NCBI GenBank assembly: GCA_003576945.1
Contig: QEVC01000001.1
Coordinates: forward strand, 26,129 to 90,128
From: Candidatus Microgenomates bacterium
GTDB taxonomy: Bacteria > Patescibacteriota > Microgenomatia > UBA1400 > UBA12108
Length of the DNA stretch: 64,000 bases
Direction: 5' to 3'
Below, one piece after another: positions 1 to 64,000 of the stretch (position 1 is its first letter; the number at the start of each line of letters is the position of its first letter). The position numbers were made by a program, and so were the translations under genes. The notes under the pieces are model-generated. The model was not told the origin of the DNA. It was given only the letters and a program-made list of their open reading frames with translations, and made no database searches.

Positions 1-189
1 GACTTGGGCATTAAAAAGCTTGGCAATCTGCCAAAAAGGAATCTTTAAGTGAAGACCTGGGCCATAAACTTGTTTGAGGACGCCTCGCCCGCGATCATAA
101 AGACAAGCAACGTGTCCAGGTGGGACGGAAATAAAGAAGCCGCCTACGACCTCATCAGCTAAAAACGACACGACAAGATTGTCAAACAT
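1..189 (-). CDS. Partial CDS (N-terminus only): SPFH/band-7 family protein (HflK/C-like)
   Basis: Reverse translation from the ATG at 187-189 gives MFDNLVVSFLADEVVGGFFISVPPGHVACLYDRGRGVLKQVYGPGLHLKIPFWQ, the typical N-terminal SPFH motif. The ORF runs off the window edge. Confidence 0.5.
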   Translation of the reverse strand, partial: MFDNLVVSFLADEVVGGFFISVPPGHVACLYDRGRGVLKQVYGPGLHLKIPFWQIAKLFNAQV

Positions 190-201
190 AAGCAAATTGT
201 A

Positions 202-1053
202 TCACGACGTATGAGTTTGCGTGCTTGGAGGGGCGGGTTCGGCGGGTGGTGTGGGTAATTGCTCCTCGGGTCTCCCAGACTGCTTTGCGTCTGGAGACAT
301 TTCTCGGGAGCTCTCGCTCTCGAAGTGCAGTGGCTTAGGAGTTAATCTGGTCATTAATTTGTCTCCCCAGTCTTGGGCTAGGCGAAACGAATTGTAAAGC
401 GCGGAGAAGGCGAGTGAGGTGATGACGAAGAGTTTTTTACCTGAAGGGAGGAACATAAAAATAAGATAGCTGCCGACTGGTAAGACTACCTGCATTAAGA
501 TCTTATCTTTGCGTGAAATGGGGAGGGGTGAGCGCATGGCGATTAAAACCTCGACGACAAAAATCATGATGGACTGGACTAAGTTGAGGTAGGCGTTGGT
601 ATGACTAAGGTCATATTTGCCTAAAAACATTAGGTTAACTGTGTCTGGGTGAGGCATAAAGTCGTAGAGAAGGTGAAAGTCCTTACCTTCTAAGCCGGTT
701 GCAAAAATGCGGTAAAGCATGAAAATAATCGCGAGTTGAATCAGGATGTTGGTAGTGGTGGCTAAGACAGTTCGGATATTACTACGCATGACCAACCTAA
801 TCGCCTCTTTTTGCTTGATTGGCTCGTGGGCATATAATTTTTTGGCTTCCTCAATTTTCTCGATAATTTTTTGCTTTTCTTCTTCACTCCGCTCCCCTGC
901 AATAGTTAGGGGGAAGGTAAGGATACGGACAATGATCGAAAAGATGATAACGGCAATACCCATATCAGCTATGTCGGGTGAGATGGCACCAAGAAGCGAG
1001 TAGAGGCCAACAAGAATATTAAAAAAAGGAGTATAGATATATGTTTCGAACAT
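202..1053 (-). CDS. YidC/Oxa1-family membrane protein insertase (paralogue 1, long hydrophilic Pro-rich C-tail)
   Basis: 283 aa and multi-TM. The N-terminus, FNILVGLYSLLG...GIAVIIFSIIVRILTFPLT, matches the YidC core helix-1 pattern and parallels the second YidC at 23281-24018. Confidence 0.55.
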   Translation of the reverse strand: MFETYIYTPFFNILVGLYSLLGAISPDIADMGIAVIIFSIIVRILTFPLTIAGERSEEEKQKIIEKIEEAKKLYAHEPIKQKEAIRLVMRSNIRTVLATTTNILIQLAIIFMLYRIFATGLEGKDFHLLYDFMPHPDTVNLMFLGKYDLSHTNAYLNLVQSIMIFVVEVLIAMRSPLPISRKDKILMQVVLPVGSYLIFMFLPSGKKLFVITSLAFSALYNSFRLAQDWGDKLMTRLTPKPLHFESESSREMSPDAKQSGRPEEQLPTPPAEPAPPSTQTHTS

Positions 1054-1057
1054 TATG

Positions 1058-1094
1058 AGTTAATCCGTAAATCAGTAATCCCGTAAATCCGTGA
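1058..1094. repeat. 8-nt periodic direct repeats (GTTAATCC GTAAATCA GTAATCCC GTAAATCC) in the leader of yidC paralogue 1
   Basis: Seen directly in the sequence. The same motif family occurs at 1711-1748, 19764-19800, 21811-21843, 24026-24058 and 58655-58704. Confidence 0.6.
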
Positions 1095-1106
1095 CCACCA
1101 AAAGAA

Positions 1107-1571
1107 TTATAACTGATTGATGATATTTGTAGTTGATACTTGGGGATTGTGAGTGTGGACTATTTTGAGCGTGCCACCATACTTTTCGACAAGATTAGCT
1201 TTATTGTCTTGATGGGCAGTATGACTACTGACTGCTAAGTGGGTGGGCTTAACTGCGGCGATTAAACTTTCGAAGGCTTGGGGGTTATTGAAGTCTTTAT
1301 CGAGTGCAAGCAGATAATCCGCGTGGAGAGTGAGTGCTTGTAGCCTGACAGGCTGTGGCTGTACTGGTCTCCCCTCGCCTTTGAGGGCGCGGGCGCGCTC
1401 ATCACTCTCGACGCCAACGATGAGGATGTCGCCTACTTTCTTAGCGGCGCGTAAAAAATTGATATGCTCCGAGTGGAGGAGGTCAAAGAAACCAGTCACA
1501 AGAACAATTGTTTTATTGTCCTGATGAAGCTTGTTAGCCAACGTAGAAATGGTGTTAATGTTATAAATCAT
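1107..1571 (-). CDS. Cytidylyltransferase-like nucleotidyltransferase (RfaE domain II / glycerol-3-P cytidylyltransferase-like)
   Basis: 154 aa. VLVTGFFDLLHSEHINFL is an HxGH-type nucleotidyltransferase motif, and a Rossmann-like layout follows. Confidence 0.5.
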   Translation of the reverse strand: MIYNINTISTLANKLHQDNKTIVLVTGFFDLLHSEHINFLRAAKKVGDILIVGVESDERARALKGEGRPVQPQPVRLQALTLHADYLLALDKDFNNPQAFESLIAAVKPTHLAVSSHTAHQDNKANLVEKYGGTLKIVHTHNPQVSTTNIINQL

Positions 1572-2419
1572 ATTTTTATTTTACTTAATACTCTACTACT
1601 CGGGTTGTTGGGATGAAAAAAGGCGGAGTCTTTTGTGATATATTCGCGCGTAATTCTGCCTTTCATATAGAGATATTGCAAGGTATATAGAAGGTTCTCG
1701 AGTAGTTTTTCGTATAGCCGTAAATCCGTATAGCCGTAAATCCGGGTGGATAATTTGGGGATTTGGTAATTTGGTAAATAGGTATTGATCCAAGAATTAG
1801 AAGAAAGGAGCACAGAGTGGGTATTATTGGGATCGTAGAGCGGGACAGCCTGAATTAATTCGTAGGCAGTGTAGAGCGAGCGGAGGTGAGGTGGAAGTGT
1901 GAATGAATCTGGGGTTAGATAGAGGTTGAGACAGAGTTTTCCCATCACATTTTTGGTATTTCGAGAGCGTCGTAGACCAAGTAGCGTAGTGTAGATTGTG
2001 AGGAGGAAGCGTGTGGTCCAGAGTTTTTTTGACTCGGCAATAATCATTAAATCGATGTCATCATGGCCATCGGTATTTTGCATGGCGAGACTACCGGTCA
2101 GATAAATAGCGCGAATTGAACGAATGCGTGTAAGGATGGGGATGAGTGATTTTGTGTAATCAAAGAGAGGCTTGGACAAGCGTGAATATAGTTTGCGTCT
2201 TCTAACAAGCGATGACTTTTGGGGAAGAAAATAATAGTTAGCTTCTTGCGAGATTGACTTGGACTTAATAAGAGAGTTAATTATTTTACCGAGTAATGAT
2301 TTTGAAACCTGATATTTGATTAGACGAGCGTGGAGCTCTGCGAGGGTTAGAGGGTAGTTAAAATAATCACTATAGGTGAGGGTTTTTTTGATTGCGCTTT
2401 TTAGACCCTGATCGACCAT
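1568..2419 (-). CDS. Hypothetical protein with a Pol-beta-like nucleotidyltransferase motif
   Basis: GSLAMQNTDGHDDIDLMII resembles the GS...D.D nucleotidyltransferase signature. The C-terminal region runs through an octamer repeat and may be over-extended. Confidence 0.35.
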   Translation of the reverse strand: MVDQGLKSAIKKTLTYSDYFNYPLTLAELHARLIKYQVSKSLLGKIINSLIKSKSISQEANYYFLPQKSSLVRRRKLYSRLSKPLFDYTKSLIPILTRIRSIRAIYLTGSLAMQNTDGHDDIDLMIIAESKKLWTTRFLLTIYTTLLGLRRSRNTKNVMGKLCLNLYLTPDSFTLPPHLRSLYTAYELIQAVPLYDPNNTHSVLLSSNSWINTYLPNYQIPKLSTRIYGYTDLRLYEKLLENLLYTLQYLYMKGRITREYITKDSAFFHPNNPSSRVLSKIKI

Positions 2420-2431
2420 AGGGTTTTTATT

Positions 2432-3916
2432 CTACCTTGGTTTAGAGGCGTCAGGGAATTTGGCAAGAACCTGGGCAACGCCGGCATCGAGCGTTTTAAT
2501 TACGGCTTCGACAGTGCTGCCATTGTTAATCGTGTTGACGGCATCTTCGTAGTACTTAATAAGCTGGTCGTTGATACCTTCGTCATAAGTACGACTAGTT
2601 AAGTACCAAGAAACATAATTAGGGCCCTGAGAGACGTAGGGACCAGCGAGTGGATCGGTACTCAGAAGACTTGCCATGTTGGTTAAGGGGTATGGCTCGC
2701 CAATAGTGTGAACCTGAGCGGCACCGGCATAGATTTTTTGGAGTGAGCTTTCACTACTTAAGTACTTAATAAACTTCCAGGCCTCTTCGGCATTTTTACT
2801 GCTCTTGGGGACTGCCTCCATCCAGTAGCTCCCCCAGGCAATTTTGGTGGAGGGAAGAGTCGGCGCGGGGGCGACGCCGAACTTTAGGTCAGGGTTAATG
2901 GCTTTAATTTCGGGAATTTGCCAACTAGGCGCGAGAATCATCGCAACTGTACCGGTCGCAAAAGCATAAACAGAGTTGGGCTGGCTACTGTCCCAAGATT
3001 TGTCTTGCGTACTAAAGATGGTAAAGAAGGTAATGGCGTCTTGAACTGCAGAACTACTGGGCTTGCTGGGGTCACCCGAGTTTTGGAGGACAAGGAGGCC
3101 AAGGATATCGGACCAATGCTCGACATTGTTGGTGGTACCCATCGCCGCACCGGCTCGCTCGATGATTTTGGTTTCGGCGTTTATTTTGGTGAGGTCAAAA
3201 GCAAGTTTGCGGAAACTGTTCCAATCAGAGGGTGGAGTGGCTCCGGCTTCTTTTAACATGTCTTCGTTGTAGAGGAGAGCTAAGCCATCAATGCCGATTG
3301 GAAGAGCATAGGTTTTGCCGACACTGGTTGCGTTCTTTTTGACGATTGGATAGTAAGCATCAAGAGCGCTCACTGGGACTATAGATTCTGGAGCAGGAGT
3401 TAGAGAATTTTTAAACATGGGGAGCCATGTATTGTGGATGCGGGCGATGTCAGGGGCAGTACCTCCAGTAATGGCAGACTGGAGCCTACTGCGGTAGTTC
3501 TTGGGACTCTGCATGGAATATTCGATCTTTACATTAGGATTTTGTGATTCGTAGTCGGCGATCACCGCTTGCATCACTGAGCTTGGTTCCCAGAGCCCCC
3601 AGTAGGTGAGGGCAATGTTTTCGACTTTTTTAGTGAGGCGTGGGATGACGGTAAGTGCGACCACGACTAATACGATAATGACACCTAGCCCTATTAATAG
3701 CGGGATGAGGTTGCGGAAAGGAGAGGGTGAAACATACTGGTCGACAGGAGGAGTGGTGGGAGCGGGGGAAACGGAGGGTGGATCAGCAGGAGCGGGCTCA
3801 GGTTCAGGAGCCTGGTAAACTGGAATTTCTGCTGGCTGGGGGGTGTTGACCACCGGTTTATTTGGATCTACGGGAGTTGCGTCGTAGGTTTTGGTGGGAT
3901 CAGGAAATTTTGACAT
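2432..3916 (-). CDS. Extracellular solute-binding protein (ABC transporter, family 1) with an N-terminal Pro-rich region and a TM anchor
   Basis: 494 aa with a single TM, then LTYWGLWEPSSVMQAVIADYESQNPNVKIEY...TAPDIARIHNTWLPMF, typical of sugar-type SBPs. No cognate permease or ATPase lies adjacent. Confidence 0.6.
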   Translation of the reverse strand: MSKFPDPTKTYDATPVDPNKPVVNTPQPAEIPVYQAPEPEPAPADPPSVSPAPTTPPVDQYVSPSPFRNLIPLLIGLGVIIVLVVVALTVIPRLTKKVENIALTYWGLWEPSSVMQAVIADYESQNPNVKIEYSMQSPKNYRSRLQSAITGGTAPDIARIHNTWLPMFKNSLTPAPESIVPVSALDAYYPIVKKNATSVGKTYALPIGIDGLALLYNEDMLKEAGATPPSDWNSFRKLAFDLTKINAETKIIERAGAAMGTTNNVEHWSDILGLLVLQNSGDPSKPSSSAVQDAITFFTIFSTQDKSWDSSQPNSVYAFATGTVAMILAPSWQIPEIKAINPDLKFGVAPAPTLPSTKIAWGSYWMEAVPKSSKNAEEAWKFIKYLSSESSLQKIYAGAAQVHTIGEPYPLTNMASLLSTDPLAGPYVSQGPNYVSWYLTSRTYDEGINDQLIKYYEDAVNTINNGSTVEAVIKTLDAGVAQVLAKFPDASKPR

Positions 3917-3941
3917 AACTATATTATGATAGCAGAGAGCG

Positions 3942-5696
3942 ATGAAAAAAGTGCAGCAAAAGAATGCTATCTCAAGAGTGATTTTTTACTATTTGTTGGG
4001 GGTTGTGACGGGACTGCTAGGAATTGTTTCGATAATGCGACTGGTTTGGCATAGCAAATTTTACCCCAATGTGATTGTTGCGAATGTAAATGTAGGAGGC
4101 CTACACAGGACTGAGGCAAAGAACTTAATTGAACAAGAAATTGAAAAAACCAAAATCCCTCTTACCTACAACGGCTATAGCTGGAGTTTGCCAGCGAGCG
4201 CGCTTCCTTTAAATATTGAGGAAACCCTAAACCAGGCCTACAGAGTCGGGCGTAGGCTAGATTTGAGAGATTACGGTTTGATTTTTATCGCACAAAAACA
4301 AACTTTTCCTTTGGTAATGGGTGAAGGAGAGACAGAGTCATACTCGAAAATATATGAAGAAATAGCACAAGTCGTTGAGATCTCAGTGGTTTCGGCTGAG
4401 CTTGTTTTAAATAAAGGAAAAATTGTGCTAAATAATGGGAGCGATGGACTCATAATTGACGCTGCAAAATTACAACAAGAATTGGAAGCGAGAATTGTAG
4501 ATCTAAATCAAAATGAAGTGGTTGTTCCAACTAAAATGGTGTCGGCTCAACTAAGAGAGGAAGAGCGATTAGAGATTATTGAAATTGCAGCGAAGTTGAT
4601 CCCTAAATCACTAACTCTCACACTGGATGATGAGCGGGTTAAACTAACTGGCGAGGAACTAGTTGCCCTATTAAGTACGACTCCTGGTGATACAGCAACT
4701 GACCGAGAGAGACTTTTAGAATATATTGAGGGGGTTGCAGAGAGTCTAAATCGAGAAGCAACTGATGCAAAGTTTGGGTACCAGGAAGGGAGAGTAACTG
4801 AGTTTGCTCCAAGCAAGGATGGAATAAAAATAAGTGTCGAAGCCACAAGTAACGAATTTCAAGAAGGAATGAAGCAATTAATAGAGGGTGAAGAGCAAAA
4901 TATTAATATAGAGATTCAGGCTGAGCGAACATCGCCACAAGTGACGATGGATAAAATAAATGAACTAGGGATCAAAGAGAGAATCGGCCGGGGTGAATCA
5001 TACTATGCACATTCGATACCAAACCGGGTATACAATGTCGGACTGGCTGCAGAGCGGATCAATACGGCGCTGGTCCCCCCGGGTGAAGAAGTGAGTTTTA
5101 ATAAACTGGTGGGTGAAGTCTCGGCTGCCACAGGATACCGGAGTGCTTACATAATCTCCCAAGGACGGACAGTGCTCGGGGATGGTGGAGGCTTATGCCA
5201 AGTATCGACTACTCTATTTAGAGCGGCGATGAATGCGGGACTACCAATACTGGAGCGATGGGGTCACTCATACAGAGTGTCGTATTATGAACAAAATAGT
5301 AAACCTGGGATAGATGCTACAGTGATCGCCCCATCTAAAGACTTTAGATTTAAAAATGACACACCAGGACACATATTAATTCAGACTATTAATGACCCCA
5401 AGGAACTACATTTGATAATCGAGATTTATGGGACGAGTGATGGGAGAGTCGCGACAGTGACAGAGCCAAAAGTCTGGGGCATCACTCCCCCACTGCCAAC
5501 TATTTATCAAGATGACCCATCGCTGCCTACTGGCACGATGAAGCAGGTGGACTGGGCGACGGGAGGAGCGAGAACGAGTTTTGAGTATAAGGTAATGAGG
5601 AATGGGGAGACCCTGCAAGATCAGACATTCTCGACAGTTTATCGACCATGGGCAGCGGTGTTTTTGCGTGGAACAGGATCTACCCCAACTCTTTGA
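3942..5696 (+). CDS. VanW-family protein (N-terminal TM plus peptidoglycan-binding-like region)
   Basis: The C-terminal VanW core is present: GYRSAYIISQGRTVLGDGGGLCQVSTTLFRAAMNAGLPILERWGHSY. Confidence 0.7.
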   Translation: MKKVQQKNAISRVIFYYLLGVVTGLLGIVSIMRLVWHSKFYPNVIVANVNVGGLHRTEAKNLIEQEIEKTKIPLTYNGYSWSLPASALPLNIEETLNQAYRVGRRLDLRDYGLIFIAQKQTFPLVMGEGETESYSKIYEEIAQVVEISVVSAELVLNKGKIVLNNGSDGLIIDAAKLQQELEARIVDLNQNEVVVPTKMVSAQLREEERLEIIEIAAKLIPKSLTLTLDDERVKLTGEELVALLSTTPGDTATDRERLLEYIEGVAESLNREATDAKFGYQEGRVTEFAPSKDGIKISVEATSNEFQEGMKQLIEGEEQNINIEIQAERTSPQVTMDKINELGIKERIGRGESYYAHSIPNRVYNVGLAAERINTALVPPGEEVSFNKLVGEVSAATGYRSAYIISQGRTVLGDGGGLCQVSTTLFRAAMNAGLPILERWGHSYRVSYYEQNSKPGIDATVIAPSKDFRFKNDTPGHILIQTINDPKELHLIIEIYGTSDGRVATVTEPKVWGITPPLPTIYQDDPSLPTGTMKQVDWATGGARTSFEYKVMRNGETLQDQTFSTVYRPWAAVFLRGTGSTPTL

Positions 5697-5739
5697 GCTT
5701 CGGACGGATAGGTAAGTAGTCTGGTAAAATATAGCTCAT

Positions 5740-8028
5740 ATGGCAATGGCTAAAAACTTTGACCACAAGAGTGTTGAATCTAGTGTGTATGCACAATGGG
5801 AAAAGTGGGGTGCTTTTGAACCTAACAAGGAAGCGAAGGGCAAGCCCTTTACGATCGTGCTCCCTCCCCCAAACGCGTCAGGAAAAATGCACATGGGAAA
5901 TGTGCTGATGATCGCGATTGAAGATCTGATGATCCGCTATCACAGAATGAAGGGAGATCCAACGCTTTGGATACCTGGAACAGATCATGCAGGATTTGAA
6001 ACTCAAATTACCTACGAACGAGAGCTCAAAAAACAAGGAAAGTCTCGCTTTGACTTTGATCGACAAACCCTATACCAGAATATTTGGGAGTTTGTACAGA
6101 ATAATAAAAACCAAATTGAGGGTCAGATCAAGCAAATGGGGGCGAGCGTGGATTGGAATAGGTATACTTTTACGCTTGATCCACACGTGATTGAAACGGT
6201 TTATACAACATTTGCCAAGATGCACTCGGAGGGGTTGGTTTACCGGGATAATTACATGGTGAACTACTGCCCCAAGTGTGGTACTACCTTTGCAGACTTA
6301 GAAATAATACACGAAGAGAGGGTTGGCAAGCTTTACTACGTCAAGTATTTAATCCAAGGTGAAAGTGATAAATACATCACAGTCGCCACAACAAGACCCG
6401 AGACAATTATGCTCGATACGCATATCGCAGTTAACCCGAAGGACAAGAAGAGGGCGAGCTACATTGGGACAAAAGTGATTAACCCGCTAACAGGCAAAGT
6501 GATGGAAATAATTGGAGATGAATTTGTAGATCCTAAGTTTGGAACTGGTTTTGTTAAACTAACGCCGGCACATGATAAGAATGACTATGAGGTGGGTAAA
6601 AAGCATGGACTCCCCTTCATTGTGGGGATTGGGATGGATGGAAGGATGACTCAAGCTGCGGGCCGCTGGGCGGGAAAGACGGTGTTTACGGCAAGAGACG
6701 ATGTGATTGGAGAACTAAAAGAGATGGGGGTAATTGAGAAGGTGGATGAGAAATATAACCAGAGCGTTTCGGTGTGTTACAAGGGCGGACATGAAATCGA
6801 GCCAATGGTACTCCCCAACTGGTTTGTAAAAGTTGAATCACTCAAGAAACCGGCGCTTGCGGCGGTGACTAGTGGAGCAGTAAAGATCTATCCTAAGTGG
6901 AGAGAGATCACATATACCAAGTGGATGGAAGAAATGCACGACTGGCCAATTAGCAGGCAAGTGGTGTGGGGGATCAGAATACCGGTGTGGTACATGGTCA
7001 GACAACCAGAAAACTCGGAGAGTCAGAATGTCGGAGTGTCAGAAAATCAGAAGATACAAATAACATTTTTGAATAAAGAAAAAAAGGTAGTAAGCGGGAC
7101 GGTGGGCGAGTTGCTTAAGTCGTATACATTTGAGGATATTAGGGATGGGCTGCAAACTCTGATTGCTCCAGCCGGATGTGAAGCAGTAGTAAGTGCAGAG
7201 TCTCCGGGGGAAGGGTACCTACAGGAAACCGATACGTTTGATACCTGGTTCTCCTCGGGCCATTGGCCGCTAGTCACTTTGAAATATCCTGATAGCGATG
7301 ACTTTGCTAAGTTTTATCCGACATCGGTCTTGGAAACTGGGTGGGAAATTATCCGTTTCTGGGTATCGCGCATGATTATGTTTGGGATCTACCTCACGGG
7401 CAAGCCACCCTTTGAGTATGTCTACCTCCATGGACTAGTCCGAGCACTCGACGGGCGGAAAATGAGCAAAAGCTTAGGCAACGTAATTAACCCAGATGAG
7501 TATATGGATCAATATGGGGTGGATGCCTTGCGGATGGGGCTGATCTCAGGAACAGCTAACGGAAAAGATTTTGCGTTTCCAAAAGATAAGATCGTCAGCT
7601 ACCGTAACTTTGCAAACAAATTGTGGAATATGACTCGTTTTTATCACATGATGGTGGAAAAGGAAGAAGTAAAAGTCGAGTGGTATAAACCTGGAATGGA
7701 CGACTTATCAGAGCTAGATTTAGATTTCATCAACAAGTTGAATACAACCATCAAAAAAACCGATGAACTACTCGCAAAATTCCGTTTTGCTGAGGCAGCA
7801 GAGACGATATATCACTTCATGTGGGACGAGGTGGCCGCTGTATACATAGAACAAATCAAAGATCGAGATAACAAAAAAACATCCCTATCCGTATTAAGAC
7901 ACCTACTAATGCAAGGAGTGAAATTACTTCACCCATTCATGCCGTTTGTGACCGAGGCGATCTGGAGTGAGTTTCCTGAGAGGACAGAAGAACAGTTAAT
8001 TAACGCGAGCTGGCCGGAAATTAAATAA
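5740..8028 (+). CDS. valS: Valyl-tRNA synthetase (class I aaRS, compact form)
   Basis: HIGH-type motif PPPNASGKMHMGN, editing-domain TTRPETIM, and KMSKS motif GRKMSKSLGNVINPDE followed by GVDALRMGL. The protein is 762 aa and lacks the long C-terminal coiled coil. Confidence 0.6.
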   Translation: MAMAKNFDHKSVESSVYAQWEKWGAFEPNKEAKGKPFTIVLPPPNASGKMHMGNVLMIAIEDLMIRYHRMKGDPTLWIPGTDHAGFETQITYERELKKQGKSRFDFDRQTLYQNIWEFVQNNKNQIEGQIKQMGASVDWNRYTFTLDPHVIETVYTTFAKMHSEGLVYRDNYMVNYCPKCGTTFADLEIIHEERVGKLYYVKYLIQGESDKYITVATTRPETIMLDTHIAVNPKDKKRASYIGTKVINPLTGKVMEIIGDEFVDPKFGTGFVKLTPAHDKNDYEVGKKHGLPFIVGIGMDGRMTQAAGRWAGKTVFTARDDVIGELKEMGVIEKVDEKYNQSVSVCYKGGHEIEPMVLPNWFVKVESLKKPALAAVTSGAVKIYPKWREITYTKWMEEMHDWPISRQVVWGIRIPVWYMVRQPENSESQNVGVSENQKIQITFLNKEKKVVSGTVGELLKSYTFEDIRDGLQTLIAPAGCEAVVSAESPGEGYLQETDTFDTWFSSGHWPLVTLKYPDSDDFAKFYPTSVLETGWEIIRFWVSRMIMFGIYLTGKPPFEYVYLHGLVRALDGRKMSKSLGNVINPDEYMDQYGVDALRMGLISGTANGKDFAFPKDKIVSYRNFANKLWNMTRFYHMMVEKEEVKVEWYKPGMDDLSELDLDFINKLNTTIKKTDELLAKFRFAEAAETIYHFMWDEVAAVYIEQIKDRDNKKTSLSVLRHLLMQGVKLLHPFMPFVTEAIWSEFPERTEEQLINASWPEIK

Positions 8029-8539
8029 GTTTATAAATTTCAGGGAATAAGTTTTTCGAGACGTGGTGCAAGGCGGCGCCAAATGTTTTCGGGTTGGATT
8101 TGAGAGTTTGCTTGATTTCGTCTACCGAAAACCATTTAAATTCGACTGATTCGTGGTTGAGGATCGGAGAGTCGTCGGTATAGATTTCATAAACAACAAA
8201 GAAATGGTTTTCTTTTCGACCGATGACCTCGCGATTGTAAATGGTAGTTCCGATGAGTTTGTAATCTATTGGAGTGAGGCCACACTCTTCCTGACACTCG
8301 CGGATTAAGGCTTCCTCATCTGTTTCACCAGAGCTAACATGACCACCAACAGGAGAAACAAACTGGCCCGCGTCTTGTTTACTGCTGGATTGGCGGACAA
8401 AACAAAATTCTCCCCGACTATTAATGAGCTCGGCGATCACGGTTTTGTGAAGGAGGCCATCACGGTGAGCGGCAGATTTTGAGAGCGTGCGGATAGTATT
8501 GCCTCGCTCATCTATCACATCAACTTGTTCTTCGATCAT
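8021..8539 (-). CDS. NUDIX hydrolase
   Basis: Nudix box GGHVSSGETDEEALIRECQEECGL. Its 3' end overlaps the valS 3' end convergently. Confidence 0.7.
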   Translation of the reverse strand: MIEEQVDVIDERGNTIRTLSKSAAHRDGLLHKTVIAELINSRGEFCFVRQSSSKQDAGQFVSPVGGHVSSGETDEEALIRECQEECGLTPIDYKLIGTTIYNREVIGRKENHFFVVYEIYTDDSPILNHESVEFKWFSVDEIKQTLKSNPKTFGAALHHVSKNLFPEIYKLI

Positions 8540-8543
8540 AGGT

Positions 8544-9572
8544 TTATCTTACTTTGGCGAGACGATAATATGTAGCGCGACCTGATCCGAGGCGGCGTAA
8601 AATTTGATATTTTACAAGGCGCGACAGCCGCGACTGCGCGGTGCGAAGCGGAACTGAGAGAATATCGCTCACGTCACTACTAGTCACTTTACCAAGTGTC
8701 AAAACAAAATCGATAATTTTGAGATCAGAAGTATCTAGCTTACGATCACGGAGAGAGCCAGTGCCAGCGAGGAGTAAGTTTACTGATTCTTGAAGCTCTA
8801 GTGTTTCGACCCAAAAACCTTGGATAAAGTAGGTAAGCCAAGAGGTTAAGTCGCCCCTACCCTCTTTTAGTGCTTGGTAATAGACGGATCGATTGAGGTT
8901 GTAGTACTCCTCCAGTACTAAGCCCCGACGGAAATCCCACCCGGACTGGTATAGGGATAGTAGGGTTAGGAGGCGACCAACGCGGCCATTGCCATCAGGA
9001 AAAGGGTGAATAGACTCAAACTGGAAGTGTAAAATACCAGCACGGATAACAGGATGAACATTGCTGGCAGAATTGTGCCAAGAAAACAAATTTTTAATAA
9101 GAGTTGGCACCTGAGTTGCAGAGGGAGGAGTATAAACTATTTCATCTGGTCTGCCGGGACGAGTGTTGACTATGTAGACGGGACCCTTACGAAGTACACC
9201 AGTTTTTGCCGAGGGCAATAACCCCTGCATGGTATGACGATGGAGTGAAAGGAGATGTGACAAAGTTATACTAGGCTTGGTAGCGAACTGGTTAACTGTT
9301 TCGAGCGCTTTGAGATAGTTTTCGACTTCGAGTCGATCTTGATTTGGTACTAATAATGGCTGCTTGGCGGCGACTTTTTCAACATCATCTTCGGACAGTG
9401 TGTTGCCTTCAATACTAGTACTACTGTGCGTCATTTTGATAATTGCCCGACGACGCAACATGGTCTCTCGCACGGGGAGAAGCTTGGCATGCGCGATTTT
9501 AGCGTGAATTTCGGCGATATCTGATAGCCAGGCTAACATCTGGTCTGTAATCTGGTATTTTGGATCAAACAT
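8544..9572 (-). CDS. Fic-family protein (AMPylator-type) with a C-terminal winged-helix domain
   Basis: Canonical Fic motif HPFPDGNGRVGRLL. Confidence 0.8.
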   Translation of the reverse strand: MFDPKYQITDQMLAWLSDIAEIHAKIAHAKLLPVRETMLRRRAIIKMTHSSTSIEGNTLSEDDVEKVAAKQPLLVPNQDRLEVENYLKALETVNQFATKPSITLSHLLSLHRHTMQGLLPSAKTGVLRKGPVYIVNTRPGRPDEIVYTPPSATQVPTLIKNLFSWHNSASNVHPVIRAGILHFQFESIHPFPDGNGRVGRLLTLLSLYQSGWDFRRGLVLEEYYNLNRSVYYQALKEGRGDLTSWLTYFIQGFWVETLELQESVNLLLAGTGSLRDRKLDTSDLKIIDFVLTLGKVTSSDVSDILSVPLRTAQSRLSRLVKYQILRRLGSGRATYYRLAKVR

Positions 9573-9658
9573 GAGTTGATTATACCATAATCGCGCAATT
9601 ATCGCGCAACTGACTTGGACTCATGGGTGCCTACAGGACCAGGTCCTGAAGATTTCAC

Positions 9659-9690
9659 TTGACAATTCTCTCTCTCTCTCTCTGTAAAAT
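9659..9690 (+). promoter_or_regulatory. Putative promoter with a (CT)8 dinucleotide tract inside the -35/-10 spacer
   Basis: TTGACA at 9659-9664, (CT)8 at 9668-9683, TAAAAT at 9685-9690. The spacer is 20 nt. Confidence 0.4.
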
Positions 9691-9700
9691 ATGTTATAGG

Positions 9701-10261
9701 ATGAGCAAACGATCGGTAGAAACACGAGTTGAGATGGCAGAGCCGAAAGAACACTCTCCAAGAGAGATGCCAACGGAGCTTTCGTTAGGAGCGTTGGTTG
9801 AGGCGTGGACTAAGTCAGGGAATTTGAGAAAAATCGCTAGTTTTGCTAATAAACACCAATATGACGATCATGGGAGCGTGGTAAGACATTTAGGTGATTT
9901 AGTACAGACTTTGTCGGCAACAAGAATGTCTGTAGATGATGCTACGGTGGGATTGATGAAACAAATGGCTGCGAATCTTGACGATGACATTATGAGAGAG
10001 GTGATGAGCGAACTAAGTGGTAAGCATAAACCACAATCGAGAACAATGGAAATACCTTCACGGTGGGCACAAGGAAACAATACTTTTGTCTGGGGCTTAC
10101 TGCTTGGAAAGCCATACAAAGATAAAGTCGACACAATGAGAGTGATGTTTGGATCTACAGATGGTCAGGCAAGAACTTTTACGTTTTGGCGAAAAGATAA
10201 CGTTTCAAAGGGCGTAATGACTTTTGAGATGCCGGAACTAGAGTTGGATTTTAAGAGTTAG
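9701..10261 (+). CDS. Hypothetical protein
   Basis: ORF (track 9659..10261). The first in-frame ATG downstream of the stop-terminated ATG at 9690 is at 9701 (MSKRSVETRV...). No recognisable domain. Confidence 0.35.
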   Translation: MSKRSVETRVEMAEPKEHSPREMPTELSLGALVEAWTKSGNLRKIASFANKHQYDDHGSVVRHLGDLVQTLSATRMSVDDATVGLMKQMAANLDDDIMREVMSELSGKHKPQSRTMEIPSRWAQGNNTFVWGLLLGKPYKDKVDTMRVMFGSTDGQARTFTFWRKDNVSKGVMTFEMPELELDFKS

Positions 10262-11126
10262 ATTTTTCGGCTTGAAGATAGGGGTTGGGCATCCAAGACT
10301 CAATCATGTCTTTGGTAATGGGCGAGGATATCTTCCAGAGAGCTTGGTGGAGACAGATGAGAGAGGTGGTGAGATTACTGCTTCTTATTTTGATCCCCCA
10401 GACTTCTTTGTCTTTGACTGAGACTATCCAGGTACGATTGCCTTTGAGTCGCACCATGACATTAAAGTTTTGTAGCTCAAAAGGAGGGTAGCGAAACTGG
10501 GCGCGGTCTAGATAATGAGGATTGCGCTCGACCTGGTAGCTTAGGACATGTTTGGTCCAGTCGGTCATTGGGGTTAGATTGTACTCAATCCCCACCCCAC
10601 CCACACGCTTTTTTATGCCCCGATCAACACCTTTGTTCATTTCTTTGCCGCCAGTCGCATCCATCGGGACTTGGTAATCGAAAATATAAGAGTCCTGATC
10701 GACTCCATCGTAATCAAACATGACATAGTTAGCCCCTTCCATACCTGGAAAAAACTGAAAATCAGAATCGGTGGTGTCTTTGAGATATTCTTTTTTGAGC
10801 CAGGGCAAGATCTCGACAATATCAACCTCTTGAGTACTCAGTGATTTTTGTTTGGAGTGAATGATCTCTCTGAGGATGCTGGGGTTTTTGGCTATTACCT
10901 TGGTCTGTTGCTTCATCAGTCCAGTGGCACTCTCTAATTCGACTAATCCCTTCAAGGACAGATCGGTCAAGACAGCATAGACGGTAGTCCGAGCGATCCC
11001 GGTCGCTTTGGAAATTTTGAATGGCGAAGTTTCACCTAACTCCACGGCTTTTTGATAAACAAGTGCTTCGTTGTCGGATAGTCCAAAGTTTTTTAGGACA
11101 TCGATAGTTCTTTTCTGATAATCCAT
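10251..11126 (-). CDS. TrmB-like HTH transcriptional regulator with a C-terminal domain of unknown function
   Basis: The N-terminus FGLSDNEALVYQKAVELGETSPFKISKATGIARTTVYAVLTDLSLKGLV is a TrmB-type HTH. Confidence 0.5.
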   Translation of the reverse strand: MDYQKRTIDVLKNFGLSDNEALVYQKAVELGETSPFKISKATGIARTTVYAVLTDLSLKGLVELESATGLMKQQTKVIAKNPSILREIIHSKQKSLSTQEVDIVEILPWLKKEYLKDTTDSDFQFFPGMEGANYVMFDYDGVDQDSYIFDYQVPMDATGGKEMNKGVDRGIKKRVGGVGIEYNLTPMTDWTKHVLSYQVERNPHYLDRAQFRYPPFELQNFNVMVRLKGNRTWIVSVKDKEVWGIKIRSSNLTTSLICLHQALWKISSPITKDMIESWMPNPYLQAEKSNS

Positions 11127-11153
11127 ACTCGCACCTCCCCTACTGTTATTTAT

Positions 11154-11171
11154 TGACGACAGTGATCGTCA
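11154..11171. promoter_or_regulatory. Inverted repeat TGACGA-N6-TCGTCA in the divergent promoter region (candidate operator)
   Basis: Palindrome seen in the 102-nt gap between the TrmB-like regulator start and the ORF at 11229. TTGAC elements flank it. Confidence 0.35.
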
Positions 11172-11228
11172 CTTTTGACACTAAGTATAGCAGGGGAGTA
11201 TAGTCCGAACAACTAAGGAGGAAGTAAT

Positions 11229-12002
11229 ATGTGTACCCAAGCTGTAAAGAGAGTAAAAAATACATGGTTTCTCATGAAGACTCGTGACCCTGTATCGTGG
11301 ATGCGATATGAGGACGAGATCAAACTCTTTGATTCCCCTACTGATAAGTACCGCAAGTTAATTATCCAGAACCCTATCCCTTACGAGGATGGGTACTATG
11401 GAGGGATAAATGAGGCGGGCGTAGCGTTTATCTCGACTTTTGTGAGGACGAGCGAGGACCAAATATCGTATATCCGCAAGCCATATATCAGGCTAATACT
11501 GAATGCGGGAACTGCTACAGAGGCAGTGGAGATAATTAAATCTTTTAACCCAAAAATTGGTGGGAATATGTTTGTCGCTGACCCGGATAAGTGCTATGGA
11601 ATAGAGGCGACAGCCAGGGAGTATTATGTAGAAGAGATAGTTGATGAAGCAGTAAAGGCGAATCACTTTTGCAGTTTGGCCGATCGCAATATTAATTTTG
11701 ATAATGACTCGGAGTTTGAGGAGTGGAGTAAAACGCACGAGGAGCGCGCCAAGGAGCTGGTTGACAACGTTAATAGTCTTGAAGACTGCGAGAGGTTGCT
11801 CTCGGACCGGAAGAATAGCGACAAGAAGCGAGCAATCTGTACTACCCCAGATGAGGCTCGTGTGTATACCTATTCGGCTTTTGTGTTCGATACCAGCAAC
11901 AAGTTGGTGAGGTACGCACAGGGATGTCCGAGTATAGTTGGGTTTAAAGAGTACACATTTAAGAAACTACCAGGAAATATGAAGACAGAACAAGTTGACT
12001 AG
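11229..12002 (+). CDS. Putative Ntn-hydrolase (peptidase C45 / acyl-CoA:6-APA acyltransferase-like)
   Basis: Starts MCTQAV... (Cys2 could be the nucleophile) and has a later GGINEAGVAFI motif typical of C45/choloylglycine hydrolase-like proteins. Inference only. Confidence 0.35.
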   Translation: MCTQAVKRVKNTWFLMKTRDPVSWMRYEDEIKLFDSPTDKYRKLIIQNPIPYEDGYYGGINEAGVAFISTFVRTSEDQISYIRKPYIRLILNAGTATEAVEIIKSFNPKIGGNMFVADPDKCYGIEATAREYYVEEIVDEAVKANHFCSLADRNINFDNDSEFEEWSKTHEERAKELVDNVNSLEDCERLLSDRKNSDKKRAICTTPDEARVYTYSAFVFDTSNKLVRYAQGCPSIVGFKEYTFKKLPGNMKTEQVD

Positions 12003-12017
12003 ACTAGAATAACCCTC

Positions 12018-13208
12018 ATGACCACGAAGCAGATTGCCCCACGAAACATCAAGATATTTTACTGGACAGAGTTTTGGAGAAGTCTTGTTTTTATCATACC
12101 TGTCTGGATAGCAGTATTAAACGAGAGAATCGGAGTAGCTGGTATTTCGATATATCTAGCCGTGGGATTTGTGACTCAGTTAATACTCGAACTGCCAACC
12201 GGAGCGCTCGCAGACTTAATAGGGAGGAAAAAGACAGTCATCCTAGGACACATTATTGATGCTCTACAGTATTTGGGGATGGCATTTGCAACCACCCTAC
12301 CTCAATTTGCATTACTTTCGGTTTTGTCTGGAACTGCTGAGGCATTAAGGTCTGGATCGCTAGAGGCCATAGTGTATGACAGTCTCAAGCAGGACAAGCG
12401 TGAAAGCGAATATAAAAAGATTATGTCGGCCCAAGGAATAAGGTTTCAAATTGGACTCATGGTTTCAACGGCGCTTGGTGGTTTTATGGGCAACTACTGG
12501 GAACGGCTCCCCTTTATTGCGACTGGATTATTATTATTTATTTCGGCTGGTATCTCAATCTGGTTTATCGAACCAACAATTGATAGTGAGAAGTTTGGAC
12601 TAAGAAACTATTTAAGACAGATCAAATGGGGAGTAATTGAAGCGTTTAAAACAAAAGATCACCGAGACATCTCGCTCTACTACATAGCTGTAGGTGGAAT
12701 CTCGTGGATGTGTGCGACCTATTTTAACGATTCGATGTTGATCGATCTTGGCTTTGCCGCGGAGCAACGGGGAGTGATTGCAGCAGGATTAAGACTGGTT
12801 AATATCATATTGCTTTATAAAGTCTTGACCAACGAGAAAATCTTTAATTTCCGCCGAACCATTATCTTTTTTCCGATACTCATGAGCGTGGCGCTACTAC
12901 CGGGGTGGTGGCTAGATGGATACTGGGGAGTGCCATTTGTCGGGATGGCGATGATGAGCTCGACGGCAAGGTGGATTTTACTTGGGAAATATACAAATGC
13001 TGCTTATTCCTCTAAGTATCGAGCAACAGCGATCTCAACACTATCGATGGCGATAGGTCTGATTTATGCGGTTGGCGTCTTGGTTTCTGGGGTAGTAATG
13101 AAACACTGGGGAGATACTAGGCTGATTTATAGTATGCTCGGGATTATTACAATATTAACTGTGCCCTACTTTAGCTACAGACTGTTACATGCCAAAAATA
13201 CGAACTAA
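12018..13208 (+). CDS. MFS transporter
   Basis: 396 aa, about 12 TM, with MFS loop motif ELPTGALADLIGRKKTVILG. Confidence 0.65.
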   Translation: MTTKQIAPRNIKIFYWTEFWRSLVFIIPVWIAVLNERIGVAGISIYLAVGFVTQLILELPTGALADLIGRKKTVILGHIIDALQYLGMAFATTLPQFALLSVLSGTAEALRSGSLEAIVYDSLKQDKRESEYKKIMSAQGIRFQIGLMVSTALGGFMGNYWERLPFIATGLLLFISAGISIWFIEPTIDSEKFGLRNYLRQIKWGVIEAFKTKDHRDISLYYIAVGGISWMCATYFNDSMLIDLGFAAEQRGVIAAGLRLVNIILLYKVLTNEKIFNFRRTIIFFPILMSVALLPGWWLDGYWGVPFVGMAMMSSTARWILLGKYTNAAYSSKYRATAISTLSMAIGLIYAVGVLVSGVVMKHWGDTRLIYSMLGIITILTVPYFSYRLLHAKNTN

Positions 13209-14376
13209 TCTCAACTTAAGGATTGCGGCACCTTTAGCATTTGCTAGTATGCTGTTTTTCCCTAGCGCGATCTGGATGTTCTTTTATATACAATATTTAA
13301 GCTTTGCCGAGATCGCGGCGATCATGGCGATGGGAGCAATATTCTCGATAATACTAGAAGTTCCGACTGGTGTCTTTGCTGATGTGGTGGGGCGAAAATG
13401 GGCTGTTTTTGCCTCTTATGTTCTATTTGCAATTGCAATGGTGGGAGTGGCAACTTCTACGTCATATTTGTGGTTTTTAATCTGGACTCTGGTTAATGGA
13501 ATGGTGAACGCCCTATACTCTGGTAGTATGGAAGCGCTCGTTTATGACACACTAAAAGAAATTGAAAAAGAGGATGAGTTTGATCACTGGGTAAGTCGAA
13601 TGGAGGCGGCGACATGGGTAGGGCTTTTTATCAGCACCGTTATAGGAGGATATTTGTATACATTAGACCCGAGATTGCCCTACTTTGCTCAAGCTGTATT
13701 TATGGTGATGGCGGCACTCCTCTCATTACTACTTAAAGAGCCTAGGTTTGACTCATATCAATACAGTCTAGTAGATGGGATTAAACAAAACCTGGTGGGG
13801 TTTGGCGAGCTACTGGCAAATGAAAAAAGACGTTATTTAACTATTATCTTTGTCACTATTGGGGTTGGGTACTATATTGCCTCGGATATCCTGGGGATCT
13901 CGCAGGCAAGAGAGTATGGCCTAAAACCAGAAATAGTGGGATGGGTGTTTGGAGCCGGCTACATCATCTCGGCTATTGCCTCGCATTACTATCCCGCGCT
14001 AAGAAAAATAATTGGAGAGATGAGGCTAATTTGGTTAGCGACTGGGATCCTTATTATTAGTTTTGTAATGGCAAAATATGTCGGAGTGTGGATCGGGACC
14101 TTGCTCATAATTATGCGCATTGCCTCCGCGACTACTTTTCGCAATAGTCGGAGCGTCATAATAAATAGGGAAATATCATCTAAGAATAGAGCCACCACCC
14201 TCTCGACCCTCAACCTTCTTGTAATGTTGCCATATGCGCTCTTTGCCAATTTGATTGGGCGCTATATGGATCAAACAAGCCCCAACCAGTTTGCGTGGAT
14301 GTTGGGAATGGGACTAATGGGTGCGCTGGGACTGATCTATGTTGTGCGGGCTGCGTCGATGAGGCTGCGGATATAG
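13189..14376 (+). CDS. MFS transporter (tandem paralogue)
   Basis: 395 aa, with EVPTGVFADVVGRKWAVF. Overlaps the upstream MFS gene by 20 nt. Confidence 0.65.
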   Translation: MPKIRTNLNLRIAAPLAFASMLFFPSAIWMFFYIQYLSFAEIAAIMAMGAIFSIILEVPTGVFADVVGRKWAVFASYVLFAIAMVGVATSTSYLWFLIWTLVNGMVNALYSGSMEALVYDTLKEIEKEDEFDHWVSRMEAATWVGLFISTVIGGYLYTLDPRLPYFAQAVFMVMAALLSLLLKEPRFDSYQYSLVDGIKQNLVGFGELLANEKRRYLTIIFVTIGVGYYIASDILGISQAREYGLKPEIVGWVFGAGYIISAIASHYYPALRKIIGEMRLIWLATGILIISFVMAKYVGVWIGTLLIIMRIASATTFRNSRSVIINREISSKNRATTLSTLNLLVMLPYALFANLIGRYMDQTSPNQFAWMLGMGLMGALGLIYVVRAASMRLRI

Positions 14377-14445
14377 TTGCTTGCTCCACCCCCTGATTGT
14401 TCACCTTTTTGTTTGACGAGCTGTTCTGACAAATTTATGATAAGG

Positions 14446-15336
14446 CTATCCCAACATTATTGCGCCAACTGAGATAAGTAATATTGCAATCCACTGAGAC
14501 TTGGTGGTTTTTGATCTATCCCCTATTGGAAACATTAACAGTAACATCATTACAAAAAGACTCTGTACCCCGTTCATTGCTGACACGTATGCGCCTACCG
14601 GGGCCAGAGCAACGGCAATATTTCCTAGCCAAAAACTACCTTCTGCAAATGCTTCATTAAATAGGCTTAATCCAAGAAACTTCTTTCCCTGATGTTTAAT
14701 ACGATATAAGAATCCTTCTCTATATTTGGTTGCAAATATTAAGATTAGTATGCCGATAAATCCTATCGCGAGTAGTTGGTAAAAGGAAAAGGCTGTAGCA
14801 GAACCATACCTGGCAGCAACTCTCGCCATATATAGTGGAATTGCCGCAGTTGATGTCACGGGTATGCCAATTAGTAGTAATTTAGTAGGAACCTTCCATT
14901 TAAATGTTCCTGCGTCCAATATATATGCACCATACATGAGTAAAATGATGGCAATTAAACCGGTACTACTTATGGTTCCGCCATCTAATAATTCAAATAA
15001 GATTAACCAGACAGAGCTAATTTGGAAAATGGGACCGACTTGATGAACTGGATAAAGCTGTAGGAGGTAGAAATATGATCCATACATTATGACCATTGGA
15101 ACTGCGGATGTAATTGCAAGCATTAGTGGAAATTGTGTTAGGTGGATATCTGCAGTAGTAAAACCAATTAACGCAGCACCCACAAAACTCATTAGAGTTG
15201 ATATTAACAACACGCTTCCAACTTTGGTGTGAATATTCCCTCCTGGCGGTAGTTTATTTGAGGTGGCTAAGTGCTCGTCGGTATACAAAACCAGGGCCAT
15301 TAAAAAGATTGATATTAGTGTATATAAAAACCACAT
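14446..15336 (-). CDS. Polytopic membrane protein, function unknown
   Basis: 296 aa with about 9-10 hydrophobic helices. Confidence 0.4.
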   Translation of the reverse strand: MWFLYTLISIFLMALVLYTDEHLATSNKLPPGGNIHTKVGSVLLISTLMSFVGAALIGFTTADIHLTQFPLMLAITSAVPMVIMYGSYFYLLQLYPVHQVGPIFQISSVWLILFELLDGGTISSTGLIAIILLMYGAYILDAGTFKWKVPTKLLLIGIPVTSTAAIPLYMARVAARYGSATAFSFYQLLAIGFIGILILIFATKYREGFLYRIKHQGKKFLGLSLFNEAFAEGSFWLGNIAVALAPVGAYVSAMNGVQSLFVMMLLLMFPIGDRSKTTKSQWIAILLISVGAIMLG

Positions 15337-15350
15337 GGGGGAATTATATC

Positions 15351-15641
15351 CTAATTAACCTTGTTTATTTGATATGAAAGATAAATGGCTGAGGGGAGCA
15401 CGAGTAAGACCTCTACGACGGCAGAGAGTCCGAAGGTGGTAGCCACACTCCCCTGCTCCATAAGATAACCAATAAATGGGCCGAGCGCGACAACGGTGGT
15501 TAAGGAGTATGGAAGCTGTGGGTGAAGTGTATATAGATAACCCCCCAAGACACTATTAATTGCCATACCGATGGTACACCAAAAGAAGGTGTCGGCTTCG
15601 ACTTTTTGATACTCCTCCTCGCTACGGCCATTTCCTTTCAT
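15351..15641 (-). pseudogene. Remnant of a third MFS transporter paralogue (middle segment only)
   Basis: EEEYQKVEADTFFWCTIGMAINSVLGGYLYTLHPQLPYSL aligns with DEFDHWVSRMEAATWVGLFISTVIGGYLYTLDPRLPYF in the MFS at 13189-14376. It is only 96 aa and lacks the N-terminal half. Confidence 0.45.
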
Positions 15642-15788
15642 AGAGTCAGACAGAAGAGCTGAGAGGGCGCCGGAGAGTAGTTCGAGTAGTAGCTGGACAA
15701 AAAGACTGAGGTTATGAGAAAGGTGTGCGTGTTCTTTTTCCAGTTAGTTTTGGTTATTTGTTAATTATATCCCTGATATACTCGACTA

Positions 15789-16268
15789 ATGAAAGAGGGT
15801 CGTGGTTTTTGGCATAGTTTAGAAAATTACACGTGGAAAATAATTGAGAGACTCTCCCCTGCTCTGCCGTGGCTAGGATTGGGGATTATTGTATTAGTTA
15901 TTGCTACGTCGGCATATGGTACTAGAGCGAGCTTGGTGGGCACACAAGGGCTCAGAGAGGCTGCTCTGCGCGCAGCCAAGGTAGGAGATTATGTAATAGC
16001 ACAGGATTTGTGGGAAAGGATGACGATAAAGGAGGGGGATTCTGTTTTAGGAGTAGAAAGTGAACTTGAGGATAGGATTTATCCAGAACGAGTGGTAGAG
16101 CGCGAGATCGAAAAATATGAAGGGTTGTTGGCTAAATATCCAGGTCATAGAGATATATACCTAATGCTTGCTGGTCTATATGGCCAAATTGGCAAGACAG
16201 AGCAGTCAGAACAATACCTTGAGTTAGCAAGAGAACTAGACCCCAACAATAGTTTCTTTGGCGAGTAA
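15789..16268 (+). CDS. TPR-like repeat protein with an N-terminal TM
   Basis: C-terminal TPR-like helices (YLMLAGLYGQIGKTEQSEQYLELARELDPNN). Confidence 0.4.
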   Translation: MKEGRGFWHSLENYTWKIIERLSPALPWLGLGIIVLVIATSAYGTRASLVGTQGLREAALRAAKVGDYVIAQDLWERMTIKEGDSVLGVESELEDRIYPERVVEREIEKYEGLLAKYPGHRDIYLMLAGLYGQIGKTEQSEQYLELARELDPNNSFFGE

Positions 16269-16269
16269 A

Positions 16270-16926
16270 TTACTCTTTGGATTCTTCAGCTTTTGATGTA
16301 GTACCTGCCTCAGCAGGAGCGGCTGCAGCCTCGCCTTCCGCAGGAGCGGCAGGGGCTACTTCCTCTTCTTTGGCAGGTTCTTGGATGGTTGCGATTACTT
16401 CTTCATCCTCAACCATGAGAGTAACCTTGGAGCGATCGAGTTTGAGATCTTTGGCATGAATGGTACTACCTACTTCGGTTAAGGTTGTAATGTCGACTTC
16501 GATTTCGTTGGGTAGATCGGCAGGTAGTGCCTCTACTTCGATTTCATTGCGTTGGAGAACTAGGACGTTCCCGGCTTTGACTGCCTCGGATTCGCCGGTA
16601 GCCTTAAGAGGTACCATGGCAGTAGTCTTGACGTTTAGATCAACTTCGTGGAAGTCGACGTGGAGTAAGGAACCATCAATTGGGTCTTGAGAGTGGCCAG
16701 CGACCAAAACGGGGTGGGTCTTCTCCCCCTCAACAACAACGTCAATTAAGTTGGTTTCACCAGCTTTTTTGAGAACGTCTTTGAGAGATTTGGCCTCGAC
16801 TTGAATGGCGAGAGATTTAATTTTTTTTCCAAAAATATTGGCGGGTACAACGCCGGTTTTGCGGAGCGCGCGAACTTTTCGACCTAGTGCGGTTCTTTTA
16901 CTTGCTTTGACTGAGTAGTTAGACAT
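16270..16926 (-). CDS. rplY: 50S ribosomal protein L25 / general stress protein Ctc, with an acidic Ala/Glu-rich tail
   Basis: N-terminus KASKRTALGRKVRALRKTGVVPANIFGK, then the L25 beta-barrel. Confidence 0.8.
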   Translation of the reverse strand: MSNYSVKASKRTALGRKVRALRKTGVVPANIFGKKIKSLAIQVEAKSLKDVLKKAGETNLIDVVVEGEKTHPVLVAGHSQDPIDGSLLHVDFHEVDLNVKTTAMVPLKATGESEAVKAGNVLVLQRNEIEVEALPADLPNEIEVDITTLTEVGSTIHAKDLKLDRSKVTLMVEDEEVIATIQEPAKEEEVAPAAPAEGEAAAAPAEAGTTSKAEESKE

Positions 16927-17001
16927 ACTTAACTCCTTGTTTTGACTAATTTTTGTTCTATTGAATCTTGGATATTATAGCAGATTGCTCGGAGAGAACC
17001 T

Positions 17002-19755
17002 CTAAAATTGAATGGAGAGGCGATGATCGGTGTCATTTAAGAAGTCAAAACTGAGTTTTTGTGCTTCGAGTAGACTGGGCTCTGGAGAGAGTTTGAAAGG
17101 CTTGAGGTAGAGAGGAAGATTGTAGCTTACGCTGATTTTGTCGCTAGGGCGTGAGCCAGATTGCCTTTGGAAATAAAGTGTGTAGAGAGAGCCTGAGACA
17201 AGTTTGGTGTTGTTGGTATAGACCACAGTACTCGTGGTTAAGTTGTTGATGGGGACGGTTATGAGATAGGAGAGCACGCGACGCCCATGTTCCTCGGCTA
17301 CGGTATATTCGGTGTTACTAAGAACACTCTCGCCGATCTTGACCTGCTGAATACTTGATGAGGGAGGTAAATATAGTCTTGCATAGTTTTTGTAGGAGCC
17401 GGCAGGCCAAGCGTTGCTGGTTGCGGCGTTTTTCCACGTGGTTTGGAGAGTGTGGGTGGGAAAACCATCTTTACTCAGACTAACATCGAGACTCATCTCC
17501 TTGGTTATGTAAAAGTTGGCTTTGTTAACGCCAAAGTTGCTATCGACACTATAGAGATAGTCATCGTAACAAGGAGTGGTAGGGCACGGCTTACTTTCCA
17601 CTGCCCCATTCCAGCCAAGGGTTTGGAGGATGCGCTCAGAGCTCGCGTTGGTGACGCTAAGTTGAGTGTCGCTGCTTTCGAGGGAGGCAAGTAGAGCGCT
17701 ACTGACGCTTAAGAGAGACTTGGCGTCGGCGGTTTTTAGCTTTGCAAAAAGGGCGTCGGCGACGCTACTTAAAAATTCTTTTTTGGCCGTACTGCCCGGG
17801 AAGAAGTTAACTTCAGCGTGGAATTGGGCACGCTCGGCGAGGTTGCCCTCCGTAATGGTTTCGTTGTAGTCGCTAAGCTCAAGGGGTCCAACTGAGTTGA
17901 GTAGTAGTTTTAAGGTCTCGAGGTTAATACTGATCGTTCCGATAACATCTTGATTCATCGATTTTTTCAGGAACCACTCGGCGCGCCTTGCGCTGGTCGG
18001 AAAATCGGGATCAAAGTTGCTGTCACGCAGATACCAGTTGGCTTCGCCAAGAATATTTTTGATTGGGACGGGTGGCTCAACGTGACCCTTTAGAGCACCG
18101 TCGGCGGTATAGACGTCATAGACCTGAAAGTCATATAACTTGCCCTTTTCAAATGAAAGGATGCCATAACTGCCAATAAACCCACCAGTAGCCCGGAGTT
18201 CCATATTGTTTTGGAAGAGGACGAGATACTTGGCTCGATCATTTAGGCCAATCAAGTCGGGTAAAATACTAAAGACCCCTTTACCTAGAAGAGTATTCTT
18301 TTTGAGAGTGGGCAGAAGGTTTTTTAGCTCTTGGTAGTCCCCTTCTACTTTAGTGAGGAGTTTGGGGGTGGTTGAAGGGAGAGTGCCGTCCAAGAGTGAG
18401 AGTTGTTGGTAGAGGTTCTCGACATCCAGACGAGCGCTAGTGAGAGTCCCGGCTAGATTAATTTCGGCGCCAGTGAGAACGTGAGACGAAATATCTTTGG
18501 CAGAGCGGGCGAGACTAGAAGTGGTGTCGCTAACAATTAATGCTTGTTGGTAAGCATCAAAGAGGAGGGCTGGCTCATCGGCTCCGAGGGCAACCGCGTT
18601 GGTATAGAGATAGCTTGCGGCGAGTTTGGCGATTTGGTTAGAAGAGAGATTTTCGAGGGTACCGCTAAGTATTTGGTGTTTGTAATTGTTTACCGTCACC
18701 CAAGTGATGCCGAAGGAGAGGGCGAGTGAACCAAGATAAAAAATAAAGCCAAATAAGAATCCCCTCCCTGCGATTTTGAGTGTCTTGTTTTTGAGAAAAT
18801 TAGGAAGTTTTAATTTAATCTTTTTACGCTTCGTTTCGCGTGGCACAAACTCGAGATTAGTAAAGTTGTAGGTTTTGGTGGGATGTGCCTTTGGCGGGTC
18901 CTCCCGCACTAGCTTGGGAAGTCGAGTGACAGGAGTGGGTGGGTTTTCAGACAATGGCTTGCTTGGGAGTTTAAGGGGGGTTGCCTGGGATTCTGTTTTG
19001 TCTTGCTGCACCTTGCCTAGAGTATTTAGGTGGTTTAAGAACAAGTCAAGAGTGCTCTCTTTTGGTAAATTTTCAAATAAAGCATGGGTCGAGCGATAGA
19101 AACTGGATGGGACCGGACTCGTGATGCCATTATCTTGATAATCTAACTTTAGCGAGCGTTTACCAACCTCTCCGCAAATCTGTAAGAGGCTCGCCAAGGA
19201 AACTCCATCAACGTTGCCCAAATTAAGCCTAGGAGCTTCGGTTTGACTGACAAGAATGCGCATGAGGGCACTGGTTACATAGTCTTCGCTCATCAAGTGT
19301 AGATTGGTGAGTCCCCCCTCCCCCAGACTACAATGATTGCCTTCAAGTAGAGCGCCGGATAGTCGTTCGAGAGTCGGGGAACCTTGTCCATCTAGGCCCA
19401 GATACTCCCCCAGGAGGATATGGGTCGAGCGGATTGGGAGTTCGAGGGGTAGCTGGGCCCAGGATCGCTCAACTAAGTATAGGTGGGGGTGAGGATAGGT
19501 AGTAAGTGCACTCCACACTCCCCTGCCCGGCCCAATAAAGAAAGTTGCTAGTTCATGATTCAAAAAAATAAGCCAGCTATCGTGAGTAGAAATTTTACCT
19601 AAATTAGACTGGAGTAGTTCATCTGGTAAATACGTGACTAACTCAAGATTGTTTTGCTCAGCTGCCAGCTTAATTTTGGCTGCAAAGACATCGCTGCTTG
19701 TGAGAACGCCAATATTACCATGCACGGCTTCAACCGCAAATCTTGGGGCAGACAT
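17002..19755 (-). CDS. Large membrane-anchored protein: about 320-aa cytoplasmic N-domain, one TM, about 570-aa extracytoplasmic domain (DUF4012-like?)
   Basis: 917 aa with a TM at about 325-350 (LFGFIFYLGSLALSFGITWVTV). No catalytic motif recognised. Confidence 0.45.
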   Translation of the reverse strand: MSAPRFAVEAVHGNIGVLTSSDVFAAKIKLAAEQNNLELVTYLPDELLQSNLGKISTHDSWLIFLNHELATFFIGPGRGVWSALTTYPHPHLYLVERSWAQLPLELPIRSTHILLGEYLGLDGQGSPTLERLSGALLEGNHCSLGEGGLTNLHLMSEDYVTSALMRILVSQTEAPRLNLGNVDGVSLASLLQICGEVGKRSLKLDYQDNGITSPVPSSFYRSTHALFENLPKESTLDLFLNHLNTLGKVQQDKTESQATPLKLPSKPLSENPPTPVTRLPKLVREDPPKAHPTKTYNFTNLEFVPRETKRKKIKLKLPNFLKNKTLKIAGRGFLFGFIFYLGSLALSFGITWVTVNNYKHQILSGTLENLSSNQIAKLAASYLYTNAVALGADEPALLFDAYQQALIVSDTTSSLARSAKDISSHVLTGAEINLAGTLTSARLDVENLYQQLSLLDGTLPSTTPKLLTKVEGDYQELKNLLPTLKKNTLLGKGVFSILPDLIGLNDRAKYLVLFQNNMELRATGGFIGSYGILSFEKGKLYDFQVYDVYTADGALKGHVEPPVPIKNILGEANWYLRDSNFDPDFPTSARRAEWFLKKSMNQDVIGTISINLETLKLLLNSVGPLELSDYNETITEGNLAERAQFHAEVNFFPGSTAKKEFLSSVADALFAKLKTADAKSLLSVSSALLASLESSDTQLSVTNASSERILQTLGWNGAVESKPCPTTPCYDDYLYSVDSNFGVNKANFYITKEMSLDVSLSKDGFPTHTLQTTWKNAATSNAWPAGSYKNYARLYLPPSSSIQQVKIGESVLSNTEYTVAEEHGRRVLSYLITVPINNLTTSTVVYTNNTKLVSGSLYTLYFQRQSGSRPSDKISVSYNLPLYLKPFKLSPEPSLLEAQKLSFDFLNDTDHRLSIQF

Positions 19756-19763
19756 ATATTCAT

Positions 19764-19800
19764 TTTAAATCCTAAATCCCAAATAACAAATCCCAATTAA
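19764..19800. repeat. Octamer-periodic AAATCC repeats immediately upstream of the 917-aa gene start
   Basis: ttttaaatcctaaatcccaaataacaaatccc. Confidence 0.5.
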
Positions 19801-20064
19801 TTAAAGTCTTTTTGGCCCCATAGTTTTATGATGATACACGACTAGTACTGTTCGTACGTTTTTTTGTTCGTTTTTGCTTGCCAATGTCTGGCCTAGTGCT
19901 TTACTCCTTTTTTGTTCTTACTTTTTTTGCACGTTCTTAATCTCTGGATAGATACTTTCTTGTTTTTATAGACTATTGAAAATTTGATATCTTATAGTTT
20001 TTGGATGCCCAAGCGCGCTGAGTTAAGGAAGGGTTAGATTGAGTGGCTTGGAGGTGGATTTTTT

Positions 20065-20478
20065 TTAACGACTATCTAGTGCTTGGTTAACAAGGCTGTC
20101 TGCCAAAGAATTGCCCTCGCGATACGTGTGGGAGATTGTGACAGATGGCAACTTGGCAATTACTACTCTAACAGCCTGGTACTTGGGGAATAAATCTGGA
20201 CTTTTGACCTTATACAAACCTTTAATTTGATTAACAATAAGGAGCGAATCCATCTTGATTTCAACAGTGGCATCTGGGTGATGATTGTAGATCCAAGTTA
20301 GGCCGGCGAGAAGGCCTTCGTACTCCGCCTGATTATTGGTGGTATTACCGAGATAATTACCGCATTTTTCCAGAACAATTGCCGCACCAGAGGTAAGATC
20401 GTAGACGACATAACCATAGGCGGCAGGCCCTGGGTTGCCACGCGAACCACCATCACACTGGAGAAGGAGCTTAGTCAT
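20065..20478 (-). CDS. rnhA: Ribonuclease HI
   Basis: CDGGSRGNPGPAAYGYVV...AEYEGLLAGL are RNase H catalytic-core motifs. Confidence 0.8.
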   Translation of the reverse strand: MTKLLLQCDGGSRGNPGPAAYGYVVYDLTSGAAIVLEKCGNYLGNTTNNQAEYEGLLAGLTWIYNHHPDATVEIKMDSLLIVNQIKGLYKVKSPDLFPKYQAVRVVIAKLPSVTISHTYREGNSLADSLVNQALDSR

Positions 20479-20504
20479 AAAGTACCTAGTTCCTAGTTAT
20501 TAAG

Positions 20505-21701
20505 TCAGAGAACTGATTTTACCCTAAGTGAATAGTACAGGAGTGAGAGGAAAATAAATAGTTCGGTAAGGCCGGTGACAATGGCGGCGGCAGAAGCGCC
20601 GTAGTATGGAATGAGGGCTAGATTAAGGCTTAGATTGAGGATGGTGGAAAGGAGAAAGGTTATTAAGACTTGTCGCTCGCGATTTTTGGCAATGAGGTGC
20701 CACATGAGAGGGGCGGTTAAATAAAAGAGGGGAAGAGACAGAGAGAGGAGACGCAATGACTCGAGCGAGATGGTTAGGCCGGGCTTAATTAGGAGGATTA
20801 GCGGAGCAAGGATATAAGTAGCTGATCCAGCAATTGTGCCGAGTGTACCCAGGGAGAAGAGGGTGGTGTTGAGTAGGTTCTTTTTATTTCTTAACATGAG
20901 AGGATAGAGAGAGTTCATGACGAAGACTGGCAAGACCAAGATAACGTCAAAGATGCGGTAGGCAAAACCATACTCACCAACCTCGCTGCTAGGCCGATAA
21001 ACTCCCAGGAGAATGGTGTCTAGCTTGCTACTAAGCACACTTGCAATAAGGATGGCACCGAGAATGGCGGAACTCTTTAGCGTTAAATAAATATCTCGAA
21101 AATGAACGCGAGGCTTGGGGATTTTTGGTAGGAGCAAAAGGGTGGTCGTGGCACTAATGAAATAGCCGATGGTGGTCGCTGCAACTAAGGATAGTAGGGT
21201 GGGGGAATGCCAAAGAGAATAGAGGGTTAGGACGGTGGTAGTAAAAGCGCCGGCAACTGTAGAAAGAGTGGAGCGCCAATATTCCAGATTAAACTGGAAA
21301 TATACATTGCCAGAAGTAAAAATTCCTTGGAAAAAAATAGCCAAACTGCCGAACCAAAAAATAGACTTAACCTCATGGCTATAGCCACCTGGTAAGGTAA
21401 AAATAAGAAGGTTTAAAAGAATGATTGCCACACCAGCTAGAAACAAACGAGTAATGAGGACGCTGCCAAGCCTCGTCTGTAGTTCTTCTTTGTTGCGCGA
21501 TCTACGAAGCGCGTCAGCGTTAAGGCCAAAGTCAATGGAGGTAAAGCCGAGGGCAACTAAAACAACAACTTTGGTGAGATCACCGTAGAGCTCGAGCCCT
21601 GCGAGGCGAATGGTGTAATAGGTTGTAAGTAGGGTTAGGCCGGCACCAAAAAACTTGGCGACGAGTTGGGCGAGCGTGTTACTGGCGACGGCTTTTAACA
21701 T
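20505..21701 (-). CDS. Polysaccharide/oligosaccharide flippase (Wzx/MOP superfamily)
   Basis: 398 aa, about 12 TM, N-terminus LAQLVAKFFGAGLTLLTTYYTIRLAG typical of Wzx/RfbX. Confidence 0.6.
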   Translation of the reverse strand: MLKAVASNTLAQLVAKFFGAGLTLLTTYYTIRLAGLELYGDLTKVVVLVALGFTSIDFGLNADALRRSRNKEELQTRLGSVLITRLFLAGVAIILLNLLIFTLPGGYSHEVKSIFWFGSLAIFFQGIFTSGNVYFQFNLEYWRSTLSTVAGAFTTTVLTLYSLWHSPTLLSLVAATTIGYFISATTTLLLLPKIPKPRVHFRDIYLTLKSSAILGAILIASVLSSKLDTILLGVYRPSSEVGEYGFAYRIFDVILVLPVFVMNSLYPLMLRNKKNLLNTTLFSLGTLGTIAGSATYILAPLILLIKPGLTISLESLRLLSLSLPLFYLTAPLMWHLIAKNRERQVLITFLLSTILNLSLNLALIPYYGASAAAIVTGLTELFIFLSLLYYSLRVKSVL

Positions 21702-22896
21702 GAGAGTAGTTTACTACTTTAAGGTAGATTAAGAGGATTAGTAGTCCCTGGGGTGAAGTGAGGAGATAGTGGTCGAGAAGGAAGAGGGGAAGAACTGGAA
21801 TTATGTATATCAGTAAAGCCGTAAAGCCGTAAAGCCGTGAAACAAAGAATACTACAACCAAGACACCAACAGCTCCAAACCAGGAGAGAAAGAGGGTAAA
21901 ACTATTATGGTCGGGCTGGAGGAGGCGGTGGGAAGGAGAGAGCATAGGATAGGTCGAAATGCTGGCACTAGCACCGGTTCCAAAAACTGGGTAGTTTTTG
22001 ATTACGTCGAGAGAGAGGGTCTGGAGAGAGAGGCGCTCCCCAATGGATAAATCGGCGCGCGGCGGAAGAAAAAAGGAAAAATAGCTGATTGCCAGGGTAA
22101 ATAGTGCTGCAAAATATAGAAGTCTCAGGCGAAGGTATTTGAGAAAATAGAGCGGGATGATAAGACCAAAAAGAGCGAGAGCAGAAGAGTGGCTCTGGGT
22201 GAGGAAGATGCCAAGAGTAGTTGCGATAGTAAATAGTACATAGTACATAGTTGATGGTTTGAGTCGCATAATGATAAGGAGACTGATCACTAGCCAACCA
22301 GCGAGGATGTTGGGGTGACTAAAGGTACCATAGGCTCTCAATATGACTTGGTCCATAAACGTCGCAAGGGCGACCCCTGGCTGCCCCACAGCAACCATTC
22401 GTTCCCCTAGGTAGTAGAGCGGTCCTTGCAGTGCGTGACCTCGTGCTAATTGGGCAATGGAGAGGATAAGTTGAAATGTGGTGGCAATGAGAAGAGGGAG
22501 CTTGAGCGAGATCAAGTGCTTGATAGAGAGTGATTGAACAAATAGGAAATAGAGTAATAAATGAAGAGACCAGGTGAGAGTGGTCATAGGATTGGTGGAA
22601 AAGATGAGGTTGGTGAGCAAAATTAGAGTAATTCCTTCGACCCTAAAATGGGACAATACAGTCTTAGGAAGGATGGCTAAATAAAATAGAATTAGGATGT
22701 CCAGCAAGTAAAGAGTGGGGGCGAGGTAGTCGACCCTAATCCCGTAAACAAGAGACGAGCTGGGCCAAAAGTGAAACCCAAGCTGAGTGGAGGAGAGGAG
22801 AAAGATGAGAAACAGTAGGATGCGTCTAGCTCTTGGGAGCCAAGATAAGACGACGGTCGATCCCAGTGCCCTCAGAATAGGTGGTAAGACTATCAT
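21679..22896 (-). CDS. O-antigen ligase/polymerase-like (Wzy/WaaL family) membrane protein
   Basis: 405 aa and polytopic. The annotated start overlaps the jag 3' end, so the true start may be internal or non-ATG. Confidence 0.45.
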   Translation of the reverse strand: MIVLPPILRALGSTVVLSWLPRARRILLFLIFLLSSTQLGFHFWPSSSLVYGIRVDYLAPTLYLLDILILFYLAILPKTVLSHFRVEGITLILLTNLIFSTNPMTTLTWSLHLLLYFLFVQSLSIKHLISLKLPLLIATTFQLILSIAQLARGHALQGPLYYLGERMVAVGQPGVALATFMDQVILRAYGTFSHPNILAGWLVISLLIIMRLKPSTMYYVLFTIATTLGIFLTQSHSSALALFGLIIPLYFLKYLRLRLLYFAALFTLAISYFSFFLPPRADLSIGERLSLQTLSLDVIKNYPVFGTGASASISTYPMLSPSHRLLQPDHNSFTLFLSWFGAVGVLVVVFFVSRLYGFTALLIYIIPVLPLFLLDHYLLTSPQGLLILLIYLKVVNYSHVKSRRQ

Positions 22897-23272
22897 GATC
22901 TTGGAAGAGGAGGTGGATGGCGCGGCGATCGGTGGAGCTGAGTGGGGGGAAGGCGTGAGGAGTGTTGGTTTCTAAGACCGCGGTGCTTAGACGCTCAGCC
23001 ATGCTTTCTAAAACACCTTGTCGCTCGGCGCGATAGCCACCAACATCAACAGAAACATGAAGGTGGGTGGTTTTGCCGTTATTAATCATGAGAGAAAGAA
23101 TGAGTTGGAGGGAGTCGAGTGTCTGCGCGTAGCGACCAATAAAACGTCCAGACTCAGTGGCTGGAACGTCGAGAGTGACTGTGAGAATATCTTGATCTTC
23201 AGTAATGTGAATCTGATCGCCAGTGAGACCAAAGTAGCTAAAAAATTGATTAACTAGGTCTTGATGTTGCAT
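22826..23272 (-). CDS. jag: Jag/KhpB-like RNA-binding protein (KH plus R3H)
   Basis: R3H-like LSSTDRRAIHLLFQDH and the conserved position immediately downstream of yidC. Confidence 0.7.
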   Translation of the reverse strand: MQHQDLVNQFFSYFGLTGDQIHITEDQDILTVTLDVPATESGRFIGRYAQTLDSLQLILSLMINNGKTTHLHVSVDVGGYRAERQGVLESMAERLSTAVLETNTPHAFPPLSSTDRRAIHLLFQDHDSLTTYSEGTGIDRRLILAPKS

Positions 23273-23280
23273 ATTTTTCC

Positions 23281-24018
23281 TTATGATTTATTAAACATTT
23301 TACTAATTTTGGCCCAGTAAAGAGCGAGGCCGCCAGGACCAGAGACAATTAATTGTTGAACGAGGGAAAAGGCGGTCGTGATAACCCAGTAGAGGGCTAA
23401 CCCAGAGGGGAATTGGAGTGAGAAAATTATAGTCATAATGGGCATCATAAAAACCATTTGCTGCTGCATAGTCTGGGCCATCTCGGCAACATCTTCTTTT
23501 TGTTCTTTGGTGCCATCTCTTTTGCTTGGCTCGTTCTCGATTGCAGGAAGGAGGGCAACCGAAGTAATTAACTGAAGAACACCGGCAAGTACGGGCAGGA
23601 CATAGGTTGAGTCTTTGACCTTGAGATCCCACCAGAGGAAAAGTGAGTTTATCTCGCCCATTCCATTGCCACCAAGTGTATTCATAAATACTTGATAGAG
23701 GGCGATTAGTACAACAAACTGGGCAATGAAAGGGAGACAGCCGGCAGCGGGATTAATTTTATTTTTTTGATAAAGCTCAAGTGTTTTTTGTTGGAGAAGT
23801 TTGCTGTCGCTACCATGCTTTCGCTTTAGCGCGTCTAGCTCTGGCTTGAGAGCTGCCATTTTTTTGGCTGATTTCATTTGCGGAAGAGTAAAGGGGATTA
23901 AAATTGAGCGAACAAGTAGGGTTAAGACAATGATGGCAAAACCAAGATTGTCGCCCATGACTGAATACAACCACGTAAGGGTATTTAAGATGGGTTGATA
24001 AATCAGTGTTTGATACAT
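23281..24018 (-). CDS. yidC: YidC/Oxa1 membrane protein insertase (paralogue 2, in the canonical rnpA-yidD-yidC-jag context)
   Basis: GFAIIVLTLLVRSILIPFTLPQMKS...NPAAGCLPFIAQFVVLIALYQV are conserved YidC helix motifs. Confidence 0.75.
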   Translation of the reverse strand: MYQTLIYQPILNTLTWLYSVMGDNLGFAIIVLTLLVRSILIPFTLPQMKSAKKMAALKPELDALKRKHGSDSKLLQQKTLELYQKNKINPAAGCLPFIAQFVVLIALYQVFMNTLGGNGMGEINSLFLWWDLKVKDSTYVLPVLAGVLQLITSVALLPAIENEPSKRDGTKEQKEDVAEMAQTMQQQMVFMMPIMTIIFSLQFPSGLALYWVITTAFSLVQQLIVSGPGGLALYWAKISKMFNKS

Positions 24019-24025
24019 ACTTTGT

Positions 24026-24058
24026 GTAAATCCGTATAGCCGTTAATCAGTAAATCGG
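24026..24058. repeat. 8-nt periodic repeats (GTAAATCC GTATAGCC GTTAATCA GTAAATCG) filling the yidD-yidC intergenic leader
   Basis: Same motif family as the leader of yidC paralogue 1 (1058-1094). Confidence 0.6.
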
Positions 24059-24274
24059 TTAGGGGATGGGATCATAGCCACCCTTGCTCCATGGGTGACA
24101 TTTTAACAGTCTAAGCGCAGATAACCAAGCGCCCTTGATCAAACCATGCTTTCGTAACGCTTGCTTAGCATACAACGAGCACGTAGGAACGTAGCGACAA
24201 GTGCCACGTGATAATCCTAGATTGTCGGCGACGGCTTTGAGGTAGGGGGAGAGGCGACGATAGAGGGAGTACAT
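24059..24274 (-). CDS. yidD: Membrane protein insertion efficiency factor YidD
   Basis: 71 aa with [46 protein letters not shown], the YidD signature. Confidence 0.8.
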
Positions 24275-24285
24275 GTATTTAGTAT

Positions 24286-24633
24286 TTAGTATTTAGGGTT
24301 AGTAATATCGGAAAGTGCAGAGCTGAGTTCGGAAATGATTTGTTGTTTGGTGGCGGTGGATTTTTTGAGTGGAAGTGGCTTAAATACCACTACTACATCC
24401 ACTTTTTGATCTTTAATTTGAGACCAGAGAGAATCATAAGCCAGACGCTTAAGATAATTGCGGGTGGTTGCGAGCTTGTTCACTTTTTTGGGGACTACTA
24501 CCGCGAGTCGGCTGGCTCGCGAGGTACGTGGTACATAGTACATGGTGCATAGTGGGGTCACGATTTTTTTGCTTCTTGCGCGAAAGCGCAAAAACTCGGT
24601 ACGGAGGGGAAACTTATCTTGTCTGCGAATCAT
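24286..24633 (-). CDS. rnpA: RNase P protein component
   Basis: 115 aa, basic, RNR-like motif region ([10 protein letters not shown]), located between rpmH and yidD. Confidence 0.8.
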
Positions 24634-24642
24634 TAATTATGA

Positions 24643-24777
24643 TTATACAGTTAGGCTCTTACGACCAGCGGCGCGGCGACGAGAGAGGACGAGCCTCCCC
24701 TTGTGGGTGGCCATACGAGCACGGAAGCCGTGAACCCTGACGCGTTTTTTCTTTTTAGGTTGATAGGTTCTTTTCAT
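24643..24777 (-). CDS. rpmH: 50S ribosomal protein L34
   Basis: Not in the ORF track because it is under 60 aa. Translation is [44 protein letters not shown]. Confidence 0.85.
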
Positions 24778-24856
24778 GATTTCGCTATTATAACGAACGA
24801 GAGGGGATTTGTCACGGAGGGATACACTTTTGGTATATTTTAAATTGTGGAAAAAA

Positions 24857-24865
24857 TGTGGATAA
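24857..24865. promoter_or_regulatory. Perfect DnaA box (TGTGGATAA) in the rpmH/dnaA intergenic region
   Basis: Seen directly. It lies upstream of the dnaA start at 24920. Confidence 0.55.
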
Positions 24866-24919
24866 TAATAGTTATTCTGCCTGATTATATAGAGTGAGCG
24901 TTGAAAGTTTGTAAGACAT

Positions 24920-26266
24920 ATGGATGCTACGACAGTGTGGAAAGCAGTCTTAACAGATCTAGAGCTGTCCCTATCTAAGACTTATTTTGCTGGATATATC
25001 AAGCCACTCTCGCTAATATCGCTTACGGAGACTGAGGGGGGAGTGGTGGCAACCATAATGTGCCCGACCAGGTATCACGTACAAATGATGGAAGAAAAGT
25101 ATGGGAAACATGTAATTAGAGCAATTGAACGCGTGGTGGGGCAAAACTGCACCATTGAATACGAAATTGGAAAAGAGACTAGCTTGGAGATGGGTGGGGG
25201 ACTACCACTATTTCAATCCATACCTAAGCCAGCAACTATTTTGGGGAGTGGGTCACACAACCTAAACCCGCGCCTAACTTTTGATACCTATATCGTTGGC
25301 TCATCCAACAACTTTGCATATGCGGCGGCGCAGGGTGTAGCTAAAAGTCCGGGGACAAGGTATAACCCACTCTTTATCTATGGAGGAGTAGGACTCGGTA
25401 AGACTCACCTGATGCACGCGATTGGCCACGCGGTTTATACGGACCATCCAGACTGGGACATTATGTATATCTCGGCTGAGACTTTTGGGAGCGACTTAAT
25501 CGCGAGCCTGCAAAACAAGAGAACGGCGGCTTTTAAGAAAAAATATCGGGCACCTAACCTATTATTAATCGATGATATCCAATTCATTGCGGGCAAGGAA
25601 TATATTCAGGAAGAGTTTTTTCACACGTTTAATGAACTTTATATGTCTCAGAGACAAATCATCCTTACCTCAGACAGGCCCCCGCAGGAAATTTCTAGAC
25701 TAGAGGAGAGACTATCCTCTCGCTTTATGGGAGGGCTCATGGTAGATGTGCAGGCGCCGGACTTTGAGACAAGAATGGCAATACTGACCCAGAAATGTAT
25801 GGCTTTAGGTCTCGAAGTCTCACCTGACCTAATTTCGCTACTGGCAGAAAAGGCCGTGGGAAATATCCGAGAATTAGAGGGAACACTACAGGCAATCTTA
25901 GCTAAAGCACATTCTGAAAAGAGGCCGATTGACCCCGACTTAATCAGGGAACACTTTGGGGCAGCCTCAGAGCGGCGAAACCATAGGGTAAGACCCCAGG
26001 CAGTGATTAACAAAACGGCGCAGTATTTTAGCTATAAGGTTGCCGAATTAACGGGGAGTAGCCGCAAAGCCCCGCTCACGGCAGCGAGGCATACAGCGAT
26101 GTACCTACTATACGAAGAGCTGTCGCTGCCTTATGTACAAATAGGAGAGTTGTTTGGAGGGAGAGACCACACGACGGTGATTCATGCTGTTGAAAAAATT
26201 AAGGAAGAGTTAAAAAGCAACCCGCGGCTCTCGAAAACTCTTGCAGATATTCGACATGAGCTTTAA
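24920..26266 (+). CDS. dnaA: Chromosomal replication initiator DnaA
   Basis: Walker [20 protein letters not shown]+ sensor motifs, and C-terminal DNA-binding domain [18 protein letters not shown]. Confidence 0.9.
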
Positions 26267-26508
26267 GTTATCCACATTCTTTGTGGATAAGTATGAGGAA
26301 AAGTGCGGGAAAAAATGAGGAAAACTTGAGTAAAAATGAGGATAAGTATGTTATCAACAATTAAATGGAGTTTATCCCCAAGCTTTTCCGGGTTGTTTTC
26401 CACCGCTTCCGCCAGACTTCTATCCACATATCCACAGACCCTAACAACACTATAACTATGTATTAAGCATTTAGTATTTGGTAGTATGTATAAGAAAAGA
26501 GAGGTGTT
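26267..26508. promoter_or_regulatory. Probable oriC: DnaA-box cluster plus three AAAATGAGGAWAA 13-mer-like repeats (candidate unwinding element)
   Basis: TTATCCACA at 26268-26276, TGTGGATAA at 26282-26290, CTATCCACA at about 26420-26428, ATATCCACA at 26429-26437, TTATCCCCA at 26372-26380. Repeats aatgagga(a/t)aa at about 26294, 26314 and 26335, in an AT-rich stretch. Confidence 0.6.
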
Positions 26509-27609
26509 ATGAAAATAGAAATTCTCCAAGAAGAATTGCTTAAAGGGCTTTTAGTTGTGTCGCGTGCAGTTTCAAGCAGGACACAGTTGCCAGTTTTGTC
26601 GGCGGTAAAAATTGAGGCACTGGCAACAGAACTTGTTCTATCAGCGACAGATTTAGAAATTGGGGTAAGGCACATTGTGTCTGCGAAAGTAGATGCACGG
26701 GGAGTGGTTGCGGTACCAGCAAAAACCTTTAGCGAACTACTAACCACACTCGCACCTGGAAAGTTGTCGATTGAGCTAAAAGAGCAAAATCTGATTATTA
26801 AATCTAAAGGCTTCACCGGCAAAATTGCGACAGTAGATGCTTCAGAGTTTCCAACCCTCCCCGAAATGAAAGAATCGCTAATTGGAGTGTCGGCATCTGA
26901 GCTTATGAAAGGGGTTTCAAACGTTGGTTTCGCGAGCGCGAAGGAGTCACTACGCCCTGTGCTTACCGGAGTGCTAATGGAGGTCTCAGAGAGCTTGCGG
27001 GTGGTTGCAACTGATGGGTTTCGACTAGCGGTTTCCACAATTGGAATTAAGGGTGCCACCATCAAGGCGCAGTCTTTGCTAGTCCCTGCACGAGCACTAT
27101 TTGAATGCGGAAAGATTCTTAGAGAGGGAGTTATTAAGATCGGATATCTTCCTGAATCGAAGCAAGTTTTATTTGTGGGAGAGCAAACACAGCTTAGTTC
27201 ACAGATAATTGAAGGAAATTTCCCTGATTACAACAAAATATTACCAAAAGAGTTTGTGACTAGAATGGTTGTCCCAAGAGAAGAGCTGCTTTCAGCGGTT
27301 AAGACAGCACTTGTTTTTGCCAGAGACAACTCAAACATGATGCGCTGGCGGGTGGAGGGTGGAAGACTTATGATTTCATCTAGTTCGAGTGGAAGTGGGG
27401 AAGGATTAGTTGAGGTTATGGTAAAAGCTGAAGGGGAAGAGCCCTTGGAAGTGGTATTTAACGCAAAGTATGTTATCGATTATTTAACTCTTCTGGACAA
27501 TGAGTCGGTGTGGGTTGGGCTTGGCGGAAAGCTGGCTCCAGGAATGATCGCGGAGAGCGAAAATGGCAGGGATAATGCTTTCTACGTGGTAATGCCGATT
27601 AACGCCTAG
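26509..27609 (+). CDS. dnaN: DNA polymerase III beta sliding clamp
   Basis: 366 aa with three-domain clamp architecture. N-terminus MKIEILQEELLKGL... Confidence 0.9.
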   Translation: MKIEILQEELLKGLLVVSRAVSSRTQLPVLSAVKIEALATELVLSATDLEIGVRHIVSAKVDARGVVAVPAKTFSELLTTLAPGKLSIELKEQNLIIKSKGFTGKIATVDASEFPTLPEMKESLIGVSASELMKGVSNVGFASAKESLRPVLTGVLMEVSESLRVVATDGFRLAVSTIGIKGATIKAQSLLVPARALFECGKILREGVIKIGYLPESKQVLFVGEQTQLSSQIIEGNFPDYNKILPKEFVTRMVVPREELLSAVKTALVFARDNSNMMRWRVEGGRLMISSSSSGSGEGLVEVMVKAEGEEPLEVVFNAKYVIDYLTLLDNESVWVGLGGKLAPGMIAESENGRDNAFYVVMPINA

Positions 27610-29540
27610 GAGTTTTGAGTTGTTTTAGGCGATTGACTGATAGGCTCGGTTTTAGTGGGAGGTGCGGCTTGTGCTGGTTGTGCTGGCACAGTGTTTATTT
27701 TTTGAGAAAGGGCCGCCTGAGCTTGTTTAAACTGTTGGGCCTCTGCCTCTTCTTTTTTGCGGAGAGCCTCCCTAGGATCAGTGGTAATTAGAGCATGCTC
27801 CTCGGGGGAGGCCACGACGCGCATGGCAACGTGATTTTGGCCGGCGAAAAAGAGTGATTCACCGACTTCGGCAGTGAGGAGTAGATGTCGTTCTCCTTGG
27901 GAGAGATAGAAAACATTGGCTAGTTTTTCGATGGCACTGGTGCTTTGTTTCATTAAAACCTGAATGCTGGCGTTACTAACGATAGCCTTGCCATGATCAT
28001 CTTTTAAGAAATCTTCAACGTCTTGGGTGATGGTAGTGAGGCCTAAGAAATATTTACGTGCACGTTTGGCGATACCATAGAGAAAGGTGGCGGAGTCTTC
28101 GTTTTTCATAAGATACCAGGCCTCATCAACCACCAAGAGGCGTCGCTTGAGGTCTCTTTTTACTTTGGTCCAGATATAGTCAAGAATAATAAAAATGGCA
28201 GTGGGTCTGAGTTCATCCTGAAGGTTTTTGATGCCAAAAACGGTTAGTTGTTTGCCAAAATCGACATTGCTCTTTTGAGAGAAAATCCCTTGGAAACTAC
28301 CCTTAACATACTTCTCGAGGCGGTCGGCGAGACCGCGAGCCACGGCCTCTTCCATACCAACTAGCGCTTTGTAGAGATCTTCCATGAGGGGTGGCTCGTT
28401 CTTGTGCGTTGTTGGGTCTCGATTGATGCCCTTCATCTGATATGTCATAACGAGCGCTCGATCCAAAAGCGCTTCTTCTTGGGCGGTGACGTCGCCCAGC
28501 ATGATTTTGAGGAGGGAGTGAAGGGAGATGATTTTCATGGCGAGTTCGTTTTCGTCGGGTTCGGCGAGCTGGGGAAGCTCGAAGGGGTTAATACGGTTGG
28601 GGGAGGTAAAACTAAAGTCGATGTAGGTGCCGTTAACGGTCTGGGCCATTTTGCGATATTCGTCTTCGGGATCGATAATAATAACCTCGGTTTCGAAGAG
28701 GAGAGAGCGAAGAATTTCTAGTTTGACCATATAACTTTTACCGGAGCCCGACTTGGCAAAAACTACCATGTTAGCGTTCTCCAGACTAAAGCGATCAAAG
28801 ACAACGAGACTATCATTATGTTCGTTGATGCCATACATAATACCTTCGTTGGCGGTTAGCTCACTACTAGTAAAGGGGAAGGTAGTGGCGAGGCTAGTAG
28901 TGTCCATGTTGCGATTGATTTTTAAGAAATCTTTACCCATGGGGAGAGTGGTTTTAAAACCGTCTTCGATTTGAAGGGTAGCGGTTTTGGCGACGATTAG
29001 GAGAGCACCCAAGGTGGATTTGATGTGGTTGGTGACTTTGTCGAGCACGTCTCTTTTGTCATCACGAATGGTTATATAGAGACCAAACTGAAAAAAACGT
29101 TCGGCGCCTTTGGCAAGCTGCTCTTGTAGACTCCGAGCATCCTCTAGTTTGACCTGGGTATCAATATTAATAATCTTGCCACGCTGAATATCTCCCTGGA
29201 GCTCAGCTTCCATTTCGGCGATTTTGCGCCGCAAGTCCTCGATGACCCCCTTGCCGTCGACGGGATAAATAAACATTGAAATACTAAGAGAGTGGGGAAA
29301 ATTGATTAAGGGTGAGAGCCAGTTGGCGTTAACAAAGCGGGGGTAGCCGGCGACGAATAGAGTGCGGTAGTACGTGTCGTTGATTTTGACGTCAGACCAG
29401 TCGACCTCGATCGCCTCAGGAGCAATAATGTCTTTTACATTGGTGGTACCAGTTGCAAGGATTTGAATGGGGGGAGAGACCGCGGGACCCTGCTCTTCGG
29501 TTTTTTTGTTTTTGCCAGCAAAAGGAAAGGGCAAGTTCAT
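27606..29540 (-). CDS. VirB4/TraC-family T4SS ATPase (Gram-positive PrgJ/ConE-like) with a Pro/Gln-rich C-tail
   Basis: Walker A VVFAKSGSGKSYMV, a Walker B region, and N-terminal IAPEAIEVDWSDVKINDTYYRTLFVAGYPRFVNANWL typical of the VirB4 N-domain. Stop codons overlap dnaN convergently. Confidence 0.7.
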   Translation of the reverse strand: MNLPFPFAGKNKKTEEQGPAVSPPIQILATGTTNVKDIIAPEAIEVDWSDVKINDTYYRTLFVAGYPRFVNANWLSPLINFPHSLSISMFIYPVDGKGVIEDLRRKIAEMEAELQGDIQRGKIINIDTQVKLEDARSLQEQLAKGAERFFQFGLYITIRDDKRDVLDKVTNHIKSTLGALLIVAKTATLQIEDGFKTTLPMGKDFLKINRNMDTTSLATTFPFTSSELTANEGIMYGINEHNDSLVVFDRFSLENANMVVFAKSGSGKSYMVKLEILRSLLFETEVIIIDPEDEYRKMAQTVNGTYIDFSFTSPNRINPFELPQLAEPDENELAMKIISLHSLLKIMLGDVTAQEEALLDRALVMTYQMKGINRDPTTHKNEPPLMEDLYKALVGMEEAVARGLADRLEKYVKGSFQGIFSQKSNVDFGKQLTVFGIKNLQDELRPTAIFIILDYIWTKVKRDLKRRLLVVDEAWYLMKNEDSATFLYGIAKRARKYFLGLTTITQDVEDFLKDDHGKAIVSNASIQVLMKQSTSAIEKLANVFYLSQGERHLLLTAEVGESLFFAGQNHVAMRVVASPEEHALITTDPREALRKKEEAEAQQFKQAQAALSQKINTVPAQPAQAAPPTKTEPISQSPKTTQNS

Positions 29541-29709
29541 ATGGAATTAGTATAACGCAAGTTAAGGGGTTTTTGTTTTTGGTTCGGCGCATTCCACCAG
29601 AAAAAGCGGTCTATCTCCGCCTGGTGGCGGAGCGACCACGCGAATCGGTCTACCCGCCCTGCGCTAAATTTTTCTTTGTGAAATTGCGCCTGCACCATTT
29701 TACAAAAAC
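29541..29709 (-). repeat. Copy 1 of a roughly 120-nt conserved structured element in the 5' leader of the VirB4 gene
   Basis: Shares ggttcggcgcattccaccagaaaaagcggtctatct...gcccgccctgcgctaaatttttctttgtgaaattgcgc with 30349-30501. The internal hairpin CTCCGCC-TGGT-GGCGGAG becomes CTGAGTC-TGGT-GACTCAG in copy 2. Confidence 0.6.
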
Positions 29710-30348
29710 TTACTTGGCGATATTGGGGGCGACAACTGGCGTTTCATAGTCGGCGGCGGTAGTGAATTTTTGTCCCTTAACCGTGCTGTTATAGTAACCA
29801 TGAAAGAGCTTCATGAGGTTTTGGCTGTTTAGCTGTTGGGCGGTGAGACCAATACGGGTTAGCTGTTTAATAATATGGTCTCGTTTAGGTTCGAGATCTG
29901 CCTTGGCACGACTTAACAACTCTTCTGTTATTTCGACTTTGCCTGACAAGGTAACCATTTGGTAGGAAACGATAATATAAAACTTTTTATCGAGGACGTT
30001 TTGCTCCTGGATGGTGGTCTCTATAAAATTCCGGTACTGACTCATGCGTGTTTTCATGGTTTCGTCTTTTAGTTTTTTCTCCTGGGCAACGAGGAGTTCG
30101 AGGTAACTACTAATATCCTTTTTTTCAGACTTGATTACGATTTGAACGGGGAAACTAAGAGAGTTTAATAGACCGGCATAAGCATAGATGGTAGCGTCTT
30201 GCTCTTCCTCAGAGAGGAGGCCAAAGTTGATCGCGGAAGTTTGGATAACAACACTGATTAGGCCACCACGAAGCACAACAACATCGTCTTGAATGGTTTC
30301 TACTTCGAGGTGGTCTTGGGTGGTTGCGACAATAATAGAGTCGGACAT
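29710..30348 (-). CDS. Soluble protein with a VirB4-N-domain-like motif, function unknown
   Basis: VVVLRGGLISVVIQTSAINFGLLSEEEQDATIYAYAGLLNSLSFPVQIVIKS resembles the N-terminal module of Gram-positive VirB4 proteins. Inference only. Confidence 0.4.
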   Translation of the reverse strand: MSDSIIVATTQDHLEVETIQDDVVVLRGGLISVVIQTSAINFGLLSEEEQDATIYAYAGLLNSLSFPVQIVIKSEKKDISSYLELLVAQEKKLKDETMKTRMSQYRNFIETTIQEQNVLDKKFYIIVSYQMVTLSGKVEITEELLSRAKADLEPKRDHIIKQLTRIGLTAQQLNSQNLMKLFHGYYNSTVKGQKFTTAADYETPVVAPNIAK

Positions 30349-30501
30349 GATATTAGTATAACAGTTAGGGTTCGGCGCATTCCACCAGAAAAAGCGGTCT
30401 ATCTGAGTCTGGTGACTCAGCGACCTCGAGCTCGGGCTGCCCGCCCTGCGCTAAATTTTTCTTTGTGAAATTGCGCTTCACCCCTTTGTTAAGTTAACAA
30501 A
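30349..30501 (-). repeat. Copy 2 of the roughly 120-nt structured element in the 5' leader of the 212-aa gene
   Basis: See 29541-29709. There are compensatory substitutions in the hairpin. Confidence 0.6.
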
Positions 30502-31533
30502 CTAGGAGTTTGCCTGAATTTCAAATGGTTGGATAATTTGGTTTTGGACTATGAGTTGTTGGGCGGGAAAGGTGTGTCCATCCGCTTCAACCTCAATCCG
30601 GTACGTGCCGGGGGAGAGGGGCGTGCTGGTCGCAAATTGACCGAGAGCATTGGTTTTCATGGCTCGGGCGGGTACGCCGGTTCCATCTAGTACTTGAACA
30701 ATCGCGCCCTCGATAAGCTTGCCATCTTTACTAGTGGTGATCCCAACTATTAGGTTGGGACTACGGGGTGGGACGGGGAGGTTGATGGATTTTAGTTTGG
30801 TATTTGCGGCTGACTGTGGGGCGACCGCAACTGGTTTGGGGGATGCAGAAAAGATGAGGTTGTTGGGAACTGTAGCCTCTTGGGGTTTTTCGACTCTTGA
30901 TTTTGAGTCTACCACGGTAGTCGGTTGAACCTTAGGAACGACGATTGGCTTGGGAGGACTGACTGGAGGTGGAACTGTTTTTTCGGCGGCCTTTAATTTG
31001 CGGACAGTGATCGCCGGCTTGTCAAAAACGATGTCGGTTTGAGGTTTAGGGTCGGTAGTTGAGGTTATGGGCGCTGGGGCATTTGAAAAAAGAGTATTAA
31101 GCGATTTTACTTGAGAGTTTTCTGCATCACTGAGATCGGAGTCGGTGGCGAGAGAGACTTTTTGAGTAGGTGCCTTGATCGTTTTGGTGATAGTGTTAGT
31201 TGCGGCGATGGGATGGGCAGTAAAAGTAAAAATACTCGGAACCTTGTTGGTTTTTTTCCAGGTAAAGCGCGTGGGTTTGTAGATCGCATTTACAAAGTTA
31301 ATGATCCATTGGTCAAGGGGCCTGTCTTCGATGGGGAAAAATGCGAGGGCGATACCAAAGAAAACTGAAAGGAGAATCAAGGGAGCTTTAAAAATAAAAA
31401 GGAGATTACTACTATAGAAAAGGACGGCGAGGAGTAGGCCGGCGGCTAGTTCGAGAAACTGTTTGAGAGTCATGTCGCCCACGAGGCGGAACTGGTACTG
31501 GGTGACGTTTTGAGGGACAGGGTGCTGGTTCAT
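30502..31533 (-). CDS. Two-TM N-terminal (VirB3/PrgI-like?) membrane protein with a Pro-rich linker and a C-terminal beta-sandwich-like domain
   Basis: Start taken at ATG 31531-33 (MNQHPVPQNVTQYQFRLVGDMTLKQFLELAAGLLLAV...); the track used an upstream TTG. Two hydrophobic helices precede a PPVSPPKP linker. Confidence 0.4.
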   Translation of the reverse strand: MNQHPVPQNVTQYQFRLVGDMTLKQFLELAAGLLLAVLFYSSNLLFIFKAPLILLSVFFGIALAFFPIEDRPLDQWIINFVNAIYKPTRFTWKKTNKVPSIFTFTAHPIAATNTITKTIKAPTQKVSLATDSDLSDAENSQVKSLNTLFSNAPAPITSTTDPKPQTDIVFDKPAITVRKLKAAEKTVPPPVSPPKPIVVPKVQPTTVVDSKSRVEKPQEATVPNNLIFSASPKPVAVAPQSAANTKLKSINLPVPPRSPNLIVGITTSKDGKLIEGAIVQVLDGTGVPARAMKTNALGQFATSTPLSPGTYRIEVEADGHTFPAQQLIVQNQIIQPFEIQANS

Positions 31534-31580
31534 GAATATAGTATAAAGTACCAAGTAAAAAGTACCTAGTGTATGGGATT

Positions 31581-32189
31581 TTAGTTGGAGAAGGTGTAGG
31601 TGTGGCTGTCGGGGTCGAGACCATTTTCTTTGACCCAGTCGCGGACGGCGTTTATTATTTCACCGCGTTCTTCTACTCCAACTTTGAGGGTAATTTCGAG
31701 GTGCTTTGGACTTTTGTAGAGAATGGTAAAGCCAGGCGCCTCATATGGGATTTTGTTGGCCAAAGGATAATCACGCTTGATCTCGTCGACTACTTCTTGA
31801 TTGGCGCGGGGCTCGCTCTGTTGAGGAATAGTGGTAAAAGTGAGAGTTTTGAGGGGTTGATTGTTGTAGAAAATATTAAGCGTATATTCAGTATTTACGA
31901 ACAGGTATTTTTTTGACTGGAGCTTAACAATGTTGTTGGGAGCAGAGGTAATGTCCCAAGATTCTTCGGGGATAGAGGTAACTGACAAGAGATTGGGGTC
32001 GACGGCGGTAGCAAATTTAAGCTGAATAGGCTCGAGATAACTGACTTTGGTGGCGTAATCAGAAGGGATGGTGGCGAGAAGGGTGGGGAGGGGCGTGGGT
32101 GGAGTGATAAAGAACGAGAAGATTAATAAGCCGAGAGAGATAATAGCGAGAGCAATGAGAAAGGGTTTTTTGGTTAAGAAATGGAACAT
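31581..32189 (-). CDS. N-terminally anchored extracytoplasmic protein (possible VirB8-like role)
   Basis: 202 aa with a TM at residues about 9-30. Functional assignment is inference. Confidence 0.35.
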   Translation of the reverse strand: MFHFLTKKPFLIALAIISLGLLIFSFFITPPTPLPTLLATIPSDYATKVSYLEPIQLKFATAVDPNLLSVTSIPEESWDITSAPNNIVKLQSKKYLFVNTEYTLNIFYNNQPLKTLTFTTIPQQSEPRANQEVVDEIKRDYPLANKIPYEAPGFTILYKSPKHLEITLKVGVEERGEIINAVRDWVKENGLDPDSHTYTFSN

Positions 32190-32198
32190 AGGGTTAGT

Positions 32199-35087
32199 TT
32201 AGATTTTTTTAAGACAACCAGCAACCCGACTACTAAGCCAGGTACAACCATCGGGTCCGCGGACAACCCCGTTACCACCACCATTAGCGTCGGCACAGCG
32301 GATAGTGGCGCCGCCATTGTCAATAAACACGCCGACGTGGCCATAACCACCAGTAGTCGTATCGACAAAGAAATCTCCTGGACTACAACTACCGATGCCG
32401 AGGACGGGCTTGTAGCCGGTGGGTGGGCTCGCAAGCAGAGTTTTGGCGTCGCCAAAACCAGAACCAGCACCACCATTGGCGACGTCGATCGCGCGGACAA
32501 AACCTACACATTGGAGGTAGGTGTAATTGGTGGCCGACTCTTTTAAGACAGCAATAGCGCTTTGAGCGAGAGTGCTGGCGAGGACGCACTGCCAACTATT
32601 GCCGTTTGCGTTGCTGGAGGTGAGAGGGTTAATGCCACACTTGCTTAGTATCTCAACGATACAGGCGGCAGTCTGGATGCGTGAGTTATTTTTGCCCCCA
32701 CCTTCGCCACTATCACAGAGGAGACTACCTATAAATTGACCTGCGCCGGAGTCGAGACTGAGGTTGACGTCGAGACGAGTAGTAACATCTAGATCAGAAA
32801 GGTTAGTAATATTTACAAAACTCATTACCCCAATAATTATGAGAGCGAGCATAAGCGACCCTAGAGTCAATGTAAAAACTCCACCGAGAAATATTCCCAG
32901 GCCCGTAAATATGCCAGCAAACAATCTCCCAATATTAAGGGTTGCAAGGAAGGCAGATATTGCGAGTCCCCAACCCACAACAGTTTCTCGAAACCTGCCA
33001 TCTTTAAAGAATTTTTTGAGAAAACTCCAACCCGCAGAGATTAAGTCCAGGGCAAGACTACCCACAAAGAGTACTGTGCCGATAATAGTACCAGATGAGG
33101 CGATGGCACCAATCAGCTTAGCCCCAGTTTTGGCTAAAGCCTTACCCCCAATTTTGATTAAAAAGCGGGTAGTGGCGCGGCCTGCTTGGATCCCTACGTA
33201 TTTACCAACATCTGATAGTCCGACCTTAGCAAGACTCCACTTAATGGCTTTACCCCACTGCCTACTGGCAAAAGCCGTAGTGGCTCCACCAACTGTGTGT
33301 CCGCCTAGCTCAAAATATTTGAGACCCCAGTTGATGACTGGTCTGGCAGGCTCTAGGACAACTTTCCACCCTTTATACTTGCCTGCTCCTTCTGCTAGCC
33401 ACCTAGTCGTGGTGACTTTTTTCCATTCGTCTAAGCGATCTTGGATCCAGGGGGCAATGCGAAAGAGGGGGATTTTGGTACCAGGAATTGTGACGTGTTC
33501 GGCGATTTCGTCCCATTTATCAAAAGCTCTGTGGAGAAGTTTTTTGCCTGTGATGGTTTCTTCAAAATCGATCCAGGAGTCAAGAATTTTGGTTTGAGCT
33601 TCATAAAGGCGAGATCTAGCATCAAGTACGCGGCGACCCCAGTGTGCACGGGAGATTTCGCGACGTTCAATGGGAGTTAGGCTAGTATAATAACTAAGGT
33701 CAGCATTAAGATGTCGGGCATTAATAATAAAATCAACATCGATGTTTTTGCCAGGCTTATTACTTTCTGCCTGGTAGGCATCGTAGAGGTTGTCAAATTT
33801 TGTATTATTTTTTGTGTTGTAGGCGAGGAGGAGCTGATCCTTTTTGGTACTAAGCCTCGCTTCGGTTTTGAGATATTGATGTTCATCGCGGAGAAAGAGA
33901 GTGGGATTAATACCTTTTTGAACTAGACTCCATTCGCGGCGCGTAAGACGATAGTTGTTAAGAGTTTCGACTTTTTGATTTTGGATGTACTCGAGTGAGA
34001 CGTCAAACCCTTGATTTTTGATACTGCTGCCTAGGTCGGTGAGAATAGAGGGTGAAATACTTAACTGCTGGCCAGTAAGAGTCATTAATTCATCAAAACT
34101 GCGTTTTTCGGTAGCACTACTAGTGGTAGTTTTGAGGAGAGTGGTAACAAGACGCGTTCGATCCGTTTCATTTAGGTTAGGGAGCGCGGAGGAGAGGCGA
34201 GACTTTAGCTCTGTTTCGTTTAAGAGCTGAGAGGAGAGCGAGCGAGCCGCCTCGAGGCGACGCGTTTCGTAGGTTTCGACAAACTCATTACCACCAAACT
34301 CTTTGACTATATTGTTAACAAGTTCTCTGGTTTGACGACTAGTCTTTTCTTCTTTGACGTAGGTGAGGAGGTCGGAACTTTCGGGGTAGGACTGTTTAAT
34401 GAGATCAGTTAGTTTGGAAGCTACAGCAAAATCTTTAACTTGATCACTCCCACCAGTACTCCCGGCGGCATGGAGGTCGCTTAAGTTGGCGGTTATGATG
34501 CGGGCAAACTGGGCGCGGAGGGCGGCTTCGCTAATACTGGTTCTACCTGGGGGGAGAATATCTCTAATTAATTTTTGGGGAACGACACCAGTATTTGCAT
34601 ATTTGAGGGCCTCAAAATACATTTTTGTATAGAGGTCGTACTGCTTGCCGGGGTCGTAGGAGGATGTTTTGACGATCGCCACGTCGAGTTTTTTGGCACG
34701 GAGAGCAGCGATGTTTTCGATACGCGCGGCAGTTAAGAGTTTGTTGGGATCTTGGACTTCTTTGGCAAAAATGAGAGAGGCACTACGAGCAAACTCTTCT
34801 TCACTCTTAATTCTACCCAGCTTTTCTTGATCCTCTTTGTTAATGCCCTTGACGTAGATTAAGTAGTCGAGGACGAGCTGTTTTGCTTCGGTAATGCTAA
34901 TGTATTCGGGTTCTTGCCCATTATCGACTGGGAGAGATACACCGCGGCTACCACCGACTATTTCTGCCTGGGAGGAGAGCTGCTCTAGGAGCCATTCTTG
35001 GATGAATTGGCGATTGGCGCCTTCTGACAACCCTCGGTTGTTTTTATAAAAAGTGGATTGTTGGTAGGTGATGAGTCGACGAGCCAT
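32199..35087 (-). CDS. Large membrane-spanning protein with a C-terminal CHAP-domain peptidoglycan hydrolase (VirB1/PrgK-like role)
   Basis: 962 aa: an about 650-aa N-domain without a signal peptide, 3-4 TM helices (about 660-760), and C-terminal YLQCVGFVRAI...GDFFVD...GYGHVGVFID, the Cys/His CHAP catalytic pattern. Confidence 0.6.
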   Translation of the reverse strand: MARRLITYQQSTFYKNNRGLSEGANRQFIQEWLLEQLSSQAEIVGGSRGVSLPVDNGQEPEYISITEAKQLVLDYLIYVKGINKEDQEKLGRIKSEEEFARSASLIFAKEVQDPNKLLTAARIENIAALRAKKLDVAIVKTSSYDPGKQYDLYTKMYFEALKYANTGVVPQKLIRDILPPGRTSISEAALRAQFARIITANLSDLHAAGSTGGSDQVKDFAVASKLTDLIKQSYPESSDLLTYVKEEKTSRQTRELVNNIVKEFGGNEFVETYETRRLEAARSLSSQLLNETELKSRLSSALPNLNETDRTRLVTTLLKTTTSSATEKRSFDELMTLTGQQLSISPSILTDLGSSIKNQGFDVSLEYIQNQKVETLNNYRLTRREWSLVQKGINPTLFLRDEHQYLKTEARLSTKKDQLLLAYNTKNNTKFDNLYDAYQAESNKPGKNIDVDFIINARHLNADLSYYTSLTPIERREISRAHWGRRVLDARSRLYEAQTKILDSWIDFEETITGKKLLHRAFDKWDEIAEHVTIPGTKIPLFRIAPWIQDRLDEWKKVTTTRWLAEGAGKYKGWKVVLEPARPVINWGLKYFELGGHTVGGATTAFASRQWGKAIKWSLAKVGLSDVGKYVGIQAGRATTRFLIKIGGKALAKTGAKLIGAIASSGTIIGTVLFVGSLALDLISAGWSFLKKFFKDGRFRETVVGWGLAISAFLATLNIGRLFAGIFTGLGIFLGGVFTLTLGSLMLALIIIGVMSFVNITNLSDLDVTTRLDVNLSLDSGAGQFIGSLLCDSGEGGGKNNSRIQTAACIVEILSKCGINPLTSSNANGNSWQCVLASTLAQSAIAVLKESATNYTYLQCVGFVRAIDVANGGAGSGFGDAKTLLASPPTGYKPVLGIGSCSPGDFFVDTTTGGYGHVGVFIDNGGATIRCADANGGGNGVVRGPDGCTWLSSRVAGCLKKI

Positions 35088-35135
35088 AGGCTAATTGTAA
35101 CATTGCATCTGGTGTGGTGTGGTAGAATTGGAAGA

Positions 35136-38100
35136 ATGAACAGTGGTGAGCAAGAAAGCAACAAGAAGAATAAAAAAGAGGCGGAAAAAAAGAGCCCGAA
35201 TGCCGTTGAAAGCAAGGTTTCGATCGAGGAATTGTTGTTGGTAGTATTTGCGAGAAGAAGTGTAGAACAGTTAAAGGTAACTCTTGAGAGTGGCCAAAAA
35301 ATTAGTGACGAGGCGATGAAGATGATTGTTAAAAGGGTGTCGGGAGAGATTGATAACCAGGAGCAGAAGGATTTGCTTGGATTAATTGTTAAGCAGGTTG
35401 AGGGTAAAAAAGATGAGAGAGATATGGCTCGAGACAACCTTGCAAAACTACTGCAATTGCAGGATGAGAACTTGGTGGGCAAGAAAAAAACTAGCAAAAA
35501 GAAAAATGCCAAAAGTGAAAAACCTAGTAAAGGACAAGAGACTGACGCCGAAAAACTGATTTCTTTTGTAACTAAGGACAAGAAAGACATTAATCGTGAA
35601 GGTATAAGCACAATTTGGGCTGATACCGCAAAGGAACTTGGGAGGTTAAAAGAGAAGAGTGGGGGTGATCAAATTCGTGCAATTGAGAGCGCTATACACT
35701 CTTCGATGGTGAATACCAAGAATTCAATCGAAAAAGGACTAAATGAGCCAATGTCAAAAGAGAACAAGGAAGATATCCTTAAAGAAACTAAAAATCTTTA
35801 TGACAAATACGCAGAGAAAAATCAGCGCAGAAATATTGCTAAGTTGGGGTGGAGAGAGAGACAAGATTTAAAACGTGACAATATTGTCATCGGTCGAGGA
35901 ATGAAGATAGTTAATGATTTTGTCGAAATTGCTGGAGACGAAAAGAAGGTTAAAGATCTATTCAAAAAAAAGACACAAAAAGATTATCTGGAGCTATTCG
36001 CATTTATGGATCTAATGGAAGAAAAAGCTGACACGGAAAATTTTGCGGAACTATATGAAGTTTCAAGGCGGATACAGGAATCTTGGGATCAGAATATCGT
36101 AGAGGAAACTAGGGAAAGTTCTAGGAAACTTACAGATGAAGATAGACAGGAAGTTAAGAAGCGCGTGAAGAAGCAGGAAATACCAGAGCTTGAACGAGTA
36201 GAAGACATGGTGAACTGGTTAATCGACAACAACGTTTTAAATGACGAGATGGCTAGTAGGATGAGTGAGGAGCAGATCCTAGACTTTTATCGGAACCTAA
36301 AAGATACTTTAGAGATGCGGGCTAGCGGATACTCGATTGGTGGCGGCGCTGAGCGATATCGCAATGTCGATTATGCAAAATATTTGCCAGAGCTTAATGA
36401 GGCAATAAAAAAGAAATGGCGCGAAGCAGGTCTTGATGTTGGTAAGTTGGGAGAGGCAATTCCCGACATAGAGGCAATATTGAACGGGTCGAAAGATGCG
36501 TTTGTAAATACGAATTTACCACTAGAGGCTAAAAAAATACTTGAGGATGTAATATTTCAGGAACTTTTACAGGGGGCCAGGGTTTTGGTTAGTGAGTCAG
36601 TTGATCGAAACATGATGTATTACGATAATCGGGCGACGAAATACCTCACCCTCTTAGCTTTGAGAGGACTAGATACTACCCTAAAAGATACGGTCACTAA
36701 CCACATGATATTACAGCAGTTATCTTTTGCGTGGCGCAATGGCTACGTGGATGAAGAATTGTATGGGAAAGTAATGGATTTTTGGTCGAGACAAGGACCA
36801 GAGTACCGTTTATTTGAAGAGATGAAGCGGAATGAAACGGTATTGATTAAAGACAAAGAAGGTAAAGAGGTCTTAGTTTCGCTAGAGTTAAACATGCACG
36901 ATTTTGAGGGGACAATGGCTCAGAATGTGGCAGATGAGGATAAAGAAGCGGTGGGAATGCCATTAGATATAGATAGATCCTGGGGAACTGTCGCCGCGCG
37001 GAAAACAGAAAAAGAATCAATGAAGTCTGATCGAAGAGTCCTTACTCGACGAGCCCTGATTAATAAATATGGAATAGACGAATATAATCGGTTGGCAAAG
37101 AAAGCTGGTGGAGAGGAAAACCTAGTAGGTCAAATCGTTGACAACTACGGAGATTATATAAACAGGGTATATCTTTACTGGATTGGTACAGGACGACTTG
37201 GCGAGATAGTGGGTAACGCATCGTTTGATAACAACAAGTTTGATTTACCACAAGGCATTCCAGAGTATTATATGAAACGTGATCCAAGATTGTTAGTTTG
37301 GTTTTTGTGGAAGTACACACCAGTACGAGTGCCAGAGGCGCTTTTTGGTTTAGCTCGGATGGGACTTCCCTCGTTCCATGCCGCAAACAAGGGCGAGAGT
37401 GCAGCACATTTTATAGGTACTAGAGACACAACAGAGGGCGGAGCTGGGTCACGTCGAGCGTTTTACGACAACAATAGCGATAAGTTTACCAGCGTCCAAC
37501 TAGATAAGTTTTCGGAGAAGTTTGCAAAAGTATTTAAAAAAGCATTGTATAACGATGACGAGTTTACATATAGTGAGAAGAATCCCTATTTTAAAGCGAT
37601 TTCTCACTTGCAATCGGATAAGTATAACCCCCGACGAAACAATACTGAGACTATAGATATACTATTGGGCTTTGAGGCTACTGAAAAAGATGATAACTTC
37701 TTTGAGGCAATATCTTGGGAATGGGCTAAATTACATTATTCCCACGACAAACAGCTTGTTAATTTCTTAAATTCCAAAGCTAGTGGTCGCGATAAATTTA
37801 AGTTTTTTGCTAAACGATTTAATGACGGATTCTTCTTAACGACTGCGCTTAAGGCTAAGCGGGGAGATGATGCCAAGAAATATAGATTCAACTATCAGGG
37901 CGAGGACATGAAAGCGGTTATTGAATACGCCAATAACCCCGAGCCTGAGAACTTAATGAAGATATTGTCAATTGTGGCGAGTATTGTAGGGGACGAAATT
38001 GGTGAGGCGCGTGACGCTAATCTAGAGATAGCGTATGAAATACTTAAGGAGCGGGAGGTTGGAGAGGCATTAGATGTTATTAAATATAATGGGGGGTCGG

Positions 38101-38588
38101 TGGCATTTAGTAATAAAGATTATGTCGGGGCAAATAAGGGCGAGTTCCCATTACCAGAAATGACGAAAGTTCCACATAACCCGCTTGACAAAGACATTCC
38201 CACTCATAGTACGGCGGCATATCGTGGACTAGAGCATAAAGTGTATGAGGGGGAAATGTTAATGAAGGTATTAATGCGCAATGCGAGGGCGGCTAATCTA
38301 TATAGAGACGACCATGAATATCGAGAAAAGCGAAAAGAAGCAAAATTGGAATACTTTAAGGAATCTTTACCACGACTTCATTGGGATAACAAGATTGCGT
38401 GGTACTGGAATGTTCTGAATAACGGAAAGCATTTATGGGATGTAGTGACCTTTAAGAAACTTACAAACTATATCGCGATAGAGATATTCCAATTACCACC
38501 CCACTTATTCTGGGAGTGGCTTTTTGAAAATAGTGAAAAATCATGGGAAACTACCATGAAAGTTTTTGCAGGACACGGTGGTCACTAA
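35136..38588 (+). CDS. Giant hydrophilic protein of unknown function (about 1150 aa, Lys/Glu-rich N-terminus)
   Basis: Uninterrupted ORF. The start is moved to ATG 35136 (MNSGEQESNKK). No TM, Walker or nuclease motifs recognised. Divergently transcribed from the CHAP-protein operon. Confidence 0.45.
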   Translation: MNSGEQESNKKNKKEAEKKSPNAVESKVSIEELLLVVFARRSVEQLKVTLESGQKISDEAMKMIVKRVSGEIDNQEQKDLLGLIVKQVEGKKDERDMARDNLAKLLQLQDENLVGKKKTSKKKNAKSEKPSKGQETDAEKLISFVTKDKKDINREGISTIWADTAKELGRLKEKSGGDQIRAIESAIHSSMVNTKNSIEKGLNEPMSKENKEDILKETKNLYDKYAEKNQRRNIAKLGWRERQDLKRDNIVIGRGMKIVNDFVEIAGDEKKVKDLFKKKTQKDYLELFAFMDLMEEKADTENFAELYEVSRRIQESWDQNIVEETRESSRKLTDEDRQEVKKRVKKQEIPELERVEDMVNWLIDNNVLNDEMASRMSEEQILDFYRNLKDTLEMRASGYSIGGGAERYRNVDYAKYLPELNEAIKKKWREAGLDVGKLGEAIPDIEAILNGSKDAFVNTNLPLEAKKILEDVIFQELLQGARVLVSESVDRNMMYYDNRATKYLTLLALRGLDTTLKDTVTNHMILQQLSFAWRNGYVDEELYGKVMDFWSRQGPEYRLFEEMKRNETVLIKDKEGKEVLVSLELNMHDFEGTMAQNVADEDKEAVGMPLDIDRSWGTVAARKTEKESMKSDRRVLTRRALINKYGIDEYNRLAKKAGGEENLVGQIVDNYGDYINRVYLYWIGTGRLGEIVGNASFDNNKFDLPQGIPEYYMKRDPRLLVWFLWKYTPVRVPEALFGLARMGLPSFHAANKGESAAHFIGTRDTTEGGAGSRRAFYDNNSDKFTSVQLDKFSEKFAKVFKKALYNDDEFTYSEKNPYFKAISHLQSDKYNPRRNNTETIDILLGFEATEKDDNFFEAISWEWAKLHYSHDKQLVNFLNSKASGRDKFKFFAKRFNDGFFLTTALKAKRGDDAKKYRFNYQGEDMKAVIEYANNPEPENLMKILSIVASIVGDEIGEARDANLEIAYEILKEREVGEALDVIKYNGGSVAFSNKDYVGANKGEFPLPEMTKVPHNPLDKDIPTHSTAAYRGLEHKVYEGEMLMKVLMRNARAANLYRDDHEYREKRKEAKLEYFKESLPRLHWDNKIAWYWNVLNNGKHLWDVVTFKKLTNYIAIEIFQLPPHLFWEWLFENSEKSWETTMKVFAGHGGH

Positions 38589-38618
38589 TAGTTTTCTAAA
38601 GGTTAAATTGTGAGAAGA

Positions 38619-40127
38619 CTATTTTTTACTAGCAAGATCTTTTATTCCTGCCGCCATTTGTTTTTGGTAATCGAGCTGTCTTGTTGCTTCGCGTTGGTGT
38701 TCTAGGCTTGTCTTCCAGCCATAGGCTGTCTTACCTAGTGCCATGGCTCCACCTAAGCCAGCGCCGATCTCGCTGGTGTATGGAGATTCTTTGACCTGGA
38801 GCCAGTCCATCGCCATCTTGGCAGCGGCGGGGGTCATGGTAAAGATAAAGAATCCGATTAGTCCCATTAGATCGTTGGCTTGGAGATCAGTACCAGTAAG
38901 GGTGAAGGGTGGGAGCCACATCGCGCCATCGTCTCCTGTTTGAGCATAGAAAGAACTACTACTATCGATACCAAATGGATTACCATCGACACCAAAAGCG
39001 CCGGTGTTCCAGAGCGTGGATTTGGAGGGATCACCGACAAGTATGGCGGCAAAAATAAACATAGCGGCGACTACTGGGAAGGGGAGGAGATAGCTAGCAG
39101 TTTTTTTGAGCCATTCGGAGAAGGCTTTGCTACCAGGCATGGCGTTCATGAGGATTTGGATCGGAGCGGTTACTGTCTGGATAATTAACATTACATAAGC
39201 TTTGACTAAGACAAAGAGCAGCTTAATCATTGTGACTCCGAGCCAGACTGCGGCGATAAGGGCGGAGGGGGAGAAGATGGCGACCCCTTTGCCAATAAAT
39301 CCAGTTAGGCCATCACCAACACCTGAGAGGAGCCTGTCAGAGGCAGCGGCGACTGCCCAGATGACACTATTACGGCCAGAAAAGATTACACTCCACGCTG
39401 ATCCACCCAAGAGACGACTAATTGCGTCGACGGGAGTTCCAATAATACCAATAGTGCTGAGTAGATAAACCAGGAAATAGATCAGAAAATACATGATGTC
39501 GATCATAAAGCCGACTATGGCATAGCTAAAAGTGATAAGAAGGAGAGTGATTAGGAGGTTGGGGAGTGCGGCTTGGATAGTGATGACAGTCTGAGCATTA
39601 ATTTTGGTTCTGAGCATGATCATGATACCTACCACCACAAACATTACGATATAAAGTGCGTAGGCGACGTTGCGAAAACCTTTCCAGAATTCGAGAAACG
39701 GTCCCATGGCGGCATACCCAGTACCTTGAGCGTAGGCGCGTGGAGCCAGAGTGGGGAGACCAATATTGTTGGCAATGTCAGCTAGATATTGTTGACTAGT
39801 GATCCCGTTTTGAAACAGAGAAGCCACCATTTTTCCCGACTGTGGTAGGAGTGCTGCAGTATTACAATTTTTACCGCTCGCATCTTGTAATCCACCAATC
39901 ATAAGAACTGGGGTAGCGATAAGAGTAATGGGTTGGCGCCCTGGTTTGTAGTCACTCTCACCACCATCTGTTTCATATTCACTGAGATCACAGTTGCCAA
40001 CACTACCAAATTCGTATTTAAAAAGATTGTTTGGTGTATTACCAGATACATCAGAAATTGATGCATGTGTGGATTGTGGTATAGCTAAAGTAAGTATTAC
40101 ATAAGCCAGAAGGAGAAATTTTTTCAT
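38619..40127 (-). CDS. Polytopic membrane protein with signal peptide (VirB6/TrbL-like candidate)
   Basis: 502 aa with signal peptide MKKFLLLAYVILTLAIPQSTHA and at least 6 TM helices. The assignment is by position. Confidence 0.45.
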   Translation of the reverse strand: MKKFLLLAYVILTLAIPQSTHASISDVSGNTPNNLFKYEFGSVGNCDLSEYETDGGESDYKPGRQPITLIATPVLMIGGLQDASGKNCNTAALLPQSGKMVASLFQNGITSQQYLADIANNIGLPTLAPRAYAQGTGYAAMGPFLEFWKGFRNVAYALYIVMFVVVGIMIMLRTKINAQTVITIQAALPNLLITLLLITFSYAIVGFMIDIMYFLIYFLVYLLSTIGIIGTPVDAISRLLGGSAWSVIFSGRNSVIWAVAAASDRLLSGVGDGLTGFIGKGVAIFSPSALIAAVWLGVTMIKLLFVLVKAYVMLIIQTVTAPIQILMNAMPGSKAFSEWLKKTASYLLPFPVVAAMFIFAAILVGDPSKSTLWNTGAFGVDGNPFGIDSSSSFYAQTGDDGAMWLPPFTLTGTDLQANDLMGLIGFFIFTMTPAAAKMAMDWLQVKESPYTSEIGAGLGGAMALGKTAYGWKTSLEHQREATRQLDYQKQMAAGIKDLASKK

Positions 40128-40141
40128 AGATTAGTGCGATT

Positions 40142-40687
40142 TTAGCGCAGTAGGCCAAGTTTATCTACCCATTCGTTGGCGGTGACGCGGACGTAATCAG
40201 CTTGACCGTAATCAAATAGGAGTTGTTTGGGTTCGATGCCGGACTCGCGGAGGAGCTGGAGAGCTTTGGTAAAGGTCTCTTGAAAAGCCTGGAGATTAGG
40301 ATTTTTCTCGGGATCGAGCTCGTCTTTGTTGAGATAGGAGAGGCCAGTAATGTCGAGGCGCGTGAGAGAGGGCTCGGTCGGGTGAAGAGTGATGTCGATA
40401 CTAGTATCGATACCCACGGAGGTTTTGAAATTGCGCATCCTGATCGGGAGGCGATCTGCGATAAGAGTGCGGTAACTGATGGCGTTATTTACTTTTTCCT
40501 CGGTGAGATTGGTAAAGTCGGAGAAGGGGTTATTGTTTGAGGATTGTTCTTGTGGGGTGCTAACTGGCGTGGGATTAGGGGTGCGTGAACTAAAGATTAA
40601 AACTAAAAAAAGAATAATGATCGAAATAGAAACGGCGGTTAGGAGAAATTTGTTGGTAAAGAGACGTTTGGTGAGTTGTTGTAGCAT
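40142..40687 (-). CDS. N-terminally anchored small protein, paralogue of 41914-42432
   Basis: Start moved to MLQQLTKRLF... so it matches the paralogue. The shared block is NLTEEKVNNAISYRTLIADRLPIRMRNFKTSVGIDTSIDI...LSYLNKDELDPEKNPN. Confidence 0.45.
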   Translation of the reverse strand: MLQQLTKRLFTNKFLLTAVSISIIILFLVLIFSSRTPNPTPVSTPQEQSSNNNPFSDFTNLTEEKVNNAISYRTLIADRLPIRMRNFKTSVGIDTSIDITLHPTEPSLTRLDITGLSYLNKDELDPEKNPNLQAFQETFTKALQLLRESGIEPKQLLFDYGQADYVRVTANEWVDKLGLLR

Positions 40688-40704
40688 AAGATTTAGTATA
40701 CAGA

Positions 40705-41841
40705 CTAACTGAGTAGTTGTGGGAGTGTCTGGAGGGCTTGTTTGATGGGTAATATCTGAATGTTTTCGATTTTTCTTTCCCGTTCTCCGCCATAAAAGAC
40801 AAAACACTTGGCAGATGGATATTCGGAGTAAAAAGTTTTGAGACCACGTATATCTTTTAGACTCACTTTATCCGAGTGTTTGACCTCGATGGCTATTAAA
40901 CCTGAGTTGCCATATAGAATAAAGTCTACTTCTACTCCATGAGTAGTACGCCAAAAGAATACGTTGTAATCAAGCTCCAAATTTGAGACGATTGCATTTA
41001 AGTTTTGCCAGACTAAACTTTCCCAGGCTATTCCTTCGATTTCATGGGGACTGTTAAGTGGGCCACTCGGCCTAAGAGTTTGGTAGATTCCAACATCGAA
41101 GAAGTAAAATTTGTTGTGAGAAACGAGTTTTCTTTTTGATTTGTGGGTAAAGACTGGGAGACGAGATGCAACGAGCAAATCTTCGAGAATACTAAGGTAG
41201 TTTTCGACAACCTTTCGCTCGATCATTGCTTCGCGAGCGATCTCTGAGGTGTTAATCAGCGAACCCTGAGAGTAGCTTATTGTTTCGAGAAATCTTGCAA
41301 AAGCACCAATGTTGCGAGTTAATCCTTCCTGCTTTACTTCCTGGGTGAGATAGGTGTTGACATAGCTCTCGAGATATTTCTTTGGATATTTGGTTGTTTG
41401 AGTGGTGGGTAACAGTCCATATTTTACTGCCTTTTTAAAGTCAAAATCTTTGCCTAGTTCGACTGCGCTTAAGGGTAGTAGATTATAGGTGAGCGCGCGA
41501 CCTGCAAGAAGATTAACACCACTTTTTCGTAATTTGCGTGCACTACTACCAGTTAAAACAAATTGATAGTGATGTGATTCGATTAGGCGATGTACTTCGT
41601 GCAGCAATTCGGGGATGCGTTGAATTTCGTCGAGAATAACTGGACTTTTGTTGTTGAAAGGAATTATCTCATCTAGTCTGCTAGGATTGGCTACTAATTC
41701 GTTGTAAACCCTAGCCTCTAGAAGATCCAAATATAGAGCATTGGGATATTTCTGACGCACTAAAGTAGTTTTTCCTGCCCCGCGAGGCCCAAGTAGGAAG
41801 ATGCTTTCATCGCGAGGTAAAACGATATTTCTGGAATACAT
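40705..41841 (-). CDS. AAA+ ATPase, DUF4143 family
   Basis: Walker A LLGPRGAGKTTLV, plus a C-terminal domain typical of DUF4143 proteins. Confidence 0.7.
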   Translation of the reverse strand: MYSRNIVLPRDESIFLLGPRGAGKTTLVRQKYPNALYLDLLEARVYNELVANPSRLDEIIPFNNKSPVILDEIQRIPELLHEVHRLIESHHYQFVLTGSSARKLRKSGVNLLAGRALTYNLLPLSAVELGKDFDFKKAVKYGLLPTTQTTKYPKKYLESYVNTYLTQEVKQEGLTRNIGAFARFLETISYSQGSLINTSEIAREAMIERKVVENYLSILEDLLVASRLPVFTHKSKRKLVSHNKFYFFDVGIYQTLRPSGPLNSPHEIEGIAWESLVWQNLNAIVSNLELDYNVFFWRTTHGVEVDFILYGNSGLIAIEVKHSDKVSLKDIRGLKTFYSEYPSAKCFVFYGGERERKIENIQILPIKQALQTLPQLLS

Positions 41842-41913
41842 AACTCCATTTTAACCAAATATTTGGAGTTGTCAACTCCAAATATTTGCTTGTTAGTACA
41901 AATAGAACTCGAG

Positions 41914-42432
41914 TTAGCGAAGAAGGTCTAGTTGTTCTACCCAGTAGGTGGCGGTGGTGTGTATATCTGTTCGGTCGCCATAACTAAAAATGAATTGGGT
42001 AGGATCGGCACCAGACTCACGAATGAGGGATAGCGCGCGGGCGTAGCTCTCGGCAAAGGCGATGATATTGGGGTTCTTTTTAGGGTCGAGTTCATCTTTG
42101 TGAAGGTAACTTAGACCGTAGATCTCGAGACGCATGAGGGAGGGATCGTCGTCACTGAGTGAGTAAATGTTAATAGTCGTGGTGATGCCAACGCTGGTTT
42201 TGAAGTCTTTGAGATAGATTGGGAAGCGATCCTGGACGAGCTTGCGGTAGTTTATGGCATTTTTTACTTTTTCCTCTGTGAGGTTAGTTAGTTCGGCGCG
42301 GAGCTGCGTGGTCGTGGGTTCGGGTGGGGGAGAAGAGAGAGGCGGGGTGGTCTTTCGTGGGGAGATGATAAGTATGAGTATTAGGATGAAAATTGAGATC
42401 GAGAAAGCGATGATAAAGAATTTTTTATTCAT
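41914..42432 (-). CDS. N-terminally anchored small protein, paralogue of 40142-40687
   Basis: RAELTNLTEEKVKNAINYRKLVQDRFPIYLKDFKTSVGITTTINI...LSYLHKDELDPKKNPN. Confidence 0.45.
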   Translation of the reverse strand: MNKKFFIIAFSISIFILILILIISPRKTTPPLSSPPPEPTTTQLRAELTNLTEEKVKNAINYRKLVQDRFPIYLKDFKTSVGITTTINIYSLSDDDPSLMRLEIYGLSYLHKDELDPKKNPNIIAFAESYARALSLIRESGADPTQFIFSYGDRTDIHTTATYWVEQLDLLR

Positions 42433-42433
42433 A

Positions 42434-45312
<2,879 letters not shown>

Positions 45313-45316
<4 letters not shown>

Positions 45317-45600
45317 GATTGGAAGCCAAAGTTGAATTGAGTAACTGGAGCGCCGGTTAGGTTTTCGATGAGGAGGAGAATGAGCCAGGAGATAATCGCG
45401 AGGGCGAGGCCGCCGACAGCGAGACCAATAGTTTGTTTACCACCTTGTAATCCCTTGGGATCACCACCGCTCGTTAGGATTTTGAAGCCACCGACTAAGA
45501 TCATAATAAAAGCAATCATGCCAATTAAAGGGATTATGGCTGATAAAACATTGCCAAAGTAGTCTGGTAGTTGATCGAGGCGTGCGGCGTCTGAGTCCAT
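45313..45600 (-). CDS. Small two-TM VirB2/TrbC-like (pilin-like) protein, array member 1
   Basis: 95 aa: hydrophobic helix, FKILTSGGDPKG loop, second helix LAVGGLALAIISWLILLLIENLTG. The 4-nt overlap (ATGA) with the upstream gene suggests translational coupling. Confidence 0.5.
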
Positions 45601-45614
45601 GTTTGTAATTATAG

Positions 45615-45646
45615 TACAAAAACCCCGCTTACGCGGGGTTTATTGC
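45615..45646 (-). terminator. Rho-independent terminator inside the pilin-like array
   Basis: CCCCGC-TTAC-GCGGGG hairpin. On the minus strand it is followed by TTTTTG. Confidence 0.5.
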
Positions 45647-45666
45647 ATTGTTTGTAACAAAAAGTC

Positions 45667-46020
45667 TTAGTAAGCAGTTGGAGGAGTGATGTTGTCGTTG
45701 AGGATCGAGATACCAAAGAAGTATTGGATGATCAACATGACGGCCCAGGCGGAGGCGACGACGGCGAGACCGACGAGTGCAGCGGTGATACGATCGCGCG
45801 CTTCTTGGGTTTTACCTTTATCTCCACCACTAGTGATCCATTGAATACCACCCCAGATGAGGTACATAAAGACGAGGAGCGCAGAGACGAGGAGAGCGCC
45901 TTGGACGGCACCTTTGATCAACGTTCCAATATTGGTGATTGCGACGTTATCTGGCTTGCCGATTGAGAGATCTGGAGCAGCTGGTGCAGCCATAACTTTT
46001 TCAACGATTGAGAATGACAT
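45667..46020 (-). CDS. Small two-TM pilin-like protein, array member 2
   Basis: ...YLIWGGIQWITSGGDKGKTQEARDRITAALVGLAVVASAWAVMLIIQYFFGI. Confidence 0.5.
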   Translation of the reverse strand: MSFSIVEKVMAAPAAPDLSIGKPDNVAITNIGTLIKGAVQGALLVSALLVFMYLIWGGIQWITSGGDKGKTQEARDRITAALVGLAVVASAWAVMLIIQYFFGISILNDNITPPTAY

Positions 46021-46040
46021 ATTTATCTCCTTATGTATTA

Positions 46041-46069
46041 GTACTTAGTACATAGTACATGGTACATGG
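46041..46069. repeat. GTACATAG-type 8-nt periodic repeat immediately upstream of array member 2
   Basis: gtacttagtacatagtacatggtacatgg. Related copies at 22235-22250, 46811-46833 and 53188-53216. Confidence 0.5.
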
Positions 46070-46109
46070 TTATAATTCTAGTATTTCTGATTATAGCAAT
46101 AATATTAAG

Positions 46110-46454
46110 TTATTTGGTAATCCCAATACCAAAGAAGTAATCGACGAGCAGATAGACTGCCCAAGCTGAGGCGACGATGGCGAGACCAACAATTGCCTGA
46201 GTGATTTTGTTCCTGGCCTCCTCGAGCTTGCCTTTGTCGCCACCGGCAGTGATCCAGTTGATCCCGCCGTAGACGAGATACATAAACGTGGCTAGACCTG
46301 CAACCAAGATCACTGCTGAGAAACTACGTGAGACAAAGGTTCCTAGATCTTCATTAATTGCTACCCTAGACTTAACCTGATCGTCGACGTTGATCGCAAA
46401 ACTACCACCTTGGGCGGATGCAGTTTTGATTAGTTTTAAAGTTGTAAAGTCCAT
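46110..46454 (-). CDS. Small two-TM pilin-like protein, array member 3
   Basis: ...YLVYGGINWITAGGDKGKLEEARNKITQAIVGLAIVASAWAVYLLVDYFFGI. Confidence 0.5.
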   Translation of the reverse strand: MDFTTLKLIKTASAQGGSFAINVDDQVKSRVAINEDLGTFVSRSFSAVILVAGLATFMYLVYGGINWITAGGDKGKLEEARNKITQAIVGLAIVASAWAVYLLVDYFFGIGITK

Positions 46455-46467
46455 AAAGTTTTTGAAG

Positions 46468-46863
46468 CTACCCTGCGGTAGGCCAGATAATATTTAATAA
46501 ATCAAGTCCGATGGCAGACTCGATAAACTTAACTACGACGTAGCTGGCTGCTAGGACAGCTAGACCAATTAATCCCTGGGTGATTTTGGCTCTACTCTCG
46601 TCAAGTTTACCCTTGTCGCCACCAGCAAGGATCCAGTTGAGTCCACCCCAAAGAAAGTAGAGAAGGAAGGCTAGTCCACCAACAATTATAATGGTTTGCC
46701 AGAGAGTGGCCATGGTAATTGCGAATTGTTGGGGCGCACTGTCGGGTGATTCTCCACCTGGAATTGCAGTGTTGGTGATCGCGGCGCGCGCGAGAGGGGC
46801 ACGAGAAGATAGTACATAGTACGTGGTACATAGCTGGAGGAAAATGATCTGTTTAAGTTTCAT
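46468..46863 (-). CDS. Small two-TM pilin-like protein, array member 4 (with signal peptide)
   Basis: MKLKQIIFLQLCTTYYVLSS... then YFLWGGLNWILAGGDKGKLDESRAKITQGLIGLAVLAASYVVV. Confidence 0.5.
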   Translation of the reverse strand: MKLKQIIFLQLCTTYYVLSSRAPLARAAITNTAIPGGESPDSAPQQFAITMATLWQTIIIVGGLAFLLYFLWGGLNWILAGGDKGKLDESRAKITQGLIGLAVLAASYVVVKFIESAIGLDLLNIIWPTAG

Positions 46864-46865
46864 AT

Positions 46866-47228
46866 TTAATTAAAGGTTAGTCCTTGAATAAGCACGCCGG
46901 GCTCGAGGATGTTAAGACCGAGGGCGGCACTCACGATCCAGGTGATGGAGTAGGAGAGAACGATAATAATTAAACCAATGGCGCCGCCAGTCATCATGCC
47001 TTTGGCCTTGTCAATTTTGCCTTTGTCACCACCGGCAGTAATCCAGTTAAGACCTCCCAAAAGAAAGTAGAGAACAAATGCGATTCCCGCAATAACAGTT
47101 AAAACTACAAGAGTGTTACTGATTAGTTTTTCGACAGCACTAGTACTACCATCGATGCCACCACCAGGTTGATAGCCGCCGGGAGTGGTGATGGTTTGAA
47201 AATCTAAGGCTTTGACTTTGGTAATCAT
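46866..47228 (-). CDS. Small two-TM pilin-like protein, array member 5
   Basis: ...YFLLGGLNWITAGGDKGKIDKAKGMMTGGAIGLIIIVLSY. Confidence 0.5.
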   Translation of the reverse strand: MITKVKALDFQTITTPGGYQPGGGIDGSTSAVEKLISNTLVVLTVIAGIAFVLYFLLGGLNWITAGGDKGKIDKAKGMMTGGAIGLIIIVLSYSITWIVSAALGLNILEPGVLIQGLTFN

Positions 47229-47234
47229 AGGTTA

Positions 47235-47570
47235 TTAAAGACTCCCGGGGCCAGTAATACTAGGTGTTAGGATGGCACCAGCGTTGTTGAATAATAGAAA
47301 AGAGACGACACCAGTGACTGCGGCAGCGCCCACCATAATAATTAGACCAAGGAGAGACATATTGATTGAGTACATGGCCGCTTGAATTTTTTTCTCGTCA
47401 CCACCCGCGGTAATGTAGGTAAAACCAGCGATCATGAGATTGAAGAAAGCATAAAGTCCGGCGGCGGCAAAGATGACGGTAATAACATTACTCACAAAAC
47501 TGGGAAGACCGGTGTCGACGTTGCCGTAGCCGGTGATGGGACTATCGATGCTACCAAAGACGCCTGCCAT
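47235..47570 (-). CDS. Small two-TM pilin-like protein, array member 6 (divergent)
   Basis: ...FNLMIAGFTYITAGGDEKKIQAAMYSINMSLLGLIIMVGAAAV. Confidence 0.45.
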   Translation of the reverse strand: MAGVFGSIDSPITGYGNVDTGLPSFVSNVITVIFAAAGLYAFFNLMIAGFTYITAGGDEKKIQAAMYSINMSLLGLIIMVGAAAVTGVVSFLLFNNAGAILTPSITGPGSL

Positions 47571-47574
47571 AATT

Positions 47575-47877
47575 TTATAAAATCTCTAGTCCGGTGACGA
47601 TTTGGATAATTTGAATTATCCAATACGACCCGAAGACAACTAATAAACCCATTATAGCAAAAGTAATAGTTTTTTTACCCTCCTCCATCTTGTGAGCATC
47701 GCTTGCACCGCTAATTACATTAAAGCCGCCAAGAATAAACATAAAAAAAAGTACTAGTCCGGCGGCAACATAAACATTAGGAAGAATGGCGTTAATTAAG
47801 TCGCTCGCACTGCTGTAGGTGGAATCAGCACCACTACCTTGGAAAATTAGCTTTTCACCCAGATTAAAGCCAGCCAT
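47575..47877 (-). CDS. Small two-TM pilin-like protein, array member 7 (divergent), first gene of the array
   Basis: ...FMFILGGFNVISGASDAHKMEEGKKTITFAIMGLLVVFGSYWIIQIIQ. Confidence 0.45.
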   Translation of the reverse strand: MAGFNLGEKLIFQGSGADSTYSSASDLINAILPNVYVAAGLVLFFMFILGGFNVISGASDAHKMEEGKKTITFAIMGLLVVFGSYWIIQIIQIVTGLEIL

Positions 47878-47914
47878 GAAGTTAGTATAGCGTATACAGT
47901 ATAATGAATAAAGT

Positions 47915-48454
47915 ATGGATCATCTGGTAGAACAGGTATTATCAGGGCAAAAGGGAGCGGCGACGCGGTTTTACCATAAATATAGTCCGATGTTGCGGAG
48001 GTTTTTAAATGCCAAATTGCCGAGCCCGGCAGATGCCGAGGAATTGCTTCAAGACACATTTTTGTCTGTTTTTGATTCTCTGCCTCTTTATCGAGGAGAG
48101 TGTAGTGTTATTTCTTGGATTTATTCGATCGCGAGACATGAAGTGGCGGATTTTTATCGCAAGCGGTATGTACGAGAACTAGTGGAAAAAACCAACCCCT
48201 TGTTTGAAGAGCTCTTGGAGACAGTTGAAACCCCAGAAAAAGTTTGGGATAAGACTAAGGTGCGAGCAAGATTTTTTGGGGCGTACAAAAGCCTTAATCA
48301 ATCATACCAAGATGTGTTGTCGTACCGGTACGAATTATCACTGTCTGTTAAGGAGATTGCAGTGAAAATGAGACTTACTTTTAAAGCGACAGAATCACTG
48401 CTTTATCGGGCGCGAGTCGCATTTAGCCTCGCTTATAACAATTATGCAGAGTGA
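47915..48454 (+). CDS. ECF-type sigma-70 family RNA polymerase sigma factor
   Basis: Region 2 is ELLQDTFLSVFDSLPLYRGECSVISWIYSIARHEVADFYRKRY. Region 4 is YQDVLSYRYELSLSVKEIAVKMRLTFKATESLLYRARVAF. A TATAAT sits 12 nt upstream of the start. Confidence 0.7.
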   Translation: MDHLVEQVLSGQKGAATRFYHKYSPMLRRFLNAKLPSPADAEELLQDTFLSVFDSLPLYRGECSVISWIYSIARHEVADFYRKRYVRELVEKTNPLFEELLETVETPEKVWDKTKVRARFFGAYKSLNQSYQDVLSYRYELSLSVKEIAVKMRLTFKATESLLYRARVAFSLAYNNYAE

Positions 48455-48674
48455 AGCCGAATTTTTGAAAGTAATTGAGAAAAAATCTAAAGAAGAGAAA
48501 AGAGTTCTTGATACTGAGCTGATGCCTAGTTGGGCTAAGGGGATGGGGGAGTGGCTCGTGGTCAACCCGTGGCGGGTAATGGTGCCTATGGCAGGTATTT
48601 TGTATTTAGGGCTAAGAATAGTGTATGGGCAAAATTTTAGAGAGCTAATTTTGGGGTTATTTGGAGGATTTTAG
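48444..48674 (+). CDS. Small single-TM protein (possible anti-sigma factor)
   Basis: 76 aa with a TM (VVNPWRVMVPMAGILYLGLRIV). It overlaps the sigma gene by 11 nt. Inference by position. Confidence 0.3.
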   Translation: MQSEAEFLKVIEKKSKEEKRVLDTELMPSWAKGMGEWLVVNPWRVMVPMAGILYLGLRIVYGQNFRELILGLFGGF

Positions 48675-48675
48675 T

Positions 48676-48987
48676 ATGAAGAAGTCGGTTTTAGTTCTTT
48701 GGATGAGTTATGTCTGGGGGACGACGCTCGCAGGTTTGGCAATTCATCCATATCAGTCGATCAGGAGAATTGTATTAACCAAGCGAATATTATTACCAGT
48801 TACCTTGTCACCAGTACTGGGGTTAGTTGTTTTATTTGTGGTTGGGAGAGTGGGGAGCTACGTGTTTACACTTGGAGCGTGGGGAAGAGAGATGATGGCT
48901 TTGGTTTTGGGGAGCACGCTCATTGGGTTGTTGATGTGGCAAGGGTTACTACTCCTATTGGTGTGGCGTTTTTGGCGTGTGCGTTAG
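48676..48987 (+). CDS. Small polytopic membrane protein
   Basis: Start moved to MKKSVLVLW. Three hydrophobic helices. Confidence 0.3.
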   Translation: MKKSVLVLWMSYVWGTTLAGLAIHPYQSIRRIVLTKRILLPVTLSPVLGLVVLFVVGRVGSYVFTLGAWGREMMALVLGSTLIGLLMWQGLLLLLVWRFWRVR

Positions 48988-49346
48988 AGGTGATCGACGA
49001 TGGCGGTTTCGCCAAAGTATCCCAATTTCAGTAGTAGCTTGTCTCGTGTGAGAAAATATTGACATTTTCCCTGGGTTGCGGAGTGAAGTTGAATGTTGTC
49101 TTCTAGATCATTGGTTGGACCAACAAGAGCACGTTGGAGGATGATATTAGACAAATTTACGACACCTATGTTTTTTAGAAGTATGTCGATTTCCATGGAA
49201 GGGACGTTGGTTTTTGTTGCGTAACATAAGATGTGGCAAGAGAGAGGGGAGATGTATAGCTTGTGGTCTGTAAGTTCTGTTATTTTGCCCGTATCGCGCC
49301 TAAATAGGTCGATCAGGATGTTGGTGTCAAGATATATGCTTGCCAT
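48984..49346 (-). CDS. PIN-domain toxin (VapC-like)
   Basis: MASIYLDTNILIDLF...LTRDKLLL match conserved PIN acidic-residue positions. Confidence 0.65.
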   Translation of the reverse strand: MASIYLDTNILIDLFRRDTGKITELTDHKLYISPLSCHILCYATKTNVPSMEIDILLKNIGVVNLSNIILQRALVGPTNDLEDNIQLHSATQGKCQYFLTRDKLLLKLGYFGETAIVDHL

Positions 49347-49593
49347 ATTTTTTTTGGATATAGTCGTCGTAGTTCTTCTTTCTTTGTGCGTCAGAAATTT
49401 TGTTAGTTTTGAGATTTTTGGTGAGTTCTAGATATTTTTTACCATCAAAAGGCCGAGCAGGCTTATCTTCTGGAGGAGAGATAACGCCAAGGACTTGGGA
49501 GCGATGAATCAACTGGACAGAGTGGCCTGCCATGAGTGCATCAACCAGGACGGTAGTATTAGTTCTAAGCTGGGTAGTGGTTATGAAGTTCAT
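49327..49593 (-). CDS. Phd/YefM-type antitoxin
   Basis: MNFITTTQLRTNTTVLVDALMAGHSVQLIHRSQVLGVISP fits the Phd/YefM N-terminal pattern. Overlaps the PIN gene by 20 nt. Confidence 0.5.
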   Translation of the reverse strand: MNFITTTQLRTNTTVLVDALMAGHSVQLIHRSQVLGVISPPEDKPARPFDGKKYLELTKNLKTNKISDAQRKKNYDDYIQKKYGKHIS

Positions 49594-49672
49594 ATACACT
49601 TAAATATACATTTAAATGTATATTTGTCAAGTTGGGCGAATGGTTTTGGTGTAAGTAGGCGACTAATAGGGT

Positions 49673-49894
49673 ATGAGTGGATGGGAAATTCCAAGACATT
49701 GGAGATTAAAGAAACAAAGATATTCTTTGGTGGGGAAAGTCTGTCCACACTGTGACCACAAAATATTCCCCCCAAGGGATGTGTGTCCAAACTGTGGAGC
49801 GGAGGCACATGTGACTATCGCGACAGTTGCTGCAGACGAAAAAGGAGACACAACCCTAGCGCTTGCTTTGAGACAAAACGTAGTCCCCGAATGA
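49673..49894 (+). CDS. Small zinc-ribbon protein (CPHC...CPNC)
   Basis: KVCPHCDHKIFPPRDVCPNCGAEAHV, a four-Cys ribbon. Immediately upstream of idi. Confidence 0.35.
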   Translation: MSGWEIPRHWRLKKQRYSLVGKVCPHCDHKIFPPRDVCPNCGAEAHVTIATVAADEKGDTTLALALRQNVVPE

Positions 49895-49923
49895 TTTTAT
49901 TTAATTTAGCGACTTAACTTTTT

Positions 49924-50517
49924 ATGCAGAACGTAGACTACAGCGTATATGAAGGGAGAAGAGTCGTTTTGGTGGACGAAAACGATAACGAGATTGGAAC
50001 AGAGGATATTTTGATAGCTCATCAGGGGAGTGGCAAGAAACATAGGGCATTGTCAGTGATACTTTATCGAAAAGTTGATGGGAAGATTGAGATCCTGATG
50101 CAGAAGAGATCTGGAGGTAAACCCGTTTTTCGACATTTATGGAGCAATACTTGTTGTACCAACCTGAGTCCTGGTGACACCTATATCGAGCGAGCGGTGT
50201 CACGACTAAAGGAGGAGATGGGAATAGAAATTAGACCAGATAGCTTGAAGACTTTGTATAGATTTAGCTACGAGGCGTTGGACCCCACCAACCCAGGTTG
50301 GTGCGAGAACGAGGTGGATACGATGATAGTGGGCGAATGGGATCCTTCGACAAGCTCAGGACAAGTTGGAATGAAATTAAATCCAGCAGAGGCTGAGGAT
50401 GCTAGGTGGATGGAGATAGAAGAAATGAGAGCGGATATGGAGCGAAACCCTGAGACTTATTCGCCTTGGCATAAATTAATTATTAATGATCCACGATTTG
50501 TGGAGGAGGTAGTATGA
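49924..50517 (+). CDS. idi: Isopentenyl-diphosphate delta-isomerase, type 1 (Nudix fold)
   Basis: HRALSVILYRK...LWSNTCCTNLSPGD...WCENEVDTMIVGEW matches the type-1 IDI signatures (TNTCCSHP / WGEHE-like). Confidence 0.65.
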   Translation: MQNVDYSVYEGRRVVLVDENDNEIGTEDILIAHQGSGKKHRALSVILYRKVDGKIEILMQKRSGGKPVFRHLWSNTCCTNLSPGDTYIERAVSRLKEEMGIEIRPDSLKTLYRFSYEALDPTNPGWCENEVDTMIVGEWDPSTSSGQVGMKLNPAEAEDARWMEIEEMRADMERNPETYSPWHKLIINDPRFVEEVV

Positions 50518-50765
50518 GCGGCAGAACTTTTGCTGAAGCACTTAGAGAATTTAATTTAGACATAACTATAAATGCGGCGGTGCGACCTTTTAACCTATTT
50601 GTGGAAAGTGAGCAGGGTTCAATTTTGGTAACTCGAAAGGAAGTAGGAGGTCCATATGTGGCATATATAGATGGGAGAGAGTTCCCTGCTGTGTCTGATG
50701 GTGGGAAAGGTGTTGGCGTTGATGGTGTTTTTCATTTTTCATTGGAAGATAATCCACTAGGCTAA
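50514..50765 (+). CDS. Hypothetical small protein
   Basis: ORF only. Start overlaps the idi stop. Confidence 0.3.
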   Translation: MSGRTFAEALREFNLDITINAAVRPFNLFVESEQGSILVTRKEVGGPYVAYIDGREFPAVSDGGKGVGVDGVFHFSLEDNPLG

Positions 50766-50766
50766 T

Positions 50767-51048
50767 ATGTATAAACATATTGAAGGTGTGGTGGCGGTTC
50801 CAGTGACTAGAGATGGAAAAATCTTGATCATTAAGGATGGTGAAAACACAGGAAAGTCTGAGAAACTAGGATGGGATAGGGTTGGAGAGAGGAAGTCGAT
50901 TGAAGGATTAATGCAGTTTGTTGGTGGAGTTTGCGAAACTGACGATTTAATTGGAGAGCTAGTTAGAGAGGGATTTGAAGAGACCCAAATTCAATTTGCT
51001 CAAACTGATTTTGTTGAGTCGGGAGTTGGCACACTAAATAGACCATAA
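50767..51048 (+). CDS. Hypothetical small protein
   Basis: ORF only. Starts 2 nt after the previous stop. Confidence 0.3.
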   Translation: MYKHIEGVVAVPVTRDGKILIIKDGENTGKSEKLGWDRVGERKSIEGLMQFVGGVCETDDLIGELVREGFEETQIQFAQTDFVESGVGTLNRP

Positions 51049-51252
51049 GAGGGCAAATGGTGAGGTTATGATGGTAGGAGTAAGTATATATTGGTTGTTG
51101 TTAAGTGAAGAAACGGAAAGATTATTAGTGGGGAATGGGGCAGTTAAAATGACGGACGAACTACAGTTAAGAGAACGAGATATGATCATATATGGTTTGG
51201 TGAAAGATAAAGTTTCGGAAGTTATACTAGTTGAAAACTAATAGGAAATTAT

Positions 51253-52047
51253 ATGAAACGACTAATAATGGTGAAGCTAGGAGGCGGAGTAATCACAGAT
51301 AAGAACGTGCACTATGGATTGCGGGAGGATGTGTTATCCAGACTAGCTAGGGAGATAGCGGAAGGGTATCGAGAACTAGGGGAGACTAAACTAATTATTG
51401 GGAACGGGGCGGGGAGTTTTGCCCATTTTTCGGCGCATAAATACCGGACGACCGAAGGATTTGTAGATGAGAACTCGCGTATTGGGATGGGGTGGGTGCG
51501 ACACGATGCGGTTAAACTCAACCAAATAGTATGTGAACAATTATTGTCAGCTAATGTCCCGGTTTTCTCCTATTCACCATCATCTTTAATGAGCATAGAT
51601 CAGCGAAAAACGAAGAAAATATTTATTGATCCAGTGGTAGATGGTTTAGCGATGGGGATAGTGCCATTAGTTTATGGGGATGTAATGGTAGACGAGACTC
51701 GTGGATGTGATGTGTATTCGACTGAACGAGTGTTTGACGAGCTAGCGACTGTTTTTGCCAAAGATTATCGGGTACGAGTAATCCATGTGAGCGCAGAGGA
51801 GGGGGTTTATAAAACTGGACAAGCAAGCATTTTTGATGTTATTGATGCCGGTAATTTTAATGAGGTTAAGCAACACCTGGGAGGTTCGAAAGGAGTAGAT
51901 GTATCTGGGGGGATGTTGCACAAAGTAGAGGAGTGTCTGGCTTTAACAAAACTAGGAGTCGAGAGTTTAATAGTGAGTGGGATGATTGAGGGTAGAGTAA
52001 GGGATAGTATATTAGGAAAAACAGTTGAGGGGACAAAAATATGTTAG
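51253..52047 (+). CDS. Isopentenyl phosphate kinase (amino-acid-kinase fold)
   Basis: MVKLGGGVITDKNVHYGL...LIIGNGAGSFAHFSAHKY is the amino-acid-kinase-family glycine-rich loop in an IPK-like arrangement. Confidence 0.6.
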   Translation: MKRLIMVKLGGGVITDKNVHYGLREDVLSRLAREIAEGYRELGETKLIIGNGAGSFAHFSAHKYRTTEGFVDENSRIGMGWVRHDAVKLNQIVCEQLLSANVPVFSYSPSSLMSIDQRKTKKIFIDPVVDGLAMGIVPLVYGDVMVDETRGCDVYSTERVFDELATVFAKDYRVRVIHVSAEEGVYKTGQASIFDVIDAGNFNEVKQHLGGSKGVDVSGGMLHKVEECLALTKLGVESLIVSGMIEGRVRDSILGKTVEGTKIC

Positions 52048-52706
52048 ACCAAGCCAATATTCCAAATCATATTGCCATAATAATGGATGGAAATAGAAGA
52101 TGGGCTAAGGCCAAGGGCCTGCCAGTTATTGCAGGGCATGCCTACGCGGTAGAGAAGACCGTTGAAGAGTTGATAGAGCGCACGGGTGAGCTGGGAGTAG
52201 AGTATCTGACACTCTGGGCATTTTCGACTGAGAACTGGGGGAGAGCGAAAGATGAGGTGGCGGGCTTGATGAACCTGTTTAGGAAAGCGTTGGAAACTAA
52301 GGTAGGCAAGTTTATTGAGAAGGGGGCGAGACTTAAATTAATCGGGGATATGAGCAGGTTTAGTCAGGATATCCAGGAAGGGATGATGAGAGTGATGGAA
52401 AAGAGCAAGCAGAATACTAAAATTACTGTGAGTTTTGCCCTTAATTATGGGGGGAGAGATGAGATAAAGCGGGCAGTGGAAGTTGGGGGAGTAGATTTTG
52501 AGAAACATCTGGATACTTACGCTATGCCGGAGCCAGATCTGATTATTAGAACAGGAGGGGAGCAGAGAACGAGTGGGTTTTTGATGTGGAGTGGGGCGTA
52601 TGCGGAGTGGTATTTTACTGACCTACTATTCCCTGACTTTACACCACAAAAATTAGATTTGGCGATCGAGGAGTATCAAAAGAGGCAGAGGCGGTTTGGG
52701 AAGTGA
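52041..52706 (+). CDS. uppS: Undecaprenyl-diphosphate synthase (cis-prenyltransferase)
   Basis: HIAIIMDGNRRWAKAKGL...LTLWAFSTENWGRAKDEV...RTGGEQRTSGFLMW. Confidence 0.85.
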   Translation: MLDQANIPNHIAIIMDGNRRWAKAKGLPVIAGHAYAVEKTVEELIERTGELGVEYLTLWAFSTENWGRAKDEVAGLMNLFRKALETKVGKFIEKGARLKLIGDMSRFSQDIQEGMMRVMEKSKQNTKITVSFALNYGGRDEIKRAVEVGGVDFEKHLDTYAMPEPDLIIRTGGEQRTSGFLMWSGAYAEWYFTDLLFPDFTPQKLDLAIEEYQKRQRRFGK

Positions 52707-52856
52707 GGGGTAAATTGCTCACTAAATTAAGTTCGTCGCACCGTCACACAAAAAACCGATCATAAATTTCTGCTGAAATTTTGATCTATGTCTCGTCCTA
52801 CACGGACTGCGAATATTTTTTTGTTGTGAGATACGACTGCACTTAATGTTCGCAAT

Positions 52857-53249
52857 TTACCCAACAATGTCAATTTTGAAGACAACCTGGAGGATCTGGG
52901 CGATCCAGAAGGCGAGAAAGATTACGGCAAAACCAATGAGGGCGCTAGTAATAGTTTTTTTACCTTTTTCCTGGGCTTCTTTATCAGCCGCACCAGCGAG
53001 CATAGTAAAGCCGCCAGAGACGAGCATGCCAAAGAGAATAATCCCAGCGAGGGTTAGGAGCGTGGGGAGAATAGAGCTAATAATACTCCCTAGATTTCTG
53101 GTGTCGACAGATCCACCCCCAAGACCAAGGGCATTTTCGTAGGCACCGTAGTCAGCAAAGTCGGCTGCTCGTGCTTGAGGAACGAGAGTACATAGTACAT
53201 AGTACATAGTACATAGTTGAAAAGAGATATTTTTTAATTTTTTATTCAT
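52857..53249 (-). CDS. Small two-TM pilin-like protein (eighth paralogue, with signal peptide)
   Basis: MNKKLKNISFQLCTMYYVLCTLVPQARA... then MLVSGGFTMLAGAADKEAQEKGKKTITSALIGFAVIFLAFWIAQILQ. Confidence 0.5.
   Translation of the reverse strand: MNKKLKNISFQLCTMYYVLCTLVPQARAADFADYGAYENALGLGGGSVDTRNLGSIISSILPTLLTLAGIILFGMLVSGGFTMLAGAADKEAQEKGKKTITSALIGFAVIFLAFWIAQILQVVFKIDIVG
53188..53216. repeat. (GTACATAG)x3.5 tandem repeat encoding the signal-peptide core LCTMYYVLC
   Basis: Seen directly. Confidence 0.55.
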
Positions 53250-53251
53250 GA

Positions 53252-53668
53252 TCAGTTAAATCCTGGTAATTGAATGATATCACCCGCCACAATCCGAAGC
53301 AGGGTGACTGAGAAGATGATAAAGAGAAGTCCGGTAATCGCGCTAGTAAAGAGTTCTTTGCCTTTTTTTACCTGTTCGGCGTTATCGCCACCTGTCATAA
53401 TCTGGATGGTGGCAATGAGCATAATAACGAGCGAGATGGCGCCGGCGGTACCGGCGAGGAACTTGAGGAGCGAGACAGTAAAACCTTTAGTTTCAACGCT
53501 TAAACACCCAAGCGCAGTATCAACTGCGGTGTCGCCACAATCACCGTTTGGATTGATGGCGTGAGCGGGTGAGGAAAGAGCGGAAAAGGAGATTAAGACC
53601 GAAGCTAAGATGGTCGCGAGATATGTTAGGATAGAGACATGGTTTCTCTCTGGAAAAAGCTTTTTCAT
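53252..53668 (-). CDS. Secreted two-TM protein ending in IIQLPGFN (LPGF module; VirB2/TrbC-like candidate)
   Basis: Signal peptide, two Cys, then LLKFLAGTAGAISLVIMLIATIQIMTGGDNAEQVKKGKELFTSAITGLLFIIFSVTLLRIVAGDIIQLPGFN. This is homologous to the C-terminus of the 960-aa protein. Confidence 0.5.
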   Translation of the reverse strand: MKKLFPERNHVSILTYLATILASVLISFSALSSPAHAINPNGDCGDTAVDTALGCLSVETKGFTVSLLKFLAGTAGAISLVIMLIATIQIMTGGDNAEQVKKGKELFTSAITGLLFIIFSVTLLRIVAGDIIQLPGFN

Positions 53669-55348
53669 AGAATAGTGTTTTTGCTGTTTCTTATCCTGAT
53701 AATTGTATCACACCAGATCGTGAGGAACGTAAGCGCAGAGAGTCTGGAAGAAATTGAGAAACAAATTGCGGATTTGACTAACCAGTTACAACTATCACAA
53801 GCAGCAACAACACCGCTTGAAGCAGAGGTTTCTAAGCTGCAAAAGCAGATAACAAACATACAAAGCCAAATTAAGCAGTATGAAGGTGAAATCCAAGAAC
53901 TAGGCAAGAATATCGAGAATAGAGAAGACAAAATAAAAACACAGTATTTAATATTGGGGGCTAAGGTGCGAGATTATTATAAGAAAACGAGATTCTACTC
54001 ACCACTATTAACCTTGCTGTCTTCACAAAGTGCGGGGGAATTAACCAGAGAGCTCACATATAAGGAGGCGACAGCAGACGAAGACAAAGAGATGATTGTT
54101 GCGATTACCAGAGAAATAATTCAGTTGGAGGCGGACAAAAAGAAACTAGAGTCAGATAAGGTAAGGCTCGCCGCCCTGCAGCAGAAGATTGACGCTCAGA
54201 AGGCATTTTTTGAGAAAGAGATCGCTGGAGCGAAGAAGTGGCAACAAGAGTTGTCGGGAAAGATCGCGACATTGACGGCGAAACAGCAAGCGATTTTGTC
54301 GGAGAAATCAGGAACATTTCAAACTACGGTAGGAGATGTGCCGCTCGCAGATGATCCAGCATCGAGACCAGACTATAATCCTGGTTTCTCGCCAGCGTTC
54401 GCGGCCTTCTCATTTGGGGCACCCCATTTTAAGGGGATGAGTCAGTATGGAGCATATGGTCGAGCTAAGCAGGGGCAAAACTACGAAACGATTTTGAAAG
54501 CATATTATGGCAACGGCATAGAGATTAAGGATCATAACCCCGATGCACAAATTGTGGTGGAAGGATATGGAAGCTTTAGTCTCGAAGAGTACGCCAAGCG
54601 AATTTATGAGATGCCGGGCTCGTGGGGCGACGAAGGAGGAATGGAAGCACTAAAGGCACAAGCAATTGCGGCCCGTAGCTACGCGCTCGCACGTGGAGGG
54701 ACAATCTGTGCGACTGAATCATGTCAGGTGTTTAAACCTAGTCCAAAAGGCGGTAGGTGGGAAGAGGCGGTTAATGCAACGAGAGGCAAAGTGGTATATG
54801 CGAATGGCAGCCCACTTTCGACTTGGTATGCGTCGACATCTGGGGGATACCAAGAGAGTTATAGTAGTAATGGGTATAGTACCCCAGGTTTTTGGGATAC
54901 TAGTAATGGTCAAGCTGGCTGGACCGCACAGGCATACGAAAAGATTGCAGGGTCACCATGGTTTTATAAAGCATGGTACAAGACGAGATCGGGTGACTCT
55001 TGTGGACGGAGCAATCCCTGGCTTACTAGTGAAGAGATGGCGGACATCCTGAACGCGTGGGTGGTGTTGTATCAAGGTGGTGGAGAGGCGGGGAGAGTAA
55101 CCCCAGAGTCGAGTTGTTGGGGAGGGAGCCCGTATAGCAAGAGTGATTTGGCGAGCATTGGCGGATACACTAGCGTGAATGATATCCGGGTGACGTATAG
55201 TGGGAATGGGGCGACCGCGAACGTGATTGCGACGACTAACCGGGGGAGTGTGACGATTGCTGGGAGCGAATTTTATAAGGCATTTAATCTGCGTGCGCCA
55301 GCACGGATCTCACTAAAGTCAGGGCTATTTAATATTGAGCGCAAGTAA
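53639..55348 (+). CDS. SpoIID/LytB-domain protein with N-terminal TM and coiled coil
   Basis: MSQYGAYGRAKQGQNYETILKAYYGNG...ALKAQAIAARSYAL is the SpoIID/LytB signature. Residues 30-230 are a long heptad-rich coiled coil. Confidence 0.65.
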   Translation: MVSLWKKLFHRIVFLLFLILIIVSHQIVRNVSAESLEEIEKQIADLTNQLQLSQAATTPLEAEVSKLQKQITNIQSQIKQYEGEIQELGKNIENREDKIKTQYLILGAKVRDYYKKTRFYSPLLTLLSSQSAGELTRELTYKEATADEDKEMIVAITREIIQLEADKKKLESDKVRLAALQQKIDAQKAFFEKEIAGAKKWQQELSGKIATLTAKQQAILSEKSGTFQTTVGDVPLADDPASRPDYNPGFSPAFAAFSFGAPHFKGMSQYGAYGRAKQGQNYETILKAYYGNGIEIKDHNPDAQIVVEGYGSFSLEEYAKRIYEMPGSWGDEGGMEALKAQAIAARSYALARGGTICATESCQVFKPSPKGGRWEEAVNATRGKVVYANGSPLSTWYASTSGGYQESYSSNGYSTPGFWDTSNGQAGWTAQAYEKIAGSPWFYKAWYKTRSGDSCGRSNPWLTSEEMADILNAWVVLYQGGGEAGRVTPESSCWGGSPYSKSDLASIGGYTSVNDIRVTYSGNGATANVIATTNRGSVTIAGSEFYKAFNLRAPARISLKSGLFNIERK

Positions 55349-55366
55349 TTGTGATACCATATACTT

Positions 55367-56035
55367 ATGCCAGATGTGTATGTTGCACAAAAGCCTGAAG
55401 AAAAAAAGAGCATGGAAAAACAAACAGAGCGAAAGTCGGTGACACAGTTGAAAACAATGGTGGAGAAGATGGGAGGGGACACTCTGTTCACTTCGTTTGC
55501 GTCATTCCCCAAACATATATGTTTTCAGACACAAGAAGACGAAGAAGTAATTGTGCTATTTATGCGTCAGCACTTTTTGGTGAATATTCCATGGATAGTA
55601 TTGTCGATATTTATGTTAACGCTTCCTTCGGTATTTGCCTTCTTCCCCCCATATGCTGCACTAAGCACGAGTTTTCAGTTTGTGGTCTCGTTAGGCTGGT
55701 ATTTATTTGTTTCTGGTTATACACTTGCGAAGTTGATGGGATGGTTTTTTAACATTTATATAGTGACAGATGAGCGAATAGTGGATGTCGACTTTAAAAA
55801 CATTTTCTTTAGAAAGATTTCGACAGCCAAGATAGAGGAGATCCAGGATATTAATGTGCAAGCCTCTGGTTCCTTTGAGACCTTTTTTGGGTATGGGAGT
55901 GTGTTTATTCAAACCGCAGCAGAGGTTCCAGAATTTGAATTTGTTGCTATTCCACATCCAGATCGTGTGGGAAAAATCCTCAACCAACTAATTGATCATG
56001 AGGAACAAGAGAAGATTGAGGGGAGGGTCAAATAA
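55367..56035 (+). CDS. Membrane protein with a bacterial PH (bPH_2/YdbT-like) domain
   Basis: Two TM helices, then YIVTDERIVDVDFKNIFFRKISTAKIEEIQDINVQ, a bPH pattern. Confidence 0.45.
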   Translation: MPDVYVAQKPEEKKSMEKQTERKSVTQLKTMVEKMGGDTLFTSFASFPKHICFQTQEDEEVIVLFMRQHFLVNIPWIVLSIFMLTLPSVFAFFPPYAALSTSFQFVVSLGWYLFVSGYTLAKLMGWFFNIYIVTDERIVDVDFKNIFFRKISTAKIEEIQDINVQASGSFETFFGYGSVFIQTAAEVPEFEFVAIPHPDRVGKILNQLIDHEEQEKIEGRVK

Positions 56036-56036
56036 A

Positions 56037-56267
56037 ATGGAAACACTCGCATTTTTGGATGGTTTGAGTTTAATGTTATTTGTGAAGTTTTTGCTTGTCA
56101 CACTCCTAGCGATTTATGCGATTTTTGCGCTACTAATGATGAAGCAAATTAATGCGATGACAAGAGCGGTTACAATGCAAGATGACTATATTATTCGTGG
56201 TTTGGGAGCGCTGCATTTTGGGTTTGCAGTCATGGTGTGGATACTATCTTTGCTCCCAGCCGCATAG
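56037..56267 (+). CDS. Small two-TM membrane protein
   Basis: METLAFLDGLSLMLFVKFLLVTLLAIYAIF... Start chosen at the internal ATG. Confidence 0.3.
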   Translation: METLAFLDGLSLMLFVKFLLVTLLAIYAIFALLMMKQINAMTRAVTMQDDYIIRGLGALHFGFAVMVWILSLLPAA

Positions 56268-56284
56268 ACAAGAGTGTTATAAAA

Positions 56285-58069
56285 ATGATAACCACAAATG
56301 CCCATAGTTTGGTTGGAAGCTCGACGAAAAACTCTTGGTCTCAAGCGCAGAGTCTAACAAATAATCATCAAACAGTTTCATTAGTTATTAACTTGAAGAT
56401 TTTGGGAGAGGAGGGGGTAATCGACTTGGCATCGATTGGTGGAGCTATTTTTGAAAAATTTCACGAGCAGGGCAAGATGTATCGGACACCAGTGGAGTGG
56501 CAAGAATTTCTCGAGAGTGAACTGGGTGATGTGACCCACGAGGTAGAAGTTTCGGTTGTAGTTGTTTGTATTTATGACGAGACTGTATGGCTTTGGGGGA
56601 AGGGCAAAACTGGGGCAAGACTATATCGTGAGGGTCGCTTTATCACACTAGTAGAGGGAGATAAATGGGAAGAGGGATTAGCGGGCACAATTACACATAA
56701 TGACATTCTAATTATAGGGACAGAGAAGGGGATAGAGACCAGTACAGAACCTCATTTAATGGAAACGATTAAGAGTGGGGTCTTAAACTATATCGAAACA
56801 TTGGCACCCTTGATTCACTTACGCCCAGAACAAGCAGAAATGGCAATGGTAATGCTCGAATGCATTGCTGATAGTGATAGTGACGGCCGCGAATTGTTGC
56901 ATGAGGCTAAGAATCCAAATATATTAACCAAGAAAAAATTCCCAGAGATTGTGGTTAGAAGAATGAGAGAAGAACCAAGAAAGTTTAACCTTCTACTTGG
57001 TTCGATGTTGGGAGTGATACTGATAATCCTAATCATCACCGGTGCATATGTGAGGATTGAGAAAAAGGCAAAAAGTGAGTATGAAACAGCTGTGAGTCGC
57101 TCAGAAAATATGATTAGAGAAGCTGAGGATGTGGCGGAGAGCAACCCAGAGCGTTCCAAGATACTAATCTCACAGAGCATAGAAGTCCTAGAACTATACC
57201 TTGCCACCAGACCTAAGTCTAATTATGAAGCAGCAGCGAAGAGTGGTCTCGAAAGGATTAGGAATAAGGAGCAGGAAATTTTGAAAGTAAGAGGAACAAC
57301 ACTTTCGCCAACAATCGAACTTTCACTCTTATCAGAGAATTTAAAAAGTGATCAAATCGTGGATGATGGCAGTGGGTCTATGTACTTTTGGGACGACAGT
57401 AGCCGAAGTATTGTGGGTGTTTCGGTAAAAGATCTTTCGAAAGTGACTTTTAATGTAGAGAACGAAAGGTTTGTGAGACCATTTAGCACAAGAGATGGGG
57501 TATATACTGGCTTTTCGGCGGGAGGGATTTGGAGTGGGAGTAAGAGTGAACAAAAAGTTGTAGTTCCTACGGATTCTGAGTGGGGGGAGATATCGCAAGT
57601 TGCGACTTTTGGGAACAACATTTATTTATTAGACAGAGGGTTGGGTGAGATCTGGAAATATGCCGCGACTGATACGGGCTACGCTGAGAGAAAGAGGTGG
57701 TTTGGCAAGGGGATAGTGCTTGATCTATCGAGGGTGGTCGACTGGGTGGTAGATGGCGATATCTGGCTACTGACTAGTAGTGGAAAACTGGAAAAGTATT
57801 CGAGGGGAGTTCCAGCCAACTTTGTCCTTACCGGGTTTCCGAGTGAGAGCGAGACGGGTGGGTTGGTTGACCCAATCGCACTGAGCATAGTGGATGACAA
57901 GATTTATGTCCTCGAAAGGGGAGCTAAGCGAGTAGTGACGTTTGGACTGGATGGCAAGTATGTGGAGCAGTATGTGTCAGAAGATTTTGGGAGAGCGAGC
58001 GACTTGATGGTGTACGAGGGTAAGGGCTACGCACTAGTGGACAATGTGATAAAGGAGTGGGAGCTGTAG
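56285..58069 (+). CDS. Hypothetical protein with a central TM (cytoplasmic N-domain, extracytoplasmic beta-rich C-domain)
   Basis: About 595 aa with a TM at LLLGSMLGVILIILIITGAYV. No motif recognised. Confidence 0.35.
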   Translation: MITTNAHSLVGSSTKNSWSQAQSLTNNHQTVSLVINLKILGEEGVIDLASIGGAIFEKFHEQGKMYRTPVEWQEFLESELGDVTHEVEVSVVVVCIYDETVWLWGKGKTGARLYREGRFITLVEGDKWEEGLAGTITHNDILIIGTEKGIETSTEPHLMETIKSGVLNYIETLAPLIHLRPEQAEMAMVMLECIADSDSDGRELLHEAKNPNILTKKKFPEIVVRRMREEPRKFNLLLGSMLGVILIILIITGAYVRIEKKAKSEYETAVSRSENMIREAEDVAESNPERSKILISQSIEVLELYLATRPKSNYEAAAKSGLERIRNKEQEILKVRGTTLSPTIELSLLSENLKSDQIVDDGSGSMYFWDDSSRSIVGVSVKDLSKVTFNVENERFVRPFSTRDGVYTGFSAGGIWSGSKSEQKVVVPTDSEWGEISQVATFGNNIYLLDRGLGEIWKYAATDTGYAERKRWFGKGIVLDLSRVVDWVVDGDIWLLTSSGKLEKYSRGVPANFVLTGFPSESETGGLVDPIALSIVDDKIYVLERGAKRVVTFGLDGKYVEQYVSEDFGRASDLMVYEGKGYALVDNVIKEWEL

Positions 58070-58216
58070 GAACTGTCAGTCTGCAATGCAATTTGTTACT
58101 CCGGATTGCGCGTCAGTCAGGAAAAATTTCCTCAATTGCTACGCGCTTCGTCGATTTTTCTTGAACAGATGCTCGTATGTCGTACAAATTGATCCCAGGC
58201 TGACATGGGGTAGAAT

Positions 58217-58654
58217 ATGGTTATGATAGTTAACAAATTGGCCAAAAGAGATTACAGCATTACTGACACGTGGGTGGCGGGAGTGGTGCTCACGGGTGCG
58301 GAGGTAAAGAGCCTGCGTGGGGAGCGAGGAAGCCTGAGAGATGGGTACGTAAAGATAATTAACGGTGAATTGTTTTTGATAGGAGCAGATATTCCGATGT
58401 ATGGCCACTTTTCCGGCCAGAACTACGATGCCAAAAGATCAAGAAAACTACTACTCAAGGCAACAGAGATTGAGAAGATTGTGATGAAGATAGAGGGAAA
58501 GAACCTGACACTCGTGCCACTGAGATTATTTTTTAAAGGACGATGGGTAAAGTGCGAGATAGGATTAGGTAAGGGCAAGAAAGAGTGGGAGAAGCGAGCG
58601 GATATTAAGAAGCGGGATGTGGAGAGGGAGTTGGCGAAGGCAATGAAGAATTAG
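58217..58654 (+). CDS. smpB: SsrA-binding protein
   Basis: DYSITDTWVAGVVLTGAEVKSLRGERGSLRDGYVKIINGELFLIGADIPMY and a basic C-tail. Confidence 0.8.
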   Translation: MVMIVNKLAKRDYSITDTWVAGVVLTGAEVKSLRGERGSLRDGYVKIINGELFLIGADIPMYGHFSGQNYDAKRSRKLLLKATEIEKIVMKIEGKNLTLVPLRLFFKGRWVKCEIGLGKGKKEWEKRADIKKRDVERELAKAMKN

Positions 58655-58701
58655 TCGTAAATCCGTAGAGCAGTATATCCGTTTATCTGTGTATCTCTGT
58701 G

Positions 58702-59112
58702 TGGAGACGGAGGGCAGTGAGCCCTCGTCCGGAGCGAGCTTTTAACATCATCTACATACTTGTTTAGTGTTTAAGAGTTTTACCTCTCTAAATATAGGAA
58801 ACTAACAACCAACTATTTAGCGAGGGTAGTCGTTTGTTTGGGTCTGAGCGACTAGTTCAGACTTACGGCTCATGTTTGTTTCCGCCTGTTATTTTCCCAT
58901 GAGCGAGTAGATAACGAGACGCAGAATAATTAAGCAGTGTATGCGTAATTAGCTGAACCAAAGATGGCATTTTCCATTGCTAGAAAAGCATTTTTGGCTG
59001 TCTGTACAAAAGATTTGACAGATATTTTTTGACTCTGTTTTACGACTTCTCTAGTCAAAGTCGGTATGCAGATGTTAAAGAGCGATTCGCCTCGTCAAAG
59101 CAAGACGTCCCC
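58702..59112 (-). ncRNA. ssrA: Candidate tmRNA (ssrA), convergent with smpB
   Basis: The minus strand starts GGGGACGTCTTGCTTTGACGAGGCGAAUCG (compare E. coli GGGGCUGAUUCUGGAUUCGACGGGAUU). It ends GGAC-GAGGG-CTCACTG-CCCTC-CGTCTCC-A, a T-arm plus a 7-nt acceptor 3' strand that pairs with the 5' GGGGACG, then the discriminator. About 411 nt. An open frame at nt 40-183 ends ...FGSANYAYTA-TAA and could be the tag. Confidence 0.5.
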
Positions 59113-59135
59113 AATACGCTATATTATAACATAGG

Positions 59136-59696
59136 ATGGCAATATTAGATTGGATATATCCTAAAAAATGCCTAGGATGTGGGGTTTGGGGGAGTTATAT
59201 TTGCCTGAGTTGTCAGAGGAGCATCAAACGTCGTGGCGATGGCCTGCGGTATGAGGGAGTAATCCGCCAGGCTATTAAGGAGATTAAGTATCGAGGGACG
59301 TATGATCTGGTGGCCGAGTTGGTGTCAATCTGGAACCCACAAAAGCCATCTGGAGAGATTTTGGTTACAGCAGTGCCAATGTGGGCGGGTAAGGAGCGAA
59401 AAAGAGGTTATAACCAGGCCGAGTTAATCGCGCGATGTGTAGCGCGACGGTGGTCTAAGCCGTACGCGGAACTACTAACACGAGTGCGGGAAACCAGGCC
59501 TATGTATGGGCTGAGCAAAGTTGAGAGAAAGGAGAATGTGTGGCGAGCTTTTAGAGTTAACAACCAGAAGCCGCAAATAGGCAAGGTAATTCTGATAGAT
59601 GATGTCTGGACGAGTGGGGCGACGATGCGGGAGTGTACGACAGAACTGAAGAAGGCTGGGTGGGGAGTGGTGGAAGGTATGGCACTTGCCAGTTAG
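59136..59696 (+). CDS. comF: ComF-family protein (double zinc ribbon plus phosphoribosyltransferase domain)
   Basis: CLGCGVWGSYICLSCQ ribbon and the PRTase motif VILIDDVWTSGATMRE. Confidence 0.7.
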   Translation: MAILDWIYPKKCLGCGVWGSYICLSCQRSIKRRGDGLRYEGVIRQAIKEIKYRGTYDLVAELVSIWNPQKPSGEILVTAVPMWAGKERKRGYNQAELIARCVARRWSKPYAELLTRVRETRPMYGLSKVERKENVWRAFRVNNQKPQIGKVILIDDVWTSGATMRECTTELKKAGWGVVEGMALAS

Positions 59697-59699
59697 AGA

Positions 59700-60341
59700 C
59701 TACTCTTCACTTGGCATGGTGGCACCGTATTTTTTGGCCATTTCCTCTAGGGCTTTCATATCATATTCACCATTTGCGTTGGGAGAGGGGATAGCCTTGG
59801 TCATCTCTGAGAGATCGGTGAATTTGACTGATTGTGGTGGGACAAAGTCGGAGTCGCTGGCAGTGGCACCATCACATTTAATGGTGTATCCTTCATTTTT
59901 TAAGTTGTCAAAACCAGATTCGGAGTCAAAAGTTGGTGTGTCTGGCATGTTACTACTGTATTCTTTAGCAGAATCAGTCATTTTCTTAGTTTCATCTTCA
60001 GTGGGAATAGTCATTTTGGTGCCAACATCCTTACCGTCCTCCCACATGTAGAGGTATTTTTCGTCGTTGAGCATGTATGAAGTCATTTTTTTGGATTCGA
60101 CCATTGTCACCATGGTGGCTTTCATCTTTTTACCCTTAATTAGGTAATCCATTTTTTCTTCTCCTTTGGTCATGGTACAAAGGGTGGGGCGGCCAGAGGC
60201 TATCGCAGCTGCCCACTCTGTGGCTTCTTTGACCTGCTGGACTTTCGATTGTGGGACATCAATCTTTTTGTTGTTCATGTAGAAATATCCACCTACGGTG
60301 ACGAGGGTGAGAGCTAGGGCGAGCGGAATGAGTTTTTTCAT
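59700..60341 (-). CDS. Secreted protein or lipoprotein, function unknown
   Basis: Signal peptide MKKLIPLALALTLVTVGGYFYM, then a hydrophilic Lys/Glu/Met-rich body. Confidence 0.4.
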   Translation of the reverse strand: MKKLIPLALALTLVTVGGYFYMNNKKIDVPQSKVQQVKEATEWAAAIASGRPTLCTMTKGEEKMDYLIKGKKMKATMVTMVESKKMTSYMLNDEKYLYMWEDGKDVGTKMTIPTEDETKKMTDSAKEYSSNMPDTPTFDSESGFDNLKNEGYTIKCDGATASDSDFVPPQSVKFTDLSEMTKAIPSPNANGEYDMKALEEMAKKYGATMPSEE

Positions 60342-60382
60342 AAACTACCTCCAATGTTTAACTGACTTTACTATAGCAAATT

Positions 60383-60859
60383 CTAGTAAGCCTTGGGAGG
60401 GGGGAGACGTTTACCTAGTGGCGAGAGCGTCAGCTTACAAGCGTCCGCATAAATCGCGGCAATTTTTGATTGAAGGGATGCGATATCAACCCCCTTTTTG
60501 GCAAGACTAGACAAGACTTCGACGATGCCCGCATCGTAGTCGTTCTTGTGTTTGGTCATGATATCTTTCCAGATTATGTTGCTTAGTGGAGATAAGAGTG
60601 TGGGGTCATATTTGAGATCACCGCGGAGCATAAGTAGGGCGAGCATAGGGTAACTTACACTATGTGTGTAATACGCTGTATTATCATTGCTCATGATTTG
60701 GTTGGTTTTGGGGTCGTAGGTGACTGTGTAGTATTTGCCGCGACTACTGCTGTAAATTTTTAATTCGGTATCACTAACTAGTTCAAATCTATTATCAGCA
60801 ATGGCAGTTAGGGCTTCGTAGACTTTGCTTAGATGTGGCGGAGAGTAGGGTTTTGACAT
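60383..60859 (-). CDS. Hypothetical protein
   Basis: 158-aa ORF with no motif. Confidence 0.3.
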   Translation of the reverse strand: MSKPYSPPHLSKVYEALTAIADNRFELVSDTELKIYSSSRGKYYTVTYDPKTNQIMSNDNTAYYTHSVSYPMLALLMLRGDLKYDPTLLSPLSNIIWKDIMTKHKNDYDAGIVEVLSSLAKKGVDIASLQSKIAAIYADACKLTLSPLGKRLPPPKAY

Positions 60860-60926
60860 ATGGATATAATAACCTGAGAGAACCGAGAAATGAAGAATAA
60901 CAAATCTAAATTATCGCTAACAACAT

Positions 60927-61265
60927 CTAACCAAATAGAGGAAAAATTATATATAAAAATGATGCGATCAAAGACGTCATTGCAATTACATTTCCCACCA
61001 TACCCACCACAGGCACCCAAAAGGCCGTCTGTCCAGCTTTTATTTTTCTCACCGATACGACAAGCGAGTAAATGAAGGAAGATAAAACTATAAATAAAGC
61101 TAACGCCAAAAATCCATACATCAAAGTAGTGAGGGTGCTGGAGCAATTGTTATCACACGCCATCGTTGTTATGAGGCTGATATTAAAGACAACATAGTTA
61201 AAAGGAATCATTACCAAGAGAAACAGAATTGTGAAAACTCGGTCTAGTTTTTGTAAGGCGGTCAT
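60927..61265 (-). CDS. Small polytopic membrane protein
   Basis: 112 aa with three hydrophobic helices. Confidence 0.3.
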   Translation of the reverse strand: MTALQKLDRVFTILFLLVMIPFNYVVFNISLITTMACDNNCSSTLTTLMYGFLALALFIVLSSFIYSLVVSVRKIKAGQTAFWVPVVGMVGNVIAMTSLIASFLYIIFPLFG

Positions 61266-61269
61266 ATGT

Positions 61270-62628
61270 TTATGGTACCTTTTTGCAAAAACTCACAAAC
61301 TCCTCTTTCGTCAAAGTTTTTTCTATACCCAAAACAAACTGGAATATACGCCAGCTATCATCACGCAAAATAGGTAAATAGAAGATTTGATTGGTGAGTT
61401 TAGAAGCTTGTTTATACGCTTTTTTCAATTCTTCTAGCTTTGTTTTATAGATATTATTATCAAATCCTCCCGTCATACCGGATGAAATATTGACGCTTTT
61501 TACTTCAAAAATATGTACCCGATCAAAACTATCCTTCATCACAAAGTCGGGATAAGAAGAATGCACCGCACCGAGATAATACTCAAATTTTATCGGCGAG
61601 TTAGCTACATAATTTTTCCCCCACAAATACACCTGTTTCTCTTCTAAAAGTGCCGACTCTTCTTTGCCGAATATATTAGTTGCTCCCGCCTTTGGATTCT
61701 TTTTGCCAACTGTTACTCTTTTGCCAACTCGTCCATCACCAACCGCCAAATCATCTTTTGCCAAATCTTTTAGTACTTCCGTCCACTCCCGCTCTGCCTC
61801 ACTATCAAAAGCAAATTTGTCTTTCCCGTCGTTTCGCTTCCACACCCAGTCGCCGATATTCACATAATTGCCGTTATCCGTATAGTGAGAAGTTGGCGCA
61901 AAAGACACTTCTACCTCTTGTCCTCTTTCATCTTTCACCACCTCCATACTCTTTTCGTAGTCGTTCACATATTTACTGCTTTCACTCGCCACCGCTTCTA
62001 TGTTTTCCGCACAGACACGCCAAGTATCATAATTATCCGCATATACCACCGCCATTTCTCGTACGCCATTTTCAACTTTTGCCATATCACGCCATAACGT
62101 AAAAATAGAACTGGGCGCAGATACAGCAGGTTGCTCCTTCAAGAATGCTGCCAAGTTAAAGTCCGCTTTTTTTGTTAACGGCTTTAGCCGTGTCGTTTTA
62201 ATCTTGATCTCATCGGTAATAGCCTTGCTCTCCTGCCAGAGCTTCACTCCAAAAGTCTTTTGTATCTCTTGCGGTACAATACCCCACACCCACGCTGTCA
62301 TAGCAAGTTGTTGCGCTTCTTCAGAAAGCGTTTCAAAATCCAAAAGCCGAGGGTTGCGCCTTACACGCCCCATCACTTGTTCGTCAAGTTGCTTACTCTT
62401 ACTATCGCGCATCTGATAGAGCATGCAGGCGCGCGGAATATCCCAGCCTTCAGTAATCACCATTTTGAAAATGATGATATCAATGGTACTAGATTTGGCA
62501 TAGTCCTTCCATTTGCTCACCGGCAGTTTTTTTGCCTTGAAAGTATCGTTAGTGTCGCATTCTTTATCATTGTTTACGATGAGCATCCATTTCAAATTCG
62601 TGTGTTCAGCCTTCGATACTTGACCCAT
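61270..62628 (-). pseudogene. Truncated type III restriction enzyme Res subunit (C-terminal half: helicase motifs V-VI plus PD-ExK nuclease domain)
   Basis: VITEGWDIPRACMLY (motif V) and GRVRRNP (motif VI) sit near the N-terminus of the ORF, with no motifs I-IV upstream. The C-terminal HIFEVKS is an ExK-type nuclease motif. The 5' end abuts the IS200/IS605 left end. Confidence 0.5.
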
Positions 62629-63170
62629 CCGACCGTTAGGTCGAGTGAGGGAGTTACCCCTGTTTCGGCGGGAGTCGTACCAAAGCTAGTAGAATAGGGA
62701 GGTATGGAATTTACCCACCTATCCCATTGCCTCTACCACTGCGAATACCACATAGTTATCACCACCAAGTTTCGGAAGAAAATCTTTAACGAGGGAATTT
62801 TTGCCTACTTTGATATTAAGTTGGCGGAAATAACCGAGCACTATCCTTTGATCAGGTTCCGAAAAGTGAACCATGATCGTGATCACATCCACCTTCTAGT
62901 CTCCATTCCGCCAACAATGAACGTGGGGAGAGCAGTAGGGATCATTAAACAGAATACCGCTCGGAATCTCAAACAAAAATTCCCGTTTCTCAAAGACGTG
63001 TACTGGGGGACTGAAGCAGTGTGGTCGGAAGGCTACTTTGCTAGTACCGTGGGAGCTAACGAGTCAATCATCAAACGCTATATAGAAAATCAGGGTAAGC
63101 AAGAAACAGGGCAAGCTACGCTTGAACTAAATTAACCCCGCGACCGTAAGGTAGTCGGTGATTTAGCGTC
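62629..63170 (+). mobile_element. IS200/IS605-family insertion sequence (tnpA only) with subterminal hairpins
   Basis: Left hairpin CGACC-GTTA-GGTCG at 62633-62646, right imperfect hairpin CGAC-cgtaaggta-GTCG at about 63143-63159, flanking the tnpA ORF. Confidence 0.6.
62704..63135 (+). CDS. tnpA: IS200/IS605 Y1 (HuH) transposase TnpA
   Basis: YHCEYHIVITTKFRK...HDRDHIHLLVSIPP (HuH motif) ...YWGTEAVWSEGYFASTVG (catalytic Tyr region). Confidence 0.85.
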   Translation: MEFTHLSHCLYHCEYHIVITTKFRKKIFNEGIFAYFDIKLAEITEHYPLIRFRKVNHDRDHIHLLVSIPPTMNVGRAVGIIKQNTARNLKQKFPFLKDVYWGTEAVWSEGYFASTVGANESIIKRYIENQGKQETGQATLELN

Positions 63171-63199
63171 AACTCTACTCAAGAAAGCTTCATAAAATA

Positions 63200-63436
63200 T
63201 TAATCTGTAGGGTCTATATGGTTTAGTAGCCTTAATAAATCTTGAGTTGTGCTCTTTAAATCTTTTTTGCAAATCAGTTGTGTAGCCGATATAAAAAAAC
63301 TATTCTTTAGACTCCTAAGTATATAAACATAGTAGAACATAGAAAGCGGTGACGTAAGAGCGTTAATTTTCTCTGAAAATTTCTCGCTCAACGTCCCAGC
63401 AGTGTTAAACGTAAGACTTACTTCTTTGGAAATCAA
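63200..63436 (-). pseudogene. Possible truncated GIY-YIG nuclease-domain fragment
   Basis: FYYVYILRSLKNSFFISAT...DLLRLLNH resembles GIY...YIG...R..H, but the ORF ends 5 aa later. Weak. Confidence 0.25.
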
Positions 63437-63769
63437 CGTTTTTACGCTGCGGTCTCTTTACGAAAAAATTCGAACTATATTTCAAAGGTAGCGCGACGAG
63501 CGCATGAAAGCCTCGCAACGGGAAAAACTCAAGGCGGCGGCCGAAAAGATAAGAAGTAAAAGAAAACGCAAAAATTTAAAAGAACAAAAACTTAAATGGC
63601 GCAACAGGTGGACTCAATCAGGAATCTCTTCCAATTGTCCGATTGCGCCATTAAAAAAGAGATCAGAAAATTGAGTCCAAATTAAATATCCAACAATCAA
63701 AGAGGAAAAACAGTGCTTTTTTTGATATGATATAATCTAAGTATCATTTACTAGAGTAGTAACCAGACA

Positions 63770-64000
63770 ATGAGTGAACCATTATCACAAGCAACAGGTT
63801 GGGGAAAAGAAGATAGATCGCCAATAAAAGATTTAGTAAACGGTCAAGGAGTAAGTCAACAGGAAATACTACGATGGAAAGCTGTCGCTCGAAGATTCGA
63901 TGTTTATGGCTATCAAAATCCTGACAAACTTGACCTTTATACTTTTCCTCGACCGCAGAGAACTAAAGATTTTTTAAAAGGAGAATCAGAATATAGTTAC
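63770..64000 (+). CDS. Partial CDS running off the window end, function unknown
   Basis: ATG at 63770, then MSEPLSQATGWGKEDRSPIKDLVNGQGVSQQEILRWKAVARRFDVYGY... with no stop before 64000. Confidence 0.3.
   Translation, partial: MSEPLSQATGWGKEDRSPIKDLVNGQGVSQQEILRWKAVARRFDVYGYQNPDKLDLYTFPRPQRTKDFLKGESEYSY

Follow-up and report, generated by a model that had tools for sequence, protein, structure and literature searches.

Conserved linkage of a VirB2-like gene pair with a coiled-coil SpoIID/LytB gene in Microgenomatia

Arrays of VirB2-like pilin genes of family PF18895 have been described in Patescibacteria, including Southlakia epibionticum, and lie near VirB4 and dnaA in Microgenomatia (PMC12102498; PMC10633639). 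The S. epibionticum array, which encodes the pilin subunits of a related CPR type IV secretion system (T4SS), is essential (PMC10633639). The CPR T4SS-like apparatus is essential for epibiotic growth in the one genetically tested species. Most Patescibacteria with VirB2 have no detectable VirB1, and other glycosidases have been suggested as substitutes (PMC12102498). Here, we describe a head-to-head locus (52857-55348) in a 64-kb window (the whole stretch of DNA that was analysed), in which two minus-strand VirB2-like genes (Pfam T4SS_pilin) face one plus-strand gene for a coiled-coil SpoIID/LytB-type protein. The window also holds a seven-gene array of the same family near VirB4 and dnaA, as in the described Microgenomatia; the pair differs from such arrays in forming separate orthogroups tied to SpoIID, in the signal peptide, Cys loop and LPGF tail of one of its members, and in a SpoIID linkage that is absent from both reports (PMC12102498; PMC10633639).

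The head-to-head locus

An ORF check of the window confirmed all three open reading frames at the coordinates below, which also give the genes downstream of the SpoIID gene.

52857..53249, minus strand: pil130 (130 aa), VirB2-like hairpin, second gene of the pair, orthogroup adj2
53187..53217, minus strand: tandem heptamer (TATGTAC) x4.4 within the pil130 extension (Tandem Repeats Finder, 100% matches)
53252..53668, minus strand: LPGF138 (138 aa), signal peptide, Cys-x10-Cys loop and VirB2-like hairpin ending LPGF, first gene of the pair, orthogroup adj1
53639..53668: head-to-head start overlap of 30 nt (from sequence)
53639..55348, plus strand: coiled-coil SpoIID/LytB-type predicted lytic transglycosylase, 569 aa (TIGR02669, PF08486)
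53639-53737, plus strand: its predicted signal peptide, residues 1-33
53744-54310, plus strand: its predicted coiled-coil hairpin, residues 36-224 (~190 aa)
54311-55345, plus strand: its catalytic region, residues 225-569
54608-54610, plus strand: its candidate catalytic Glu324 (aligned to 4RWR)
55367-56035, plus strand: bPH_2 membrane protein (Pfam)
55992-56267, plus strand: DUF5657 (Pfam)
56237-58069, plus strand: 610-aa single-TM protein

The two minus-strand genes are separated by 2 nt and are therefore probably co-transcribed, in agreement with the two-gene operon of a GG...DK-loop paralogue and a 138-aa LPGF protein that the original prediction had proposed; the LPGF-type gene is first and the GGDK-loop-type gene second. 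pil130 matches PF18895 (E 3.2e-10, 40.4 bits, cutoff 26.6) and can be aligned with the seven paralogues of the array (45313-47877). By itself, LPGF138 stays under the Pfam cutoff, at 21.3 bits; PF18895 is matched at E<0.01 by 35/35 aligned LPGF138 homologues (best 6e-7), PF04956 TrbC is also matched by three homologues, and hhalign against the array pilins gave 89.6% probability (E 1.9e-6). Hydropathy places two hydrophobic segments in each protein (residues 53-88 and 98-130 of pil130; 63-95 and 105-135 of LPGF138, which has a signal peptide in addition), with a short basic loop between the two helices (AADKEAQEKGKK in pil130 and GGDNAEQVKKGK in LPGF138). Both products belong to the VirB2/TrbC-like T4SS pilin family PF18895; the earlier term "pilin-like" is to be read as the VirB2/TrbC type of pilin and not as that of type IV pili.

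The pair genes are separate orthologue lineages and not recent copies of array pilins: adj1 genes match adj1 in 65/67 cross-genome cases, adj2 genes have a fellow adj2 gene as their best cross-genome match in 58/63, and a neighbour comparison restricts the C-terminal (L/I)PG(F/L) motif to adj1. Protein-level conservation of LPGF138 extends to more than 100 loci, with a nearly invariant module that includes the exposed Cys loop TALGC and the LPGF tail, and LPGF138 is paralogous to the C-terminus of a 960-aa protein of the main T4SS locus (p960), which also terminates in LPGF. Orthologues of pil130 are ~100 aa long and begin MADFADY; the orthologous core spans ~52857-53165, and codons 1-27 form a lineage-specific extension that runs through the heptamer repeat. 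Related heptamer copies lie at 46809-46833, 46039-46070 and 22226-22251. The repeat was considered as a phase-variation switch and rejected, as no variant in copy number turned up: L113, the one other locus with the repeat among all those fetched, is identical in this stretch.

The start codons of the 138-aa gene (ATG at 53668) and the 569-aa gene (ATG at 53639) define the 30-nt overlap, which contains a 14-nt perfect palindrome, GAAAAAGCTTTTTC, at 53653-53666 that codes for KKLF on both strands. The identical overlap occurs in L002-L009, L042 and ~19 metagenome loci, and the DNA of the overlap region is conserved. Homologues keep both N-termini (MKKxFPxRxH and MxSxWKKLFH), and both overlapping starts are therefore real, as first proposed. 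A consensus scan of the overlap region found no sigma-70-type site, and no motif common to the upstream regions of the array and the pair was found.

The facing gene encodes a predicted lytic transglycosylase of the SpoIID/LytB family. The 569-aa protein scores 100.3 bits against TIGR02669 SpoIID_LytB (cutoff 83.3) and 49.6 bits against PF08486 (E 6.5e-13, cutoff 23), a profile search of solved structures returned 4RWR (E 2.6e-12), and the predicted catalytic Glu motif upstream of EALKAQ is intact. Glu324 (YEMP) aligns with the Glu of the SEM motif in 4RWR, which we take to be the catalytic residue in SpoIID, and is invariant in 16 homologues. There are 5739 homologues at E<1e-10, with a nearly invariant catalytic region and a nearly invariant coiled-coil tip (residues 117-149). 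The order of segments is unlike that of solved structures (residues 257-298 correspond to 4RWR 282-322, and 312-410 to 4RWR 68-187); since distant relatives P0409 and P0440 have the same swapped order, the protein looks like a permuted subtype within the SpoIID family rather than a protein outside it. Long helices are predicted at residues 36-116 and 147-224 (AF2, low-confidence model, pLDDT 59.6, 16-sequence alignment), consistent with the coiled coil fused to a SpoIID/LytB domain that had been read from the sequence. The membrane anchor proposed with it is doubtful, because a conserved small-x-small site (VSA|E, VHA|E, VKA|E) comes after the lone N-terminal hydrophobic stretch; this N-terminus fits a cleavable signal peptide, and the protein would be exported. 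The bPH_2, DUF5657 and 610-aa genes (55367..58069) probably share an operon headed by the SpoIID gene, and this conserved operon lies near SmpB and UppS.

Conservation of the linkage and the main T4SS locus

Linkage was examined across class Microgenomatia in 67 usable species-level GTDB genomes, with SpoIID identities of 54-85%. The divergent pair lies within 600 nt of the SpoIID gene in 59/67 species loci, is displaced by a single inserted gene or by an artefact of ORF calling in 6 further loci (65/67 with near-adjacent loci included) and is absent near SpoIID in 2/67; these counts are inflated by shared ancestry, because the loci examined are the closest 80 of 311 relatives, all of one class. 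In all 59 positive loci the direct SpoIID neighbour is the LPGF type, and in the reverse test SpoIID was found at ~36/36 LPGF138-type metagenome loci with upstream room. Linkage in relatives, the point on which the original prediction could have failed, is thus clearly conserved, well beyond expectation, and in class Microgenomatia the pilin pair and SpoIID gene form a tightly linked module of ancient origin.

Pilin-SpoIID adjacency is retained in 61/64 loci, compared with 67-75% for other neighbourhood adjacencies: SpoIID-bPH in 51/68, the downstream 610-aa gene in 39/53, SmpB in 36/50 and UppS in 37/55 (same orientation in 21/55). It persists across at least four distinct upstream configurations. 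In seven species the pair directly abuts a block with a candidate VirB6-like gene and p960, and the usual downstream genes are absent. The pair is constant beside SpoIID, and its distances to the array and to VirB4 vary among relatives. In this window the array lies 5 kb away and VirB4 23 kb away, the 5-kb gap being filled by isoprenoid and UppS genes that separate pair and array in this lineage. The pair is continuous with the array or with the candidate VirB6-like gene block in many relatives, so that calling it a second mini-locus, as had been done, is misleading. From the conserved linkage, a functional coupling of the pilin pair with the SpoIID enzyme is well supported. No report of the SpoIID-pilin pair linkage was found in the literature, nor one of a link between SpoIID and Patescibacteria or CPR. 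Work on SpoIID together with type IV secretion concerns other topics, to judge by titles and abstracts. In one of these publications, polyvalent proteins with SpoIID-like domains are mentioned briefly.

The main T4SS locus of the window has the following features.

27606..35087, minus strand: core T4SS genes (Pfam)
27606-29540, minus strand: VirB4 (TraG P-loop, AAA_10, CagE_TrbE_VirB; Pfam)
30502-31554, minus strand: PrgI/VirB3-like gene (PrgI; Pfam)
32199-35087, minus strand: 962-aa CHAP-domain protein (CHAP 25.9 bits, E 1.4e-5; Pfam)
42434..45316, minus strand: p960 (960 aa), signal peptide, large ectodomain and C-terminal LPGF-type VirB2-like module (~42437-42724)
42827-43459, minus strand: lysozyme/lytic-transglycosylase-like domain of the p960 ectodomain, residues ~620-830
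45313..47877, minus strand: array of seven VirB2-like paralogues (alignment; orthologues conserved in relatives)

In the public gene calls for L131, each of the seven array genes carries the label PF18895. Array-pilin orthologues are 50-97% identical, and each pilin paralogue is a conserved orthologue lineage, which points to a fixed multi-subunit assembly and not to antigenic variation. Stronger conservation of the pair than of the array pilins was considered and rejected, since array orthologues are equally conserved. Pfam and NCBIfam searches with p960, p960 fragments and a 502-aa polytopic protein gave 0 matches even at E<=5, and a sequence search of p960 against the PDB returned nothing; the 502-aa protein is a candidate VirB6-like protein, assigned without HMM support. 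The longer N-terminal ectodomains of LPGF-type neighbours were considered as carriers of the p960 lysozyme-like domain and rejected, as the C-terminal module alone matches.

Possible functions of the enzyme and the pair

The explanation that we favour, tentatively and as quite possible, is that the SpoIID enzyme cuts glycan strands so that the VirB2-like assembly of a CPR T4SS-like apparatus crosses the wall. Local cleavage of peptidoglycan glycan strands would let the assembly through and would supply VirB1-like activity from a different fold. Its substrate would probably be strands already stripped of peptides by the CHAP protein that the T4SS locus encodes, just as SpoIIP precedes SpoIID in sporulation. 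The LPGF-type hairpin may serve as the membrane docking partner of wall-cutting domains: in cis in p960, whose lysozyme-like domain is fused to the LPGF module, whereas the SpoIID protein would be docked in trans, with contact made through the conserved coiled-coil tip. Wall opening for the T4SS is favoured by the linkage together with the constant LPGF-type neighbour and the reverse test, and by an adjacency that outlasts the others of the neighbourhood and survives at least four upstream configurations, including abutment of the VirB6-candidate block. We also count for it the membership of both pair genes in the T4SS_pilin family as distinct orthogroups, the conserved SpoIID domain with its catalytic Glu, the p960 fusion, the published lack of VirB1 in most VirB2-bearing Patescibacteria and the essential pilins of the related T4SS. 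Counted against it are a SpoIID-headed operon near housekeeping UppS and SmpB, a division-hydrolase-like layout with weak PcsB/EnvC likeness, and a search of 150 family representatives (clustered at 50% identity), none of which joins a SpoIID domain to a pilin module. The need for a third enzyme is not obvious where the main locus already has CHAP and p960 lysozyme-like domains, and because of the latter SpoIID is not the sole candidate wall opener.

The enzyme may instead be a housekeeping hydrolase of wall growth or division in the style of PcsB, CwlO, EnvC or RipA, possibly under FtsEX control, or a septal SpoIID as in Chlamydia, with pilin synteny inherited without shared function. We consider this main rival somewhat unlikely. 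Such a hydrolase would fit the very high sequence conservation, the large family and the predicted layout of a coiled-coil hairpin with a C-terminal hydrolase, and homologues are named "CwlO-like" in one source; UppS, isoprenoid genes and SmpB are neighbours, and FtsEX has been reported in some Patescibacteria (PMC11809585). The sequence likeness to such hydrolases stays under every curated cutoff: in NCBIfam PcsB (E 1.9e-4) and EnvC (E 0.01) fall far below theirs, and the Pfam match to the PcsB coiled-coil domain is likewise weak. A Foldseek search of the AF2 model against the PDB gave PcsB, RipA and EnvC among the top matches, none significant (PcsB E 0.056). The ORFs scanned within the window contain no FtsE or FtsX match, and pilin adjacency outlasts every housekeeping adjacency, surviving the loss of both flanks, with the SpoIID gene abutting the p960 and VirB6-candidate block in seven species.

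Two further accounts concern the pair itself. Its VirB2-fold hairpins could lie outside any pilus or T4SS and act, independently of secretion, as a membrane receptor or regulator dedicated to the SpoIID enzyme, comparable to FtsX for PcsB/EnvC or SpoIIM for SpoIIP/SpoIID. The fixed position of the pair beside SpoIID at varying distances from the array and VirB4, the orthogroups apart from array pilins, the near-invariance of the TALGC loop, the LPGF tail and the coiled-coil tip, and an overlap whose shared palindrome suggests joint control all agree with this. Conservation does not single out the pair, however, as array pilin orthologues are equally conserved; the LPGF module also terminates p960 inside the T4SS locus, and the pair is continuous with the array in several lineages, and we hold such a receptor to be quite unlikely. 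That the small ORFs are non-coding shadows of the opposite strand, with an overlap produced by mis-chosen start codons, is extremely improbable, as the conservation data already contradict it. The 138-aa gene does overlap a plus-strand shadow ORF (53274-53564), and one public annotation calls a shadow ORF in place of the LPGF-type gene. The minus-strand product nevertheless matches PF18895 in every aligned homologue, is paralogous to the p960 C-terminus, has a signal peptide and two hydrophobic helices and is conserved in the more than 100 loci noted above; by sequence reading, its gene has no alternative start codon within the signal-peptide codons, and the conserved N-terminus of SpoIID starts at the overlapping ATG.

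Wall opening for the secretion apparatus, which the original prediction had called a dedicated wall-penetration function, agrees with the conserved pilin-enzyme linkage; a dedicated role is something that we at most infer, and the CHAP protein, the p960 lysozyme-like domain and the operon position and division-hydrolase layout of the SpoIID gene complicate it. The SpoIID enzyme is a candidate for the wall-opening enzyme that CPR secretion-system studies could not find, and the window offers two concrete wall-opener candidates for Microgenomatia: the pair-locked predicted SpoIID-type lytic transglycosylase and the lysozyme-like domain that p960 of the main locus joins to a VirB2-like module, a domain missed by HMM searches. 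We know of no Microgenomatia in culture. A broader proposal, which we rate as unlikely, is that LPGF-type VirB2-fold hairpins work in CPR bacteria as general adaptors, carrying or activating enzymes that cut peptidoglycan; the enzyme would be fused in p960 and, in the SpoIID protein, bound non-covalently via the coiled-coil tip. If true, a "pilin" fold would be a control subunit of wall hydrolases, a new control principle, and the LPGF hairpin would replace VirB1 recruitment or FtsEX-type control in these minimal cells.

Comparison with known wall-cleaving systems

Like VirB1-type T4SS hydrolases (VirB1, PrgK, TraG of pIP501, CwlT, TcpG), the locus places a gene for a wall-cleaving enzyme beside secretion-subunit genes (59/67 loci adjacent; ~36/36 in reverse), with presumed local wall opening for assembly of the apparatus. 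Gram-positive VirB1-type systems combine glycan-cleaving and CHAP domains, and here a CHAP protein lies within the T4SS locus. The SpoIID enzyme differs from the VirB1 class in having a SpoIID/LytB fold rather than a lysozyme-like one (SLT or muramidase), in being a separate predicted exported protein with a ~190-aa coiled coil, and in a gene whose partners are VirB2-like genes and not VirB4; p960, moreover, already contains a lysozyme-like domain of its own.

With SpoIID of the sporulation complex SpoIID-SpoIIM-SpoIIP (4RWR, 5I1T), the enzyme shares the catalytic family and Glu motif and an expected lytic transglycosylase action on peptide-free glycan strands. Sporulation SpoIID partners the amidase/peptidase SpoIIP and the membrane scaffold SpoIIM, and the same logic is proposed for the CHAP protein and the LPGF hairpin. 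This organism is non-sporulating, the GMSQYGA segment precedes the catalytic block rather than trailing it, a long N-terminal coiled coil is added, and the neighbour genes are others.

FtsEX-controlled PcsB, CwlO, EnvC and RipA may resemble the protein in layout: a signal peptide comes first, then a long antiparallel coiled-coil hairpin (here predicted by a low-confidence model) whose tip is conserved, and a wall-active domain at the C-terminus. The catalytic domain here is SpoIID and not CHAP, NlpC/P60 or LytM, sequence and fold matches to these proteins are sub-significant and no FtsEX lies nearby; the conserved neighbour is instead the VirB2-like pair.

The trio and its linkage in relatives

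All three open reading frames of the original prediction were found as described:

52857-53249, minus strand: pil130, 130-aa VirB2-like gene, second of the pair
53252-53668, minus strand: LPGF138, 138-aa gene ending LPGF, first of the pair
53639-55348, plus strand: 569-aa SpoIID protein gene, head-to-head with LPGF138

The two pair genes are separated by 2 nt, while the starts of LPGF138 (53668) and the SpoIID gene (53639) overlap by 30 nt, containing a 14-nt perfect palindrome (GAAAAAGCTTTTTC), with KKLF encoded on each strand. The N-termini of both proteins are conserved among homologues, and inspection of the sequence showed no alternative start codon across the signal-peptide codons of LPGF138.

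Linkage was examined for the best 80 of 311 relatives of the SpoIID protein (one-genome-per-species contigs, 54-85% identity to the query; Woesebacteria, Curtissbacteria, Gottesmanbacteria, Collierbacteria, Chisholmbacteria, 'Pacebacteria' and Microgenomates), all nearest relatives within one class, with ORFs annotated using the window proteins and a pilin HMM. Among the 67 usable loci, those with an intact SpoIID gene and 900 nt or more of upstream sequence, 59 carry a divergent pilin-like gene within 600 nt, which is always of LPGF type and always followed by a second pilin-like gene. The pair is displaced by one inserted gene or masked by an ORF-calling artefact in six more, and is missing only in L012 and in L025, whose short contig carries a toxin-antitoxin insertion. 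Conversely, among 50 metagenome loci retrieved via the LPGF module (six of them of the type of p960, the 960-aa protein of the T4SS locus), SpoIID lies head-to-head in every LPGF138-type locus with upstream room (about 36), and the eight loci lacking SpoIID all end at a contig edge. The arrangement is thus conserved in relatives in both directions.

The best cross-genome match of a SpoIID-adjacent gene is another adjacent gene (65/67), that of a second gene another second gene (58/63), and that of an array pilin an array pilin (160/174); each member of the pair forms an orthologue lineage of its own. For L131 (GCA_020724785.1, DYGH01000001.1), an independent public annotation gives the same gene order with Pfam labels; at 9419-10039 it calls a 136-aa plus-strand shadow ORF without a family in place of the 206-aa LPGF-type pilin-like protein on the minus strand. 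The pilin-SpoIID linkage can therefore be lost in automated annotation, and such errors may help explain why it escaped notice.

The neighbourhood as a whole is fairly syntenic, with the pilin-SpoIID junction as its most stable adjacency:

Neighbours of the SpoIID gene kept in related loci
Pilin-like gene, within 1.3 kb upstream: 61/64
bPH_2 gene, downstream: 51/68
610-aa protein gene, downstream: 39/53
SmpB gene, downstream: 36/50
UppS gene, within 3 kb upstream: 37/55 (same orientation 21/55)

The junction is kept in either orientation of the upstream UppS gene, where the array leads directly into the pair (as many as 11 pilin-like genes in a row), and in seven species where it abuts a block of a 502-aa-like polytopic gene, p960 and two pilin-like genes, with the usual downstream genes absent. 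Because it outlasts these varied upstream configurations, the pair is more faithful to SpoIID than to the array. The 'second mini-locus' of the original prediction is better regarded as the end of the pilin cluster that lies nearest SpoIID; in this lineage, isoprenoid and UppS genes intervene between it and the array.

VirB2-like genes and the T4SS locus

The source of the window is a CPR bacterium of class Microgenomatia, and its nearest SpoIID homologues carry the labels Woesebacteria or Microgenomates. The window contains the replication origin region (rnpA, yidC, dnaA, dnaN), directly followed by a Gram-positive-type T4SS locus:

Genes of the T4SS locus
27606-29540: VirB4
30502-31554: PrgI/VirB3-like gene
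32199-35087: CHAP-domain protein, 962 aa
Also in the locus: polytopic membrane protein, 502 aa
42434-45316, minus strand: p960, 960-aa protein
45313-47877, minus strand: array of seven tandem VirB2-like genes

This agrees with the published Patescibacteria T4SS, down to its place beside dnaA and its pilin arrays, a typical feature in Microgenomatia (PMC12102498). Counting the C-terminal module of p960, whose last ~100 residues are a paralogue of LPGF138, the window has ten VirB2-like modules. Array paralogues are only ~20-40% identical to one another, and each has its own 50-97% identical orthologues in other species (L003, L006, L042), which favours a fixed multi-subunit assembly over antigenic variation, an idea from the literature.

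Pil130 is a clear member of PF18895 (T4SS_pilin; E 3.2e-10). LPGF138 combines a signal peptide and a Cys-x10-Cys loop with two hydrophobic helices and the C-terminal LPGF. By itself it falls under the Pfam cutoff for PF18895; its homologues match in 35 of 35 aligned (three also match TrbC/VirB2), and profile-profile comparison with array pilins gives 89.6% probability. The pilins meant by 'pilin-like' are of the T4SS type and do not belong to type IV pili.

Within the T4SS locus, an AAA_14/DUF4143 ATPase gene (40705-41841) is flanked by paralogous small genes (184 and 221 aa); in relatives only one such gene is present, immediately before that for the 502-aa protein, so 40142-42468 looks like an insertion with duplication. 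An ECF-like sigma-70 gene (47915-48454, plus strand), a possible dedicated regulator of the array, diverges from the first array gene across 37 nt, as in L131. A PIN-domain toxin gene and a small upstream partner (48984-49599, minus strand) lie between the array and the isoprenoid genes, and an IS200-like Y1 transposase gene (62704-63135, plus strand) lies close to the window end.

Codons 1-27 of pil130 are a lineage-specific insertion carrying (TATGTAC)x4.4, missing in orthologues, which begin MADFADY. Heptamer tandem repeats occur at 5' ends of envelope genes (53187-53217, 46809-46833, 46039-46070, 22226-22251 and 45259-45291): (TATGTAC)n in the pil130 extension, in 5' codons of array pilin four, upstream of array pilin two and in a Wzy-like gene, and (TAGAAAG)x4.7 in p960 signal-peptide codons. 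Units of 7 nt shift the frame, which makes the repeats candidate phase-variation sites; they are confined to this lineage, and no variant in copy number was seen. A -10-like hexamer lies 6 nt before the ATG at the SpoIID gene (53620-53638; TGTTAGGAT AGAGAC ATG) and at the first array pilin (47878-47895; TATACT AACTTC ATG), a spacing that would fit leaderless mRNAs, and a conserved minus-strand TGATACAAT (~53706-53714), within SpoIID signal-peptide codons, could be the promoter of the pair. All these promoter-like sites are also under opposite-strand coding constraint.

Two candidate wall enzymes

The SpoIID/LytB domain of the 569-aa protein was upheld (TIGR02669, 100.3 bits against a cutoff of 83.3; PF08486 match). 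Two long helices (36-116 and 147-224) are predicted N-terminal to it in a poor, low-confidence model. After the N-terminal hydrophobic stretch, originally read as a TM anchor, comes a conserved small-x-small site immediately ahead of the coiled coil, and a cleaved signal peptide fits better. Clustered at 50% identity (E<=1e-30), the family comprises 119 representatives, most of them 560-630 aa long with a catalytic part that begins near residue 225-280, which makes the coiled-coil layout the norm. Invariant positions at the hairpin tip (117-149) suggest a candidate partner-binding site.

The catalytic region is nearly invariant among homologues of 66-89% identity, and in a family-built profile Glu324 (YEMP) aligns to the SEM-motif Glu of B. 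anthracis SpoIID, which we take to be catalytic. A GxxHxxGMSQYGA...YY block (257-298) precedes the catalytic block (312-410), whereas it follows in the solved structures 4RWR and 5I1T, relative to which the segments of the window enzyme (54407-54868, residues 257-410) are circularly permuted. Two distant family members (P0409, P0440) share the swapped order, which is thus not peculiar to this protein and may define a LytB-type subtype.

In p960, residues ~620-830 have no Pfam or NCBIfam match, a confident predicted fold (pLDDT 88.9), no significant Foldseek E-value, though with hits of consistent composition, and an invariant Glu in HFVEG. The model points to p960 as the fusion of a VirB1-like domain with an LPGF-type VirB2-like module. 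This putative domain weakens the case for SpoIID as wall opener of the apparatus; it also shows LPGF modules accompanying predicted glycan-cleaving domains, by fusion in p960 and as a neighbouring gene in the trio.

Possible roles and known systems

Functional coupling of the trio is well supported, and its purpose is inferred. Our preferred reading, held tentatively at slightly under an even chance, is that the exported SpoIID enzyme would cleave glycan strands locally for passage or assembly of the VirB2-like structure, docked on the LPGF-type hairpin and acting after the CHAP protein had removed peptides, by analogy with SpoIIP and SpoIID. The main rival, which we consider rather unlikely, makes it a housekeeping division or elongation hydrolase of PcsB/CwlO/EnvC type in an inherited neighbourhood; FtsEX is reported in some Patescibacteria, but none was found within the window, and the coiled-coil similarities all fall below significance. 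It is quite doubtful that the pair is instead a dedicated, secretion-independent membrane regulator of the enzyme. An artefact can in practice be discounted.

According to the published survey (PMC12102498), VirB1 is missing from most genomes that carry VirB2, and other glycosidases may take its place. SpoIID is not mentioned in that T4SS survey or in the Southlakia genetics paper (PMC10633639), and we found no paper combining SpoIID with Patescibacteria or CPR. The trio and the p960 domain are specific candidates for the missing VirB1-role glycosidase. Compared with known secretion-system-linked wall hydrolases, the trio enzyme differs in fold, and its gene arrangement is unusual and very stable.
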